Part shown: in pieces, positions 1-39,849 of the stretch
Position numbering within the stretch: the stretch's first letter is position 1
Layout: each line of letters starts with the position of its first letter
Source of the DNA: a virus
Strand: one strand, 5' to 3'
IMG/VR virus record: IMGVR_UViG_3300045988_160528
DNA length: 39,849 nt
The notes under the pieces: generated by a model
Databases searched by the model: none
What the model was told of the DNA's origin: nothing
The model's input: only the letters and a program-made list of their open reading frames with translations
Program-made: the position numbers and the translations under genes

Positions 1-258
1 CTGCGAAAGCAGATCGCGGAGACGTTTTTCGTCCTCGGGGATATCCTCCCTTTCCGGTGAGGGAGTTTTACCGAGCAGATAATCTACAGATACGTCGAGA
101 TATTCGGCAATTTGGGGCAGATATTTCAAGTATGATTCGCTTCTACCGGCTTTCCACTCGGAAAAAGTCTGCTTGGTCAATTTCAAATATTGACAGATTT
201 CTTGCTGCGATACCCGCTGCTCTTTCATTATTCCGAGTATCTTGGTTAAAGTATCCAA
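1..258 (-). CDS. XRE-family HTH repressor (CI-like), N-terminal part. The gene runs off the left edge and continues at 39765..39703 because the window is a circular permutation.
   Basis: Minus-strand translation reads MDTLTKILGIMKEQRVSQQEICQYLKLTKQTFSEWKAGRSESYLKYLPQIAEYLDVSVDYLLGKT..., a classic HTH_3 helix-turn-helix. A TTG start at 258 has the RBS GAAAGGA 8 nt upstream; an alternative ATG lies at 228. The gene is divergent from a consensus promoter with palindromic operators. The annotated + strand ORF 57..290 is its antisense shadow. Confidence 0.75.
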   Translation of the reverse strand, partial: MDTLTKILGIMKEQRVSQQEICQYLKLTKQTFSEWKAGRSESYLKYLPQIAEYLDVSVDYLLGKTPSPEREDIPEDEKRLRDLLSQ

Positions 259-293
259 AAAAATTGTCCTTTCGTTGTAGCTTCCTCTAAAAG

Positions 294-344
294 TACAAAT
301 AATTTGTATTTCTCCTTGACAGTACATAAAATTTGTACTATACT
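294..344 (+). promoter_or_regulatory. Early rightward promoter with two operator palindromes (the genetic switch).
   Basis: The promoter is TTGACA (316-321), a 17-nt spacer, then TATACT (339-344). Operator O1 is TACAAATAATTTGTA (294-308), a perfect 15-bp palindrome. O2 is TACATAAAATTTGTA (323-337) and lies in the promoter spacer. Confidence 0.7.
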
Positions 345-350
345 ATTGCC

Positions 351-676
351 AGAAGCAACGAGCATGATCGTGCTTCTGTGCATTGTCAGTTGCCCATACC
401 TCATAATTTACTTTCTTTGACAGCATCGGAGTGTCAACGGGCAACAGGGCACTCCGATGCGATCAGGAAACCCCGGCGAAAGCCGTGTTTCATACAACCT
501 TCTTCCCATATAAGGCGGCGTGGCGAGCGCCGCTTTATACAGGGGGGATGAGAAAAAAGTTGCCGAGTGTTGGTAAGAGAAAGCCGCTCGGCGCGGCTGC
601 TGTGATACGTTGCAATATCATAGTAGCACAAATTACAAATTCTGTCAAGTGCAGAAAAAAAGAAAGGAGTGCTGAT
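351..676 (+). promoter_or_regulatory. Long structured 5' leader of the early operon with no convincing ORF; a candidate attenuator or cis-regulatory RNA.
   Basis: Three hairpins are visible. The first has an 11-bp perfect stem, gcatcggagtg(423-433)/cactccgatgc(450-460). The second is a GNRA hairpin, cggcGAAAgccg (474-485). The third is a GC hairpin, gcggcg/cgccgc (515-533), followed by TTTATAC, which looks terminator-like. The only canonical RBS+ATG is at 663-679. Confidence 0.4.
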
Positions 677-1246
677 ATGAGCACAAACAAGGACATTCGC
701 CACGGCATGATTGACGCGGAACTTTCACTCAACGAGCTGTGCCGCAAAATTGAGGAAAGAAGCGGAGAGAAAACTTCTGCGTCATACTTCACGCGGGCTT
801 TGGATGGGAGATACCACAGCGAGAAGTCAGAGCGTGCGCTGCGCGAGGCGCGGAAGATACTCGAGGAGATCAACGGAGGGGGAGACATTGAGATGAATAA
901 ACGGAAAGAAAACCCGAAGCTTGAGAAGAAACTCGACGAGCTTGAAAAGCGGCTGCTGAATTCTAATTTTGACAAGAAAACAATGGATTTGCCGGACGAA
1001 ATAGTGTTGGAGTACACCAACATGATGCTCGACGCCATAATGCCGCTGAATGGCTTTAAAACAGCGTTTGCGTACGAAGCCGCGATCCATGTGACGAATT
1101 TGCTTGAAGCAAGACTCGGAAACGACGCTGCAATTATAAAAGCGTCAGCGCAACGCAAGCAGATTGTGACGGTGGATAATGTTGTCCCGAAAACAGGAAG
1201 AGGACCGCGAGGCGCGGAAGATACTGAGGAGATCAACAGCAGATAA
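677..1246 (+). CDS. First early protein, function unknown; possibly Cro or antirepressor-like, with a coiled-coil C-terminal half.
   Basis: The RBS AAAGGAG (663-669) lies 7 nt before the ATG at 677. It is the first gene downstream of the switch promoter. It contains an internal 32-nt near-duplicate (841-876 vs 1205-1238). Confidence 0.6.
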   Translation: MSTNKDIRHGMIDAELSLNELCRKIEERSGEKTSASYFTRALDGRYHSEKSERALREARKILEEINGGGDIEMNKRKENPKLEKKLDELEKRLLNSNFDKKTMDLPDEIVLEYTNMMLDAIMPLNGFKTAFAYEAAIHVTNLLEARLGNDAAIIKASAQRKQIVTVDNVVPKTGRGPRGAEDTEEINSR

Positions 1247-1273
1247 TCAGACAAATGGAAAGGAAGTAAGGTT

Positions 1274-1471
1274 ATGTCAAGAGAAAAAGAAGGCTATCGG
1301 CTCTGCCTTGAAGAGCTGAACCGGGTATGTCCGGACAAGCTGCTTTTGTCACGGGGAGATGTGACAAGGGCTTTGGGTATAAGCTATCAGGCTGTCGCCA
1401 AACACTACGGCAAATACTTTGACGGCAGATACATACTTAAGACCGAGCTTGCGAGGGTGATGTGCAAATGA
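1274..1471 (+). CDS. Small HTH DNA-binding protein, excisionase/AlpA-like.
   Basis: The ORF has an upstream RBS AGGAAG. The motif SRGDVTRALGISYQAVAKH is a helix-turn-helix. Confidence 0.5.
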   Translation: MSREKEGYRLCLEELNRVCPDKLLLSRGDVTRALGISYQAVAKHYGKYFDGRYILKTELARVMCK

Positions 1472-1659
1472 AACGACTTTACACATACAAGGACAAGGAA
1501 AAGCTGTATAAGGCGTGCTCGGACGCGCGTGACAACAGAGAAGCGGATGCGTTTGTGGCGCTTCACAGACTCATAGTGGACTGGGGTCTGCTTGCCGACT
1601 ACCAACACTACAGGGAGGAACACAATGAAAACAGCAGAGATGTTAATTGCGGTGCTTAG
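1468..1659 (+). CDS. Hypothetical early protein.
   Basis: The ATG at 1468 overlaps the preceding stop (translational coupling). The RBS is weak. Confidence 0.35.
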   Translation: MKRLYTYKDKEKLYKACSDARDNREADAFVALHRLIVDWGLLADYQHYREEHNENSRDVNCGA

Positions 1660-1831
1660 CCGTATCGCAAATGTGCTTTTGGCGGTGCTTAACGGGGTGG
1701 CATTCATCCTCATAATAGTATCGCTGAGTGCCGTGGGCGACTCGTTCATTCCCGCAGCTGTGATCATCGGATGCATTCTGTGGTTTATGGCGGAGATCGC
1801 AATTCTAAGAATTATATGGAGGAAGGGCTAA
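1625..1831 (+). CDS. Small membrane protein with two predicted TM helices.
   Basis: The RBS GGGAGGAA (1612-1619) precedes the ATG at 1625. The hydrophobic segments are IAVLSRIANVLLAVLNGVAFILIIV and IPAAVIIGCILWFMAEIAIL. Confidence 0.5.
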   Translation: MKTAEMLIAVLSRIANVLLAVLNGVAFILIIVSLSAVGDSFIPAAVIIGCILWFMAEIAILRIIWRKG

Positions 1832-2043
1832 TGTATATATGTGAAAGGTGCGGAGAGATTTTCGACTCTCCCGAAGTTAAAATATGGCGGGATGTTGAGG
1901 AGTTTTGGGGGGCAAGGTGCTACAACGAAACTGCTACATACTACTGTCCGTTCTGCGGCAGTGAGGACATAGAGACGTATTCCGAAGATGATGAAGAGGA
2001 GACGGAAGAAGACAGGATATTCGGAAGGAGGTGCGTGGGATGA
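1831..2043 (+). CDS. Zinc-ribbon protein (CxxC...CxxC) with an acidic tail.
   Basis: The ATG at 1831 overlaps the preceding stop (taATG) and sits after GGAGGAAGGG. The cysteine motifs are CERCG...CPFCG. Confidence 0.5.
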   Translation: MYICERCGEIFDSPEVKIWRDVEEFWGARCYNETATYYCPFCGSEDIETYSEDDEEETEEDRIFGRRCVG

Positions 2044-2543
2044 CGCTTTACGAGCTGGGAGAGCAGTACAGGATGCTGCTTGAAATGTCCGAGGACGAAA
2101 TACCGGAGGATGTACTTGCGGACACTTTGGACGGCTTAAAAGGCGAAATTGAGGCAAAGGCTGACGGTATATGCTGCCTTATCAAAGAGCTTTCGGCGGA
2201 AAGCACCGCCATAAAAGCCGAAGAAGAACGGCTTGCGGCAAGGCGCAAGGCAAAGGACGCTCTGCAGGCAAGGCTCAAGGCTTATCTTTCGAGCGAGCTT
2301 ACCAAGGCAGGCATGAGCGGCTTTGAAAGCTCCAAAAACAAGGTGAGCTTTCGTTCGAGCGAATCTGCCGCGATGATCTGCGGTAAGGAACAGTTTATCG
2401 AATGGGCGCAGAAGCACGGCGATGAATATCTGAAGTACAGCGAGCCTGCGATCAATGTTGCAGCTGTCAAGGCTGCCATGAAGAGCGGTACGGACGTATA
2501 TGGCTTTGAACTGCGCAAAAACGCAAATATTCAGATCAGGTGA
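2040..2543 (+). CDS. Siphovirus Gp157-family protein, the partner of Sak/RecT-type recombinases.
   Basis: The RBS GGAAGGAGG precedes the ATG at 2040 (ATGA overlap). The N-terminus MTLYELGEQYRMLLEMSEDEIPEDVLADTLDGLKGEIEAKADGI matches the Gp157 pattern as I recall it. It sits immediately upstream of the Rad52-like gene. Confidence 0.5.
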   Translation: MTLYELGEQYRMLLEMSEDEIPEDVLADTLDGLKGEIEAKADGICCLIKELSAESTAIKAEEERLAARRKAKDALQARLKAYLSSELTKAGMSGFESSKNKVSFRSSESAAMICGKEQFIEWAQKHGDEYLKYSEPAINVAAVKAAMKSGTDVYGFELRKNANIQIR

Positions 2544-2556
2544 AGGAGGAAGGAAA

Positions 2557-3108
2557 ATGAAATTCAGAAGCTTAACCGAGGCGGACATTGAGTGCCGGGT
2601 ACAGCAGGTCAAACCGAACGGGCTGTCTCTGCTTTTATACAAGAATGCCCGTGTTGACATGGCTATTCTTGATGAGACCGTAGGTGCGGAGAACTGGCAG
2701 AGAGAACACTATGAATGCAAAGGAAATCTGTTTTGCCGGGTCGGTATTAATGTAAACGTCGGCGAATCGGAAGTATGTCCGACGTGGGTATGGAAAAGCG
2801 ACTGCGGCGCGGAGTCGAACACGGAAGCCGAAAAGGGTGAGGCAAGCGACAGCTTCAAGAGGGCGTGTGTCAATTGGGGCATCGGGCGCGAGCTTTACAC
2901 CGCCCCGTTTATCTGGATACCGTCTGACAAGTGCAAGATTGAGGGCGGCAAATGCCGCGACAGTTTTTCGGTCGAGAAAGTGCGCGTTGAGGGCGGCAGG
3001 ATAACCGGGCTTGCCATACGCAACGACACTCTCGGCAAGCGGGTATATGTATACGCACCGGAAAAGGCGGAAAAGCAGGATGGAAGCAAAGATACGCGCA
3101 AGCTTTGA
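2557..3108 (+). CDS. Rad52-family single-strand annealing protein (Sak-like).
   Basis: The RBS AGGAGGAAGG precedes the ATG at 2557. The block EAEKGEASDSFKRACVNWGIGRELY resembles the Rad52/22 family signature. It sits in a recombination module next to the Gp157, NinB and SSB genes. Confidence 0.65.
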   Translation: MKFRSLTEADIECRVQQVKPNGLSLLLYKNARVDMAILDETVGAENWQREHYECKGNLFCRVGINVNVGESEVCPTWVWKSDCGAESNTEAEKGEASDSFKRACVNWGIGRELYTAPFIWIPSDKCKIEGGKCRDSFSVEKVRVEGGRITGLAIRNDTLGKRVYVYAPEKAEKQDGSKDTRKL

Positions 3109-3652
3109 CGAGGATGCGCTCTCTTTCTCCCGAAAGGGGACTCAAAGGCTTACAATTTCGCTGTCTGAGGACTTCAGACGGTACTTTGACGATTTCAAGG
3201 GCAAAGACCTTGACATTATTTTGAAGCCTCACAGAGAGGCTCGGAGCCTCAATGCAAATGCGCTCTGCTGGAAGCTGTGTACGGAGATCGCGAACGTTAT
3301 GAGGCTGTCGAAGGAGGAAGTATATCTGCAGGCGCTCAAGGACTACGGACAAAGCGATGTTATCAGCGTTTTGGACGGAGTTGACATAACCGGCTACATC
3401 AAGTATTCGGAATATATTGGCTCCTCTGCTCTGAGGGGCAAAAGGTTTAACCACTACAAGGTTTACCGGGGATCGTCGGAGTACGACCGCGAGGAAATGA
3501 GCATTTTGCTTGACGGCATTGTGCAGGAGGCGAAAAGCCTTGAAATACCCGTATGGTCCAAAGCGGAGATAGAAGCCATCAAGGAGGCATGGGGTGAAGA
3601 GTGTTTTACAGAAAAAACGCAGATGCCTCATCTGCGGCAGCACGGCGGTTGA
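3080..3652 (+). CDS. NinB/Orf-like recombination mediator.
   Basis: RSLNANALCWKLCTEIANV parallels the lambda NinB block RSLDQNRKLWACLGDVS. The start at 3080 overlaps the upstream gene. The start choice is uncertain; an alternative is 3047. Confidence 0.5.
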   Translation: MEAKIRASFDEDALSFSRKGTQRLTISLSEDFRRYFDDFKGKDLDIILKPHREARSLNANALCWKLCTEIANVMRLSKEEVYLQALKDYGQSDVISVLDGVDITGYIKYSEYIGSSALRGKRFNHYKVYRGSSEYDREEMSILLDGIVQEAKSLEIPVWSKAEIEAIKEAWGEECFTEKTQMPHLRQHGG

Positions 3653-3860
3653 GTGTCATCACGTATTCGAGGGCGCTCACCGCAGCGCCTCCGACAGGTA
3701 CGGTCTGACCGTGTATCTGTGCCGCAGGCATCATGCTCTTGTACACGCGGATGAGGCGCTTAACAGGCGGCTGAAAAGCGAGGCACAGGAAAAAGCAATG
3801 AAGGTTTACGGATTCGGTGACAAAGAATGGCTTGACATATTCAGGCGGAATTGGAGGTAA
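3594..3860 (+). CDS. HNH/zinc-finger nuclease-like protein.
   Basis: The start is a GTG with GGAGG 8 nt upstream. The sequence has a CxxC...HH...C..HH arrangement typical of HNH-type zinc nucleases. Confidence 0.4.
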   Translation: MKSVLQKKRRCLICGSTAVECHHVFEGAHRSASDRYGLTVYLCRRHHALVHADEALNRRLKSEAQEKAMKVYGFGDKEWLDIFRRNWR

Positions 3861-3862
3861 AG

Positions 3863-4078
3863 ATGAAACCGCAATGCAGGCAGGTACTTGACTACATGAA
3901 GCGCAACGGCAGTATAACGGTGCAGGAAGCGTTCAGAGAGCTTTCGGTCGGAAGTCTTACTTCCCGCATATCGGAGCTGAAGGCGGCGGGAATTGATGTG
4001 CGCGGTTCGATGGAGCGCGGCATAAACCGTTTCGGCGACGGAGTTTACTACAAAAGATATTATTTAGGAGGGAATTGA
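3863..4078 (+). CDS. Small winged-helix DNA-binding protein.
   Basis: GGAGG is 5 nt before the ATG at 3863. The sequence ITVQEAFRELSVGSLTSRISELKAAGIDV is HTH-like. Confidence 0.5.
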   Translation: MKPQCRQVLDYMKRNGSITVQEAFRELSVGSLTSRISELKAAGIDVRGSMERGINRFGDGVYYKRYYLGGN

Positions 4079-4081
4079 GCG

Positions 4082-4483
4082 ATGGCGAATTTCAATTTCA
4101 ACACGGTTATTATCGGGGGCAGGCTTTGCGCCGCTCCGGAGCTCAAGACAACGACAAACGGCACTGTGGTCACATCGTTTGATGTGGCGGTATCACGTCA
4201 GGACAACACGGACTTTTTCCGTGTTGTGGCGTGGAAGAATACAGCGGAGTTTGTCTGCAAGTATTTCGGTAAGGGCTCGTCCATATGTGTCAAGGGAGAG
4301 CTTCAGACGCGAAAATACGAGGCAAAGAACGGTGAGAAGCGTACAGCGACGGAGATCGTAGCGCGGGACGTGTACTTTGTGGACTCCAAAGGCGAGAGAG
4401 CGGCGGACAAGCCCGCAAACGATACTCCTGAGTCTCCGGCGCAGTTTGAGCCTATATCGACGGATGAAGAATTGCCGTTCTGA
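4082..4483 (+). CDS. ssb: Single-stranded DNA-binding protein.
   Basis: An OB-fold pattern is present (ANFNFNTVIIGGRL...FRVVAWKNTAEF...GELQTRKYEAKNGEKRTATEIVA). The acidic C-terminal tip is DEELPF. Confidence 0.9.
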   Translation: MANFNFNTVIIGGRLCAAPELKTTTNGTVVTSFDVAVSRQDNTDFFRVVAWKNTAEFVCKYFGKGSSICVKGELQTRKYEAKNGEKRTATEIVARDVYFVDSKGERAADKPANDTPESPAQFEPISTDEELPF

Positions 4484-4491
4484 GGTGAGGT

Positions 4492-5250
4492 ATGAAAGAG
4501 GGGATAGAATACTTCCCTCTTGACGTTTGTTTGGATGACAAATTTGAATTGATCGAAGCTGAATTCGGGCTTACAGGGTTTGCGGTAGTCGTTAAGCTGC
4601 TTCAGAAGATATACGGGCAGTTTGGTTACTACTGTGAATGGAACATAGAGGTTGCGCTTTTGTTCGCCAAGAGAATTGGTTTGGGTGGGAGCGTCGTTTC
4701 GGAAATAGTGGCAGCTTCGATAAGACGAGGTATATTTGATAAGGCAATGTATGACAGGTACGGTATTCTGACGAGCGTCGGAATACAGAAAAGGTACTTC
4801 GAGGCAGTGAGCCGCCGTAAAATTGTCAAAATCAAAAAAGCGTACCTCCTTGTTCCTTGCGCCCAAATTCCGAAAAATGTATACATTTCGGAAGAAAATG
4901 TATACATTTCCTCTGAAAATGTCGACATTTCCAAACAAAGTAAAGTAGAGGAAAGTAAAGTAAAGAACACTAATACTTACACTGTGCCTGCGGCACCGGC
5001 ACTGACAGATGTAATTGCATATTGCAATTCGAGGGGGCTGAACGTTAATCCGAAGCGTTTCTTTGCCTATTATTCAAAGCTCGGATGGAAGACAAAAGAG
5101 GGGAAGCCTGTCGATGACTGGTATTCACTCTGCGAAAAATGGAGCGAGACGGAGCATGCCGGCAAAGCAAAAGAAACGCCTCAAGGATCATTTGACACGG
5201 ACGATTTCTTCGCGGCGGCTTTGGCGGCATCAAGGAGGAAGGAAGTATGA
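4492..5250 (+). CDS. Replisome organizer / replication initiation protein (DUF4373 N-domain, DnaD-like).
   Basis: The N-terminus MKEGIEYFPLDVCLDDKFELIEAEFGLTGFAVVVKLLQKIY matches the Lin1244/DUF4373 pattern. It follows ssb. It contains an internal iteron array. Confidence 0.55.
   Translation: MKEGIEYFPLDVCLDDKFELIEAEFGLTGFAVVVKLLQKIYGQFGYYCEWNIEVALLFAKRIGLGGSVVSEIVAASIRRGIFDKAMYDRYGILTSVGIQKRYFEAVSRRKIVKIKKAYLLVPCAQIPKNVYISEENVYISSENVDISKQSKVEESKVKNTNTYTVPAAPALTDVIAYCNSRGLNVNPKRFFAYYSKLGWKTKEGKPVDDWYSLCEKWSETEHAGKAKETPQGSFDTDDFFAAALAASRRKEV
4871..4932. repeat. Three tandem iterons inside the replication gene; a candidate phage origin.
   Basis: The three copies are aaaatgtatacatttcg, aaaatgtatacatttcc and aaaatgtcgacatttcc, spaced about 21-22 nt apart. 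Each contains the palindrome AAATGT-ACATTT. Confidence 0.5.
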
Positions 5251-5447
5251 GCAAAAGCAAAAACATACGCGGCTCATTGGTAGAGTGCAAGTGCGTAGGG
5301 TGCGGGAAAAAGTTTGTCCCTGCTCCCTACCACATCTACAGGAGCTACAAGGGATTATACTGCACATACAACTGTATGGTCAGGGCGGAAAAACGATACG
5401 ACGAGGAGCGCAAGGCTCGAAAGAACGGAAGGAGAAACAAGCTATGA
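5247..5447 (+). CDS. Small Cys-rich zinc-finger protein.
   Basis: ATGA start/stop overlap. The cysteine motifs are CKCVGCG...CTYNC. Confidence 0.5.
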   Translation: MSKSKNIRGSLVECKCVGCGKKFVPAPYHIYRSYKGLYCTYNCMVRAEKRYDEERKARKNGRRNKL

Positions 5448-5587
5448 CAGAGGAAAGGGATATAGCGCTTATCAACGAGCGGCTCAGGGAGACGCTGAGC
5501 CTTGAGGAATATCAGCGTTTGACTGCGCTGATGTTTCATACGCTGGATAATTTATTTTTCGGGAAAGTGAGAGAGGAAAGAAAATGA
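5444..5587 (+). CDS. Hypothetical small protein (47 aa).
   Basis: AAGGAGAAA is 6 nt before the ATG at 5444, which overlaps the preceding TGA. This ORF is missing from the ORF track because of its size. Confidence 0.4.
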   Translation: MTEERDIALINERLRETLSLEEYQRLTALMFHTLDNLFFGKVREERK

Positions 5588-5853
5588 GAGACAGTGAAGT
5601 TAACGATGTATGCGCGTGCGAGTGCCCGCAACCGCCAACAACTATAAAAGACAAGGTTGAGAACCTGAACATGGCGCTCGAGGATTGCCTCGGCATTGTA
5701 GGCCAATTCAGCAAATTTGTTTGGGGAGAGGATTTGGTGGTGAGCGAAGACTTTGAAGTCAAAAGTTTTGACACTGCCGTTGAAGCAGCCTTGATTAAGG
5801 CAAAGACTTTGAAGGCCTGGCTGATATCTGTAACAACAAGAACGGGGATGTGA
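5584..5853 (+). CDS. Hypothetical early protein.
   Basis: ATGA overlap with the upstream ORF. Confidence 0.45.
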   Translation: MRDSEVNDVCACECPQPPTTIKDKVENLNMALEDCLGIVGQFSKFVWGEDLVVSEDFEVKSFDTAVEAALIKAKTLKAWLISVTTRTGM

Positions 5854-6019
5854 TGAAAAATGAAAGCAGGGCGGATGAGCTTTAATAAAGGCAAGCAGTT
5901 TGCAATCATTCCCTCGGTTGGTATTACTTGGGGGTCGTATAACTGTAAATTTGCTATAGCTTTTATATGGCTGAGATATCAGTTTTGCATAAGAATTTTT
6001 AGAAAGGAATTCGAGGAAG

Positions 6020-6175
6020 ATGACACTTAAAATCAAGGTTAAGGGCGTAAACGAATATCAGCTTGGCGGTGTACAAAAGATTGAACTTGACGAGGAATAT
6101 CTTTACACGACCATTTTTGATACGAGAAAATACAGGAGATGCGATATCGAGAGAATAGAGGTAACAGAAGCATGA
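6020..6175 (+). CDS. Hypothetical small protein (51 aa).
   Basis: RBS AAGGAATTCGAGGAAG-ATG. The stop overlaps the next start (ATGA at 6172). Not in the ORF track. Confidence 0.35.
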   Translation: MTLKIKVKGVNEYQLGGVQKIELDEEYLYTTIFDTRKYRRCDIERIEVTEA

Positions 6176-6534
6176 GAGTATTAAAGTGCAACAGATGCGG
6201 GAAAATGGAGTATGAAGTCCAATGCGCACGTGATTATCATATCTATAACGGAACGCTGCCCCCTAGGGACTTTCGCGGACCGGGAATATACATAGATCTG
6301 TGCGATGACTGCTACAAAGATTTTGTGGCTTGGCTTGACGGAGAAAAGAGAGCACCGGAAACAGGCAAAAGCTTTGATTGCTCTGAAAAAGCGGTTAAAA
6401 GCGCCAAAGCAGAAGCATACAAAGAGTTTGCGGAGAAACTGAAACAGAATAAGAGGAAAAGACTTTGGAACAGCGCCGTTTTGATTGAGGACATTGATAA
6501 TGTCTTGGGAGAAATGGTAGGCGAGGAGAAATGA
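6172..6534 (+). CDS. Zinc-ribbon protein.
   Basis: The ATG at 6172 is coupled to the upstream stop. The cysteine motifs are CNRCG...CDDC. Confidence 0.5.
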   Translation: MRVLKCNRCGKMEYEVQCARDYHIYNGTLPPRDFRGPGIYIDLCDDCYKDFVAWLDGEKRAPETGKSFDCSEKAVKSAKAEAYKEFAEKLKQNKRKRLWNSAVLIEDIDNVLGEMVGEEK

Positions 6535-7079
6535 GCAGATATGTAGATATTGAGCCTTATGAAGATTGCCGAATAGTCCTCCATGACGAGGACAAAGGCA
6601 TACGGTGCCGGGACTTGCCCGCCGTTGATGTGGAGGAGGTGAGGCACGGCGAATGGATAAATACGGGGGCATATGTTTGCGGAGAATATGAGTTTGAGTG
6701 CACCGAATGCGGATACACAAACTGGCATACGTCGGAGGCAAACGAAAAATACTGCCCCGGCTGCGGTGCGAGAATGGACCGGACCGGCACGGCACCGGAC
6801 AGATGGTTCAAACGCATAAAGCAAGGCGACAGCAGGATAGCCGAGATGGGTATGCCCCGCCATTTTCAAATAATCGAAACGAAAGTTTTGGGGAGCCTTG
6901 CCGGAACTTTGGGATGGCGTTTCATGTGGGGAGAAGAGAAATACGGAGAGTTTATCGAAATTGAATCCGAACACATACCGACCAAAAAAGAAATTGATTT
7001 TTTACTTACCAAAGCTTTTGATACATTAAAGACCCTCATGATTTGGGAGATAGAAAGTGAAGAAAATGGCAGCGTGTAG
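6531..7079 (+). CDS. Hypothetical protein with a zinc ribbon (CTECG...CPGCG).
   Basis: ATGA overlap with the upstream gene. Confidence 0.5.
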   Translation: MSRYVDIEPYEDCRIVLHDEDKGIRCRDLPAVDVEEVRHGEWINTGAYVCGEYEFECTECGYTNWHTSEANEKYCPGCGARMDRTGTAPDRWFKRIKQGDSRIAEMGMPRHFQIIETKVLGSLAGTLGWRFMWGEEKYGEFIEIESEHIPTKKEIDFLLTKAFDTLKTLMIWEIESEENGSV

Positions 7080-7479
7080 AGATTGCATACATCACGAAAT
7101 TTGTGTGCTGCTTTTGCAGAATACGGACGCTGTTTGCAACGGCTTTGCGGACAAGTCACGTTACATAGAGCTGCCGTGCAAGGTGGGCGATACGGTGTAC
7201 TGCGTCGATTATGCCGGAGAGATCAAGCCCCGGACCGTGGAGGCGTTTGAAATACTTGAAGGTGAAATAGGGATATGCGACAGCTCCCATATGCCGTGTT
7301 ATCTGTGTACAACTAAGGAGATGGAGAAAATCGGGAGCTGCACCTCCGACATCCTATATGCCGGCGTTTTTTACACACCAGAGAGAGCCGAGGCTGCGGT
7401 GAGAAAACAGCTGGAAGTGGATGAAAACCAGCAAAGCGCATTGAAAAAAGTGTTTTTTATGAAGGAGGCGGAGACATGA
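7057..7479 (+). CDS. Hypothetical protein with a CRDCIHH zinc motif plus a PCxVGDxVY domain; paralog of part of 7667..8413.
   Basis: GTG at 7057 after GGGAGA; an alternative ATG is at 7066. It shares the motifs CRDCIHHEICVL and LPCKVGDTVYCV with the next-but-one gene. Confidence 0.5.
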   Translation: MKKMAACRDCIHHEICVLLLQNTDAVCNGFADKSRYIELPCKVGDTVYCVDYAGEIKPRTVEAFEILEGEIGICDSSHMPCYLCTTKEMEKIGSCTSDILYAGVFYTPERAEAAVRKQLEVDENQQSALKKVFFMKEAET

Positions 7480-7670
7480 TAGTACAAATTGAAATTGTAA
7501 CCCATCCGGATCGCGTGGGAGGAATTAAGGGAACCGCCGACAACGGTGTAATGTACGGCAAGGTGCTGAATATTGATAATAAAGACTTTGAGGCGGATCC
7601 TATGAAGTATGCCGCGGTACTGGCGGAGGGAGTTGCAGAAATCATACGTATGGAGAGGGAGCGAAAATGA
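7476..7670 (+). CDS. Hypothetical protein.
   Basis: ATGA overlap, preceded by GAAGGAGG. Confidence 0.45.
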   Translation: MIVQIEIVTHPDRVGGIKGTADNGVMYGKVLNIDNKDFEADPMKYAAVLAEGVAEIIRMERERK

Positions 7671-8413
7671 CGGATAAAAAGATTATCAAGGCAGAACCGA
7701 GGTACACAGCACCGTGTGCGCCCGGGGATACGGTGTATGTTGTAAACTGCGACTACAGCGGCGCATATGTACGCAATCGTACAATTACACGCGTTGCTTT
7801 TGAAACAGACAACAACCCGCGGGACTCCTTTACAAAAGGGGCAATCGGAAAGAACGTATTTCTTGACCGCGAAGAAGCCGAAACGACGGCGGCTTCCGAC
7901 GCTGCCAAAAAGCTGGTTGAGCAGGCAAAGGCGGATCATGAAGCATATCAGGACTATATAGTCTGCGCAGCCAAAGATCAGTCGGAGGCCGACAAGCTCA
8001 AAACAAAAGACAAGACCTGCAGGGACTGCATACATCATGATGTTTGCACTCTTGCCGATGATGCGCGATTTAAGGACGACATCCGCAAGCACTGCGAGAA
8101 CTACAAGGACAAGGCACTGTGCATATGGCCGCCCTGCAGGGTTGGGGACGCGATATATGTTATAGTTCGCACGTCCCGCGGAGATGAGATCGCTCTCGGG
8201 TTGGTCGAGGGTATAATTGTCAACCGCTGGTGCAGAGACAACGACGAGGTGCGGATAACATATACGATGGACTATGCGATGTATGATCTGGCGTTTCATG
8301 ACAAGGAAACCGTCATATGGCCGCAGGAAGATGAAGATCCGTATGTGTTTATGAGCTATGAATCCGCCGAGGCGGAGCTTGAAAGGCGGCGGAAACGTGA
8401 GGCGGGAAAATGA
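7667..8413 (+). CDS. Hypothetical protein in which the PCxxGD-VY domain is duplicated around a CRDCIHH zinc motif.
   Basis: ATGA overlap. The motifs are APCAPGDTVYVV, CRDCIHHDVCTL and PPCRVGDAIYVIV. Confidence 0.5.
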   Translation: MTDKKIIKAEPRYTAPCAPGDTVYVVNCDYSGAYVRNRTITRVAFETDNNPRDSFTKGAIGKNVFLDREEAETTAASDAAKKLVEQAKADHEAYQDYIVCAAKDQSEADKLKTKDKTCRDCIHHDVCTLADDARFKDDIRKHCENYKDKALCIWPPCRVGDAIYVIVRTSRGDEIALGLVEGIIVNRWCRDNDEVRITYTMDYAMYDLAFHDKETVIWPQEDEDPYVFMSYESAEAELERRRKREAGK

Positions 8414-8613
8414 CAACGGACGAAGCTAAGACAGCCTGCAAAAGCGGACAGACGGTTATATTCCGCGGGGGTGAGTATGCCGTTGCTCACATAAACACAT
8501 GGTACGACAGGCATGAAGGCGGATGGCGCAACTCTCTTGAGCTTGTGCCCCGCTCCGGTGCAAACAGCATAACGGTGGCGCGTATGAGAGACTGCGAGGT
8601 AAAAAATGAGTGA
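8410..8613 (+). CDS. Hypothetical protein.
   Basis: ATGA overlap. Confidence 0.4.
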   Translation: MTTDEAKTACKSGQTVIFRGGEYAVAHINTWYDRHEGGWRNSLELVPRSGANSITVARMRDCEVKNE

Positions 8614-8812
8614 GCGCAACAGGATAAAACAATACTATGCCGTTGTTACCAACGACAAGTATGAGCTGCCGGTTATGGTGGGCAGGGTCGATGAGGTTGC
8701 GGATTATCTCGGGATCAAGATCGGGAGCATCTATACATATTTCTCCCGCGGGTGCAGCAACACTTTTGACCGCAAATACAAAATTGTTAAGCTCAATTTT
8801 AAAGGACGGTGA
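8606..8812 (+). CDS. Small putative HTH protein.
   Basis: ATGA overlap. VDEVADYLGIKIGSIYTYFSRG is HTH-like. Confidence 0.4.
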   Translation: MSERNRIKQYYAVVTNDKYELPVMVGRVDEVADYLGIKIGSIYTYFSRGCSNTFDRKYKIVKLNFKGR

Positions 8813-8816
8813 GATA

Positions 8817-9020
8817 ATGGACAAAAATGCCGGCAATAAGTCGACCGTCGAGGAAAAGCGTGATATCATAGAGCAAAGTAAAGCTATGGGAAAGGGGTAT
8901 CCATGCATGCAATGCAGCCCCGGGAGCCGGGAAAACTGCGCACACATAAAGCATTGCGAAAGATACCGCGCATGGTTACACAGGAAATGGACGGAAATAC
9001 AAAATACGCTGAAGCGATAG
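8817..9020 (+). CDS. Cys-rich hypothetical protein.
   Basis: The ATG at 8817 is 5 nt after the upstream stop. Cysteine motifs: CMQC...C..C. Confidence 0.4.
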   Translation: MDKNAGNKSTVEEKRDIIEQSKAMGKGYPCMQCSPGSRENCAHIKHCERYRAWLHRKWTEIQNTLKR

Positions 9021-9160
9021 ATTATCTATACCGCGAAGCGGACGGTTATACTGACGAGGAAGAGTTTGCGGCGGGCATACGCTACGCCGCAGACATCCTG
9101 AAGGAGTTTGGCGATGATGAATCATATAGAGATACCGATACAGCTGCCGAGCTTGAATGA
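8987..9160 (+). CDS. Hypothetical acidic protein; start uncertain.
   Basis: The ORF frame 8903..9160 has several candidate ATGs and a weak RBS. It overlaps its neighbours. Confidence 0.25.
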   Translation: MDGNTKYAEAIDYLYREADGYTDEEEFAAGIRYAADILKEFGDDESYRDTDTAAELE

Positions 9161-9488
9161 GTACACATATGCTTGCCGCAGCCACTGGTCGACCGGACGC
9201 AAATTTAAGGCGGACGTTGAGCAGGCTATATGTGCCTACATAAACAAGGCTATTGCAGAGGGCAAATGCCGCCGGGTGACAGCTCCGTGCGAAATATGCC
9301 TTGTGTGGAAAGAGCGCACGAAAAGGCGGGATGCGGACAACATACAGAGCGGCGCCAAATTTGTTTTGGACTCGCTGAAAAGCTGCGGAGTCATCAAGGA
9401 TGACTCGCGGTGGTATGTTACGCAGGTATACCACAGGATCGTGGATGCCGATGCTGACGGTGTCGATGTGATCATTAAGGAGGCTTGA
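9114..9488 (+). CDS. rusA: RusA-family Holliday-junction resolvase.
   Basis: AAGGAG is 7 nt before the ATG at 9114. The block RRDADNIQSGAKFVLDSLKSCGVIKDDSRW matches the RusA catalytic signature. Confidence 0.65.
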   Translation: MMNHIEIPIQLPSLNEYTYACRSHWSTGRKFKADVEQAICAYINKAIAEGKCRRVTAPCEICLVWKERTKRRDADNIQSGAKFVLDSLKSCGVIKDDSRWYVTQVYHRIVDADADGVDVIIKEA

Positions 9489-9493
9489 GCGTT

Positions 9494-9718
9494 ATGGCAA
9501 CTGAGTCTCAGAGTGCAAAGTGTCCGTTTTACATCCGCGAAACGCCGACGACCATATATTGTGAGGGCGTTATACGGCGCACGACAATCAAAAATATTTT
9601 TGCAACCGAGAGACACGCTGTGGCTCACCGCTGCCGGTACTGCAACAGGATCAAGGGCTATCGGGAGTGCGGGCTTTATGAGGCGGTCTTGGGAAAATAC
9701 GAAAGGAAAGATTTATGA
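9494..9718 (+). CDS. Cys-rich hypothetical protein.
   Basis: AAGGAGG is upstream. Cysteine motifs: CPF..C....C..C. Confidence 0.4.
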   Translation: MATESQSAKCPFYIRETPTTIYCEGVIRRTTIKNIFATERHAVAHRCRYCNRIKGYRECGLYEAVLGKYERKDL

Positions 9719-10329
9719 AATTTAAGATAGGAGACAAAGTAAGAGTTAAAGAGTGGAAAGACGTGCTGAAGGTATGCGGCATTGACAAAGACCACAGCTC
9801 CGGCGCAGTATATATTATTGCTAAAGCTGTAGCAGACGTTTGCGGTCTTGTTTTTACCGTGACAGAGTGCCGTAAAAACAGGGGTTGTTACAGCATAAGC
9901 GGACTTGACCGTTTCGGGCATGAAATAAAGACGGTACTTGTAGAGGAGCTGCTTGAGCCGGTCTGCGACGCTAGAATCCTTATTACCACAAACGGCAAAG
10001 AGACGCTTGCAAGGCTTTACGAGGACGGAGAAGTCAAAAAATCCGCAAAAGCTGAGTGTTCGCCCGATGATAAGTTTGACTTTGCGGTCGGCGCGAAGAT
10101 TGCGTTTGAGCGGCTGACGAAGACGAATGACCCCAAATATATCAAGGGGGCAAAATACATGGTTATAGGAAACAGCTATCCATTGCACTATTTTCCCATC
10201 GGCACAATTGTAACGGGAACAGACACAAGCGCCACTAATGCCGGTAGTGGCTGGTTTAGATCAGGACATATAAGTCAGATTGTAAATCTCTGCGACGTAA
10301 AACTTGTCGGAAAACCGAGCCGCAGATAA
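9715..10329 (+). CDS. Hypothetical protein; last gene of the early rightward operon.
   Basis: ATGA overlap, followed by a terminator. Confidence 0.5.
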   Translation: MKFKIGDKVRVKEWKDVLKVCGIDKDHSSGAVYIIAKAVADVCGLVFTVTECRKNRGCYSISGLDRFGHEIKTVLVEELLEPVCDARILITTNGKETLARLYEDGEVKKSAKAECSPDDKFDFAVGAKIAFERLTKTNDPKYIKGAKYMVIGNSYPLHYFPIGTIVTGTDTSATNAGSGWFRSGHISQIVNLCDVKLVGKPSRR

Positions 10330-10343
10330 AGCATAAGAGCAAC

Positions 10344-10378
10344 AAAAAAAGACCGAGGAGAAATCCCCGGTCCTTTTT
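10344..10378. terminator. Bidirectional intrinsic terminator.
   Basis: An A-run, then the hairpin GACCGaGG...CCcCGGTC, then a T-run. It lies between convergent gene sets. Confidence 0.55.
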
Positions 10379-10381
10379 GTA

Positions 10382-10714
10382 TTAATCCAGCAGATCCGCA
10401 AGGATCAGACGCATAAGGTACTGAGGCGGCTCGCGGTGTTCTTTCGACGTTGTTGCCCAGTTTTCCACTGTGCGATACGGTATACCGTAATCCCGCGCAA
10501 ACTCTGCCATGCTGCCGCCATGGAGCTTGATCAGGTCATTAACGTCTATGCCGTCCCTGCAGGAGTACAGCAGCGTAAGAGTCTCTACCGCCTTATCAGC
10601 ATCCTCGTAATAGCTATCGTCCGGCAGAGAGCCGCCGCACTCTGCTATGTAATGCTCAAGGTCTTTGCACTCCTGCGCGTCCTGCAGCAGGCGCTTTACT
10701 TCAGATACTTTCAT
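10382..10714 (-). CDS. Opposite-strand accessory protein with a C-terminal HTH-like segment.
   Basis: Strong RBS AAGGAGG (minus strand). The C-terminal segment is GGSMAEFARDYGIPYRTVENW. Confidence 0.55.
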   Translation of the reverse strand: MKVSEVKRLLQDAQECKDLEHYIAECGGSLPDDSYYEDADKAVETLTLLYSCRDGIDVNDLIKLHGGSMAEFARDYGIPYRTVENWATTSKEHREPPQYLMRLILADLLD

Positions 10715-10729
10715 TCTTCTTCGTCCTCC

Positions 10730-10936
10730 TTAAAAATCAATCCCGTTGACATACTCTGCGACGCATATTGAGTCACATGTCTCGTTGCCGTCCTTGTCGT
10801 ATCCGGCGTCGATTGCAGCTATGATGCTGTTATCGCCAAGCTCCTTAGCCATCTCTACCGCCTCATCAAAATCAAATGAGCCGCTGCCCCAGTCGATATC
10901 CTCTCTGTCTGTCAGTGCTGCATACCAAAGTTTCAT
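10730..10936 (-). CDS. Small acidic hypothetical protein, co-oriented with 10382..10714.
   Basis: RBS AAAGGA (minus strand). It sits upstream of its partner and forms a two-gene minus-strand island. Confidence 0.5.
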   Translation of the reverse strand: MKLWYAALTDREDIDWGSGSFDFDEAVEMAKELGDNSIIAAIDAGYDKDGNETCDSICVAEYVNGIDF

Positions 10937-11102
10937 TGTGTTTTTCCTTTCTGCTTTTTCGGGCTCTGCCCTTTTGTTGTCTCTATTGTACCACTCAATG
11001 AGTGCAATGTCAATAGGCTTTGAAAAAGTTTTTCATAAAATCTTGTACAAATGTAAGGTGCTTAATTTGTGCATTTTGATATTTTGGGCTTGCAAAACGT
11101 AG

Positions 11103-11132
11103 TTATCACTTATTTTGGGCATTAGATACAAT
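11103..11132 (+). promoter_or_regulatory. Candidate late promoter upstream of terS.
   Basis: TTATCA, 18 nt, TACAAT, within an AT-rich 250-nt intergenic region. This call is weak. Confidence 0.25.
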
Positions 11133-11186
11133 ATCAATGTGGCTTGATGCCATAAATCACAGTAAAAATCTAACAGGAGGGATAAA

Positions 11187-11657
11187 ATGCCGAAACGTGA
11201 AGTAATCCCCGACGATGTGCTTAAAAAATGCATAGACGAGTATGTCAACGGCTCACAGCATATGACCGATCTTGCGGTTAAATACGGAGTTAAGTATCTC
11301 CCTTTGCGCCGAGCTATGATTAACGCCGGGGCAAGCGATCTCGCAAAGCGCAATGCCGCTGTGTCCTCTGCCGAGGTGGAGGCTGCCATGCGTGAGAGGC
11401 GGGAGAGGCTTAACGAGCTGTGCGATGCTCTTATAGAGCGGATTGAGACATATGCGGCAGATGATGAGTACCTTAAGCGCAACCTGCGGCAGCTGACTAA
11501 CTCGCTCAAGGATATTAAGTCCGTGCAGGGCATCGTAACCGATCTCGATCTCCGAGAGCAGGAGGCAAGGATTAAAAATTTGGAAAAAGCGTTTGAGAGT
11601 GACGGTGCGGGTGTTGTTATCAAGATTGAGGGCGGTGCCGACGCATGGAGCGAGTGA
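11187..11657 (+). CDS. terS: Terminase small subunit.
   Basis: RBS AGGAGGG. There is an N-terminal HTH-like region and a coiled C-terminus. It is immediately upstream of, and overlapping, the large terminase. Confidence 0.55.
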   Translation: MPKREVIPDDVLKKCIDEYVNGSQHMTDLAVKYGVKYLPLRRAMINAGASDLAKRNAAVSSAEVEAAMRERRERLNELCDALIERIETYAADDEYLKRNLRQLTNSLKDIKSVQGIVTDLDLREQEARIKNLEKAFESDGAGVVIKIEGGADAWSE

Positions 11658-13024
11658 TCACAATACCGGCGCCGTCTCCCCGGCAGGCGGAGTTTTTGGC
11701 GGCAAAGGCAAAGCACATCGGCTTCGGCGGCGCACGAGGCGGCGGGAAGAGCTGGGCGGTGCGTGCAAAAGCCATATTGCTGTGTCAGCGCTATCCTGGT
11801 ATACGCTGTCTGATTGTACGACGGACGTATCCGGAGCTTGTCAACAACCATATACGCATACTGCGTGAGCAGCTTTACGGGGTCGCCCGGTACAGCGATA
11901 AGGACAAGATACTCATGCTGCCCAACAAGTCAACCATATCATTTACGTACTGCGCCCGAGACTCCGATCTTGACCGCCTGCAGGGACAGGAGTACGACAT
12001 AATATTTTTGGACGAGGCAACGCAGCTGTCCGAGTATCAGATGAGAGCGATTACCGCCTGTATGCGCGGCACAAACGGTCTGCCCAAGCGTATGTATTAC
12101 ACCTGTAACCCCGGAGGACAGGGGCATGCGTATATCAAGCGCATATTTATCGACAAAAAATATGAGGATCGGGAAAACCCGGAGGAGTATTGCTTTATCC
12201 GCTCGCTTGTTACCGACAACAAGGTACTTATGAGGGAGCAACCAGAATACGTAGAGCAGCTTAAGGCACTGCCGCCAAAGCTCCGGAAAGCGTGGCTTGA
12301 GGGCGATTGGAACATATTTGAGGGACAGTTTTTCGAGGATTTTGTTGACGATCCCGATCACTACATGGACGGCAAGTGGACTCACGTTATCGAGCCCTTT
12401 GATGTGCCGCCGGACTGGAAAATATACCGCAGCTACGATTTCGGTTACGCAAAACCTTTCTCGTGCGCTTGGTGGGGTGTTGACCGTGACGGTGTTGTGT
12501 ACCGCATACTGGAGCTTTACGGATGCAACGGCACACCTAATGAGGGACTCAAGTGGGAGCCTGAGCGACAGTTCCAGAAAATTGCCGAGGTTGAGAGGGA
12601 GCATCCGTGGCTGCGCGGCAAGACAATATTCGGTGTTGCCGACCCGTCTATCTGGGACGGCTCCCGCGGCATATCGGTCAATGAGACGGCTGAGCGGCAC
12701 GGTGTTTTGTTTGAGCCGGGCATTAACGACCGTATATCCGGCTGGATGCAGATGCATTACAGACTCGCTTTTGATGAGAGCGGCAAGCCGATGATGTATG
12801 TTTTCCGCAACTGCAAGGATTTTATACGGACTATACCGCTGTTGCAGTACAGCGAGACCAAGCCCGAGGACTTGGACACGGACGGAGAGGATCATATAGC
12901 CGACGAAACGCGGTATTTCCTCATGTCCCGCCCGATATCCCCCGTTCCGGCAAAGCGCAAGGAATTTTGTGTATTTGTCGACCCGCTCGACACAGCTACA
13001 CACATGGAGGTAAAACGTGTTTAA
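11645..13024 (+). CDS. terL: Terminase large subunit.
   Basis: Walker A is GGARGGGKS and Walker B is IIFLDEA. C-terminal nuclease motifs are present (DFGYAKPF, DGEDHIADETRY). Confidence 0.9.
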   Translation: MERVITIPAPSPRQAEFLAAKAKHIGFGGARGGGKSWAVRAKAILLCQRYPGIRCLIVRRTYPELVNNHIRILREQLYGVARYSDKDKILMLPNKSTISFTYCARDSDLDRLQGQEYDIIFLDEATQLSEYQMRAITACMRGTNGLPKRMYYTCNPGGQGHAYIKRIFIDKKYEDRENPEEYCFIRSLVTDNKVLMREQPEYVEQLKALPPKLRKAWLEGDWNIFEGQFFEDFVDDPDHYMDGKWTHVIEPFDVPPDWKIYRSYDFGYAKPFSCAWWGVDRDGVVYRILELYGCNGTPNEGLKWEPERQFQKIAEVEREHPWLRGKTIFGVADPSIWDGSRGISVNETAERHGVLFEPGINDRISGWMQMHYRLAFDESGKPMMYVFRNCKDFIRTIPLLQYSETKPEDLDTDGEDHIADETRYFLMSRPISPVPAKRKEFCVFVDPLDTATHMEVKRV

Positions 13025-14912
13025 TTTACGCAAAAAAGAGGACAGTGTTAAAAATATGCCCATAGGCAGAGACGAGGTGCGCAAGGCAGCAGAAATACTG
13101 TCAAAGTACAAGAGCGCCAAATCGCACCTTGAGGCGAGGATCATCGAAAATGAGCAGTTTTGGAAGCTCAAGCAATGGCAGAGCTACAACGAGGTGTCCA
13201 AGCATGACATGCGCCTCGCCTCCGCGTGGCTCTGGAACACCGTGGTATCAAAGCGGGCTGACTATATGGACGCCTTCCCCGAGCCAAACATCCTGCCGCG
13301 TATGCCGGATGATGAGGCTGAGGCACAGCGGCTTACCGATGTTATCCCCGTTATACTCGATCAAAACGGATTTAAGGAGGTATACCGCGACGTTGTTACC
13401 TACAAGCTCAAGCAGGGCACCGGAGTATACGGTGTGTTTTGGGACTCGTCCAAGCACAACGGCGTAGGCGACATTGCAATCAAAAAAATGGATCTGCTGC
13501 GCCTGTTTTGGGAGCCCGGCGTAATCGACATACAGGACAGCGCAAACGTTTTTGTCGTTGACCTGGTTGACAATGATGTGCTGCAGCAGATATATCCGCA
13601 GCTCAGGGACAAGCTCAAGTCCAACGAGAGCCTTGTGTCAAAATACATATATGACGATACGGTCGACGCAACAAACAAGTCTTGTGTTGTGGACTGGTAC
13701 TACAAAAAAAGGTCAGGCTACAAATCGGTTTTGCATTTTTGCAAATTTGTGGGCGACGAGGTTTTGTATGCCACGGAAAACGATACGGAGCTGCCAAAGC
13801 ATTACATTACGGACGAGTACGGCGAGCTGACCGAGCAGCCCTACGGCAAGCCTCGCAGTGAGCGCGGATGGTATGAGCACGGCAGATATCCCTTTGTTTT
13901 TGACACTCTCTTTGACATAGAGGGCAGCATTGCCGGATACGGATACTTTGACTACGGCAAGGACACGCAAAAAGAGATCGACATTATCAATCAGGCTATA
14001 GTCAAAAATACTGTCTGCGGAGCAAAGCCGCGATATTTTATCAAAGAAAACGGCGCGGTAAACGAGTCGGAATTTGCCGACTGGCAGAATGATTTTATCC
14101 ACACGGGCGGATCTCTCGGACAGGACAGCATAAGACCTGTTGATTACAGTTCTCTCAGCGGCAATTATATTACGTTTCTGGATTACAAAACAGGTGAGCT
14201 CAAAGAGGTAACCGGAAACCGAGACGTTAACAACGGCGGTACAAGCGGAGCCACGGCCGCCAGCGCTATAGCTGCTATGCAGGAGGCGGGATCAAAGCAG
14301 AGCCGTGACGGTATATCGGCTACATACGAGGCATACAAGCAGGTTATTTATCTCGTTATTGAGCTTATGCGCGAGAAATACGACACCATGCGGTATTTCC
14401 GCATACAGGGGCAGAGCGGCGAGCCTCAGTATGTAGAGTATTCCAACGCTGACTTGAGAGCGCAGCCGCAGATGAGCGCGGCAGGCGCTGACATGGGACT
14501 GCGGATGCCCGAATTTGACATTGACGTTACGGCGGAAAAATCAAGCGAGTACACCAAAATGGCGCAGAATGAGCTTGCCCTGCAGCTTTACGGACTTGGC
14601 GTATTTAATCCGCAAAACGTCGACCAGAGCCTTATGCTGCTCGATGCGATGGATTTTTACGGCAAGGACGATATTGCACAGAAAATCAGTGCGAACGGCA
14701 CTATGCTTGATCAGCTTATGCAGTATCAGCAGATTGCGCTGACACTGGCGCAGAAATACGAGCCTCAGACAGCTGCGATGATAGCAGGCAGCATACAGCA
14801 GTCAGCTCCGCAGATGCAGCAGGCGAGTGTAAGCGTATCGGGCAATGCGGCGGAGGATACACGCATGCAAAAGGCACGTGATGCCGCACAGGAGAGGACG
14901 CAGCCGAGATGA
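13017..14912 (+). CDS. Portal protein.
   Basis: A 631-aa protein directly after terL, with a GTG start and GGAGG 6 nt upstream. Size and position are typical of a portal. Confidence 0.7.
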   Translation: MFNLRKKEDSVKNMPIGRDEVRKAAEILSKYKSAKSHLEARIIENEQFWKLKQWQSYNEVSKHDMRLASAWLWNTVVSKRADYMDAFPEPNILPRMPDDEAEAQRLTDVIPVILDQNGFKEVYRDVVTYKLKQGTGVYGVFWDSSKHNGVGDIAIKKMDLLRLFWEPGVIDIQDSANVFVVDLVDNDVLQQIYPQLRDKLKSNESLVSKYIYDDTVDATNKSCVVDWYYKKRSGYKSVLHFCKFVGDEVLYATENDTELPKHYITDEYGELTEQPYGKPRSERGWYEHGRYPFVFDTLFDIEGSIAGYGYFDYGKDTQKEIDIINQAIVKNTVCGAKPRYFIKENGAVNESEFADWQNDFIHTGGSLGQDSIRPVDYSSLSGNYITFLDYKTGELKEVTGNRDVNNGGTSGATAASAIAAMQEAGSKQSRDGISATYEAYKQVIYLVIELMREKYDTMRYFRIQGQSGEPQYVEYSNADLRAQPQMSAAGADMGLRMPEFDIDVTAEKSSEYTKMAQNELALQLYGLGVFNPQNVDQSLMLLDAMDFYGKDDIAQKISANGTMLDQLMQYQQIALTLAQKYEPQTAAMIAGSIQQSAPQMQQASVSVSGNAAEDTRMQKARDAAQERTQPR

Positions 14913-15169
14913 TAGAGGTTATCTACGACCGTGATGTGCCGTCAATATCGGCGAGCGGTCATGCAGGGTATGCTCCCGCCGGGCAGGATATAGTCTGCGC
15001 GGGAGTATCCGCACTGCTTGAAACTCTTGCAATGTATGCGACGGATGTACATGACAAGGGCAATTTTGTAATATCCGGCGGAGATACTTCTCTTTACGAT
15101 TTCGCCGCCGGAGGAATTGCCGAAATTTCGGAAAAATATCCCGAAAACGTGATTATCACCTATGTGTGA
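14909..15169 (+). CDS. prp: Prp-family cysteine protease (YsxB/DUF464-like), phage prohead processing type.
   Basis: GHAGYAPAGQDIVCAGVSAL matches the Prp catalytic His/Cys region. It sits between the portal and scaffold genes. Confidence 0.8.
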   Translation: MIEVIYDRDVPSISASGHAGYAPAGQDIVCAGVSALLETLAMYATDVHDKGNFVISGGDTSLYDFAAGGIAEISEKYPENVIITYV

Positions 15170-15223
15170 TATCTCTTTATAATCTACACAGAGTCACGGG
15201 CTTAACCCGGAGAAAGGATTTTT

Positions 15224-16093
15224 ATGAAGAAATTCGATTTACAGCTTTTCGCGGAGGAAAGCGCAGGCGAGGCGACAGGTGCGGTTATGAGTACCGCAGA
15301 TGCTGCCGGTATGCCGGTCGCCGACGGCGAAGCTGCGGGAGCACAGGCAGTCGATACTGCCGGCGCAGGGACTCCCACGGCGGATGAAAGACTTCCCTAT
15401 GACCGTATACGCGAAATGTATGCGGAGGACATCAACAAGACGGTAAAAAATGCTGTTGAGAAACGCCTCAGGCGGGAAAAGGACGCACAGGGCACGCTAA
15501 AAAAGCTGCAGCCCCTTGTAGACCGCGCTGCCAAAAAGTACAGCAAGGATGCAAAGGACATTGACGCTATTATGGCTGCCGTAAGTGCCGACAGAAGCTA
15601 TTACGAGGAGCTTGCCGAAAGAAACGGCACAACCCCCGAGATTGAGGAAATGCTTGAACGCTCGGCAGCAGAGGCAAGAAGCGCCCGCGAAGCTCTCGAA
15701 GAACGGGAGGAAGCGGACAGAAACCGTGAATTTGCCGAAAGAATAGGACGTCAGGTATTGGAAGTGAGAGAAAGGTTTCCCGATTTCGATCTGCAGACGG
15801 AATTGGACTCGAATCCTCAGTTTGCCAAGCTTGCTCAGAATCCGTCGCTGTCTCTCCTTGACGCATACAAGGCTACCCGATTTGACGAGGAAATAGCCAA
15901 GGCGATGCAAAACACCGCTCATGCCGTAGAAGCGAATGTTGTAAACAACATCCGAAGCGGCGCACAGGTAGCGGAAAACGGTCTCGGAAACACACCTCCT
16001 GCAACAGTTAAAAAAGATATTTCAAAACTGTCTCTCTCGGAAATACAGGAATACATAGAGAGAGCAAGGCGAGGAGAAGTTGTAACATTCTGA
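15224..16093 (+). CDS. Scaffolding protein.
   Basis: An acidic, Ala/Glu-rich helical protein upstream of the capsid gene. Its N-terminus is MKKFDLQLFAEES, which looks like a Prp cleavage motif. Confidence 0.65.
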   Translation: MKKFDLQLFAEESAGEATGAVMSTADAAGMPVADGEAAGAQAVDTAGAGTPTADERLPYDRIREMYAEDINKTVKNAVEKRLRREKDAQGTLKKLQPLVDRAAKKYSKDAKDIDAIMAAVSADRSYYEELAERNGTTPEIEEMLERSAAEARSAREALEEREEADRNREFAERIGRQVLEVRERFPDFDLQTELDSNPQFAKLAQNPSLSLLDAYKATRFDEEIAKAMQNTAHAVEANVVNNIRSGAQVAENGLGNTPPATVKKDISKLSLSEIQEYIERARRGEVVTF

Positions 16094-16120
16094 GCTTTTC
16101 CCCGCAGAAAGGGAAAAATT

Positions 16121-17140
16121 ATGTTTACTTTTAATCTTCAGAGATTCGCAGTTCTTACACCTACTGTAGGTACATACGGCGTATCAAACCTTAACGGCAC
16201 AACAAACTCTACTACCGGCAACAATCTGTCTGCCGAAATGAAAACCTTTTACAACACTGCTCTGCTCGAAAATGCAAGGGCAAAGTATGCGTTTAACCAG
16301 TTCGGAAAGAAGCAGACACTTAAGCCCGGAAGCGGAAAAACCGTTGAGTGGCGCAGGATGAAAACCTTTGCGGCTGCAACCACTCCTCTTGTAGAGGGTC
16401 TTATCCCCGACGGCAACAAGCTTGATGTATCCACCATCACCGCAACCGTTCAGCAGTACGGAGACTACACTCCCCTCACCGACGTTGTAATGTGGGCTGC
16501 GGTTGACCCTCTGCTTTCAGAGACTGTCAACGAGCACGGTGATCAGGCTGCACGTACACTCGACATTCTCACTCGTAACGTGCTGCTTACCAACACAAAC
16601 GTGTACCGCGTCGGCGGTGCCGCGAATAACAACGCGCTTACGGTTGCAAACGGTAAAATTACCGCGACTGATGTTGCAAGAGCCGCAACAATTCTCAAGC
16701 AGCAGAACACTCCCACCATAAACGGTGACTTTATTGCTATAATCCATCCTTCCGTTGCTTACGACCTGAGACAGGACAGCGGATGGGTAGAGGCACAGAA
16801 ATACGCTAACCCCGAAAAGATATACAACGGCGAAATAGGCAAGCTGCACGGAGTGCGCTTTATCGAGACCACGGAGGCAAAGATCGAAAAGAACTCTGCC
16901 ACCGCTCCTATTTCCGTGTATCATTCGTTCTTCTTCGGCAAGGACGCTTTCGGCATCGTAGAGCCTACCGGAATGACCATGAAGACCATTATAAAGTCTG
17001 CCGAGGAAATCGGCGGTCCTCTTGAGCAGTTCGGCACCTCCGGCTGGAAAGCCATGCATGTGGCAAAGGTTCTTTATCCCGAGAGACTTCTTGACGTTAT
17101 CTCTGCTTCTACGTTCTCGGCAACGGACAACGAAAACTGA
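16121..17140 (+). CDS. Major capsid protein.
   Basis: A 339-aa protein after the scaffold gene. Its N-terminus is MFTFNLQRFAVL, which looks like a Prp cleavage motif. Confidence 0.7.
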   Translation: MFTFNLQRFAVLTPTVGTYGVSNLNGTTNSTTGNNLSAEMKTFYNTALLENARAKYAFNQFGKKQTLKPGSGKTVEWRRMKTFAAATTPLVEGLIPDGNKLDVSTITATVQQYGDYTPLTDVVMWAAVDPLLSETVNEHGDQAARTLDILTRNVLLTNTNVYRVGGAANNNALTVANGKITATDVARAATILKQQNTPTINGDFIAIIHPSVAYDLRQDSGWVEAQKYANPEKIYNGEIGKLHGVRFIETTEAKIEKNSATAPISVYHSFFFGKDAFGIVEPTGMTMKTIIKSAEEIGGPLEQFGTSGWKAMHVAKVLYPERLLDVISASTFSATDNEN

Positions 17141-17153
17141 AAGAGGTTTTAAC

Positions 17154-17381
17154 ATGGCAGAAAAAAGAGTAAGAATCAAGCTGCCCTATGTTCCGGGCGT
17201 GCTTGAAGACGACAAATTTGTCGGAGACAACGGCAAAACATATCTCATCAAGAGAGGCGAGTTTGTTGAAGTGCCTGAATCTGTAGTGGAAATACTTAAC
17301 GGTGCCGAAAGATTTGATCTTGAAGGTGCCGAAACAAGCCGCAAACTGCAGGAAACAGCCAAAACAAAGGCGCTTAATTAA
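17154..17381 (+). CDS. Small head-associated hypothetical protein (75 aa).
   Basis: RBS GAAAGAGG precedes the ATG at 17154. A strong terminator follows. Confidence 0.5.
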   Translation: MAEKRVRIKLPYVPGVLEDDKFVGDNGKTYLIKRGEFVEVPESVVEILNGAERFDLEGAETSRKLQETAKTKALN

Positions 17382-17384
17382 CAG

Positions 17385-17417
17385 AAAACGGGGGTATCAC
17401 TTACCCCCGTTTTTTTC
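17385..17417 (+). terminator. Intrinsic terminator, first copy of a duplicated cassette.
   Basis: A 9-bp stem acgggggta/tacccccgt with loop tcact, followed by TTTTTTT. Confidence 0.8.
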
Positions 17418-17443
17418 TTATACTTTTGTCATGGAGGTGCGAT

Positions 17444-17803
17444 ATGAAAATCAATGATGTTATTGCTCAGACAAGAGCGCTTACCCGCGGTAAGTATGAC
17501 GACGCGCAGCTCATAAAATGGCTGAGCCGTCTTGACGCGAAAATACACAACGAAATTATCACTCAATACGTTGATTGGGACGGTAAGAAATTTACGCCGT
17601 ATACAGACGGCGAACAGGAGCTTATCATACCGTACGTTTACGGCGAAGTATACGACTATTATCTGAAAGCAAAGATATGCGAAAGCAACGGAGAAAGCAA
17701 CGGCTACAATGCAGCCGTACAGAATTTCTCGTCTGCCTATGAGGATTTTGCAAACTGGTGCAGGCGGACGCACGTGCACGGAAAGTCTTACATAAGATTT
17801 TGA
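17444..17803 (+). CDS. Hypothetical virion protein, possibly a head-tail adaptor or tail tubular A analog.
   Basis: GGAGG is 6 nt before the ATG at 17444. The assignment rests on position in the structural module. Confidence 0.5.
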   Translation: MKINDVIAQTRALTRGKYDDAQLIKWLSRLDAKIHNEIITQYVDWDGKKFTPYTDGEQELIIPYVYGEVYDYYLKAKICESNGESNGYNAAVQNFSSAYEDFANWCRRTHVHGKSYIRF

Positions 17804-17811
17804 GGTAAGCA

Positions 17812-20034
17812 ATGGAAACAAGAGAAATTCAAACGCCGGAAACCTATTACACGGATACCTTCGGCGGATACAATGCAAATGTGCGCATAAGCGAAAGCGA
17901 ATTTCACGATATGCGCAACATGACATCCAAATATTACCCTCTTTTGGCTGTGCGTGACGGCAGAGGTACAACCGGAATTACAGGTGTGTACGATTTTGTG
18001 CCGTGCGACACATCCGGCACGAGAGAGGGTCTGAAGCAGGGTACTGTTGCCGCCGTGACAAAAGACGGCACCGAAACATATGTCAGCTTTCTCAACAGAG
18101 ACGGAACGGATGCAAAAGCGGCGCGGAAAATAGGCGGAGATGCGGCGGAAACGCGGCTTGTAGCTCAGGCGGGGTATGTGTATGCCTTCCCGCAGGCAGT
18201 GCGCATAGGGGCTATCAAAACAGAATTTACGAAGCTTTCAAATACGACAAAGGTATACAGGAACACCGAGGTTTCGGATGTCGACCAATTGGGCAGATAC
18301 ATTACCTTTAGGATGGCGCCGTGCGACGAGAAGGGGCGGCTTGACGACTCTCCGCTGTCGAGTAAAACGGCAAACAAAAAGTATACCGGAGGCTCCGGAG
18401 AAACCTACGGTCGCGGAACGAACGAAATGGTGATAATCACCAGCAATCCTCCCGGGGGATATAACGAACACGGCATCAACGTATATGTTGACAGCTCCGG
18501 CATCGTGACCAAGGTTGTAAGCTACACGGCAGAGCCCTCCGTAACCGTGCCGTCAGGCGGGTTTGTGCTGACAGGTCACGGCACTGCCGCCGACTGGCTT
18601 GCGGCATATGCGGTCAAGGGACGGTACATTACAATCACCGGGTATGTGGTTAAAGCATATGAAAGCGCCGCAGCTGCAGCGGTAGTGACCGAAAAGCCCG
18701 ACAATCCCGCAAACGGCATGAGATGGCGGGACAGCGTCACGGGAAAGCTGTATGCATACTCGTCCGCCCTAAATGAATGGGTAGCGCAGACGCAGAACTA
18801 CATTATGCTTTCTTTTGCAAGCTCGGACTCGCGCGACAACGCCGGAGAGTATGCATACATAGGAGAACGGAACGGAGAGAGGCAGAAGAATCTGCAGGAC
18901 GTTTACGAGGTTGCTCCCTTTGACGGATTTTCCGAGGGTGACTGCATCAACCTTGACGGCATCGACAACGAGTGCGACGGCTCTTATATCATCAGCTCGA
19001 TATCGGAAAGAGGGCTGATACTCAACGGATTTTTGAACAAGGTGATAACAAAAACCGTCGCCGGCGATGCTGTCGTTGAGATATCGCGCAAAGTGCCGAC
19101 CATGGATTTTGTTGTGGAATGCAACAATCGCCTGTGGGGGTGCTATTACGGACACAAGGACGGAAAGACGTCGGAGGGCGTTATAAACGAAATATACTGC
19201 TCTGCCCTTGGGGATGCGAAAAACTGGTACAAGTACGAAGGCACCGCAATGGATTCATGGACTGCTTCAGTCGGTTCGGACGGAGCATGGACCGGAGCGG
19301 CGGTTTACGGCGGATATCCGATTTTCTTCAAGGAAAACGCTATTGTGAGAGTATACGGAACCTCCCCTTCGTCTTTTCAGCTTGTTACATACAATTACAG
19401 AGGCATAAAGCCCGGCGGAGACAAGTCGGTCGCGGTGGTCGACGAGGTGCTTTACTACCATTCTTACGACGGTTTTATGGCATATTCGGGCGGAGTTCCG
19501 GTCAAGGTTGATGCCGCTCTCGGAAACGATGTATACGACGATGCTGTAGGCGGGGCATACATGGGCAAATACTACGTCAGCGCACGGCGAGGCACCGAAT
19601 ATCTGCTTTTGGTCTATGACACTCAGATTAAGCTGTGGCACATCGAAGACAACACAAATGCTCTGAAAATGATGCGCTGCGCAGAGGATTTTTATATTCT
19701 CGGCTCCGACGGCAAGATTTTCACCGTAAGCGGAGGCGAGAGCGGCATCAAATGGTATGCTGAGACAGGCAGCCTCGGATACGGAGATATTTACTACAAG
19801 AGGGTAAACAAAATAAAGATCAAGCTGAAGCTTCCGCGCGGCAGCGTAATGTCAGCATTTGTTTCATACGACGACGGCGAATGGGAAAGCTGCGGCGCAT
19901 ATACCGGCAGCGACGACATGCCAATCGATATTTTCTTCATTCCTCAGCGCTGCGACCGATACAGGCTGCGCTTTGAGGGTATCGGAGACTGCAAGATAAT
20001 ATCTGTTTACAGAGAAACGGAGTATGCGGGATGA
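17812..20034 (+). CDS. Large virion protein (740 aa), tail or tail-tubular-B-like by position.
   Basis: RBS GAGGTAAG. The assignment rests only on size and gene order relative to the capsid genes. Confidence 0.55.
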   Translation: METREIQTPETYYTDTFGGYNANVRISESEFHDMRNMTSKYYPLLAVRDGRGTTGITGVYDFVPCDTSGTREGLKQGTVAAVTKDGTETYVSFLNRDGTDAKAARKIGGDAAETRLVAQAGYVYAFPQAVRIGAIKTEFTKLSNTTKVYRNTEVSDVDQLGRYITFRMAPCDEKGRLDDSPLSSKTANKKYTGGSGETYGRGTNEMVIITSNPPGGYNEHGINVYVDSSGIVTKVVSYTAEPSVTVPSGGFVLTGHGTAADWLAAYAVKGRYITITGYVVKAYESAAAAAVVTEKPDNPANGMRWRDSVTGKLYAYSSALNEWVAQTQNYIMLSFASSDSRDNAGEYAYIGERNGERQKNLQDVYEVAPFDGFSEGDCINLDGIDNECDGSYIISSISERGLILNGFLNKVITKTVAGDAVVEISRKVPTMDFVVECNNRLWGCYYGHKDGKTSEGVINEIYCSALGDAKNWYKYEGTAMDSWTASVGSDGAWTGAAVYGGYPIFFKENAIVRVYGTSPSSFQLVTYNYRGIKPGGDKSVAVVDEVLYYHSYDGFMAYSGGVPVKVDAALGNDVYDDAVGGAYMGKYYVSARRGTEYLLLVYDTQIKLWHIEDNTNALKMMRCAEDFYILGSDGKIFTVSGGESGIKWYAETGSLGYGDIYYKRVNKIKIKLKLPRGSVMSAFVSYDDGEWESCGAYTGSDDMPIDIFFIPQRCDRYRLRFEGIGDCKIISVYRETEYAG

Positions 20035-20127
20035 TTATTATAGAACCGCCCAAAGGAGCAAGCATCGAAGAGCTATATGAGTGGGCAAAGCATTTATGCG
20101 AAATTCTGAATATGGAGGATAAAAACA

Positions 20128-21210
20128 ATGGCAACGAAAATAGTGAGCGGCGGGGGTAACATTAAGGTTACGGCTTACAATCCGGATGAGCGCAGAAGCA
20201 AATATGCGCTTGAAAGCGACAGGGCACTTGAAGACCTTGCAAGGCGCCGAGCCGCGCTGCAGAGCGACAGAACATATGCCGCGCAGTATGCCAAAGCCAT
20301 AAACGATTATGTTAACCGCGGAAAGTTTACATACGACTTCAACGCCGACCCGGTGTATAACCAGTACAAGGACAGCTACACAAGGCAGGGTAGGCTTGCC
20401 ATGAAGGACACAATGGGACAGGCTGCGGCGCTTACGGGCGGATACGGCAACAGTTATGCTCAGACTGCGGGACAGCAGGTATACAACAACTATATGCAAA
20501 AGCTCAATGATGTTGTGCCTCAGCTTAGCGAGAGCGCGTATTCGAGATATGTGCAGGAGGGACAGGATATGCTGAACAAGGCAAATGCCCTCGGCGATGC
20601 GGATCAGACAGAATATGCCCGTCTTCTTCAGGATTACACTATAGCCGCGGACGAATATAAGAGTGCGTCCGAACTGGAGCGCAGCTATGCCGCCGATGCC
20701 CTTGCAAGAGAACAGCTTGCATATCAGAAGGAACGCGACAAGGTATCCGACAGCCAGTGGGAAAGACAGTTTGAGCTGTCGCGGCAGAACAGGAATACTG
20801 CGGACACAGAGGAAGTCGACTCTATACTGTACAACTACAAGTACAAAGACGAAGACGGAAAAACTTACTTTACCAACCCCGGCGGCAAAGAAGAGGCTAT
20901 CGAAACAGGCGTTAATCCTTATACAAGGTCTAAAAACCCTGATATTAAGCACGGCACCTTCAGCAACGGCTATCAGCCTGACAACGTGGGCGGTAAGAAG
21001 CTGACGCAGTCCGGCTACACAGACAATGTAAACGGACGTACGCAGAATGTATGGTTCGACTCGGACGGTCTGGGCTGGATATGGGACGGCACAAAGAACG
21101 CATATCAGGCGTACTACGTTAACGGCAAGCGTTTTACCCGAAAAACACTTGATGACAAAAACACGCAGGGCAACACGCACGGAAGAATCAAGGAAGACAG
21201 ATACAAGTAA
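20128..21210 (+). CDS. Virion protein (360 aa), internal/ejection-protein-like by position.
   Basis: RBS GGAGGATAAAAACA-ATG. It is rich in Q, N, Y and G. Confidence 0.5.
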   Translation: MATKIVSGGGNIKVTAYNPDERRSKYALESDRALEDLARRRAALQSDRTYAAQYAKAINDYVNRGKFTYDFNADPVYNQYKDSYTRQGRLAMKDTMGQAAALTGGYGNSYAQTAGQQVYNNYMQKLNDVVPQLSESAYSRYVQEGQDMLNKANALGDADQTEYARLLQDYTIAADEYKSASELERSYAADALAREQLAYQKERDKVSDSQWERQFELSRQNRNTADTEEVDSILYNYKYKDEDGKTYFTNPGGKEEAIETGVNPYTRSKNPDIKHGTFSNGYQPDNVGGKKLTQSGYTDNVNGRTQNVWFDSDGLGWIWDGTKNAYQAYYVNGKRFTRKTLDDKNTQGNTHGRIKEDRYK

Positions 21211-21225
21211 TCTACGGAGGCTGAC

Positions 21226-24200
21226 ATGGCATTTGAAGCAACAAAGAATTTCAAAAAGAAATCCGCAGGCGGAAGATTTGAGGCTACAAGCAATTTCGGT
21301 GTGGACGATACTGTAATATCATCAAGGGTTAACGCAATTTCCAAGGATATAGAATCGCTTTACAATGACTATTACAAGGATTACACCGAGCGCAGCAAGT
21401 ATGTTTTGGGAGTTGACAGCAAATATGAAAATATGCAGGCTCCCGGACTCAAGGTATCCATGCAGAGCTACAAAGACCGTGCAAAAAAGATAAAGCAGAG
21501 CATTGAGGACAACAAGGCTTTTCTGACTCCGGAGGGTTATCTTGCCGCTCTGCAGAATGTCAACTCGATTATTGATACCGACACGACCGAGGACGACAAG
21601 ACTTTCAGCGATTATTTCAACAGTTCGGCAGCCGCCGGCGGACGGGATAAATTCAACAAAATCGTCGAGGAAAGAGCAGCGGCACAGAGTGCGCTTAAAA
21701 AAGCGGGACTTAACGAAAACAGCAAATACAGAGATATCGAAGCCGCTCTTTCCGACAGAACGATCGATGCGGGAGCAGCCCCCGATGAAATGGGACAGGG
21801 GCGCAGATATCAGGGGAGAAAGCTGACATCTGAAGATAAAGACTATCTTTCTTCACTGCTGCTGACGGAAGACAAAGTGTCTACCATGACAGACGATGAA
21901 ATACTCAGAAAAATCAAAGATAAAGGCAATCCGTCATACAAACAGAAAATCGCTTTGGGAGAGATCGACAGACTCACAAAGAGGAATGAGGAGTTAATCA
22001 AACTCGCCGAAGCCGATGGGAATGTGTCTTCATTCAATCCTTACGGAGATTACGCGGAAGAATACGCAAATAACCAGCAGCGTATGGAAAAGCTGCGTAA
22101 TATGATAGACAATGATTATGCCGGACGCGATGTAGCGTATTACTACACAGACGACAACGGCAACTCCGGCGCCATGTCATGGGAAAATCTGTACTATGAG
22201 CGCAAGGTCGGCAACGCATACAAAGCGGCGACTGATAAGGGATACGGAGGATACAACAGTGCAGCCGCAGCAGCATACGATGAAATCAATTTTATTGAAA
22301 AAGTCACGGATGCAATGCAGTGGCTTTCGGAAAACAGCACTGTAAGTGCCGAAAAGAAAAAGCCGTACCTTGATATTGTCAAAGAATATGACGAAAAGTA
22401 CGGAACAAACTATGCCAAAGAAGACGGAATATACAGCATTGAAACCAAGAACCGGATAAACAGTGAAATTAAGAACAGCGATGCGTTGAACAAGCTGAAA
22501 GAAAATTTTAAAAGCGAGTCCGGGGCGACTTATGACGCTGTTAAAGACTACGCAAAGCTGCAGCGGGACAAGGAAAGAGCGGCAAAAGTTCAGGAAACAG
22601 TTCAGACGGCAGTTGAGGGAGTGAACAGCGTTCCCGTTGTCGGTAAGGCTCTCGGCGGAATTGCTTCGGCTATTTCAGCCGTGCCGTTCGCTCTTGTCTC
22701 CGGCACCGATTATATTTTCAACCTTATGGATTCTATAGGGCACAGCGACTACAACAGCGATAGTTTTCGCCCGATTAACACCTATGATGATTATGCCACA
22801 AACATATCCGGCGAAATCATCGGAGCCCAGACGGAAATATACGACAAAGCAATGCAGGAAGCAGGTGTTTCCGAAAGGGCAAGAAAATTCTGGACAAGCA
22901 CATACAGCGGGGTTTCATCCGGAATCAACTCGCTGGCTACCGTTGTAGGATCGTGCTATGCATTCGGTCCCGCGGCAGGTCAGGTTGTCGCAAGCGTTAT
23001 TCTCTCCGGGCAGGCTGCTTCAAGCGGTCTGCAGGAGGCTGTTCAAAACGGTTCGACTACGAACGAGGCGCTGGCATACGGTTTTGCCTCCGGTGTTGCC
23101 GAATATCTCGGCGAGAAAATATCAATAGGTTCGCTCGTTGACAAATTTCTCGAAAGCAGCTTTGACGTTACAAGCTTCAAGTCGTTCATGAAGTCTTTTG
23201 TAAAAGATAAAAATCTGCTGAAAATGCTGGGACAGGGCGCGGTTGAGGGCAGCGAAGAAGTAGTTACCGAAATCATGAACCGCTTCTCTGATGCTGTCAT
23301 AAATCAAGATCACTCAAAGTTCTCGAACGCAATACTCACCTATGAGGCGGAAGGACTCAGCAGAGAGGAAGCCAAAAAGAAAGCTTTTCTTGATGTGCTC
23401 GCTTCTGCCGCAGAGCAGGCTTGGGGTGGCTTTGTGGGCGGTATTATGGGCGGTACTGCTGCTGTTATCGGAGGGGGAGTCTCCGCAGCCCGCAACAGTG
23501 TTGCAGACATAAAAAATCAGACCGATATCGGAAAGTCCATTGCGGGAACGGATGCGGGGAAAAATGTGCTTGAAATCGCTGAAAAGCGAGGTTTTGACAT
23601 ATCCAAAGCCTCAGAGGAAGTGCCCGAAGGCCGCGGCGTAGGAAAGCTTGTTTCCAAGGTCAGAAACGCGGTTCGGAACAGAAACATGGGCAAGCTTGCA
23701 CAGAATGTTGTCGAAGCCGAGCTGAAAGCGGCAAAGGAAACGGCAATGCCTATTGTGAACAACAATGAAAGCCTTGCGGAGATGGTTGCCGAAATCGCAA
23801 CCGGCACCGCCGATGTCAGCGCCATTTCCGCTCTTTCCGCAAACGGCGTTCTTACAGAGGAAAACGTCGAAAAAGTTTTTGAGGCTCTTGAAGCCGTACA
23901 GAAGCGCACAGAGACTTCCGAGGTGCGCAATATGATCAATGATATTGTCGAAACCAAGGAGTCATCCGAAGGAAAAGCCTACAACGCAAGCAGCATATAC
24001 GGCATTAAGCGAGAGGGCGGCAAAACAAAGTACATACTTGAAGACGGCACAGAGGTTGACAGCGGCGAATTCGGTCTTACATCAAAGGACAAAACGCTGT
24101 TTGTCAATGCCGTAAAGGGTATGACCGACGCAGAAGCAAACGAGATGATAAGCGCATACCGCAAGTATGCAAACGGCACTGACAAGGGAGTGTTCGCTAC

Positions 24201-27200
24201 AACGTGGGGACTGTATCGCTCTCTCGGCGAGACCGGAGCGGCAAAGAACGGCGAACGTGTAGCAGGGTATAAGAGCAGAATATATTTCACGCAGAATGCC
24301 GAAGTCAACAACGTTCTTGTGACCTCCGCTATCGAGCAGGGAGTAAAAGCGAGAGCACAAAGCGAAATGAAAAGAAACATCAAGGCGAGAGCCGAGCGAG
24401 TTATTCAGGAAAGAGGACGCGCAAAGGGCGAGGTGCGAGGAGAAGAACATCTCGGCAAAAACAAAAGCGGAGCGAAAAATGTTGCACGCACTCTGGCAAA
24501 GCTCGGATATGACGTTGAATTTCTTTCGGAGGACGCAAAACTGCACGGAAAGCGCATTGGGGATACATTGATAAACGGTGCGTATGATGAGAAGACCAAC
24601 ACAATATATCTGCGAGCTGATGCAACATACAACGCAACCGATGTGCGCGGAATTCTCGGTCACACACTCGCGCATGAGGTCACGCACTCCATAAAGGTGT
24701 GGAGCGAAGCCGATTACAACGTACTGACAGACTACATCCGCGATGCTTTGGATGCTGATTTTGACGCGCTTGTTAAGGAAAAAATGGACAAGCTCGGCAT
24801 GAGTTATGCCATGGCATCCGATGAGGTCATTGCGGACGGATGCGAAATGCTGCTGCGCGACAGCAAGGCGCTTGAAAAGCTTGCTATGGAAAACGCAAAT
24901 CTGTTTGTAAAGGTAGTCACGAAGGTACGGGAATTTATCGCAAATCTTCGTAAGGCGCAGACGGATATGTACGACGGCAACGAGGAGCTGCACGATGCAG
25001 CGCTGAAGCTCAGAGAAGCGCTCAAGAGCCTTGAGGAGGTACAGGAGGTATTCGACAACGCTCTTGAGAATTCCATACGGAACATGAGAAACGCTCTCGC
25101 CGAGGCGGAGAACGCGAAGACGAGAGAAAATCTTGATGTCCTCGAAAAGCAGGCGGAGAAAGAGGGGCTGCAGCTGTCGGAGGAAACAGACGACAAATAT
25201 GATTTTACAAAATCATTTGCCGAACAGGTTGAGGATTTTAAAAACGGTAAGTTTCCTCAATATGATACCCTCCTTGTAGGTGGAACGCCGCAAAAGTGGC
25301 AGTCTGTAGGTTTTAATGCATTGCCTGTTACTTTAAATCAAACTCATGTGGATTATGCTCTTAACGGCACAAAGAACTTTAACCACACTATAGGCGAAGC
25401 GTTGCTGAAAAACCTGCCGGAAGCTATAAAAGACCCTATAGCAATTATTCAGTCTCAGTCGAAGGGGCATTCTGACCGTGCAATGGTGATTTTCGATTTC
25501 AAGCACAACGGCAGCCAAGTAATCAGCGCGATAGAGATAGACGGTACCGGACGTACTAACAATATCGTAATTGACAGTAACGCCATGACTACTATCTTTG
25601 CAAAAAAGAACAGCCTCTCACAATTAAAAAGCGCCATTGAACATACAAACAAAGGCGCAGTGGAATTGTTCTATTGGGATAAAAACAGAGCCGTGACGTT
25701 ACTACAGAGGGCTGGGCTCCAATTGCCCAGTGCCCTGCCTCACGACGGCTCTGTTAATAGTATACGCGATTCAAAGTCAAATGTCAAGACAAAATTTGAA
25801 AATGTAACCGAAACGCAGCAATTTAAGCGCTGGTTCGGAGATTGGCAAAAACATCCGAGCAAAATAAACCCGATATTCTTAGACGCTGACGGCAAACCGA
25901 AGGTGTTTTATCACGGCGCAAAAAAGAACGGCGGATTTACAGTTTTCAGAAATTGGCAGTATTTCACCGACAAGAAATCTTATGCCGAGCGATATGCCGA
26001 GCGAGGCAACAGCAAAGCACTTTACGCTGTGTATCTTACCGCTGACAAAGTTTTTGATACAAGGGATGCGCAGGCGCGTGACATCTATAACAGCATTCGC
26101 AGCGAATACGGGCTGAGTGAACTCCAGGATACAGGGCTTCCCGACTGGACTGACGGATACGACATAAGTGAATATCTTGATGAACATCCGGAGCTCGGTT
26201 ATGATGCCATCATACTTGACGAAGGCGGCGATCTCGTAGACGGAAAACCTGTCAGCCGCGGACTGAGCATAGTCGTTAAGGACTCATCACAGATTAAATC
26301 CGCAACTGACAACATCGGGACGTTTGACAAGGGGAATAAGGATATCCGTTATTCGGAGGAAACCTCCGAACAGCGCGAAAACGCTCTTACGTCATTCACC
26401 GACGATGATGTTAAAAAATATGTGAACAAGGCTGTCAGAAGATTTCATACCACATACTCGCTGAAAAAGGCTGCATATCTGACAACGACCGGGTCAATGC
26501 TTGATTTCAGCGACGGTCAAGGTTACAGAGTACAGGATCACAGAGAGATTTCAGATATTCTTGATTTGCCTGATGATGCGGGATATTCCGACGGCATGAT
26601 TTATTTCATGAACATGGGTAACATCCGTCTGCAAACTTACGGCATTGATATAGCCGCTATGCCTAATGCAAAGCAGGTCTCTATGCTGAGAAGCATTATT
26701 CCGTCTATAATGCGTGAAAACGACGGATTCTATCTTGATGTTTCTGACAGCAGAGGCAACAATGTTTTCAGCAGAGAGTACGGAGAGGGCACTTCTACGT
26801 CAAAAATTATTTCTGATATACAGAATTATTTCAAAGACGGCACCATTCCGAAAGAACAGTCTGATTTGAGGGAATTTATGTTCTCTGAGGAGACCTCCGA
26901 AGAATTTGCCGAAAATGAAAAGTCTGCAATTGAAAAAGCCCTTGCAAACATGTCTGTGAAGGATTATAATAGACGCGGATGGTTAAGGACGCTTCTTACA
27001 AGAGAAGATGCGTCAAAGCTTTACTCTGCCGTCGCAGAGCTTTTCGCAAACAAAAAGCGCAAGGAATTCCGACTCAAGGACGGCAGCTATGCTGTTGAGG
27101 TCAACAACAAGATAATATTCGTTTCAGGCACATTTGAAAATCCGAGGTATGAATCGGTGTTGGTTTTCAACACAGACAATGCAACGGATATGGAGGCACT

Positions 27201-30200
27201 GAAATACTATTTTTTCGGAGATACTGCAACAAACGATTTAACCGTAAAAGATATTAAGCGTTTTATCAACCAAAGGAGAAACTATGGACAAGTTTACGGA
27301 TTCAATGGTGAAGATTACAAAGCGAGTGGGAAGCGCGACTTCGGACGAGCAAAGCTTCGAAACGGCACAAAAGGGTTTGGAGATATTTCACAGTTCGAAG
27401 TCCGAGACGGAGTATATACAAAGGATGAAGGAAACGTTTCCTTACGCGTTCAAGGACTGAAATTCTCTGAAGAGACCGAAACATCAAGGGATACCCTTGT
27501 TTCTGACATGGAAGCTGTTGCCGAGACGGATGAGGAAAAAAGCTTTGTCGAAAAGCTGAAGTCTGAGGTTAAGAAAGCAAACGCTTTGCAGAAGGAGCTT
27601 GCCGAGACCAACAGGAAAATCAAGGAAATCTCTTTCACCAAGGGTACGGACAGGAGCGCTCTTCCCTCCCTGAATGAAGAAAAGGAGCGTATTGCCAAGA
27701 AGCTCAACCGGCTTGACAGCAAATTCTACGGCTACAGAGGATACGACACCTTCAAAACTCTTGCCGAGAGAAAATCGAAAGAGGCTGTTATTGCGGAGAA
27801 GCTGCGTTCAAAAGCCGCCCTGCGCTCACAGAAGCAGAAATATCAGGAAGCGGCGCAGGGCATAAAGGACACGCTTGCGCAGCGGGAGGAAAACCGCAGA
27901 CGGCGCGAGATCGTTCGGGACATTGCGAAGCGCATCGATAAGCTTGACAAGCTTGCCAAGGAAGACAGCAAGACAAAGCACATCCCCAGTGCTCTGAGGG
28001 ACATTGTTAAGGCGTTCCGTGAGCAGATAGACTCACGGACTCAGAATTACGATGAACGCATTGCAAGGGCTGAGAACGCAATTGTCAGCCTTGAAAAGCG
28101 GCGAGGGAAATACCTTGATGCGTATACAGAGTATACTCAGCTTGCGGAGCGCATAAAGCAGTATGACAAAGGCTCAAAGGATTATGCCGACGCAGACGCG
28201 CGTATGGGGCAGCTCAAGCAAGACTTTGACAGTTACAATTCTCTTACGGAGCAGATAGAGAAAAAGCTTTCATCTATCGAAAAGAGCGGTGAGAGAAATG
28301 TCAGAGCCGCGGACTATCTTTCCGAGATGCTTTCGTACTACAAGACATACGACAATGCGGACAGCACTTATTACATTGACGTATCCGATCTTGCGCGAGC
28401 AATTGAAGATCTGCGACACTCAATCGGGGAGAGACCCTTGTATCTGCTTACCGCAGACCAGTTGGAAGACGTTCTTGCCGTTACCAAGGCAGTGCAGAAA
28501 AAAATCTCGGACGCGAACAAGCTTTTCAGAAGCAGCCGCAGCGTTTCGGAGACTACCGCGAAGGTAGCGGGAGAGACAAAGGACGCAAGAAACAAAAAGG
28601 TTTCGAGAAGCGACTTTGTGCGAGGTGCAAAAGACCGCACGGCGAACATGCTGTTCTGGAACAATCTGAAGCCCTATGAGCTTTTCAAGCAGTCCGGCAG
28701 CGATACACTTTATCAGCTCTACCGCAATCTGCAGAGAGCCGAAGGGGACAGCGGCAGGCTTATACTCAAGTATGCGGATAAATACAGAGAAACGGCGCAG
28801 AAATACGGTATCAAGGAAAAAATGTTCAACCAAAAGTTCGACATTACATTTGATAACGGAAAAACCGCCCGGCTCACCGGCGGCGAAATACTGACGCTGT
28901 ATCTCACCGCCAAGCGCGGACAGGGTCGGGTCCATCTGCTCGGAGACGGCTTCAGGCTTGAGGGCGGCAAGATGCGTTTGGTGGCAGACGGCAAAGAGAC
29001 AGTCTATGCCAATGCGGATATGATGACGCTTACGGAGAACGATCTTACCAAATTCGGGAAGACGCTCAGCGACGACATGCGCCGCTTCGGAGACGAGATG
29101 CAGAAATACATGTCTACCGAAATCGCAGCGGACGGCAATGCTGTTTCCATGAAGCTTTACGACATCATGCTTTTCGGCGAGGATAACTATATAACTCTGA
29201 CGGTTGACAACAACTATCTCAGGAGTACCATAGACCCGAAAAAAAATACCGCAAAGCTCAAAAACAGCAAGTTTACCATCAAGACCGTTGCCAATGCGAC
29301 GCAGGCGCTCTCTATCTCAAGCTTTGTTAACGTATATCAGACTCATGCATCGGATATGGCGGCATACGCTGCGTTTACACTTCCACTTGAGGACATTACA
29401 AAAGTCATCAACGGCACATCAAAGTCCGAGGATGGCAGTACAAGAGTGCGCGATGTTCTCGGCTCAAAGCTGTACGGCGAAATGATGAAGTTCCTTACGG
29501 ATGTAAACGGCGGTATACGAAGCGACGGAGATTTGGCATATATGCGGCTGTTCAGCGCGGTGAAGGCTGCGCGAACGGGACTGAATTTAGCTGTTGCAAT
29601 TCAGCAGCCGTGCGCTGTCATGCGTGCTTTTGCGGAAATCAATCCGAAGTATTTCATAGGCGTAAAGGCAAAGACCATGTCGGAGGCGCAGCAAAGAAAA
29701 TCTCTTGCCGAAATGACACAGTATGCCTCTACATGGGTGGTCAAGCAGCTCGGCGGTGTTGACATCAACACCAAGCAGTCTATAGGCAAAACCATTACAG
29801 ACCTCGGCGCAAAAGGAAACACCTTCGGTCATACAGCTGCAAAGGGGCTGCAGGAGGGTCAGTTCTGGGTCGCGGAAAAACTCGACCAAGTCACATGGAT
29901 GTGGATATGGAACGCCTGCAGAAACGAAGCGATTGATAATTTCAAAAAATCCAACGCAGACTATACCTACAAGGATGTGCTCAAAAAAGCGGGAGACCGC
30001 TTTGATGAAATCACAAACAAAACACAGGTATACGACTCCATATTCGCCCGCTCCAAAATAATGAGGGACGGAAAAGCGTTTGAGAAGTTTATCACTCAGT
30101 TCATGGCAGAGCCTATGACCACGCTGAATATGGTTTATGACGGAGTTCGTCTCTTGCTGAACGGAGAAAAAGGAAAAGCTGCAGGAATTTTTGCAAGCCT

Positions 30201-31296
30201 TATTGCAAGCCAGATATTTACCGCGGCTATCAGGTCATTTGCGGACGCTTTCAGAGACGACGATGACGATAAAAACTACTGGGAGAAATATCTGCAGGCG
30301 TTTATTGAGAATTCAATAGACAATATCAATCCGTTCATGCTGCTGCCGTGGTTTAAGGACATATACAGTTTGGTCTTTAACGGGTTTAATGTCGACCGAC
30401 CGGATGTGGAAATTATCGGAGACCTTATGACAAAGGTGAAAAAGCTCGCAAAGGTTTGGGGAGACGAAAGCAAGAACGCCAAGGAAAGAGCCGAGGCGTC
30501 ATGGGATGCCCTTTCCATATTGGCTGACATGAGCGGTGTTGCCATGACGAGCCTTACAAGAGATTTCCGCGCTATATACCGTACAATTGCCACAGAATGG
30601 CAAAGCGCCACGAAAACCACCACTAATACCGCAGCCGACACCGCATGGAAAAACGGGCTGAGCCGTAACCTTACCACGCCGCGCGACGACAAAGGCAAGC
30701 TGTACTACGCCTTTATGAACGACGACGATACATACATCGCACGTACACAGGACAGGCTCGGCGAGAAGGATTTCCGCCGCCGCGTTATCGACTGTCTGAA
30801 GGACAACGACATTCGTATTGCCGAAGCCGCCGCCGCGCACATGGACGGTGACTATGAGAAATATGACAGCATCATACGCGACATAGCAAACGACGGCTTT
30901 GACAAGGAATATGTTGTCGCCGCTGTTGTTTCTGCCGAAAACAAGGCGCTGAAGGACAGCGCGGACGAGGACGAGGACGTTGACACCGTTTCTCAGATCG
31001 ACGGCATGACCGCAACGAAAAAAGACATTATTGCGGATGTTGAGGAAGGAAACTACGACCTGCTCGAAGAATACTACCGTCTCAAGGTGGACTATTACAA
31101 GGAAAAGGAAGCCGACGACCCTGAGGGAAAAGCTTTTACCTCAGTTCGCAGCCTGCTTTCCGGTCACTACAGAGACCTTTACAAAGACGGAGACGAAGAC
31201 GAGCGGGAGCGCATAGCAGACATTCTCGGCGATGTAACCGTTGACGGTCACAAGGTTATCAAAAAATCCACTGTGAGAAAGTGGAAGGAAGACTGA
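21226..31296 (+). CDS. Giant polyvalent virion protein (3356 aa) with a zincin-like metallopeptidase domain plus multiple unassigned domains.
   Basis: A single uninterrupted ORF with RBS GGAGG. The HExxH motif is HTLAHEVTHSI (HEVTH = 24673-24687). Gly-rich hydrophobic segments are present (AWGGFVGGIMGGTAAVIGGGVSAA). There is a conserved block FKRWFGDW...VFYHG at 25822 onward. Further features are a long coiled-coil region and an acidic C-terminus. Confidence 0.85.
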   Translation: MAFEATKNFKKKSAGGRFEATSNFGVDDTVISSRVNAISKDIESLYNDYYKDYTERSKYVLGVDSKYENMQAPGLKVSMQSYKDRAKKIKQSIEDNKAFLTPEGYLAALQNVNSIIDTDTTEDDKTFSDYFNSSAAAGGRDKFNKIVEERAAAQSALKKAGLNENSKYRDIEAALSDRTIDAGAAPDEMGQGRRYQGRKLTSEDKDYLSSLLLTEDKVSTMTDDEILRKIKDKGNPSYKQKIALGEIDRLTKRNEELIKLAEADGNVSSFNPYGDYAEEYANNQQRMEKLRNMIDNDYAGRDVAYYYTDDNGNSGAMSWENLYYERKVGNAYKAATDKGYGGYNSAAAAAYDEINFIEKVTDAMQWLSENSTVSAEKKKPYLDIVKEYDEKYGTNYAKEDGIYSIETKNRINSEIKNSDALNKLKENFKSESGATYDAVKDYAKLQRDKERAAKVQETVQTAVEGVNSVPVVGKALGGIASAISAVPFALVSGTDYIFNLMDSIGHSDYNSDSFRPINTYDDYATNISGEIIGAQTEIYDKAMQEAGVSERARKFWTSTYSGVSSGINSLATVVGSCYAFGPAAGQVVASVILSGQAASSGLQEAVQNGSTTNEALAYGFASGVAEYLGEKISIGSLVDKFLESSFDVTSFKSFMKSFVKDKNLLKMLGQGAVEGSEEVVTEIMNRFSDAVINQDHSKFSNAILTYEAEGLSREEAKKKAFLDVLASAAEQAWGGFVGGIMGGTAAVIGGGVSAARNSVADIKNQTDIGKSIAGTDAGKNVLEIAEKRGFDISKASEEVPEGRGVGKLVSKVRNAVRNRNMGKLAQNVVEAELKAAKETAMPIVNNNESLAEMVAEIATGTADVSAISALSANGVLTEENVEKVFEALEAVQKRTETSEVRNMINDIVETKESSEGKAYNASSIYGIKREGGKTKYILEDGTEVDSGEFGLTSKDKTLFVNAVKGMTDAEANEMISAYRKYANGTDKGVFATTWGLYRSLGETGAAKNGERVAGYKSRIYFTQNAEVNNVLVTSAIEQGVKARAQSEMKRNIKARAERVIQERGRAKGEVRGEEHLGKNKSGAKNVARTLAKLGYDVEFLSEDAKLHGKRIGDTLINGAYDEKTNTIYLRADATYNATDVRGILGHTLAHEVTHSIKVWSEADYNVLTDYIRDALDADFDALVKEKMDKLGMSYAMASDEVIADGCEMLLRDSKALEKLAMENANLFVKVVTKVREFIANLRKAQTDMYDGNEELHDAALKLREALKSLEEVQEVFDNALENSIRNMRNALAEAENAKTRENLDVLEKQAEKEGLQLSEETDDKYDFTKSFAEQVEDFKNGKFPQYDTLLVGGTPQKWQSVGFNALPVTLNQTHVDYALNGTKNFNHTIGEALLKNLPEAIKDPIAIIQSQSKGHSDRAMVIFDFKHNGSQVISAIEIDGTGRTNNIVIDSNAMTTIFAKKNSLSQLKSAIEHTNKGAVELFYWDKNRAVTLLQRAGLQLPSALPHDGSVNSIRDSKSNVKTKFENVTETQQFKRWFGDWQKHPSKINPIFLDADGKPKVFYHGAKKNGGFTVFRNWQYFTDKKSYAERYAERGNSKALYAVYLTADKVFDTRDAQARDIYNSIRSEYGLSELQDTGLPDWTDGYDISEYLDEHPELGYDAIILDEGGDLVDGKPVSRGLSIVVKDSSQIKSATDNIGTFDKGNKDIRYSEETSEQRENALTSFTDDDVKKYVNKAVRRFHTTYSLKKAAYLTTTGSMLDFSDGQGYRVQDHREISDILDLPDDAGYSDGMIYFMNMGNIRLQTYGIDIAAMPNAKQVSMLRSIIPSIMRENDGFYLDVSDSRGNNVFSREYGEGTSTSKIISDIQNYFKDGTIPKEQSDLREFMFSEETSEEFAENEKSAIEKALANMSVKDYNRRGWLRTLLTREDASKLYSAVAELFANKKRKEFRLKDGSYAVEVNNKIIFVSGTFENPRYESVLVFNTDNATDMEALKYYFFGDTATNDLTVKDIKRFINQRRNYGQVYGFNGEDYKASGKRDFGRAKLRNGTKGFGDISQFEVRDGVYTKDEGNVSLRVQGLKFSEETETSRDTLVSDMEAVAETDEEKSFVEKLKSEVKKANALQKELAETNRKIKEISFTKGTDRSALPSLNEEKERIAKKLNRLDSKFYGYRGYDTFKTLAERKSKEAVIAEKLRSKAALRSQKQKYQEAAQGIKDTLAQREENRRRREIVRDIAKRIDKLDKLAKEDSKTKHIPSALRDIVKAFREQIDSRTQNYDERIARAENAIVSLEKRRGKYLDAYTEYTQLAERIKQYDKGSKDYADADARMGQLKQDFDSYNSLTEQIEKKLSSIEKSGERNVRAADYLSEMLSYYKTYDNADSTYYIDVSDLARAIEDLRHSIGERPLYLLTADQLEDVLAVTKAVQKKISDANKLFRSSRSVSETTAKVAGETKDARNKKVSRSDFVRGAKDRTANMLFWNNLKPYELFKQSGSDTLYQLYRNLQRAEGDSGRLILKYADKYRETAQKYGIKEKMFNQKFDITFDNGKTARLTGGEILTLYLTAKRGQGRVHLLGDGFRLEGGKMRLVADGKETVYANADMMTLTENDLTKFGKTLSDDMRRFGDEMQKYMSTEIAADGNAVSMKLYDIMLFGEDNYITLTVDNNYLRSTIDPKKNTAKLKNSKFTIKTVANATQALSISSFVNVYQTHASDMAAYAAFTLPLEDITKVINGTSKSEDGSTRVRDVLGSKLYGEMMKFLTDVNGGIRSDGDLAYMRLFSAVKAARTGLNLAVAIQQPCAVMRAFAEINPKYFIGVKAKTMSEAQQRKSLAEMTQYASTWVVKQLGGVDINTKQSIGKTITDLGAKGNTFGHTAAKGLQEGQFWVAEKLDQVTWMWIWNACRNEAIDNFKKSNADYTYKDVLKKAGDRFDEITNKTQVYDSIFARSKIMRDGKAFEKFITQFMAEPMTTLNMVYDGVRLLLNGEKGKAAGIFASLIASQIFTAAIRSFADAFRDDDDDKNYWEKYLQAFIENSIDNINPFMLLPWFKDIYSLVFNGFNVDRPDVEIIGDLMTKVKKLAKVWGDESKNAKERAEASWDALSILADMSGVAMTSLTRDFRAIYRTIATEWQSATKTTTNTAADTAWKNGLSRNLTTPRDDKGKLYYAFMNDDDTYIARTQDRLGEKDFRRRVIDCLKDNDIRIAEAAAAHMDGDYEKYDSIIRDIANDGFDKEYVVAAVVSAENKALKDSADEDEDVDTVSQIDGMTATKKDIIADVEEGNYDLLEEYYRLKVDYYKEKEADDPEGKAFTSVRSLLSGHYRDLYKDGDEDERERIADILGDVTVDGHKVIKKSTVRKWKED

Positions 31297-31298
31297 AT

Positions 31299-31332
31299 AA
31301 AAACGAGGGTATCACCTACCCTCGTTTTTTCT
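31299..31332 (+). terminator. Intrinsic terminator, second copy of the duplicated cassette.
   Basis: The stem is acgagggta/taccctcgt with loop tcacc, followed by TTTTTT. Base changes relative to copy 1 are compensatory. Confidence 0.8.
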
Positions 31333-31357
31333 TTATACTTGTGTCGGAGGTGCTGAA

Positions 31358-32455
31358 ATGTACGATATTACTTTAGACACAAATAAAGGCGGTTTTCAAG
31401 CCGTTCTTGAGGGTTTCAAACTCGGTGACACAAAGACACGCCTTGTTGTAATACGCCTCATGAGCGGTCTCAAACCTTATTCTTTGCCTGTAAATGAAAG
31501 CGGCGGCGCCGATTACACCGCCACAATGTATATAAAGGGCGCGACGGCGACGCATTACAGCGAGTGCACGGCATATGCCGACCGCATAGAGCATACCTTT
31601 CTCACGTCGGAGATCGAAGCGGGAGAATCAGAATGCGAAATCCGCATCATCGGGAGCGGCGGGGACACGCTCACAAGCGCAAAGTTTAAAATTTACGCGG
31701 AGGCGGTGCTGCAGAATGACGCGGCAATCGAAGCGACAGACACATACTCCGCGCTTGACAAGGCGCTTGCGGATGTCAAAAACGCGCAGACCGGGCTTGA
31801 CAAGGCGCTTGCGGATGTCAAGGACGTGCAGACCGGGCTTGATACGAAGATGCCGAAGGTGCCGGAAGCGGAAGCAGACTGCATTGCCGTATTTGACGGC
31901 AAAGGCAATGTCGCGGAGAGCGGCTACTATACAGAGGATATCGAAAGAGTATTTGCGGAGTCGTCGAATGAGGATAAGTGGAGAAGCGTACTGCTTACGG
32001 ACGGATTCTACAAAGCTACATACAGCAGTAGGCTTCGAGTGCAGCCGTCCACCGGAAAAATGCGGGCAAACGGAAAGATTGTACACTATGTTACCGATGA
32101 AGAGGCTGCCGCATGGGATGCAAAGCAGAACGCCCTTATTGCCGGAGACAATGTGCAGATAGTCGGAAATGTTATCAGCACTACCGTTGCAAAGGGAGAC
32201 AAGGGAGACAAGGGCGATGCCGGAGCACCCGGCGCAAAGGGGGATAAAGGCGACCCGGGAGCAAAGGGCGACAAGGGAGACCCCGGAGAAAAGGGGGACA
32301 AAGGTGACACCGGAGCTCAGGGAGCACCCGGAACTCCCGGCGTGGACGGACATACTCCCGTCAAGGGAACAGACTACTGGACAGCGGCGGACAAGGCGGA
32401 AATTGTCGCTGATGTAATAGCTGCTCTGCCGGACGGTACGGAGGTGAGCTACTGA
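31358..32455 (+). CDS. Collagen-like tail fibre protein.
   Basis: GGAGG is upstream. Gly-X-Y repeats read [53 protein letters not shown] (about 32191-32350). There is a duplicated 14-aa heptad-like segment. Confidence 0.7.
31754..31842 (+). repeat. 42-nt tandem duplication inside the tail-fibre gene.
   Basis: The unit cttgacaaggcgcttgcggatgtcaaRRacgYgcagaccggg occurs 2.1 times, encoding [14 protein letters not shown] and [14 protein letters not shown]. Confidence 0.8.
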
Positions 32456-32925
32456 TGTCAAAGAAACTGTACGAAGAAAACAGCATTAAAGCCATAGCCG
32501 ACGCTATACGCGGCAAAAACGGCAGCACCGATACATACAAGCTTTCCGCTATGGCGGCGGCGATAACGGCTATTGAGACGGGCGGCAGCCTGCCCGATGG
32601 GATAGCCACGGGAACGTTCCAGTGCACACCCGCAACGATGACTAAAGAAGTGTCAATTGAGCACGGTCTCGGAGTTATACCGAGCTATGTATTTGTCGGC
32701 AGCATTAGTTCTGACGCATCTCCTAACAATCAGGAGATAGCATTTGCCGTAACATACAACAGAGCCTCAAACCCGCACAGCTATCTGCTTTGTGCAAAGG
32801 GCGATATTGTAGACTGCACATCAAGCAAAACGGCAGATACGGCATCCAACATATATCTGCCGACTAACGGCGGCTCGGCATGGTACTTTCTGACATACAC
32901 CTACCGATGGATAGCCATGGTATAG
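32455..32925 (+). CDS. Hypothetical tail-fibre-associated protein.
   Basis: TGATG overlap with the fibre gene. Confidence 0.5.
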   Translation: MSKKLYEENSIKAIADAIRGKNGSTDTYKLSAMAAAITAIETGGSLPDGIATGTFQCTPATMTKEVSIEHGLGVIPSYVFVGSISSDASPNNQEIAFAVTYNRASNPHSYLLCAKGDIVDCTSSKTADTASNIYLPTNGGSAWYFLTYTYRWIAMV

Positions 32926-32935
32926 GAGGACTCAA

Positions 32936-33109
32936 ATGAGATATTACAAACAGATTGACGCTAATGGGCAGCTGCTTATGATCGGGACCGGGCTCGGCGG
33001 CGTGGAAATAACGGCGGAAGAATATGACGCGCTCTCTGCCGAAATCGCAAATACGGACTGGACAGGCTTTGCGGCCGAGGAGGTGCGAAATGTGGATACA
33101 GATAGTTGA
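32936..33109 (+). CDS. Hypothetical small protein (57 aa).
   Basis: GGAGGA is 6 nt before the ATG at 32936. Not in the ORF track. Confidence 0.35.
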   Translation: MRYYKQIDANGQLLMIGTGLGGVEITAEEYDALSAEIANTDWTGFAAEEVRNVDTDS

Positions 33110-33425
33110 CGCAATAATCCGCTGGGCGGTGCCGTTCGTTCTCGGCGGGGCGGTCTCGATAGCGATCAGTGCTACAAGGAAAATGAAAAAGCGGGACGAG
33201 GACATGAAGAGAAAGTATGCCGCTCTTGAGGACGGCATGCAATGCCTGCTCCGTGCAGAGATAATCCGCGATCATGACAAGTACACGGCAAAGGAATTTT
33301 GCCCCATATATGCGCGCGAGGCGCTGACAAGAGCGTATGCGGCATATCACGCGCTCGGCGGCAACGACGTTGCGACCGAGCTGTTTCACAAAACGTTAAA
33401 ACTGCCCACAGAGGCGGCAAAATAA
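33090..33425 (+). CDS. Membrane protein with an N-terminal TM helix; a possible holin partner.
   Basis: GAGGAGGTG precedes the ATG at 33090. The N-terminus is MWIQIVDAIIRWAVPFVLGGAVSIAI, followed by a charged tail. Confidence 0.45.
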   Translation: MWIQIVDAIIRWAVPFVLGGAVSIAISATRKMKKRDEDMKRKYAALEDGMQCLLRAEIIRDHDKYTAKEFCPIYAREALTRAYAAYHALGGNDVATELFHKTLKLPTEAAK

Positions 33426-33439
33426 AGGAGGATATTAAA

Positions 33440-33637
33440 ATGAAATTCAATTGGAAAAGAGTTCTGAGGACGCTCATTCAGAGCGCTGCGGGCGCGGGTA
33501 TTGCTCTGCTCACCGCAATTACCACCGATTTTTCAAAGGAAGCTGTTGCGGCGGCGCTTATTCAGTTCGGCACTACCGTAGCTATCGCGGTGCTTATGAA
33601 TATTCAGAAGCAGACCGAAGGTGACGGTAATGAGTAA
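33440..33637 (+). CDS. Holin.
   Basis: AAGGAGG is upstream. The protein is 65 aa, starts MKFNWKRVLR, has two hydrophobic helices, and sits immediately upstream of the endolysin. Confidence 0.65.
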   Translation: MKFNWKRVLRTLIQSAAGAGIALLTAITTDFSKEAVAAALIQFGTTVAIAVLMNIQKQTEGDGNE

Positions 33638-34409
33638 TTCCGCGCTTATTTCGGAAACCGTCCTTGCCCACTCCAACAATTATTGGGGAGACCGCAAGGG
33701 CGCGAAAATCAACAAAATCATCGTACATCATATGGCGGCGGTATGGACGGGAAAACGCTGTGCACAGTCTTTTCAGAACCCGAAGCGCGGCGCATCGGCT
33801 AACTACTGCATAGGCTATAACGGCGAAATAGTGCTCTGTGTGCCGGAGAACCTTTGCGCGGGGACAACGGGCGGATTTGAAATCGACCGCTATGCGGTTA
33901 CAATCGAAGTGGCAAACAGTAAAACGGGCGAGCCGTGGGCAGTCTCCGACAAGACGCTTGACAGCCTTATAAAGCTGTGTGCAGACATTGCAAAGCGGAA
34001 CAGTCTCGGACAGCTTGTTAAAGGGAAAAATCTCTGCTGGCATCGTATGTATGCCGCTACTGCCTGCCCGGGGACGTATCTGCTCTCAAAGATGGACTAC
34101 ATAGCAGAAAAGGCAAATGAAATAAATTATCCGAAAGAGGTGAAAATCAGCATGGGTGAAATTACGGGCATCAATACAAGCAGAGGAACGAATGCACTTG
34201 TCCTCATCACAGACGGCAGAGCGACAACGGGCTTTAACAAGTGGGGTGTTGACGTTATCGTCAACAGCAAGGGCATAATTACTCAGATCGTTGACGGCAA
34301 ATCCAACACGCCTATCCCAAAGGGCTGCATCTGTCTGTCCGGTCATAACAATGCCGGATGGTATCTTAAGCAGCACTGCAAGGTCGGGGCAAGACTCAAG
34401 ATAGGCTGA
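33630..34409 (+). CDS. Endolysin: N-acetylmuramoyl-L-alanine amidase (Amidase_2/PGRP) plus a C-terminal binding domain.
   Basis: The motifs are KIIVHHMAA...ANYCIGYNGEI...TIEVANS...CWHRMYAATACPG. The start overlaps the holin stop. Confidence 0.85.
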   Translation: MSNSALISETVLAHSNNYWGDRKGAKINKIIVHHMAAVWTGKRCAQSFQNPKRGASANYCIGYNGEIVLCVPENLCAGTTGGFEIDRYAVTIEVANSKTGEPWAVSDKTLDSLIKLCADIAKRNSLGQLVKGKNLCWHRMYAATACPGTYLLSKMDYIAEKANEINYPKEVKISMGEITGINTSRGTNALVLITDGRATTGFNKWGVDVIVNSKGIITQIVDGKSNTPIPKGCICLSGHNNAGWYLKQHCKVGARLKIG

Positions 34410-34436
34410 GGCAAAATTAAACGGAAAGGTCGTTAC

Positions 34437-34577
34437 ATGATGAAAGATATACCGTATATCGTTTATGAGACAGCCATGTGGCACAACCGGAAACTGACAA
34501 ACAAGCTCATTGCGGTCATAATCGTACAGGCGGTTATCATCGCGGCGGGGTGTGTGGCATGGGTATTGACGAGATAG
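34437..34577 (+). CDS. Small TM protein (46 aa) after the endolysin.
   Basis: ATGATG start. The hydrophobic stretch is LIAVIIVQAVIIAAGCVAWVL. Not in the ORF track. Confidence 0.3.
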   Translation: MMKDIPYIVYETAMWHNRKLTNKLIAVIIVQAVIIAAGCVAWVLTR

Positions 34578-34762
34578 GATACTCGGGATGGACGGCGCTC
34601 ATAGACGAATGGATATTATCCGAGAGGGACAGGGCTATTATGAAGCGGAGGCTGCTTGACGGTATCTGCTTTGAGCCGCTCGCGGAGGAATTCGGCATGA
34701 GCGACCGCCAGATCAAGCGGATCGTATACCGCTGCATGAATACATTAACGGCTCACATCTGA
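34559..34762 (+). CDS. Sigma-70 region-4-like mini-protein (67 aa), a candidate late or accessory-gene regulator.
   Basis: LSERDRAIMKRRLLDGICFEPLAEEFGMSDRQIKRIVYRCMNTL resembles sigma region 4 / LuxR-type HTH. The upstream part of the annotated ORF 34478.. overlaps the TM ORF and is probably not coding. Confidence 0.5.
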   Translation: MGIDEIGYSGWTALIDEWILSERDRAIMKRRLLDGICFEPLAEEFGMSDRQIKRIVYRCMNTLTAHI

Positions 34763-34779
34763 CCCGAAAGAGACACATA

Positions 34780-34820
34780 AAAGGCATTTGCGCGACATGG
34801 CGCAGGTGCCTTTTTTATTT
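34780..34820 (+). terminator. Intrinsic terminator after the lysis/sigma-like genes.
   Basis: The hairpin aaaggca...tgccttt is followed by TTTTTTATTTT. Confidence 0.6.
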
Positions 34821-34849
34821 TACAATATTAACGGAAAGGCGGCGAGGCT

Positions 34850-35218
34850 GTGTATAGATTTTACAACCCCAACCCAAGGGGAAAACGTGTAGGCGACTGT
34901 GTCGTCCGTGCTCTTTGCAAAGCGCTTGACAAAGATTGGGAAACTACTGCGACCGGATTGTTTGTACAATCGCTGAGAGACGGAGACATGCCGTCGGCTG
35001 ACGCTGTATGGGGTGCATACCTCAAAAGCGAGGGCTGGCAGCGCAGAGTATGCGAGGATGCATGCAGCGTTGCGGCTTTTGCCGACAGCAAGCCCGGGGG
35101 AAAATATGTACTTGCTCTCGGCGGTCATGTTGTCTGCGTGGAAAACGGAGACTGGTTTGACACATGGGACAGCGGCGACCGTGCGCCGATCTATTATTAC
35201 GAAAGGATGGATTACTAA
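34850..35218 (+). CDS. Accessory protein with a Cys...His arrangement; a possible papain-like peptidase fold.
   Basis: GTG start after GGCGAGG. The motifs are GDCVVRALCKAL and GGHVVCVENGDWFDTWDSG. Confidence 0.45.
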   Translation: MYRFYNPNPRGKRVGDCVVRALCKALDKDWETTATGLFVQSLRDGDMPSADAVWGAYLKSEGWQRRVCEDACSVAAFADSKPGGKYVLALGGHVVCVENGDWFDTWDSGDRAPIYYYERMDY

Positions 35219-35568
35219 TGGCATTCGGAGGATTTTATACGGGATATCCCGCAACTTATGCGCCGCTGCAGACGGCGATTCCGCAGCAGCAGTCCCAGCC
35301 TGCCGGACTTATATGGGTGCAGGGGATAGAGGCTGCAAAGGCTTACCCGGTAGCGCCGGGAAATACTGTGCAGTTATGGGACAGCGAGGCTCCGGCGGTC
35401 TACCTCAAGGCGGCAGATCATAACGGTATGCCGCAGCTCCGGGCATTTGATTTGGTGGAGCGCGTTTCCGCCGCGCCCCAGGCGAAAGAGTCAGACTATG
35501 TGACAAGACAGGAATTCGAGGAGCTGAAGAAGCTTATTTGCGACAGGCAGGAGGCAGAAAATGAGTAA
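35218..35568 (+). CDS. Hypothetical accessory protein.
   Basis: taATGg overlap with the upstream gene. Confidence 0.45.
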   Translation: MAFGGFYTGYPATYAPLQTAIPQQQSQPAGLIWVQGIEAAKAYPVAPGNTVQLWDSEAPAVYLKAADHNGMPQLRAFDLVERVSAAPQAKESDYVTRQEFEELKKLICDRQEAENE

Positions 35569-35770
35569 TCCTTTTTACAACGCATTCGGCAGTCAGGTCG
35601 GAAATGATCCCATGTCGCGGATGATAAGCGAATTCAAGAGGTTTTCGGAGAGCTTTAAGGGCGATCCGAGACAGGAAATACAGAGGCTTCTGGACAGCGG
35701 CGAAATGACGCAGCAGCAGCTTAACCGGCTGCAGTCCATTGCCGGACAGTTTCAGCATCTTTTTAAATAG
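35561..35770 (+). CDS. Hypothetical small protein.
   Basis: ATGA overlap. Confidence 0.4.
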   Translation: MSNPFYNAFGSQVGNDPMSRMISEFKRFSESFKGDPRQEIQRLLDSGEMTQQQLNRLQSIAGQFQHLFK

Positions 35771-35820
35771 TTCTTAACGTGCGCGCGTGAAAGATAAATA
35801 AAAAAACAAAGGAGACTATT

Positions 35821-36534
35821 ATGGTAAACGAAGGAATGACCCCTGCGGATCTCGCAGCGGTTACAAGAAACAACAATGGCGGCGACGCTTTCGGCGGAAA
35901 CGGTGCATGGTGGATCATCGTACTGTTTCTGTTCATGTGGGGGCGCGGCGGCTGGGGCGGTGCCGACGGCAACGCTTTCCAGGGCTATGCTACCCGCGCG
36001 GACATTCAGGAGGGCTTTGCTACCAACAGTATTCAGAGCGGCATACAGAACCTGCAGAACAGCATGTGTGAATCTACTTATGCCGTTACCAATGCTGTCA
36101 ACAACGGATTCTCCGCAAATCAGCTCCAGCTTTGCAACGGATTTAATTCCCTGCAGGCTCAGCTTGCGCAGTGCTGCTGCGACAATAAGTCGGCTATTGC
36201 GGACCTTAAGTACACTATGGCTACCGAGTCGTGTGCGAACCGCACCGCTATAGGCGAGGGCGTGCGCGACATAATCGACAGCCAGCGTGCAGGTGTGCAG
36301 ACTATCCTTGACAAGATGTGTCAGTCCGAGATCGATGCGCTCAAGCAGCGCAACACCGATCTTCTTGCCGCAAACGGAGTTCTGCAGAATCAGATCAGCC
36401 AGAATGCGCAGAATGCGTTTATTACGCAGGCACTGGCAAATCAGACCGCAGCTCTCAGCCCTACGCCCATTCCGGCGTATGTGGTGCAGAATCCTAACTG
36501 CTACGGCAGTTGTGCGGGCTGCGGCTCTTATTAA
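35821..36534 (+). CDS. Membrane-anchored Gln/Asn- and Cys-rich protein of unknown function.
   Basis: Strong RBS AAAGGAG. The N-terminus is Gly-rich with a TM helix (GNGAWWIIVLFLFMWGRGGWGG). The motifs CCC and NPNCYGSCAGCGSY are present. Confidence 0.55.
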   Translation: MVNEGMTPADLAAVTRNNNGGDAFGGNGAWWIIVLFLFMWGRGGWGGADGNAFQGYATRADIQEGFATNSIQSGIQNLQNSMCESTYAVTNAVNNGFSANQLQLCNGFNSLQAQLAQCCCDNKSAIADLKYTMATESCANRTAIGEGVRDIIDSQRAGVQTILDKMCQSEIDALKQRNTDLLAANGVLQNQISQNAQNAFITQALANQTAALSPTPIPAYVVQNPNCYGSCAGCGSY

Positions 36535-36545
36535 GGAGGCGGACT

Positions 36546-36977
36546 ATGCCCGAATATACAAGTAATGCCGTTCAGAACGTAGCTTCCGGCGGCAATGTAC
36601 TGTTTACTGAAACGGCGGTTCCCTGCACTCGCGGATATGTTATCCACAGAGAGGGCGCGGGCGTTATCACTTTACGCGGTATTGTCAACTCCTGTGCAGC
36701 ATCGGCACGGTACAAGGTGACCTTCGGCGCCAACATTGCGGTGCCTGCCGGCGGAACTGCCGGCGCTATATCTATGGCGCTGACAATAAACGGTGAAGCC
36801 GTACCCGCTTCCTCTGCTATTGTAACTCCGGCAGCAGTCGGGGATTACTGGAATATAACGGAGGGGATATTCATAACCGTGCCGAGAGGGTGCTGCACGC
36901 AGATTTCGGTCAAAAACACAAGCGCGCAGGCGATAAATGTGCAAAACGCAAACATTATCGTCGAGCGCGTAGCGTAA
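36546..36977 (+). CDS. Predicted beta-sandwich protein reminiscent of the BclA C-terminal / C1q-like domain.
   Basis: AAGGAGG is upstream. The similarity rests on VASGGNVLFTETAV...VITLRG...YKVTFGANIAVPAGGTAGAISMALTINGEAV. Similarity was judged from memory only. Confidence 0.45.
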   Translation: MPEYTSNAVQNVASGGNVLFTETAVPCTRGYVIHREGAGVITLRGIVNSCAASARYKVTFGANIAVPAGGTAGAISMALTINGEAVPASSAIVTPAAVGDYWNITEGIFITVPRGCCTQISVKNTSAQAINVQNANIIVERVA

Positions 36978-36987
36978 GGAGGACGTT

Positions 36988-37350
36988 ATGGAAAATATGG
37001 ACAGGCTGAAAGAAACCCTGTGCTCCGAGCTGGAGAATTATTCTCACAAGGAGAATCTGTCTATGGCAGATATCGAAGCAGTCCACAAGTTTTCCGACAC
37101 GCTGAAGAATCTTCTCAAAATCGAGAAGCTCAAAAGCGGAGAGCGGGATTCGAGAGGCAGCTACAGCAGAGAGGGCGACCGTCATGACGGCGGTTACAGC
37201 AACATGCATTACGTCCGCGGACATTACAGCCGTGACGAAGATGAGAGCGGGCGGCGCAGAGACACGCGCAGCAAGCTCATACAGCTTATGAACAGTGCTG
37301 ATGATGACCGCGAACGCGAAATGCTCCGCCGCTGCGTTGAGATGTTTTGA
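36988..37350 (+). CDS. Charged hypothetical protein.
   Basis: RBS GTAAGGAGG. It is the last gene of the accessory operon, before a terminator. Confidence 0.5.
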   Translation: MENMDRLKETLCSELENYSHKENLSMADIEAVHKFSDTLKNLLKIEKLKSGERDSRGSYSREGDRHDGGYSNMHYVRGHYSRDEDESGRRRDTRSKLIQLMNSADDDREREMLRRCVEMF

Positions 37351-37543
37351 TACGTCTATAATGATGTCAAAGCCTTGAAAAGCGTTGTTGTGATTGGGAT
37401 TTGGCATGGTTCAAGTCCAGTCACTCAGACCAACGCAAAAACCGCTTAAATCCTTAGGTTTCAAGGGATTTGAGCGGTTTTCTTTTTCTCGTTTTTAACC
37501 GATTTTCGCCTGTTTTTAACGAAAAATGATGTCAAAATTGATG
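37351..37543. other. Candidate attP region.
   Basis: A non-coding stretch adjacent to the integrase gene. GATGTCA(AA) motifs lie at 37370-37382 and 37523-37548. gtttttaac occurs twice. A tRNA 3'-end-like stretch, ggttcaagtcc...cactcagacca, lies at 37408-37432. Confidence 0.35.
37437..37490. terminator. Bidirectional intrinsic terminator.
   Basis: A 15-bp stem aaaccgcttaaatcc/ggatttgagcggttt is followed by ttttctttttctcgttttt. Confidence 0.7.
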
Positions 37544-38530
37544 TCACGAATTAAGAAAAGAATTGAGCTGCTCGGCTACGTCGTCGAGGCGGCTCTCTCT
37601 TATGTGCGTATATATGTCCATTGTCATTTTCAAGCTGGAGTGTCCGAGAAGCCTCTGCGCGATCTTAACGTCAACCCCGGCATCGTACAGCATGGTGGCA
37701 TACGCATGTCTCAGCTGGTGCGGTGTTACCTCTATTTCAAGGCGTTTGCAATATTTATCCCAGAGGGTCTTGAAACGCCTGAGGGTTATATCATCAAACA
37801 CAGCACCTGTTTTGTTTTTGGGTATCTGCTCCCTGAGAGCTTTAACAAGCGGGACCGTTCGTTTGCCTGCGTGGGTTTTCGTGCGGTGGACAAGGCGCGG
37901 CTCGTTGGACTCGAATATTATCTCTTTATCTATATTGACTGTTCCCTTTTCAAAATCAAAGTCCTCATATGTCAGCGCAAGCGCTTCCCCGCGCCGGCAG
38001 CCTGTATATAATAATATCTGCGGATAGAGCCATTCTCTGTCCGCTTTTATTTTTTTAATGGTTTCGTCGTCCGGAGGCAGGCGCAATTCCTTTGACAGCC
38101 CTTTGGGGATCTTTGTGACGGTTGCCGGATTGGTGCGGCACATGCCGCGGAGCATTCCGTATTTATATATGGTTGACACTACCGTTTTTTGAGTTTTGAC
38201 AGCCTTTAGTGAGTAGTTCTGCCTTTTCAGTGTCTCCAGCAGGGCTTGTATTTTCATCGGCTCTATATCGTCTGCAGATTCTTTCCCGAACGCATCGAGC
38301 GCCCGCGCAAGGGACGAGCGATAGCAGTTCCTTGTACCGGGGGCGAAGCCGTCCCAATATTCATCCTGCCATGCCTCGGCGATCTCGGCGAAGGTTCTCG
38401 GGCGGGATTTGTCTTTTTCGTATGCCTGCAGCTTTTCATATGCTTCGACCCTGGTGTCGCCGTAGAAATACTTTCGTTTGCCGTCGACAGTTTTGGCTAT
38501 CTGAAACCGTCCGTCTTTTCTTTTTTTCAT
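37544..38530 (-). CDS. int: Tyrosine site-specific integrase.
   Basis: Catalytic motifs TGCRRGEAL, HQLRHAYAT and LGHSSLKMTMDIYTHI. RBS AAGGAGA on the minus strand. Confidence 0.95.
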   Translation of the reverse strand: MKKRKDGRFQIAKTVDGKRKYFYGDTRVEAYEKLQAYEKDKSRPRTFAEIAEAWQDEYWDGFAPGTRNCYRSSLARALDAFGKESADDIEPMKIQALLETLKRQNYSLKAVKTQKTVVSTIYKYGMLRGMCRTNPATVTKIPKGLSKELRLPPDDETIKKIKADREWLYPQILLYTGCRRGEALALTYEDFDFEKGTVNIDKEIIFESNEPRLVHRTKTHAGKRTVPLVKALREQIPKNKTGAVFDDITLRRFKTLWDKYCKRLEIEVTPHQLRHAYATMLYDAGVDVKIAQRLLGHSSLKMTMDIYTHIRESRLDDVAEQLNSFLNS

Positions 38531-38539
38531 ATTTTCTCC

Positions 38540-38959
38540 TTAATGTCTTATCCAGCCTATGTTTCCGCAGAGGGTATCTATTAATATTGCGGCAAACAGA
38601 AGGACAAGCACAACTCCGAGAGCTATCGCAATTATCATTTTGTCTCTTTTAAGCGACCGGAGATATCCGGCGTAATTGGCGTGCAGCTCGCGCAGACGGT
38701 CCGCATAAAACCTTTTCAACATTTTTATGCATTCCTCCGATTCTTCCTCACAGTCAATTTTGACGTCGAATTCGACGAGGTCGTTCATGGTATATCCCAT
38801 AGCGGTGACTATGCGGTAGAGGGTGTCATAGCGCGGGTCGGGCGTTCTTCCCGTGAGCACCTTTCGCACCGTCGCTTCGGGCAGATCGGCGGCAAGAGCT
38901 ATTTCGGTGCATGTCATACCGGAGGCTTCTTTCATCTTTTCAAGTTTTGTTTCGATCAT
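38540..38959 (-). CDS. XRE-family HTH regulator with a C-terminal transmembrane helix.
   Basis: HTH segment TCTEIALAADLPEATVRKVL. The C-terminus is MIIAIALGVVLVLLFAAILI. RBS GGAGTGA. Confidence 0.65.
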   Translation of the reverse strand: MIETKLEKMKEASGMTCTEIALAADLPEATVRKVLTGRTPDPRYDTLYRIVTAMGYTMNDLVEFDVKIDCEEESEECIKMLKRFYADRLRELHANYAGYLRSLKRDKMIIAIALGVVLVLLFAAILIDTLCGNIGWIRH

Positions 38960-39106
38960 TTTTGATCACTCCGTTCGTCTAATTGTACGGGAAGACCGTC
39001 AAAAACGACGGTCTTCGGTAAAACTTGTCAGTTTCTATTTTTCCGGGAATGTGCTAATGTCGATGCAGGCGGACTGCGGAATTTCTGAAGAAAGGAGGAG
39101 ATGTTA

Positions 39107-39238
39107 TGACAGACAGGACGATAAGAAGAATTATACGCACTTTCCAAAAGCTCGATCCCGCGCAGCGGGAAATGTACATAGAGCTTATGCGTATTGTTAT
39201 GAAGTTTGCTGAAAAGCAAGACAAAGAGACAAGGTGAG
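39107..39238 (+). CDS. 43-aa basic helical mini-protein.
   Basis: Strong RBS AAAGGAGG 6 nt before the ATG. A hairpin follows. Not in the ORF track. Confidence 0.35.
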
Positions 39239-39323
39239 CGGTCGAACAGCCCTGCGGTTTGCCGTGGGGCTGTTTCTATGGTCCCACAGGAACGAACATT
39301 TGTATAAATAGAAGCTTATGATT

Positions 39324-39689
39324 TTACTTTATTCCGGTTACAAAGTCCATTATCCTTCTGAATATTCTGATTTCCTGCTGAGTCGGTATCAGTTCCTGTC
39401 CTTCCGACTTGCCATAGCATGATGTTTCCCTGTATTTGAAAATAAAGCAGTCAGTAATTGTATTGCCTTGCACTTCGATATGCACTTCAAAAACCAAACC
39501 GCTGATTTCCCACTTTTCAAAGAGAACAGGTGTTATGCCGAACATTTCAAGCTGTTCTTCGTCATACTCACAGCAATATGCAACATATTCGTCGTCGCCG
39601 TTTTCATCAGCGATTGTAATAATTCTGTCTTCATCGAACGACTTTCCCTTGTAAGCGCTTGCAATTTCAACATCATCTAACTTTTTCAT
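39324..39689 (-). CDS. Acidic hypothetical protein co-transcribed downstream of the repressor; candidate superinfection-exclusion or accessory function.
   Basis: GGGAGCG is 6 nt before the ATG at 39689 (minus strand). It overlaps the repressor stop region. Confidence 0.5.
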   Translation of the reverse strand: MKKLDDVEIASAYKGKSFDEDRIITIADENGDDEYVAYCCEYDEEQLEMFGITPVLFEKWEISGLVFEVHIEVQGNTITDCFIFKYRETSCYGKSEGQELIPTQQEIRIFRRIMDFVTGIK

Positions 39690-39702
39690 ATAATCGCTCC
39701 CG

Positions 39703-39849
39703 TTATTTCTCATCTGCGATGGCAGAGATTATTTTATAAGCTGTTTTCAGCTGCTCCTCTGACATCTGCGAAAGCAGATCGCGGAGACGTTTTTCGTCCT
39801 CGGGGATATCCTCCCTTTCCGGTGAGGGAGTTTTACCGAGCAGATAATC
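39703..39849 (-). CDS. C-terminal end of the XRE repressor gene, the continuation of 1..258 across the circular junction.
   Basis: Minus-strand reading gives ...RLRDLLSQMSEEQLKTAYKIISAIADEK* with the stop at 39703-39705. Positions 39766-39849 duplicate 1-84. Confidence 0.7.
   Translation of the reverse strand, partial: DYLLGKTPSPEREDIPEDEKRLRDLLSQMSEEQLKTAYKIISAIADEK
39766..39849. repeat. 84-nt terminal duplication of window positions 1-84 (an artefact of circular assembly or terminal redundancy).
   Basis: The strings are identical by eye: ctgcgaaagcagatcgcggagacgtttttcgtcctcggggatatcctccctttccggtgagggagttttaccgagcagataatc. Confidence 0.9.

Follow-up and report, generated by a model that had tools for sequence, protein, structure and literature searches.

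The head module of this phage raises a simple question. Between the portal gene and the genes for a scaffold-like protein and the major capsid protein lies a very short gene, and the two proteins encoded downstream of it both begin with a sequence resembling the tag that the cysteine protease Prp removes from ribosomal protein L27. Does the phage make its own Prp in order to trim its head proteins, is the trimming left to the enzyme of the host, or does the tag serve some other function? Our analysis covers the window, that is the whole 39.8-kb stretch of DNA. This genome is circular, has a terminal repeat of 84 nt and carries no flanking host sequence. What we find is clearly a new example of a known head-protein trimming scheme and not a new mechanism, with the cleavage itself predicted. 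The action of host Prp on the head proteins of phage 80alpha and the phage-encoded C108 protease of phage Cp-1 were already known.

Table 1. Head-module features, with positions in the window and the evidence for each
Feature	Position	Strand	Evidence
Portal gene	13017..14912	+	PF16510 P22_portal 4e-36; phrog_156 9e-82
Portal stop and prp start codons, overlapping as ATGA	14909-12		
Prp-family cysteine protease, 86 aa, minimal version	14909..15169	+	PF04327, 52.6 bits (gathering cut-off 27), model positions 1-89 of 90 covered; phrog_4478 'peptidase', 6.6e-16
Active-site segment G17-H18-A19...G25-Q26-D27-I28-V29-C30...S34	14957..15010	+	phmmer against SaPrp; 47 homologues
Predicted catalytic His codon	14960-14962		Alignment to SaPrp
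Predicted catalytic Cys codon	14996-14998		Alignment to SaPrp
Scaffold-like protein, 289 aa	15224..16093	+	Position between prp and capsid gene; phrog_13908, function unknown, 5e-44
Predicted scaffold propeptide MKKFDLQLF, 9 residues	15224..15250	+	L27 motif match; kept in relatives
Predicted scaffold cut, F9 / A10	15248-15250 / 15251-15253		
Major capsid protein, N4-gp56 family, 339 aa	16121..17140	+	TIGR04387, 236.1 bits (cut-off 60), residues 31-324; phrog_1357, 1.6e-69; PF25209, 2.8e-11
Predicted capsid propeptide MFTFNLQRF, 9 residues	16121..16147	+	L27 motif match; kept in relatives
Predicted capsid cut, F9 / A10	16145-16147 / 16148-16150		

The short gene encodes a Prp-family protease

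The 86-aa product, which includes SGHAGYAPAGQDIVCAGVS, had been put forward in a preliminary description as a protein with the Prp catalytic signature, and the profile match, the active site, the predicted fold and the structural search all agree with that assignment. Alignment with Staphylococcus aureus Prp (SaPrp) using phmmer places H18 and C30 of the phage protein opposite SaPrp H22 and C34, and thus the Cys and His expected of a Prp are both present when this enzyme is taken as the reference. Across 47 homologues there is no variation at G17, H18, A19, G25, D27, I28, V29 or C30, and at least 90% have S34. The conserved positions correspond to SaPrp G21, H22, A23, G29, D31, C34 and S38. 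In SaPrp G21, H22, D31, C34 and S38 are sensitive to mutation, and A23 and G29 have structural roles (PMC9405229).

An AlphaFold2 (AF2) model of the protein (pLDDT 89.8) has the topology bbabbab, with strands at residues 2-7, 12-16, 46-49, 53-56 and 81-85 and helices at 26-41 and 60-76; this matches the topology reported for Prp (PMC9405229). When the model was compared with the PDB using Foldseek, the top 12 matches were all Prp structures (TMq 0.70-0.82), the best being 7kld_B with E 1.3e-6 and TMq 0.82, and the next best match after these reached only E 0.047. Sequence and model together confirm that the product belongs to the Prp family (Pfam PF04327, MEROPS C108) and is a predicted cysteine protease with its active site intact. 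SaPrp functions as a homodimer, the interface of which forms the P4/P6 part of the substrate pocket.

The phage protein differs from its cellular counterparts in several respects. SaPrp is host-encoded between rplU (L21) and rpmA (L27), the usual setting of a cellular prp, whereas here the gene is phage-encoded between those for portal and scaffold; SaPrp has 106 aa against 86, and the two are 26% identical. Scores against all 11 NCBIfam equivalog models of cellular Prp (NF0111xx; YsxB) lie far below cut-off, the best being NF011134 at 38.4 bits against 185. Most of the aligned homologues have a longer beta3-beta4 hairpin. The two closest Prp homologues whose contigs were inspected, both on long contigs, lie within head modules with a P22 portal. 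A host Prp/L27 operon was sought for direct comparison, but these two proved to belong to phages, and the published L27 consensus was used as the yardstick in its place.

The portal stop codon overlaps the prp start codon, and translation of the two genes is therefore probably coupled. No match to a protease family other than Prp, the classical S78, U9, U35 and ClpP included, was found in the head-module ORFs scanned, from the terminase gene to position 17803.

The preliminary description had also called the virus a podovirus-like Clostridial phage. The first part agrees with our profile searches: the portal is of P22 type and the capsid protein of N4 type, and among the large ORFs scanned none was recognised as encoding a tape measure, tube or sheath. 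By these features the phage looks podovirus-like. The second part is an assignment to class. Homologues of the capsid protein with 42-54% identity sit on three Clostridia MAG contigs, and from these the presumed host of this temperate gut phage is placed at class level. When the exact integrase was looked up across contigs it was found only on phage-sized contigs (~40 kb).

Scaffold-like and capsid proteins begin with L27-like tags

The gene following prp encodes a protein with the N-terminus MKKFDLQLFAEES. The name scaffold-like reflects its position and architecture rather than homology with any scaffold that has been characterised; no similarity was found to the annotated scaffold of phage phiFL3A (gp47). 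In a single-sequence AF2 prediction of low confidence (pLDDT 62), residues 1-58 are disordered and the rest is almost all helix. The next gene encodes the major capsid protein, with the N-terminus MFTFNLQRFAVLT.

The consensus of the L27-type Prp tag is MLxx(D/N)LQ(F/L)F'A(S/H)KK (PMC9405229), where the apostrophe marks the scissile bond. The starts given earlier for the two proteins, MKKFDLQLFA-EES and MFTFNLQRFA-VLT, are both exact in the translations, and the resemblance then drawn to the L27 and 80alpha cleavage motif is borne out. The scaffold tag D5-L6-Q7-L8-F9'A10 fits the consensus at P5, P4, P3, P2, P1 and P1'. The capsid tag N5-L6-Q7-R8-F9'A10 matches at P5, P4, P3, P1 and P1', with Arg at P2. 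At P2'-P4' the sequences EES (scaffold) and VLT (capsid) do not fit the (S/H)KK of the L27-type tag. However, agreement at P2 and P2'-P4' is not required for cleavage, because the proven substrates of 80alpha deviate there also, with His at P2 in the capsid protein and DQS and SNN at P2'-P4'. Since the scissile bond is F9'A10 the Ala would be part of the mature protein. The propeptide first described as F-x-L-Q-x-F-A is therefore right in its motif and one residue too long, with nine residues instead of ten, and in both phage tags this length is the same as that of the S. aureus L27 propeptide.

The pattern of DNA encoding L-Q-x-F-A occurs twice in the six frames of the whole genome. Shuffled sequences contain 1.25 such sites on average and 35 of 100 shuffles have at least two, so that the raw count is not unusual and we rejected it as a test of significance. 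The placement of the sites is another matter. Each lies in frame and spans codons 6-10 of its gene, the two genes being neighbouring head genes just downstream of prp, and we estimate the probability of this arising by chance to be <1e-4, even allowing for any two of ~50 genes. The tags are written with different codons, TTA CAG CTT TTC GCG in the scaffold gene and CTT CAG AGA TTC GCA in the capsid gene, and hence conservation is at the level of the protein.

Protease and tags are conserved and covary in related phages

The gene order portal-prp-scaffold-capsid was kept, together with the motif, in all 10 of the first relatives, with capsid identity down to 42%. A larger survey took in 48 non-redundant loci in which the sequence ahead of the capsid gene extends for at least 2.5 kb. 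The prp gene is found upstream of the scaffold gene in 44 of them, and in 36 of those 44 the canonical motif is present on both scaffold and capsid proteins. In 55 non-redundant relatives the capsid tag carries 2.1-4.1 bits of information at P6-P1' compared with ~1 bit at most flanking positions. Few positions are conserved as strongly as the P1 Phe (4.1 bits) and the P1' Ala (3.2 bits). P6 (2.1 bits) and P2 (2.8 bits) are conserved too, although neither was used in picking the sites.

In SaPrp D31 is hydrogen bonded to the P3 Gln of the substrate, and its equivalent in the phage enzyme is the Asp at Cys-3. Of 38 phages in which both substrates have Gln at P3, 36 have this Asp; of the six phages that differ at P3, five lack the Asp, and in these five neither substrate has kept the Gln. 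The association has a Fisher p = 1e-4, a value not corrected for phylogeny, and the changes represent about three lineages, with L009, L010 and L071 as exceptions. The loss of the Asp together with the P3 Gln of both substrates suggests that the cognate protease is the phage enzyme, and this covariation favours phage Prp over host Prp as the likely cutter.

Loss of the gene is also informative. At L076 there is no prp in the 5 kb upstream, and neither protein has a propeptide. At L090-92 prp is absent and the propeptides are partly lost. At three further loci (L061, L063 and L082) the motif is kept and no prp gene was found in the 5 kb upstream; in these the host enzyme can presumably serve. 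In these three we looked for a concealed Prp domain within the ORF of 1316 aa that precedes the scaffold gene, but only a DNA methylase domain was detected there.

A model for head maturation, and its alternatives

From the sequences, the structural model and the analogy with S. aureus, we propose that these genes probably form a self-contained module for head maturation. The phage would make its own small Prp-family cysteine protease, which would recognise [F/L]-[D/N]-L-Q-x-F'A at the extreme N-terminus of the scaffold-like and major capsid proteins. Cutting between Phe9 and Ala10 would take nine residues off each, with the mature scaffold starting AEESAGE... and the mature capsid protein AVLTPTVG.... 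By analogy with S. aureus Prp, Cys30 would be the nucleophile, partnered by His18. Holding the flexible loop and binding the P3 Gln would fall to Asp27 and Gly25, and positioning the scissile bond to Ser34. We infer that cleavage occurs and that the phage enzyme does most of the cutting. As for its effect, having the tag may be more important to scaffold folding or assembly than losing it, which is the situation in 80alpha. No report of experimental cleavage by any phage-encoded Prp acting on an L27 motif was found in the literature accessible to search.

The presumed Clostridia host, unlike E. coli, which has neither Prp nor a long L27, should possess both, and it is then not obvious why the phage would need a copy. 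The cutting could then be done by the ribosomal Prp of the host, as in 80alpha, with the phage copy redundant, a booster of dosage or aimed elsewhere, for example at host L27 and ribosome maturation. This would be consistent with the match of the tags to the host-type L27 consensus, with the presence of Prp in every Firmicute that has a long L27, with the complete dependence of 80alpha on host Prp, and with the tags kept at L061, L063 and L082 with no phage prp nearby. We consider it unlikely, however. Against it, 44 of the 48 related head modules retain prp, in each case ahead of the scaffold gene, and where prp is missing the propeptides are lost (L076) or partly lost (L090-92). In addition, changes in the loop of the phage Prp track the P3 changes of both substrates in the same genome, which we would not expect were it the host enzyme that mattered.

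It is quite improbable that the tag is mainly a signal for binding, folding or assembly and the Prp-like protein chiefly a chaperone or assembly factor, with cleavage incidental or absent. There is precedent in 80alpha, where the scaffold N-terminus is essential for assembly and the cleavage of either protein is dispensable, and SaPrp has been proposed to be a chaperone for L27 (PMC9405229). But a pure binder needs no Cys/His dyad, and the catalytic and essential residues are conserved across 47 diverse homologues (S34 in at least 90%, the rest invariant); the 4.1 bits of P1 Phe and 3.2 bits of P1' Ala are as expected for a scissile bond. Finally, a chance resemblance, or a decayed and inactive remnant of Prp, is barely credible. 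The raw number of LQxFA-coding sites does not exceed the shuffled expectation, and the protein is short and scores below the NCBIfam equivalog cut-offs, yet the placement of the tags and their persistence in relatives of 42-90% identity speak against it, as do the confidently predicted Prp fold and an active site that does not vary, and the comparative data already effectively refute this reading.

Cleavage by the phage enzyme would extend Prp/L27-tag head processing, hitherto shown only for host Prp acting in 80alpha, to a large uncultured group of podovirus-like temperate phages, and these phages of gut Clostridia would bring their own minimal (86-aa) enzyme. It would also offer a small, apparently specific pair of protease and tag. 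The relatives with altered motifs provide a natural series for how the P3 specificity of Prp is set, a relevant question since Prp is being explored as a target for narrow-spectrum antibiotics. We can speculate further, at distinctly long odds, that protease and tag are a portable and co-evolving pair that has drifted from L27 specificity in some relatives, and that here, where the pair still mimics L27 exactly, down to the 9-residue length, the phage Prp could extend its action to host pre-L27 or compete for it. If so, capsid assembly would be linked to maturation of the host ribosome, or the phage would be freed from the host supply of Prp during the burst.

Comparison with known systems

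The S. aureus system of Prp, L27 and 80alpha shares with the present one the protease family (MEROPS C108, clan CR), the fold and the essential residues, the (D/N)-L-Q-x-F'A motif at the extreme N-terminus, and scaffold and major capsid proteins as the pair of substrates. Host Prp cuts the capsid and scaffold proteins of 80alpha at LNLQ(F/H)F'A; cleavage of both is dispensable, and only an intact scaffold N-terminus matters. 80alpha is a siphovirus, in contrast to the podovirus-like phage described here with its P22-type portal and N4-type capsid protein.

The classical prohead proteases (HK97 gp4/S78, T4 gp21/U9 and the ClpP-like S14) are likewise phage proteases encoded near the scaffold and capsid genes that trim the head during assembly. 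They are unrelated in fold and catalytic type, serine as opposed to Cys/His. They also travel inside the procapsid and break down the scaffold or delta domain extensively. Here nothing suggests that the enzyme is packaged, and the predicted loss is no more than a 9-residue tag.

In Streptococcus phage Cp-1, orf13 encodes a protease listed in C108 that trims 48 residues off the head protein, as related at second hand in PMC12445089 and PMC9405229, citing Martin et al. 1998. Its sequence has the signature TGHG...C and a weak match to PF04327 (18.5 bits against a cut-off of 27). This too is a phage-encoded Prp-like cysteine protease trimming the N-terminus of the major head protein in a podovirus of a Firmicute. 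Unlike the present case, the site ...ARINH'ATV (counted on the translated gene) has no L27-like motif and lies 48 residues in, the scaffold has no such tag, and the protease gene is far from the head genes.

Wall et al. 2015 reportedly may already mention phage-encoded DUF464 homologues. The literature searched contained only work on host Prp (80alpha, L27, inhibitors) and one MEROPS review mentioning Cp-1, and in it we found no published analysis of the prp genes of four cultured Firmicutes phages that also have the prp-plus-tag module (PHROG 4478). These are Enterococcus phiFL3A (gp45), Lactococcus TP712 (orf36), Oenococcus Krappator27 ('peptidase') and Dorea DO134P1. As in the phage studied here, their Prp/DUF464 gene comes just after the portal gene, and scaffold and capsid proteins start x-N-L-Q-x-F-A. 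The modules differ in their details. At least phiFL3A has an SPP1-type portal, and its scaffold, the only one of the four compared, is unrelated to that found here; in phiFL3A, TP712 and Krappator27 a MuF-like minor-head gene lies between prp and the scaffold gene. In all four the propeptides are longer, at about 12-20 aa.

A Prp-type protease in the head module

The gene that follows the portal begins within the portal stop codon (ATGA) and encodes a protein of 86 residues. The preliminary description took this to be a Prp-type protease, and the assignment is secure. It scores 52.6 bits against the Pfam Peptidase_Prp model, where the cut-off is 27, and it matches PHROG 4478. A Foldseek comparison with the PDB returned twelve Prp chains from S. 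aureus, S. mutans, S. pneumoniae and T. maritima (E = 1e-6 to 8e-5), with the following match at E = 0.047. In an alignment from a search of PDB sequences His18 and Cys30 lie on the catalytic His22 and Cys34 of S. aureus Prp (SaPrp), so that the conserved pair is retained. Across an alignment with 46 homologues no substitution is seen at G17, H18, A19, G25, D27, I28, V29 or C30, and S34 is nearly invariant. The conserved positions correspond to SaPrp G21, H22, A23, G29, D31, C34 and S38, of which G21, H22, D31, C34 and S38 are sensitive to mutation while A23 and G29 have structural roles (PMC9405229).

The phage Prp is a trimmed version of the enzyme, most homologues having 95-120 amino acids and a longer β3-β4 hairpin. 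We rejected its classification as an equivalog of the cellular enzyme, as it falls far below the cut-offs of all 11 NCBIfam Prp models (best 38 bits against 185). The closest homologues inspected, on two contigs, also lie in head modules with a P22-type portal, not in rplU-rpmA operons.

Predicted propeptides on two head-module proteins

The motif L-Q-x-F-A occurs only twice in the six-frame translation of the genome, once in the 289-residue protein and once in the capsid protein, in both at residues 6-10. The number alone is not significant, with 1.25 occurrences of the equivalent DNA pattern expected by chance and two or more found in 35 of 100 shuffles. It is the placement that matters; both copies are in frame, in the first ten codons of neighboring head genes beside prp, and their codons differ. 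The scissile bond would be F9'A10, and each predicted propeptide is therefore nine residues long, equal in length to that of S. aureus L27, MLKLNLQFF'A (PMC9405229).

The three sequences quoted in the preliminary description match the window exactly, and the resemblance it drew to the L27 and phage 80alpha motif extends over P5, P4, P3, P1 and P1'. The predicted sites are KKFDLQLF'AEES in the scaffold-like protein and FTFNLQRF'AVLT in the capsid protein. Cleavage there would leave mature proteins with the N-termini AEESAGE (scaffold) and, after MFTFNLQRF is shed, AVLTPTVG (capsid). The L27 consensus is MLxx(D/N)LQ(F/L)F'A(S/H)KK (PMC9405229), and the 80alpha proteins cut by host Prp have KFNLQFF'ADQS (scaffold) and KLNLQHF'ASNN (capsid). 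The window sequences depart from the consensus only at positions where those of 80alpha depart too.

The 289-residue protein is without a characterized homologue and matches only phrog_13908, of unknown function. Its position, a disordered acidic N-terminal section of ~58 residues and a helical remainder (both predicted, with low confidence) would fit a scaffolding protein.

Related head modules

The order portal-prp-scaffold-capsid, with the tag on both proteins, is found in all of the first ten relatives, comprising seven IMG/VR contigs and three contigs from metagenome-assembled genomes labeled Clostridia bacterium, Ruminococcus sp. and Acutalibacteraceae, with capsid identity as low as 42%. 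A profile-based scan added 80 further loci (L-numbers) out of at least 408 capsid relatives in IMG/VR. Among non-redundant loci in which the sequence extends 2.5 kb or more beyond the start of the capsid gene on its upstream side, prp is present in 44 of the 48 listed, and in 36 of these 44 both proteins carry [LIMF]-Q-x-[FL]-[AGS]. When 55 capsid N-termini were aligned on the predicted site, positions P6 to P1' contained 2.1, 2.3, 3.6, 3.5, 2.8, 4.1 and 3.2 bits of information, compared with about 1 bit at most flanking positions; P6 and P2 had played no part in locating the sites. Locus L076 has no prp within 5 kb upstream and a propeptide on neither protein, and its capsid protein starts approximately where the others would start once cleaved.

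In L090-L092 there is also no prp. The scaffold begins at the 'mature' end (MEGEF...) and the capsid protein retains a degenerate tag (GFQFFA'D), and these loci may show the module partway to being lost.

Which enzyme reads the tags

The tags might be read by the protease of the host alone. Cleavage of the 80alpha capsid and scaffold proteins by host Prp is established, and three loci (L061, L063 and L082) keep their tags with no prp nearby, so that there the host enzyme presumably serves as it does for 80alpha. That the phage-encoded enzyme would take part as well is at present best argued from covariation between the protease and its putative substrates. Five phages (L022, L045, L079, L085 and L094) each encode two putative substrates in which another residue takes the place of the P3 Gln, giving the pairs DLYRF/DLYRF (e.g. 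L022), NLRMF/NLRMF (e.g. L045), NLSLF/NLKLF, NLHLF/NLRLF and NLTLF/NLRLF. Their Prps are still recognized by the Pfam model, but the Asp at position -3 from the catalytic Cys is missing, and with it the conserved G-x-D. In the structure of SaPrp with substrate, the counterpart of this Asp (D31) and Gly29 are hydrogen bonded to the P3 Gln (PMC9405229). The 2 x 2 table of Prp Asp against P3 Gln is 36/2/1/5 (Fisher p = 1e-4, a statistic that ignores relatedness), with probably only about three independent lineages behind it; the exceptions are L009, L010 and L071. To judge from these alignments, the variants look like co-evolution of protease and substrate away from L27 specificity.

We conclude that the finding is real and that the earlier interpretation holds. 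Removal of both nine-residue tags by some Prp-family enzyme is very likely, and that it is the phage enzyme that removes them is probable.

In the loci L061, L063 and L082 (about 40-4000) the scaffold gene is directly preceded by an ORF of 1316-1319 residues that begins with a C-5 cytosine DNA methylase domain.

Comparison with known systems

This would be a known mechanism in another phage, and not a new one. In 80alpha cleavage is dispensable, while an intact scaffold N-terminus is essential. E. coli, which has neither Prp nor a long L27, leaves the 80alpha proteins uncut. Phage Cp-1 encodes a protease of the same peptidase family that cuts the first 48 residues from the major head protein (PMC12445089, PMC9405229). 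The Cp-1 site as read from its genome (ARINH'ATV) is not L27-like, and the Cp-1 scaffold has no tag.

Several cultured phages share the arrangement of the window, with prp after the portal gene and L27-like tags on both proteins, without comment. These are Enterococcus phiFL3A (gp45, DUF464; LLNLQFFA and KMNLQIFA), Lactococcus TP712 (KFNLQRFA and KFNLQRFS), Oenococcus Krappator27 (LLNLQRFA and FINLQRFA) and Dorea DO134P1 (prp unannotated; MANLQLFA and KLGLQVFTA). In phiFL3A the portal carries an SPP1-type annotation and the scaffold has no similarity to the 289-residue protein, which argues that the prp-tag module moves between sets of head genes. The literature surveyed contained no published analysis of phage-encoded L27-motif Prps; the founding study (Wall et al. 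2015) lay outside that survey.

In DO134P1 (L013, OP172779.1) the Prp-like ORF missing from the GenBank annotation is intact (4001-4282) and directly upstream of the scaffold.

Genome organization

The two ends of the window carry the same 84 nt in direct orientation with no mismatch (1-84 and 39766-39849), and no host flank is present; we therefore regard the window as a circularly closed complete phage genome with a 39,765-bp unit. The presence of a tyrosine integrase and of a Cro/CI-type protein indicates a temperate phage; every contig that encodes an identical integrase is about 40 kb long, and these contigs yielded neither an integration site nor a host. An amidase endolysin gene also lies downstream of the head module. 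No tape-measure, tube or sheath family was matched among the large ORFs scanned, and the description 'podovirus-like' is thus reasonable.

Principal features of the phage genome
Feature	Position	Strand
Sipho_Gp157	2031-2543	+
Rad52/Rad22-family annealing protein	2500-3108	+
Large terminase	11645-13024	+
P22-type portal	13017-14912	+
Phage Prp, 86 aa	14909-15169	+
Scaffold-like protein, 289 aa	15224-16093	+
Major capsid protein, N4-gp56 family (TIGR04387), 339 aa	16121-17140	+
740-aa protein, 'internal virion protein' match (phrog_511), downstream of capsid gene	17812-20034	
Polyvalent protein, 3356 aa	21226-31296	+
Collagen-repeat, tail-fiber-like gene	31358-32455	
42-nt tandem duplication	31749-31832	
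Tyrosine integrase	37544-38530	-
Cro/CI-type HTH regulator	38540-38959	-

The capsid protein, portal and 740-residue protein form a mosaic of podovirus lineages. The 3356-residue ORF occupies a quarter of the genome and matches phrog_22978, of unknown function. Two domains are assigned in it, MuF C-terminal (residues 1383-1488) and ART-PolyVal ADP-ribosyltransferase (1553-1700), and it is therefore termed a polyvalent protein; ~3000 residues are without domain assignment. The copies of the tandem duplication, within the fiber-like gene, are 90% identical. The first two genes in the table form a recombination module.

Follow-up and report, generated by a model that had tools for sequence, protein, structure and literature searches.

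A giant gene among the virion genes of a temperate phage

We analysed a stretch of viral DNA of 39,849 nt (the window). A single ORF on the plus strand (21226..31296) encodes a phage-type polyvalent protein of 3356 aa, about 369 kDa, which we refer to as the giant. The ORF starts with ATG and contains no internal stops. If uniform codon usage is assumed, a stop-free run of 3356 codons would arise by chance with a probability of ~e^-161. The gene was unbroken in three other IMG/VR contigs, L001 (3579 aa), L003 (3569 aa) and L004 (3347 aa). In a fourth, L022, the giant frame was open from aa 1100 up to the contig end, and a protein from a public library (P0039; 3344 aa) was 98% identical to the giant. 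The first-pass annotation of this DNA had described one uninterrupted gene of 3356 aa and had named an assembly chimera as the alternative. All five of these relatives support the gene, and the intact copies in L001, L003 and L004, together with the near-identical P0039, rule out a chimera. Gene splits seen in another contig, L018, had the appearance of long-read frameshift artefacts and were dropped.

Genes for portal, capsid, fibre and lysis proteins surround the giant, and an integrase gene lies at the end of the window. The phage gene set comprises terminase, a P22-like portal, capsid, a collagen-like fibre and an amidase. A tyrosine integrase and a Cro/CI-type helix-turn-helix protein are encoded, in keeping with the earlier description of a temperate phage. 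No tRNA genes were found in the window, and the virion ORFs that were scanned yielded no gene for a tail tube, sheath or chaperone. The distance from portal to giant is 6 kb in the window; in the related contig L014 the giant lies two genes past the portal.

The gene directly upstream of the giant, p360 (20128..21210, plus strand), is conserved. Homologues at 30-71% identity were present in L006, L007, L012, L013 and L014, and no family match to p360 was found in profile scans. In L014 a p360-type gene (p330) and the giant have been relocated as a pair, between portal/Prp and scaffold/capsid.

The phage also encodes a Prp cysteine protease of 86 aa (14909..15169, plus strand; Pfam PF04327, 52.6 bits against a cut-off of 27) with the signature GHAG...DIVCAG. 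Homologues of this gene adjoin the portal gene in L007 and L014. The L27-type Prp motif is (D/N)LQ(F/L)F↓A(S/H), with Gln at P3 (PMC9405229; the arrow marks the cut). Canonical sites of this type are present in the leaders of the scaffold (MKKFDLQLF↓AEES; 15224..15262, plus strand) and of the major capsid protein (MFTFNLQRF↓AVLT; 16121..16159, plus strand).

Conserved modules around a variable cargo region

We found that the giant is a chassis, made of a conserved N-module and a conserved C-module, around exchangeable cassettes. The N- and C-modules of L001, L003 and L004 were 95-99% identical to those of the giant, and aa 1320-2080 differed. Five cargo arrangements were present among six contigs whose flanks share 91-99% identity.

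The N-module (aa 1-1317; 21226..25176, plus strand) was 98-99% identical in L001, L003 and L004 and 56% identical in L006a. It consists, in order, of a poorly conserved N-terminal region, a Gly-rich hydrophobic module and a zincin region. A Kyte-Doolittle hydropathy scan located three Gly-rich hydrophobic segments on the plus strand, at aa 468-494 (22627..22707), aa 569-612 (22930..23061) and aa 725-755 (23398..23490). The second and third lie where the first-pass annotation had placed two such segments. The scan also found a fourth hydrophobic stretch in the giant, at aa 2984-3006. Such segments would be compatible with insertion into a membrane.

The zincin region contains the sole HExxH motif of the giant, HEVTH (aa 1150-1154; 24673..24687, plus strand). 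Across 20 divergent relatives (24-46% identity), H1150, E1151 and H1154 were invariant. Downstream is the DEVIADGCEMLL helix (aa 1199-1210; 24820..24855, plus strand), with a Glu that is a candidate third zinc ligand; in the same 20 relatives, E1200 and E1207 were nearly invariant and A1203 and L1210 were invariant. HExxH was retained in 70 of the 83 giants that had a match to the peptidase region. The giant's own zincin region had no Pfam peptidase match at E <= 1, MPTase-PolyVal (PF18818) included. Weak family matches appeared among the 20 relatives: PF18818 in 2 (1.1e-3), DUF6782 in 2 (2.8e-5) and eCIS_core in 2 (5.5e-4). Used as a profile query against PDB, the zincin alignment returned noise only (Wss1p scored at E = 0.75), and these entries were rejected. 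Judged by motif and conservation, the region is a conserved but divergent zincin at the level of the superfamily. An earlier claim of a zincin metallopeptidase thus stands, with the motif at the predicted nucleotides and inside a zincin-like region conserved in the 20 relatives. The zincin could be an effector instead of a processing enzyme.

The variable cargo (aa 1318-2080) lies between the two modules and contains a MuF_C and ADP-ribosyltransferase (ART) cassette, then domain X, then domain Y. The MuF_C domain (aa 1383-1488; 25372..25689, plus strand) matched Pfam PF18819 with 48.2 bits, above the gathering cut-off, and is a PBECR-fold domain predicted to be an RNase or to bind RNA. The ART-PolyVal domain (aa 1533-1701; 25822..26328, plus strand) matched PF18760 with 59.4 bits against a cut-off of 31.2. 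This match covers aa 1553-1700 and the full length of the model (positions 1-140 of 140). The predicted active-site residues H1563 (YHG), Y1579 (QYFT) and D1659 (GYDA) are kept, so that the domain has both the profile and the H-Y-D residues (strands 1, 2 and 5) of the ART-PolyVal (Tox-ART-HYD2) clade, as judged by sequence. The block FKRWFGDW...YHG, which had been singled out as typical of polyvalent proteins, is indeed of that type: it begins at aa 1533 (nt 25822), directly ahead of the PF18760 match.

Domain X (aa 1714-1886; 26365..26883, plus strand) was a confidently folded alpha/beta domain in a structure model of the central region, with pLDDT 80-97 across aa ~1719-1874; the MuF_C and ART parts of this model were of low confidence. 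Homologues of X occur in other proteins at 36-70% identity, and X had no match in Pfam, PHROG or PDB. Domain Y (aa 1891-2080; 26896..27465, plus strand) was also folded in the model. It is the entire cargo in L022 and forms tandem repeats in P0017. When the central model was compared with PDB by Foldseek, metallo-beta-lactamases came up with a best E of 0.17 and TM below 0.1 and were rejected.

The C-module (aa 2085-3356; 27478..31293, plus strand) has three parts: a charged region, an alpha-rich domain and a tail. The first, from the module start to about aa 2400, is rich in Glu, Lys, Arg, Gln, Leu and Ala, which make up about 54% of aa 2085-2400. The core is a conserved alpha-rich domain of ~850 aa (aa ~2400-3250) with the conserved blocks QQPCAVMRA, TQVYDSIFARS, FMAEPMTT and RDDDDDK. 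The tail is mildly acidic: the final 106 aa of the giant hold 28 D+E and 18 K+R.

These data changed several features of the first-pass annotation. A coiled coil of roughly 600 aa had been assigned to 27480-28330; this span holds merely 285 aa (aa 2085-2369) and is a charged stretch by composition. The C-terminus is acidic as described, but only to a mild degree. The domains past the peptidase had been called unassigned, which holds for X, Y and the C-module and not for MuF_C and ART, which belong to known families. A conserved chassis with strain-variable cargo delimited by joints did not figure in that annotation.

About three quarters of the giant (the hydrophobic module, the zincin variant, X, Y and the C-module) lies outside any Pfam model. 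For X, Y and the ~1270-aa C-module, no relative was found in Pfam, NCBIfam or PDB, and an NCBIfam scan gave no match. A match of the whole protein to kinesin light chain among PDB sequences (E about 1e-3) was compositional, in a helical region, and was rejected.

The chassis is widespread. A word-index search with the N-module gave one weak match, and an exhaustive search then revealed a large family: the chassis is present in at least 1253 protein clusters, mostly of 2300-4700 aa. Of 145 relatives, 127 had the hydrophobic module and 108 the peptidase region; among 116 giants, the C-module was present in 85. Relatives with the C-module bear ART, LPD3, PBECR3, PBECR5 or M23 domains, and LPD23 occurs in relatives as well. 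Megablast of the virion block and tblastn with the two ends of the protein (N-terminal 1325 aa, C-terminal 1256 aa) revealed no relative among annotated phages and matched just one unannotated faecal contig. A scan of a genome collection for the host gave matches solely in Eubacteriales metagenome-assembled genomes.

SEET joints and the possible processing of the giant

We found that cassettes are swapped exactly at short peptide joints between otherwise near-identical phages. The joint motif, hydrophobic-x-[F/Y/L]-SEET, bounds every cargo unit. The four joints, all on the plus strand, are J1 (...EGLQL-SEET; aa 1318-1321, 25177..25188), J2 (...KDIRY-SEET; aa 1710-1713, 26353..26364), J3 (...REFMF-SEET; aa 1887-1890, 26884..26895) and J4 (...VQGLKF-SEET; aa 2081-2084, 27466..27477), where the C-module begins. 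SEET was observed 4 times in the giant against 0.08 expected (Poisson P = 1.8e-6).

All DNA homology breakpoints (8/8) were within 17 nt of a joint. At J1, homology to L002, L003 and L004 stops at nt 25185. At J3, homology to L001 stops at nt 26893, and that to L004 and L022 restarts at nt 26867 and 26884, respectively. At J4, homology to L001, L002 and L003 restarts at nt 27463. Different downstream cassettes follow identical upstream ends. The four SEET copies differ by synonymous codons, indicating that the peptide is what is constrained.

In the structure model, all four joints lie in low-confidence linkers (pLDDT below 50), beside the well-folded domain X. Going by the model, these linkers are probably disordered. 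An analogous joint, ...DIR[F/Y]S..., recurs in distantly related giants and in a polyvalent protein of an Acinetobacter plasmid, and the first joint downstream of the zincin keeps its position in relatives. In L006, an in-frame TAA lies within a joint (FSE-stop-T) and the next 1500 codons remain open; this is a single case. A loosely defined joint pattern was mildly enriched across the family (142 observed, 111 expected) and was concentrated in the central 40-70% of giant proteins. Only one giant that lacks HExxH was available for comparing loss of this motif with persistence of the joints.

Our overall explanation, which we hold to be probable, is that the giant, a polyvalent protein of chassis plus cargo, enters the virion, leaves it with the DNA and is cleaved at its joints. 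A few copies would be packed into the capsid of a temperate podophage of gut Clostridia with a P22-like portal, probably along with the upstream partner p360, and would be ejected together with the phage DNA. Delivery of this kind is favoured by the location among virion genes, the near-portal position in L014, the M23 peptidase of one relative and the presence of phi24B gp47 in virions. Packaging, exit and passage through membranes would be the tasks of the hydrophobic N-module and the C-module, and the cargo would target host proteins and RNA during the first minutes of infection. The joints would be proteolytic sites, giving about 5 products of roughly 145, 43, 20, 21 and 140 kDa. The protease that we favour is the zincin within the giant, which would cut its own chain ahead of the aromatic residue, with a hydrophobic residue at P2, R, K or Q at P1 and F, Y or L at P1'. 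The phage Prp is a weaker candidate and would cut past the aromatic residue. Capsid packaging, ejection and cleavage of the giant are steps that we infer, and delivery into the host with the DNA is extrapolated from one analogue, phi24B gp47. We also propose, more tentatively and at somewhat less than even odds, that the hydrophobic-x-[F/Y/L]-S-x-x joint is a processing site of phage polyvalent proteins in general, in more than 1000 clusters and in plasmid proteins.

The joints need not be cut, since N4 virion RNA polymerase carries an MPTase domain yet is packaged unprocessed. The giant might likewise act intact, its joints being flexible linkers or evolutionary seams. Plasmid ArdC and TraC1, like N4 virion RNA polymerase, carry MPTase domains and move full-length (PMC5512222). 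Domain boundaries alone would place breakpoints at the joints, and the breakpoints may reflect merely such boundaries. However, a peptide motif is held with synonymous changes at each boundary, behind unrelated domains, and a spacer needs no such motif. Distant lineages retain a related motif, and the nonsense codon of L006 lies inside a joint and leaves the 1500-codon frame beyond it intact. We regard an uncut giant as rather unlikely.

Prohead proteases of T4 and phiKZ process internal head proteins too, and by analogy Prp (14909-15169) might cut the joints after the aromatic residue (F↓SEET), as it trims the scaffold and capsid leaders. The Prp gene adjoins the portal gene in this phage, L007 and L014, and all three phages have canonical L27-type leaders on scaffold and capsid. 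Prp cleaves F↓A with a size-limited P1', and the joints have F, Y or L followed by Ser; the P' side of the scaffold site, AEES, is similar to SEET, and Leu stands at P1 in C. difficile L27 (PMC9405229). In contrast, the S. aureus enzyme needs Gln at P3 (Ala or Glu abolishes cleavage), and the joints have L, I or V there. The canonical (D/N)LQxF↓A was matched once in 116 giants, away from the joints, and the P' sides of leaders and joints did not co-vary between phages. The DIRYS joint also occurs in the Acinetobacter plasmid protein, whereas long L27 with Prp is reported from Firmicutes, Fusobacteria and a few other phyla and not from Proteobacteria (PMC9405229). We downgraded Prp as the joint protease because of the P3 residue, the lack of co-variation between leaders and joints, and the joint in Acinetobacter, and we consider it improbable in this role.

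We think it more improbable still that the giant is a polymorphic toxin in the MuF-toxin sense, which benefits the lysogen and whose central domains kill competitor bacteria instead of countering host defences. The phage is temperate, as are phages from which MuF toxins have been reported (PMC5576092), ART and RNase-type domains are present, and cassettes are polymorphic as in polymorphic toxins. However, Pfam detected MuF_C and not the MuF N-terminal domain, and the conserved hydrophobic and C-modules point to a role in the virion or in entry. No small immunity-like gene follows the cargo, as the cassettes are internal to a single ORF.

A tail structural protein (tape-measure-like or a central fibre) is very improbable: the size of the giant, its extended charged region and its Gly-rich hydrophobic segments would suit it, as would an adjoining fibre gene and, in one relative, an M23 peptidase of the kind common in tape measures, but there was no tape-measure family match and no tube, sheath or chaperone gene in the scanned virion ORFs, the portal is P22-like, the giant of L014 lies in the head module, and enzymatic effector domains (MuF_C and ART-PolyVal, both above threshold) are carried, contrary to the earlier alternative of tape-measure-like repeats only.

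Returning to a giant that is delivered and cut, a joint at each border, two candidate proteases, predicted fragment sizes and five natural cargos make processing testable. A prediction of 2017 holds that polyvalent proteins are multi-tool proteins which are injected and need cutting into working units; the manner and place of cutting remained a proposal. The class is known; what is new is the anatomy of joint-bounded cassettes on a conserved chassis. If the joint is a processing site of polyvalent proteins in general, the giant would be a plug-and-play polyprotein: any effector cassette could be recombined at a universal, protease-recognised joint and released as a separate enzyme after packaging or ejection. 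The joint rule offers a way to divide giant phage genes, which exist unannotated in their thousands, into domains, and the chassis is a natural scaffold for cargo exchange. Large conserved modules with no family or fold assigned (the ~850-aa C-domain, p360, X and Y) are present in abundant temperate phages of gut Clostridia.

Comparison with known systems

Iyer, Burroughs, Anand, de Souza and Aravind (2017, J Bacteriol; PMC5512222) described polyvalent proteins as having 2-15 distinct effector-type domains and, in phages, as products of late or virion genes, and proposed delivery coupled to DNA and autoprocessing by an embedded MPTase. The giant has at least two effector-type domains, hallmark families and a location among virion genes. 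The earlier assignment of a polyvalent protein within a block of virion genes was borne out by PF18760 and PF18819, both above gathering cut-offs. The giant resembles the proteins described by Iyer et al. in its ART-PolyVal, MuF_C/PBECR and zincin MPTase-like domains and in mosaic shuffling. It differs in that a defined joint bounds each cassette and coincides with recombination breakpoints. We found no joint or cleavage motif in that paper, and the word 'linker' is absent from it (PMC5512222).

The 2811-aa polyvalent protein gp47 of the Stx podovirus phi24B was detected in virions by mass spectrometry. Cryo-EM did not resolve it, and capsid packaging and ejection have been proposed for it (bioRxiv 10.64898/2026.04.10.717836). 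Like the giant, it is a giant polyvalent protein with MuF-C in a temperate short-tailed phage. In contrast to the giant, gp47 has LPD5, LPD1 and LPD38 domains and a Gram-negative host, and no cassette or joint analysis was reported. When its first 1325 aa and last 1256 aa were run against the phage collection by tblastn, the giant showed no similarity to gp47.

The genes for the P22 ejection proteins lie past portal, scaffold, coat and tail-hub genes and ahead of fibre or tailspike genes. The giant is like P22 gp7, gp20 and gp16 in gene order, P22-like portal and hydrophobic segments. Unlike these proteins and T7 gp14, gp15 and gp16, one fused giant replaces three genes and carries enzymatic cargo. 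No sequence or profile similarity to the P22 or T7 ejection proteins was found, nor a lytic transglycosylase domain. The suggestion of a T7 gp16-type protein was not upheld: there was no homology in Pfam, PHROG or PDB sequences. By analogy, the P22-type ejection proteins (for gene order) and phi24B gp47 appear to be better analogues than T7 gp16. No RNA polymerase family, as in an N4-like virion RNA polymerase module, was found in Pfam, PHROG and NCBIfam scans of the giant.

T4 packs its ART, Alt, in the head and injects it with the DNA to modify host proteins. The likeness to the giant is in the class of ART function; Alt is of the R-S-E type and stands alone, whereas the giant's ART is of the H-Y-D type and lies within a polyprotein. 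MuF toxins (Jamet et al. 2017; PMC5576092) are, like the giant, temperate-phage proteins with variable toxin domains, and are head-associated. The gene order in L014 (portal, Prp, p330, giant) puts the giant near the usual position of muf genes. Unlike MuF toxins, which have one toxin at the C-terminus, the giant has an internal variable part with several cassettes; there was no sign of an immunity gene, and the MuF/SPP1 gp7 N-terminal domain (PF04233, PF06152) was not detected in the giant.

Short peptides also border constant and variable parts in CdiA (VENN) and Rhs (DPxGL) proteins, where they coincide with recombination, and Rhs cleaves itself there. The motif of the giant is different from these, several joints are present per protein, and the context is a phage virion; cleavage at the joints of the giant is a prediction.

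The giant gene and its phage

We found that the giant gene (21226-31296, +) is one uninterrupted ORF of 3356 aa. The first-pass annotation had described it as a single gene, and this is not an assembly artefact. The gene is intact in three related IMG/VR contigs, L001 (3579 aa), L003 (3569 aa) and L004 (3347 aa), and a public protein library contains a 3344-aa protein 98% identical to it. In another related contig, L022, the frame is stop-free from aa 1100 to the end. Re-checking of the sequence found all of the motifs where that annotation had placed them. The "coiled coil" of roughly 600 aa, spanning 27480-28330, covers only 285 aa, and the C-terminus said to be acidic is so, but mildly.

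The giant genuinely belongs to an established class, the phage polyvalent proteins, and its family is very large. MuF_C (aa 1383-1488) and ART-PolyVal (aa 1553-1700) each scored above the Pfam gathering cut-off. Both are hallmarks of polyvalent proteins; MuF_C is a predicted RNase of the PBECR fold, and the ART-PolyVal active site is H-Y-D (Iyer et al. 2017; PMC5512222). The giant retains H1563, Y1579 and D1659. In an exhaustive search, at least 1253 clusters, nearly all of 2300-4700 aa, matched aa 121-1320 at E <= 1e-3. Residues 2180-3249 matched phrog_22978 (function unknown in PHROGs), and an NCBIfam scan of the giant gave no match.

The HExxH region (aa 1150-1154) is conserved across many relatives, with H, E and H invariant and a nearly invariant downstream helix (DEVVADxxEMML). 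The region in the window matched no Pfam peptidase family, and some relatives gave weak matches to DUF6782, eCIS_core and MPTase-PolyVal. Based on these results we would call it a putative divergent zincin outside PF18818.

The window encodes, in order, a large terminase, a P22-like portal, the 86-aa cysteine protease Prp, a probable scaffold, an HK97-fold capsid protein, a 125-aa ORF, proteins of 740 and 360 aa, the giant, a collagen-repeat fibre, an amidase and lastly a tyrosine integrase and a Cro/CI-type repressor. Among the virion ORFs scanned, none was identified as a tail tube, sheath or tape measure, so this looks like a temperate short-tailed phage. We found no DNA-level relatives among cultured phages, and protein searches against a phage collection returned one unannotated faecal contig only. 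The closest genome matches were Eubacteriales (Clostridia) MAGs; the related contigs come from metagenome assemblies. The fibre gene (31358-32452) has its collagen triple-helix repeats at aa 280-333. A lone minus-strand ORF of 110 aa (10382-10714) interrupts an otherwise plus-strand run of genes, immediately ahead of the packaging genes, and coincides with a local GC-skew dip (10001-11000).

Chassis, joints and cargo

Judged from its relatives, the giant is best described as a conserved chassis at both ends with a variable middle. Among the matches listed, the hydrophobic module was present in 127/145, the peptidase region in 108/145 and the C-terminal globular module in 85/116 giants. Cargo domains were rarer in these matches (MuF_C/ART in 20, domain X in 12, domain Y in 3), and relatives of the C-module carried ART, LPD3, PBECR3, PBECR5 or an M23 peptidase.

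We noticed in the translation that successive units each end in L, F or Y followed by SEET (aa 1318, 1710, 1887 and 2081; joints J1-J4). Four copies of SEET were observed in the giant against 0.08 expected (P = 1.8e-6), and there are no others in any frame of the window. Their codons differ synonymously, indicating that conservation acts on the peptide. In an AlphaFold model of aa 1300-2105, X (aa 1714-1886) folded confidently (pLDDT 80-97) and Y (aa 1891-2080) moderately, and all four joints fell within segments of pLDDT <50.

In distant giants, repeated joints of this type take forms of their own (DIR-FSDRD, DIR-YSRGE, GVQ-YS, LR-FSRK, IK-YSIQD), and the position of the first joint past the zincin module is conserved among relatives of ~25% identity. 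The type also occurs outside Firmicutes phages. Acinetobacter sp. ANC 7919 plasmid pANC7919.1 (NZ_CP156790.1) encodes a 3216-aa "PLxRFG domain-containing" polyvalent protein (20946-30596) with DDIRYS behind its ART (...RDDDIRYSRTAN). A second joint (...DTIRFSGTRG) lies at aa 844, and this protein has an HExxH of its own (aa 1615).

Both the N-module (aa 1-1320) and the C-module (aa ~2080-3356) share 95-99% identity with those of L001, L003 and L004, yet the middle differs. Six contigs, the window included, have five cargo arrangements: [MuF_C-ART][X][Y] in the window; [MuF_C-ART][X] plus a unit of ~410 aa containing another MuF_C-ART in L001; a different cargo of ~973 aa in L002 and L003; ~525 aa without a family, then [Y], in L004; and [Y] alone in L022. 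All DNA homology breakpoints against L001-L004 (8/8) lie at <=17 nt from a joint. Homology to L022 stops 13 nt beyond J1 and restarts exactly at J3. The collected joint instances include identical upstream ends followed by differing cassettes.

The library proteins P0017 (543 aa), P0026 and P0027 contain two or three tandem Y-type cassettes, each terminating in ...VQGLNF-SEET, so cassettes can be duplicated in series. In a further related contig (ctg87316l, 5388-13339) the slot is split into genes of 788, 744 and 1112 aa with garbled C-termini, probably through long-read frameshift errors; its C-module ORF terminates exactly in ...GAFSEET*. A MAG (GCA_964319485.1, contig CAYCVW010000080.1, 7975-10071) has a 698-aa stand-alone fragment comprising the C-terminal half of the zincin, MuF_C and a Y domain of 90% identity. 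The fragment is flanked by infB and the ATP-synthase operon, and no phage genes were called in the 20-kb locus; it is a domesticated remnant or else a MAG chimera.

Proposed processing at the joints

We infer that the joints are proteolytic processing sites. Conservation of the joint peptide behind unrelated domains supports cleavage, and autoprocessing of polyvalent proteins by embedded MPTases has been proposed (Iyer et al. 2017; PMC5512222). In the related contig L006 (9930-10010), one in-frame TAA stands where SEET has its second Glu (FSE*TTFDNSSTQ; the P0014 counterpart is FSEETNFDNSSTQ). It splits the giant gene into ORFs of 1557 and 1503 aa, and the ~1500 codons downstream are fully open. 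This suggests that the two halves can function as separate chains.

Alternatively, the joints could be cleaved by Prp, which the window encodes directly after the portal gene (14909-15169). The N-termini of the scaffold (MKKFDLQLF/AEES, 15224-15262) and capsid protein (MFTFNLQRF/AVLT, 16121-16159) are canonical ribosomal-L27-type Prp leaders, with the predicted cut between F and A (motif as defined in PMC9405229). Prp and both leaders also occur together in L007 and L014, which are distant relatives. However, Gln at P3 is critical for S. aureus Prp, and the joints carry L, I or V there; no giant has a canonical Prp site at a joint. Moreover, differences in the Prp leaders from phage to phage are not matched by differences in the joints, and the joint is present in a Gammaproteobacterial element as well.

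We favour the embedded zincin, which would cut before F, Y or L. Zincins can cut before a bulky hydrophobic P1' residue, and the joint pattern (hydrophobic, then R/K/Q, then F/Y/L) would suit such a cut. The zincin also belongs to the conserved chassis. Cleavage by the zincin would create neo-N-termini starting with F/Y/L-SEET, and cleavage by Prp ones starting with SEET.

Proposed delivery and comparison with known systems

Our analysis adds to the polyvalent class a chassis-plus-cassette anatomy, cargo swapping at the strain level, and a defined joint motif, a concrete site at which the unanswered question of processing can be tested.

We also infer that the giant is packaged and delivered as an ejection-type protein. 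The gene order in the window resembles that of P22, in which the ejection protein genes lie between the tail-hub genes and the tailspike gene. The gene for the 360-aa protein (p360, 20128-21210) matched no family. It has homologues in all six related phages examined (30-71% identity) and stays with the giant where the pair is relocated, which argues that p360 is a conserved partner. In the 40.7-kb relative L014 (8369-22215) the order is portal, Prp, p330 (the p360 counterpart), giant (4171 aa), scaffold and capsid. The pair thus lies within the head module there and after the tail genes in the window. MuF-type head-internal proteins are encoded directly after the portal gene (PMC5576092), and in L014 the giant gene comes two genes after the portal. 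Experimentally, the best parallel is phi24B gp47. Mass spectrometry detected this 2811-aa polyvalent protein in virions, and it has been proposed to be an ejection protein packaged in the capsid (bioRxiv 10.64898/2026.04.10.717836).
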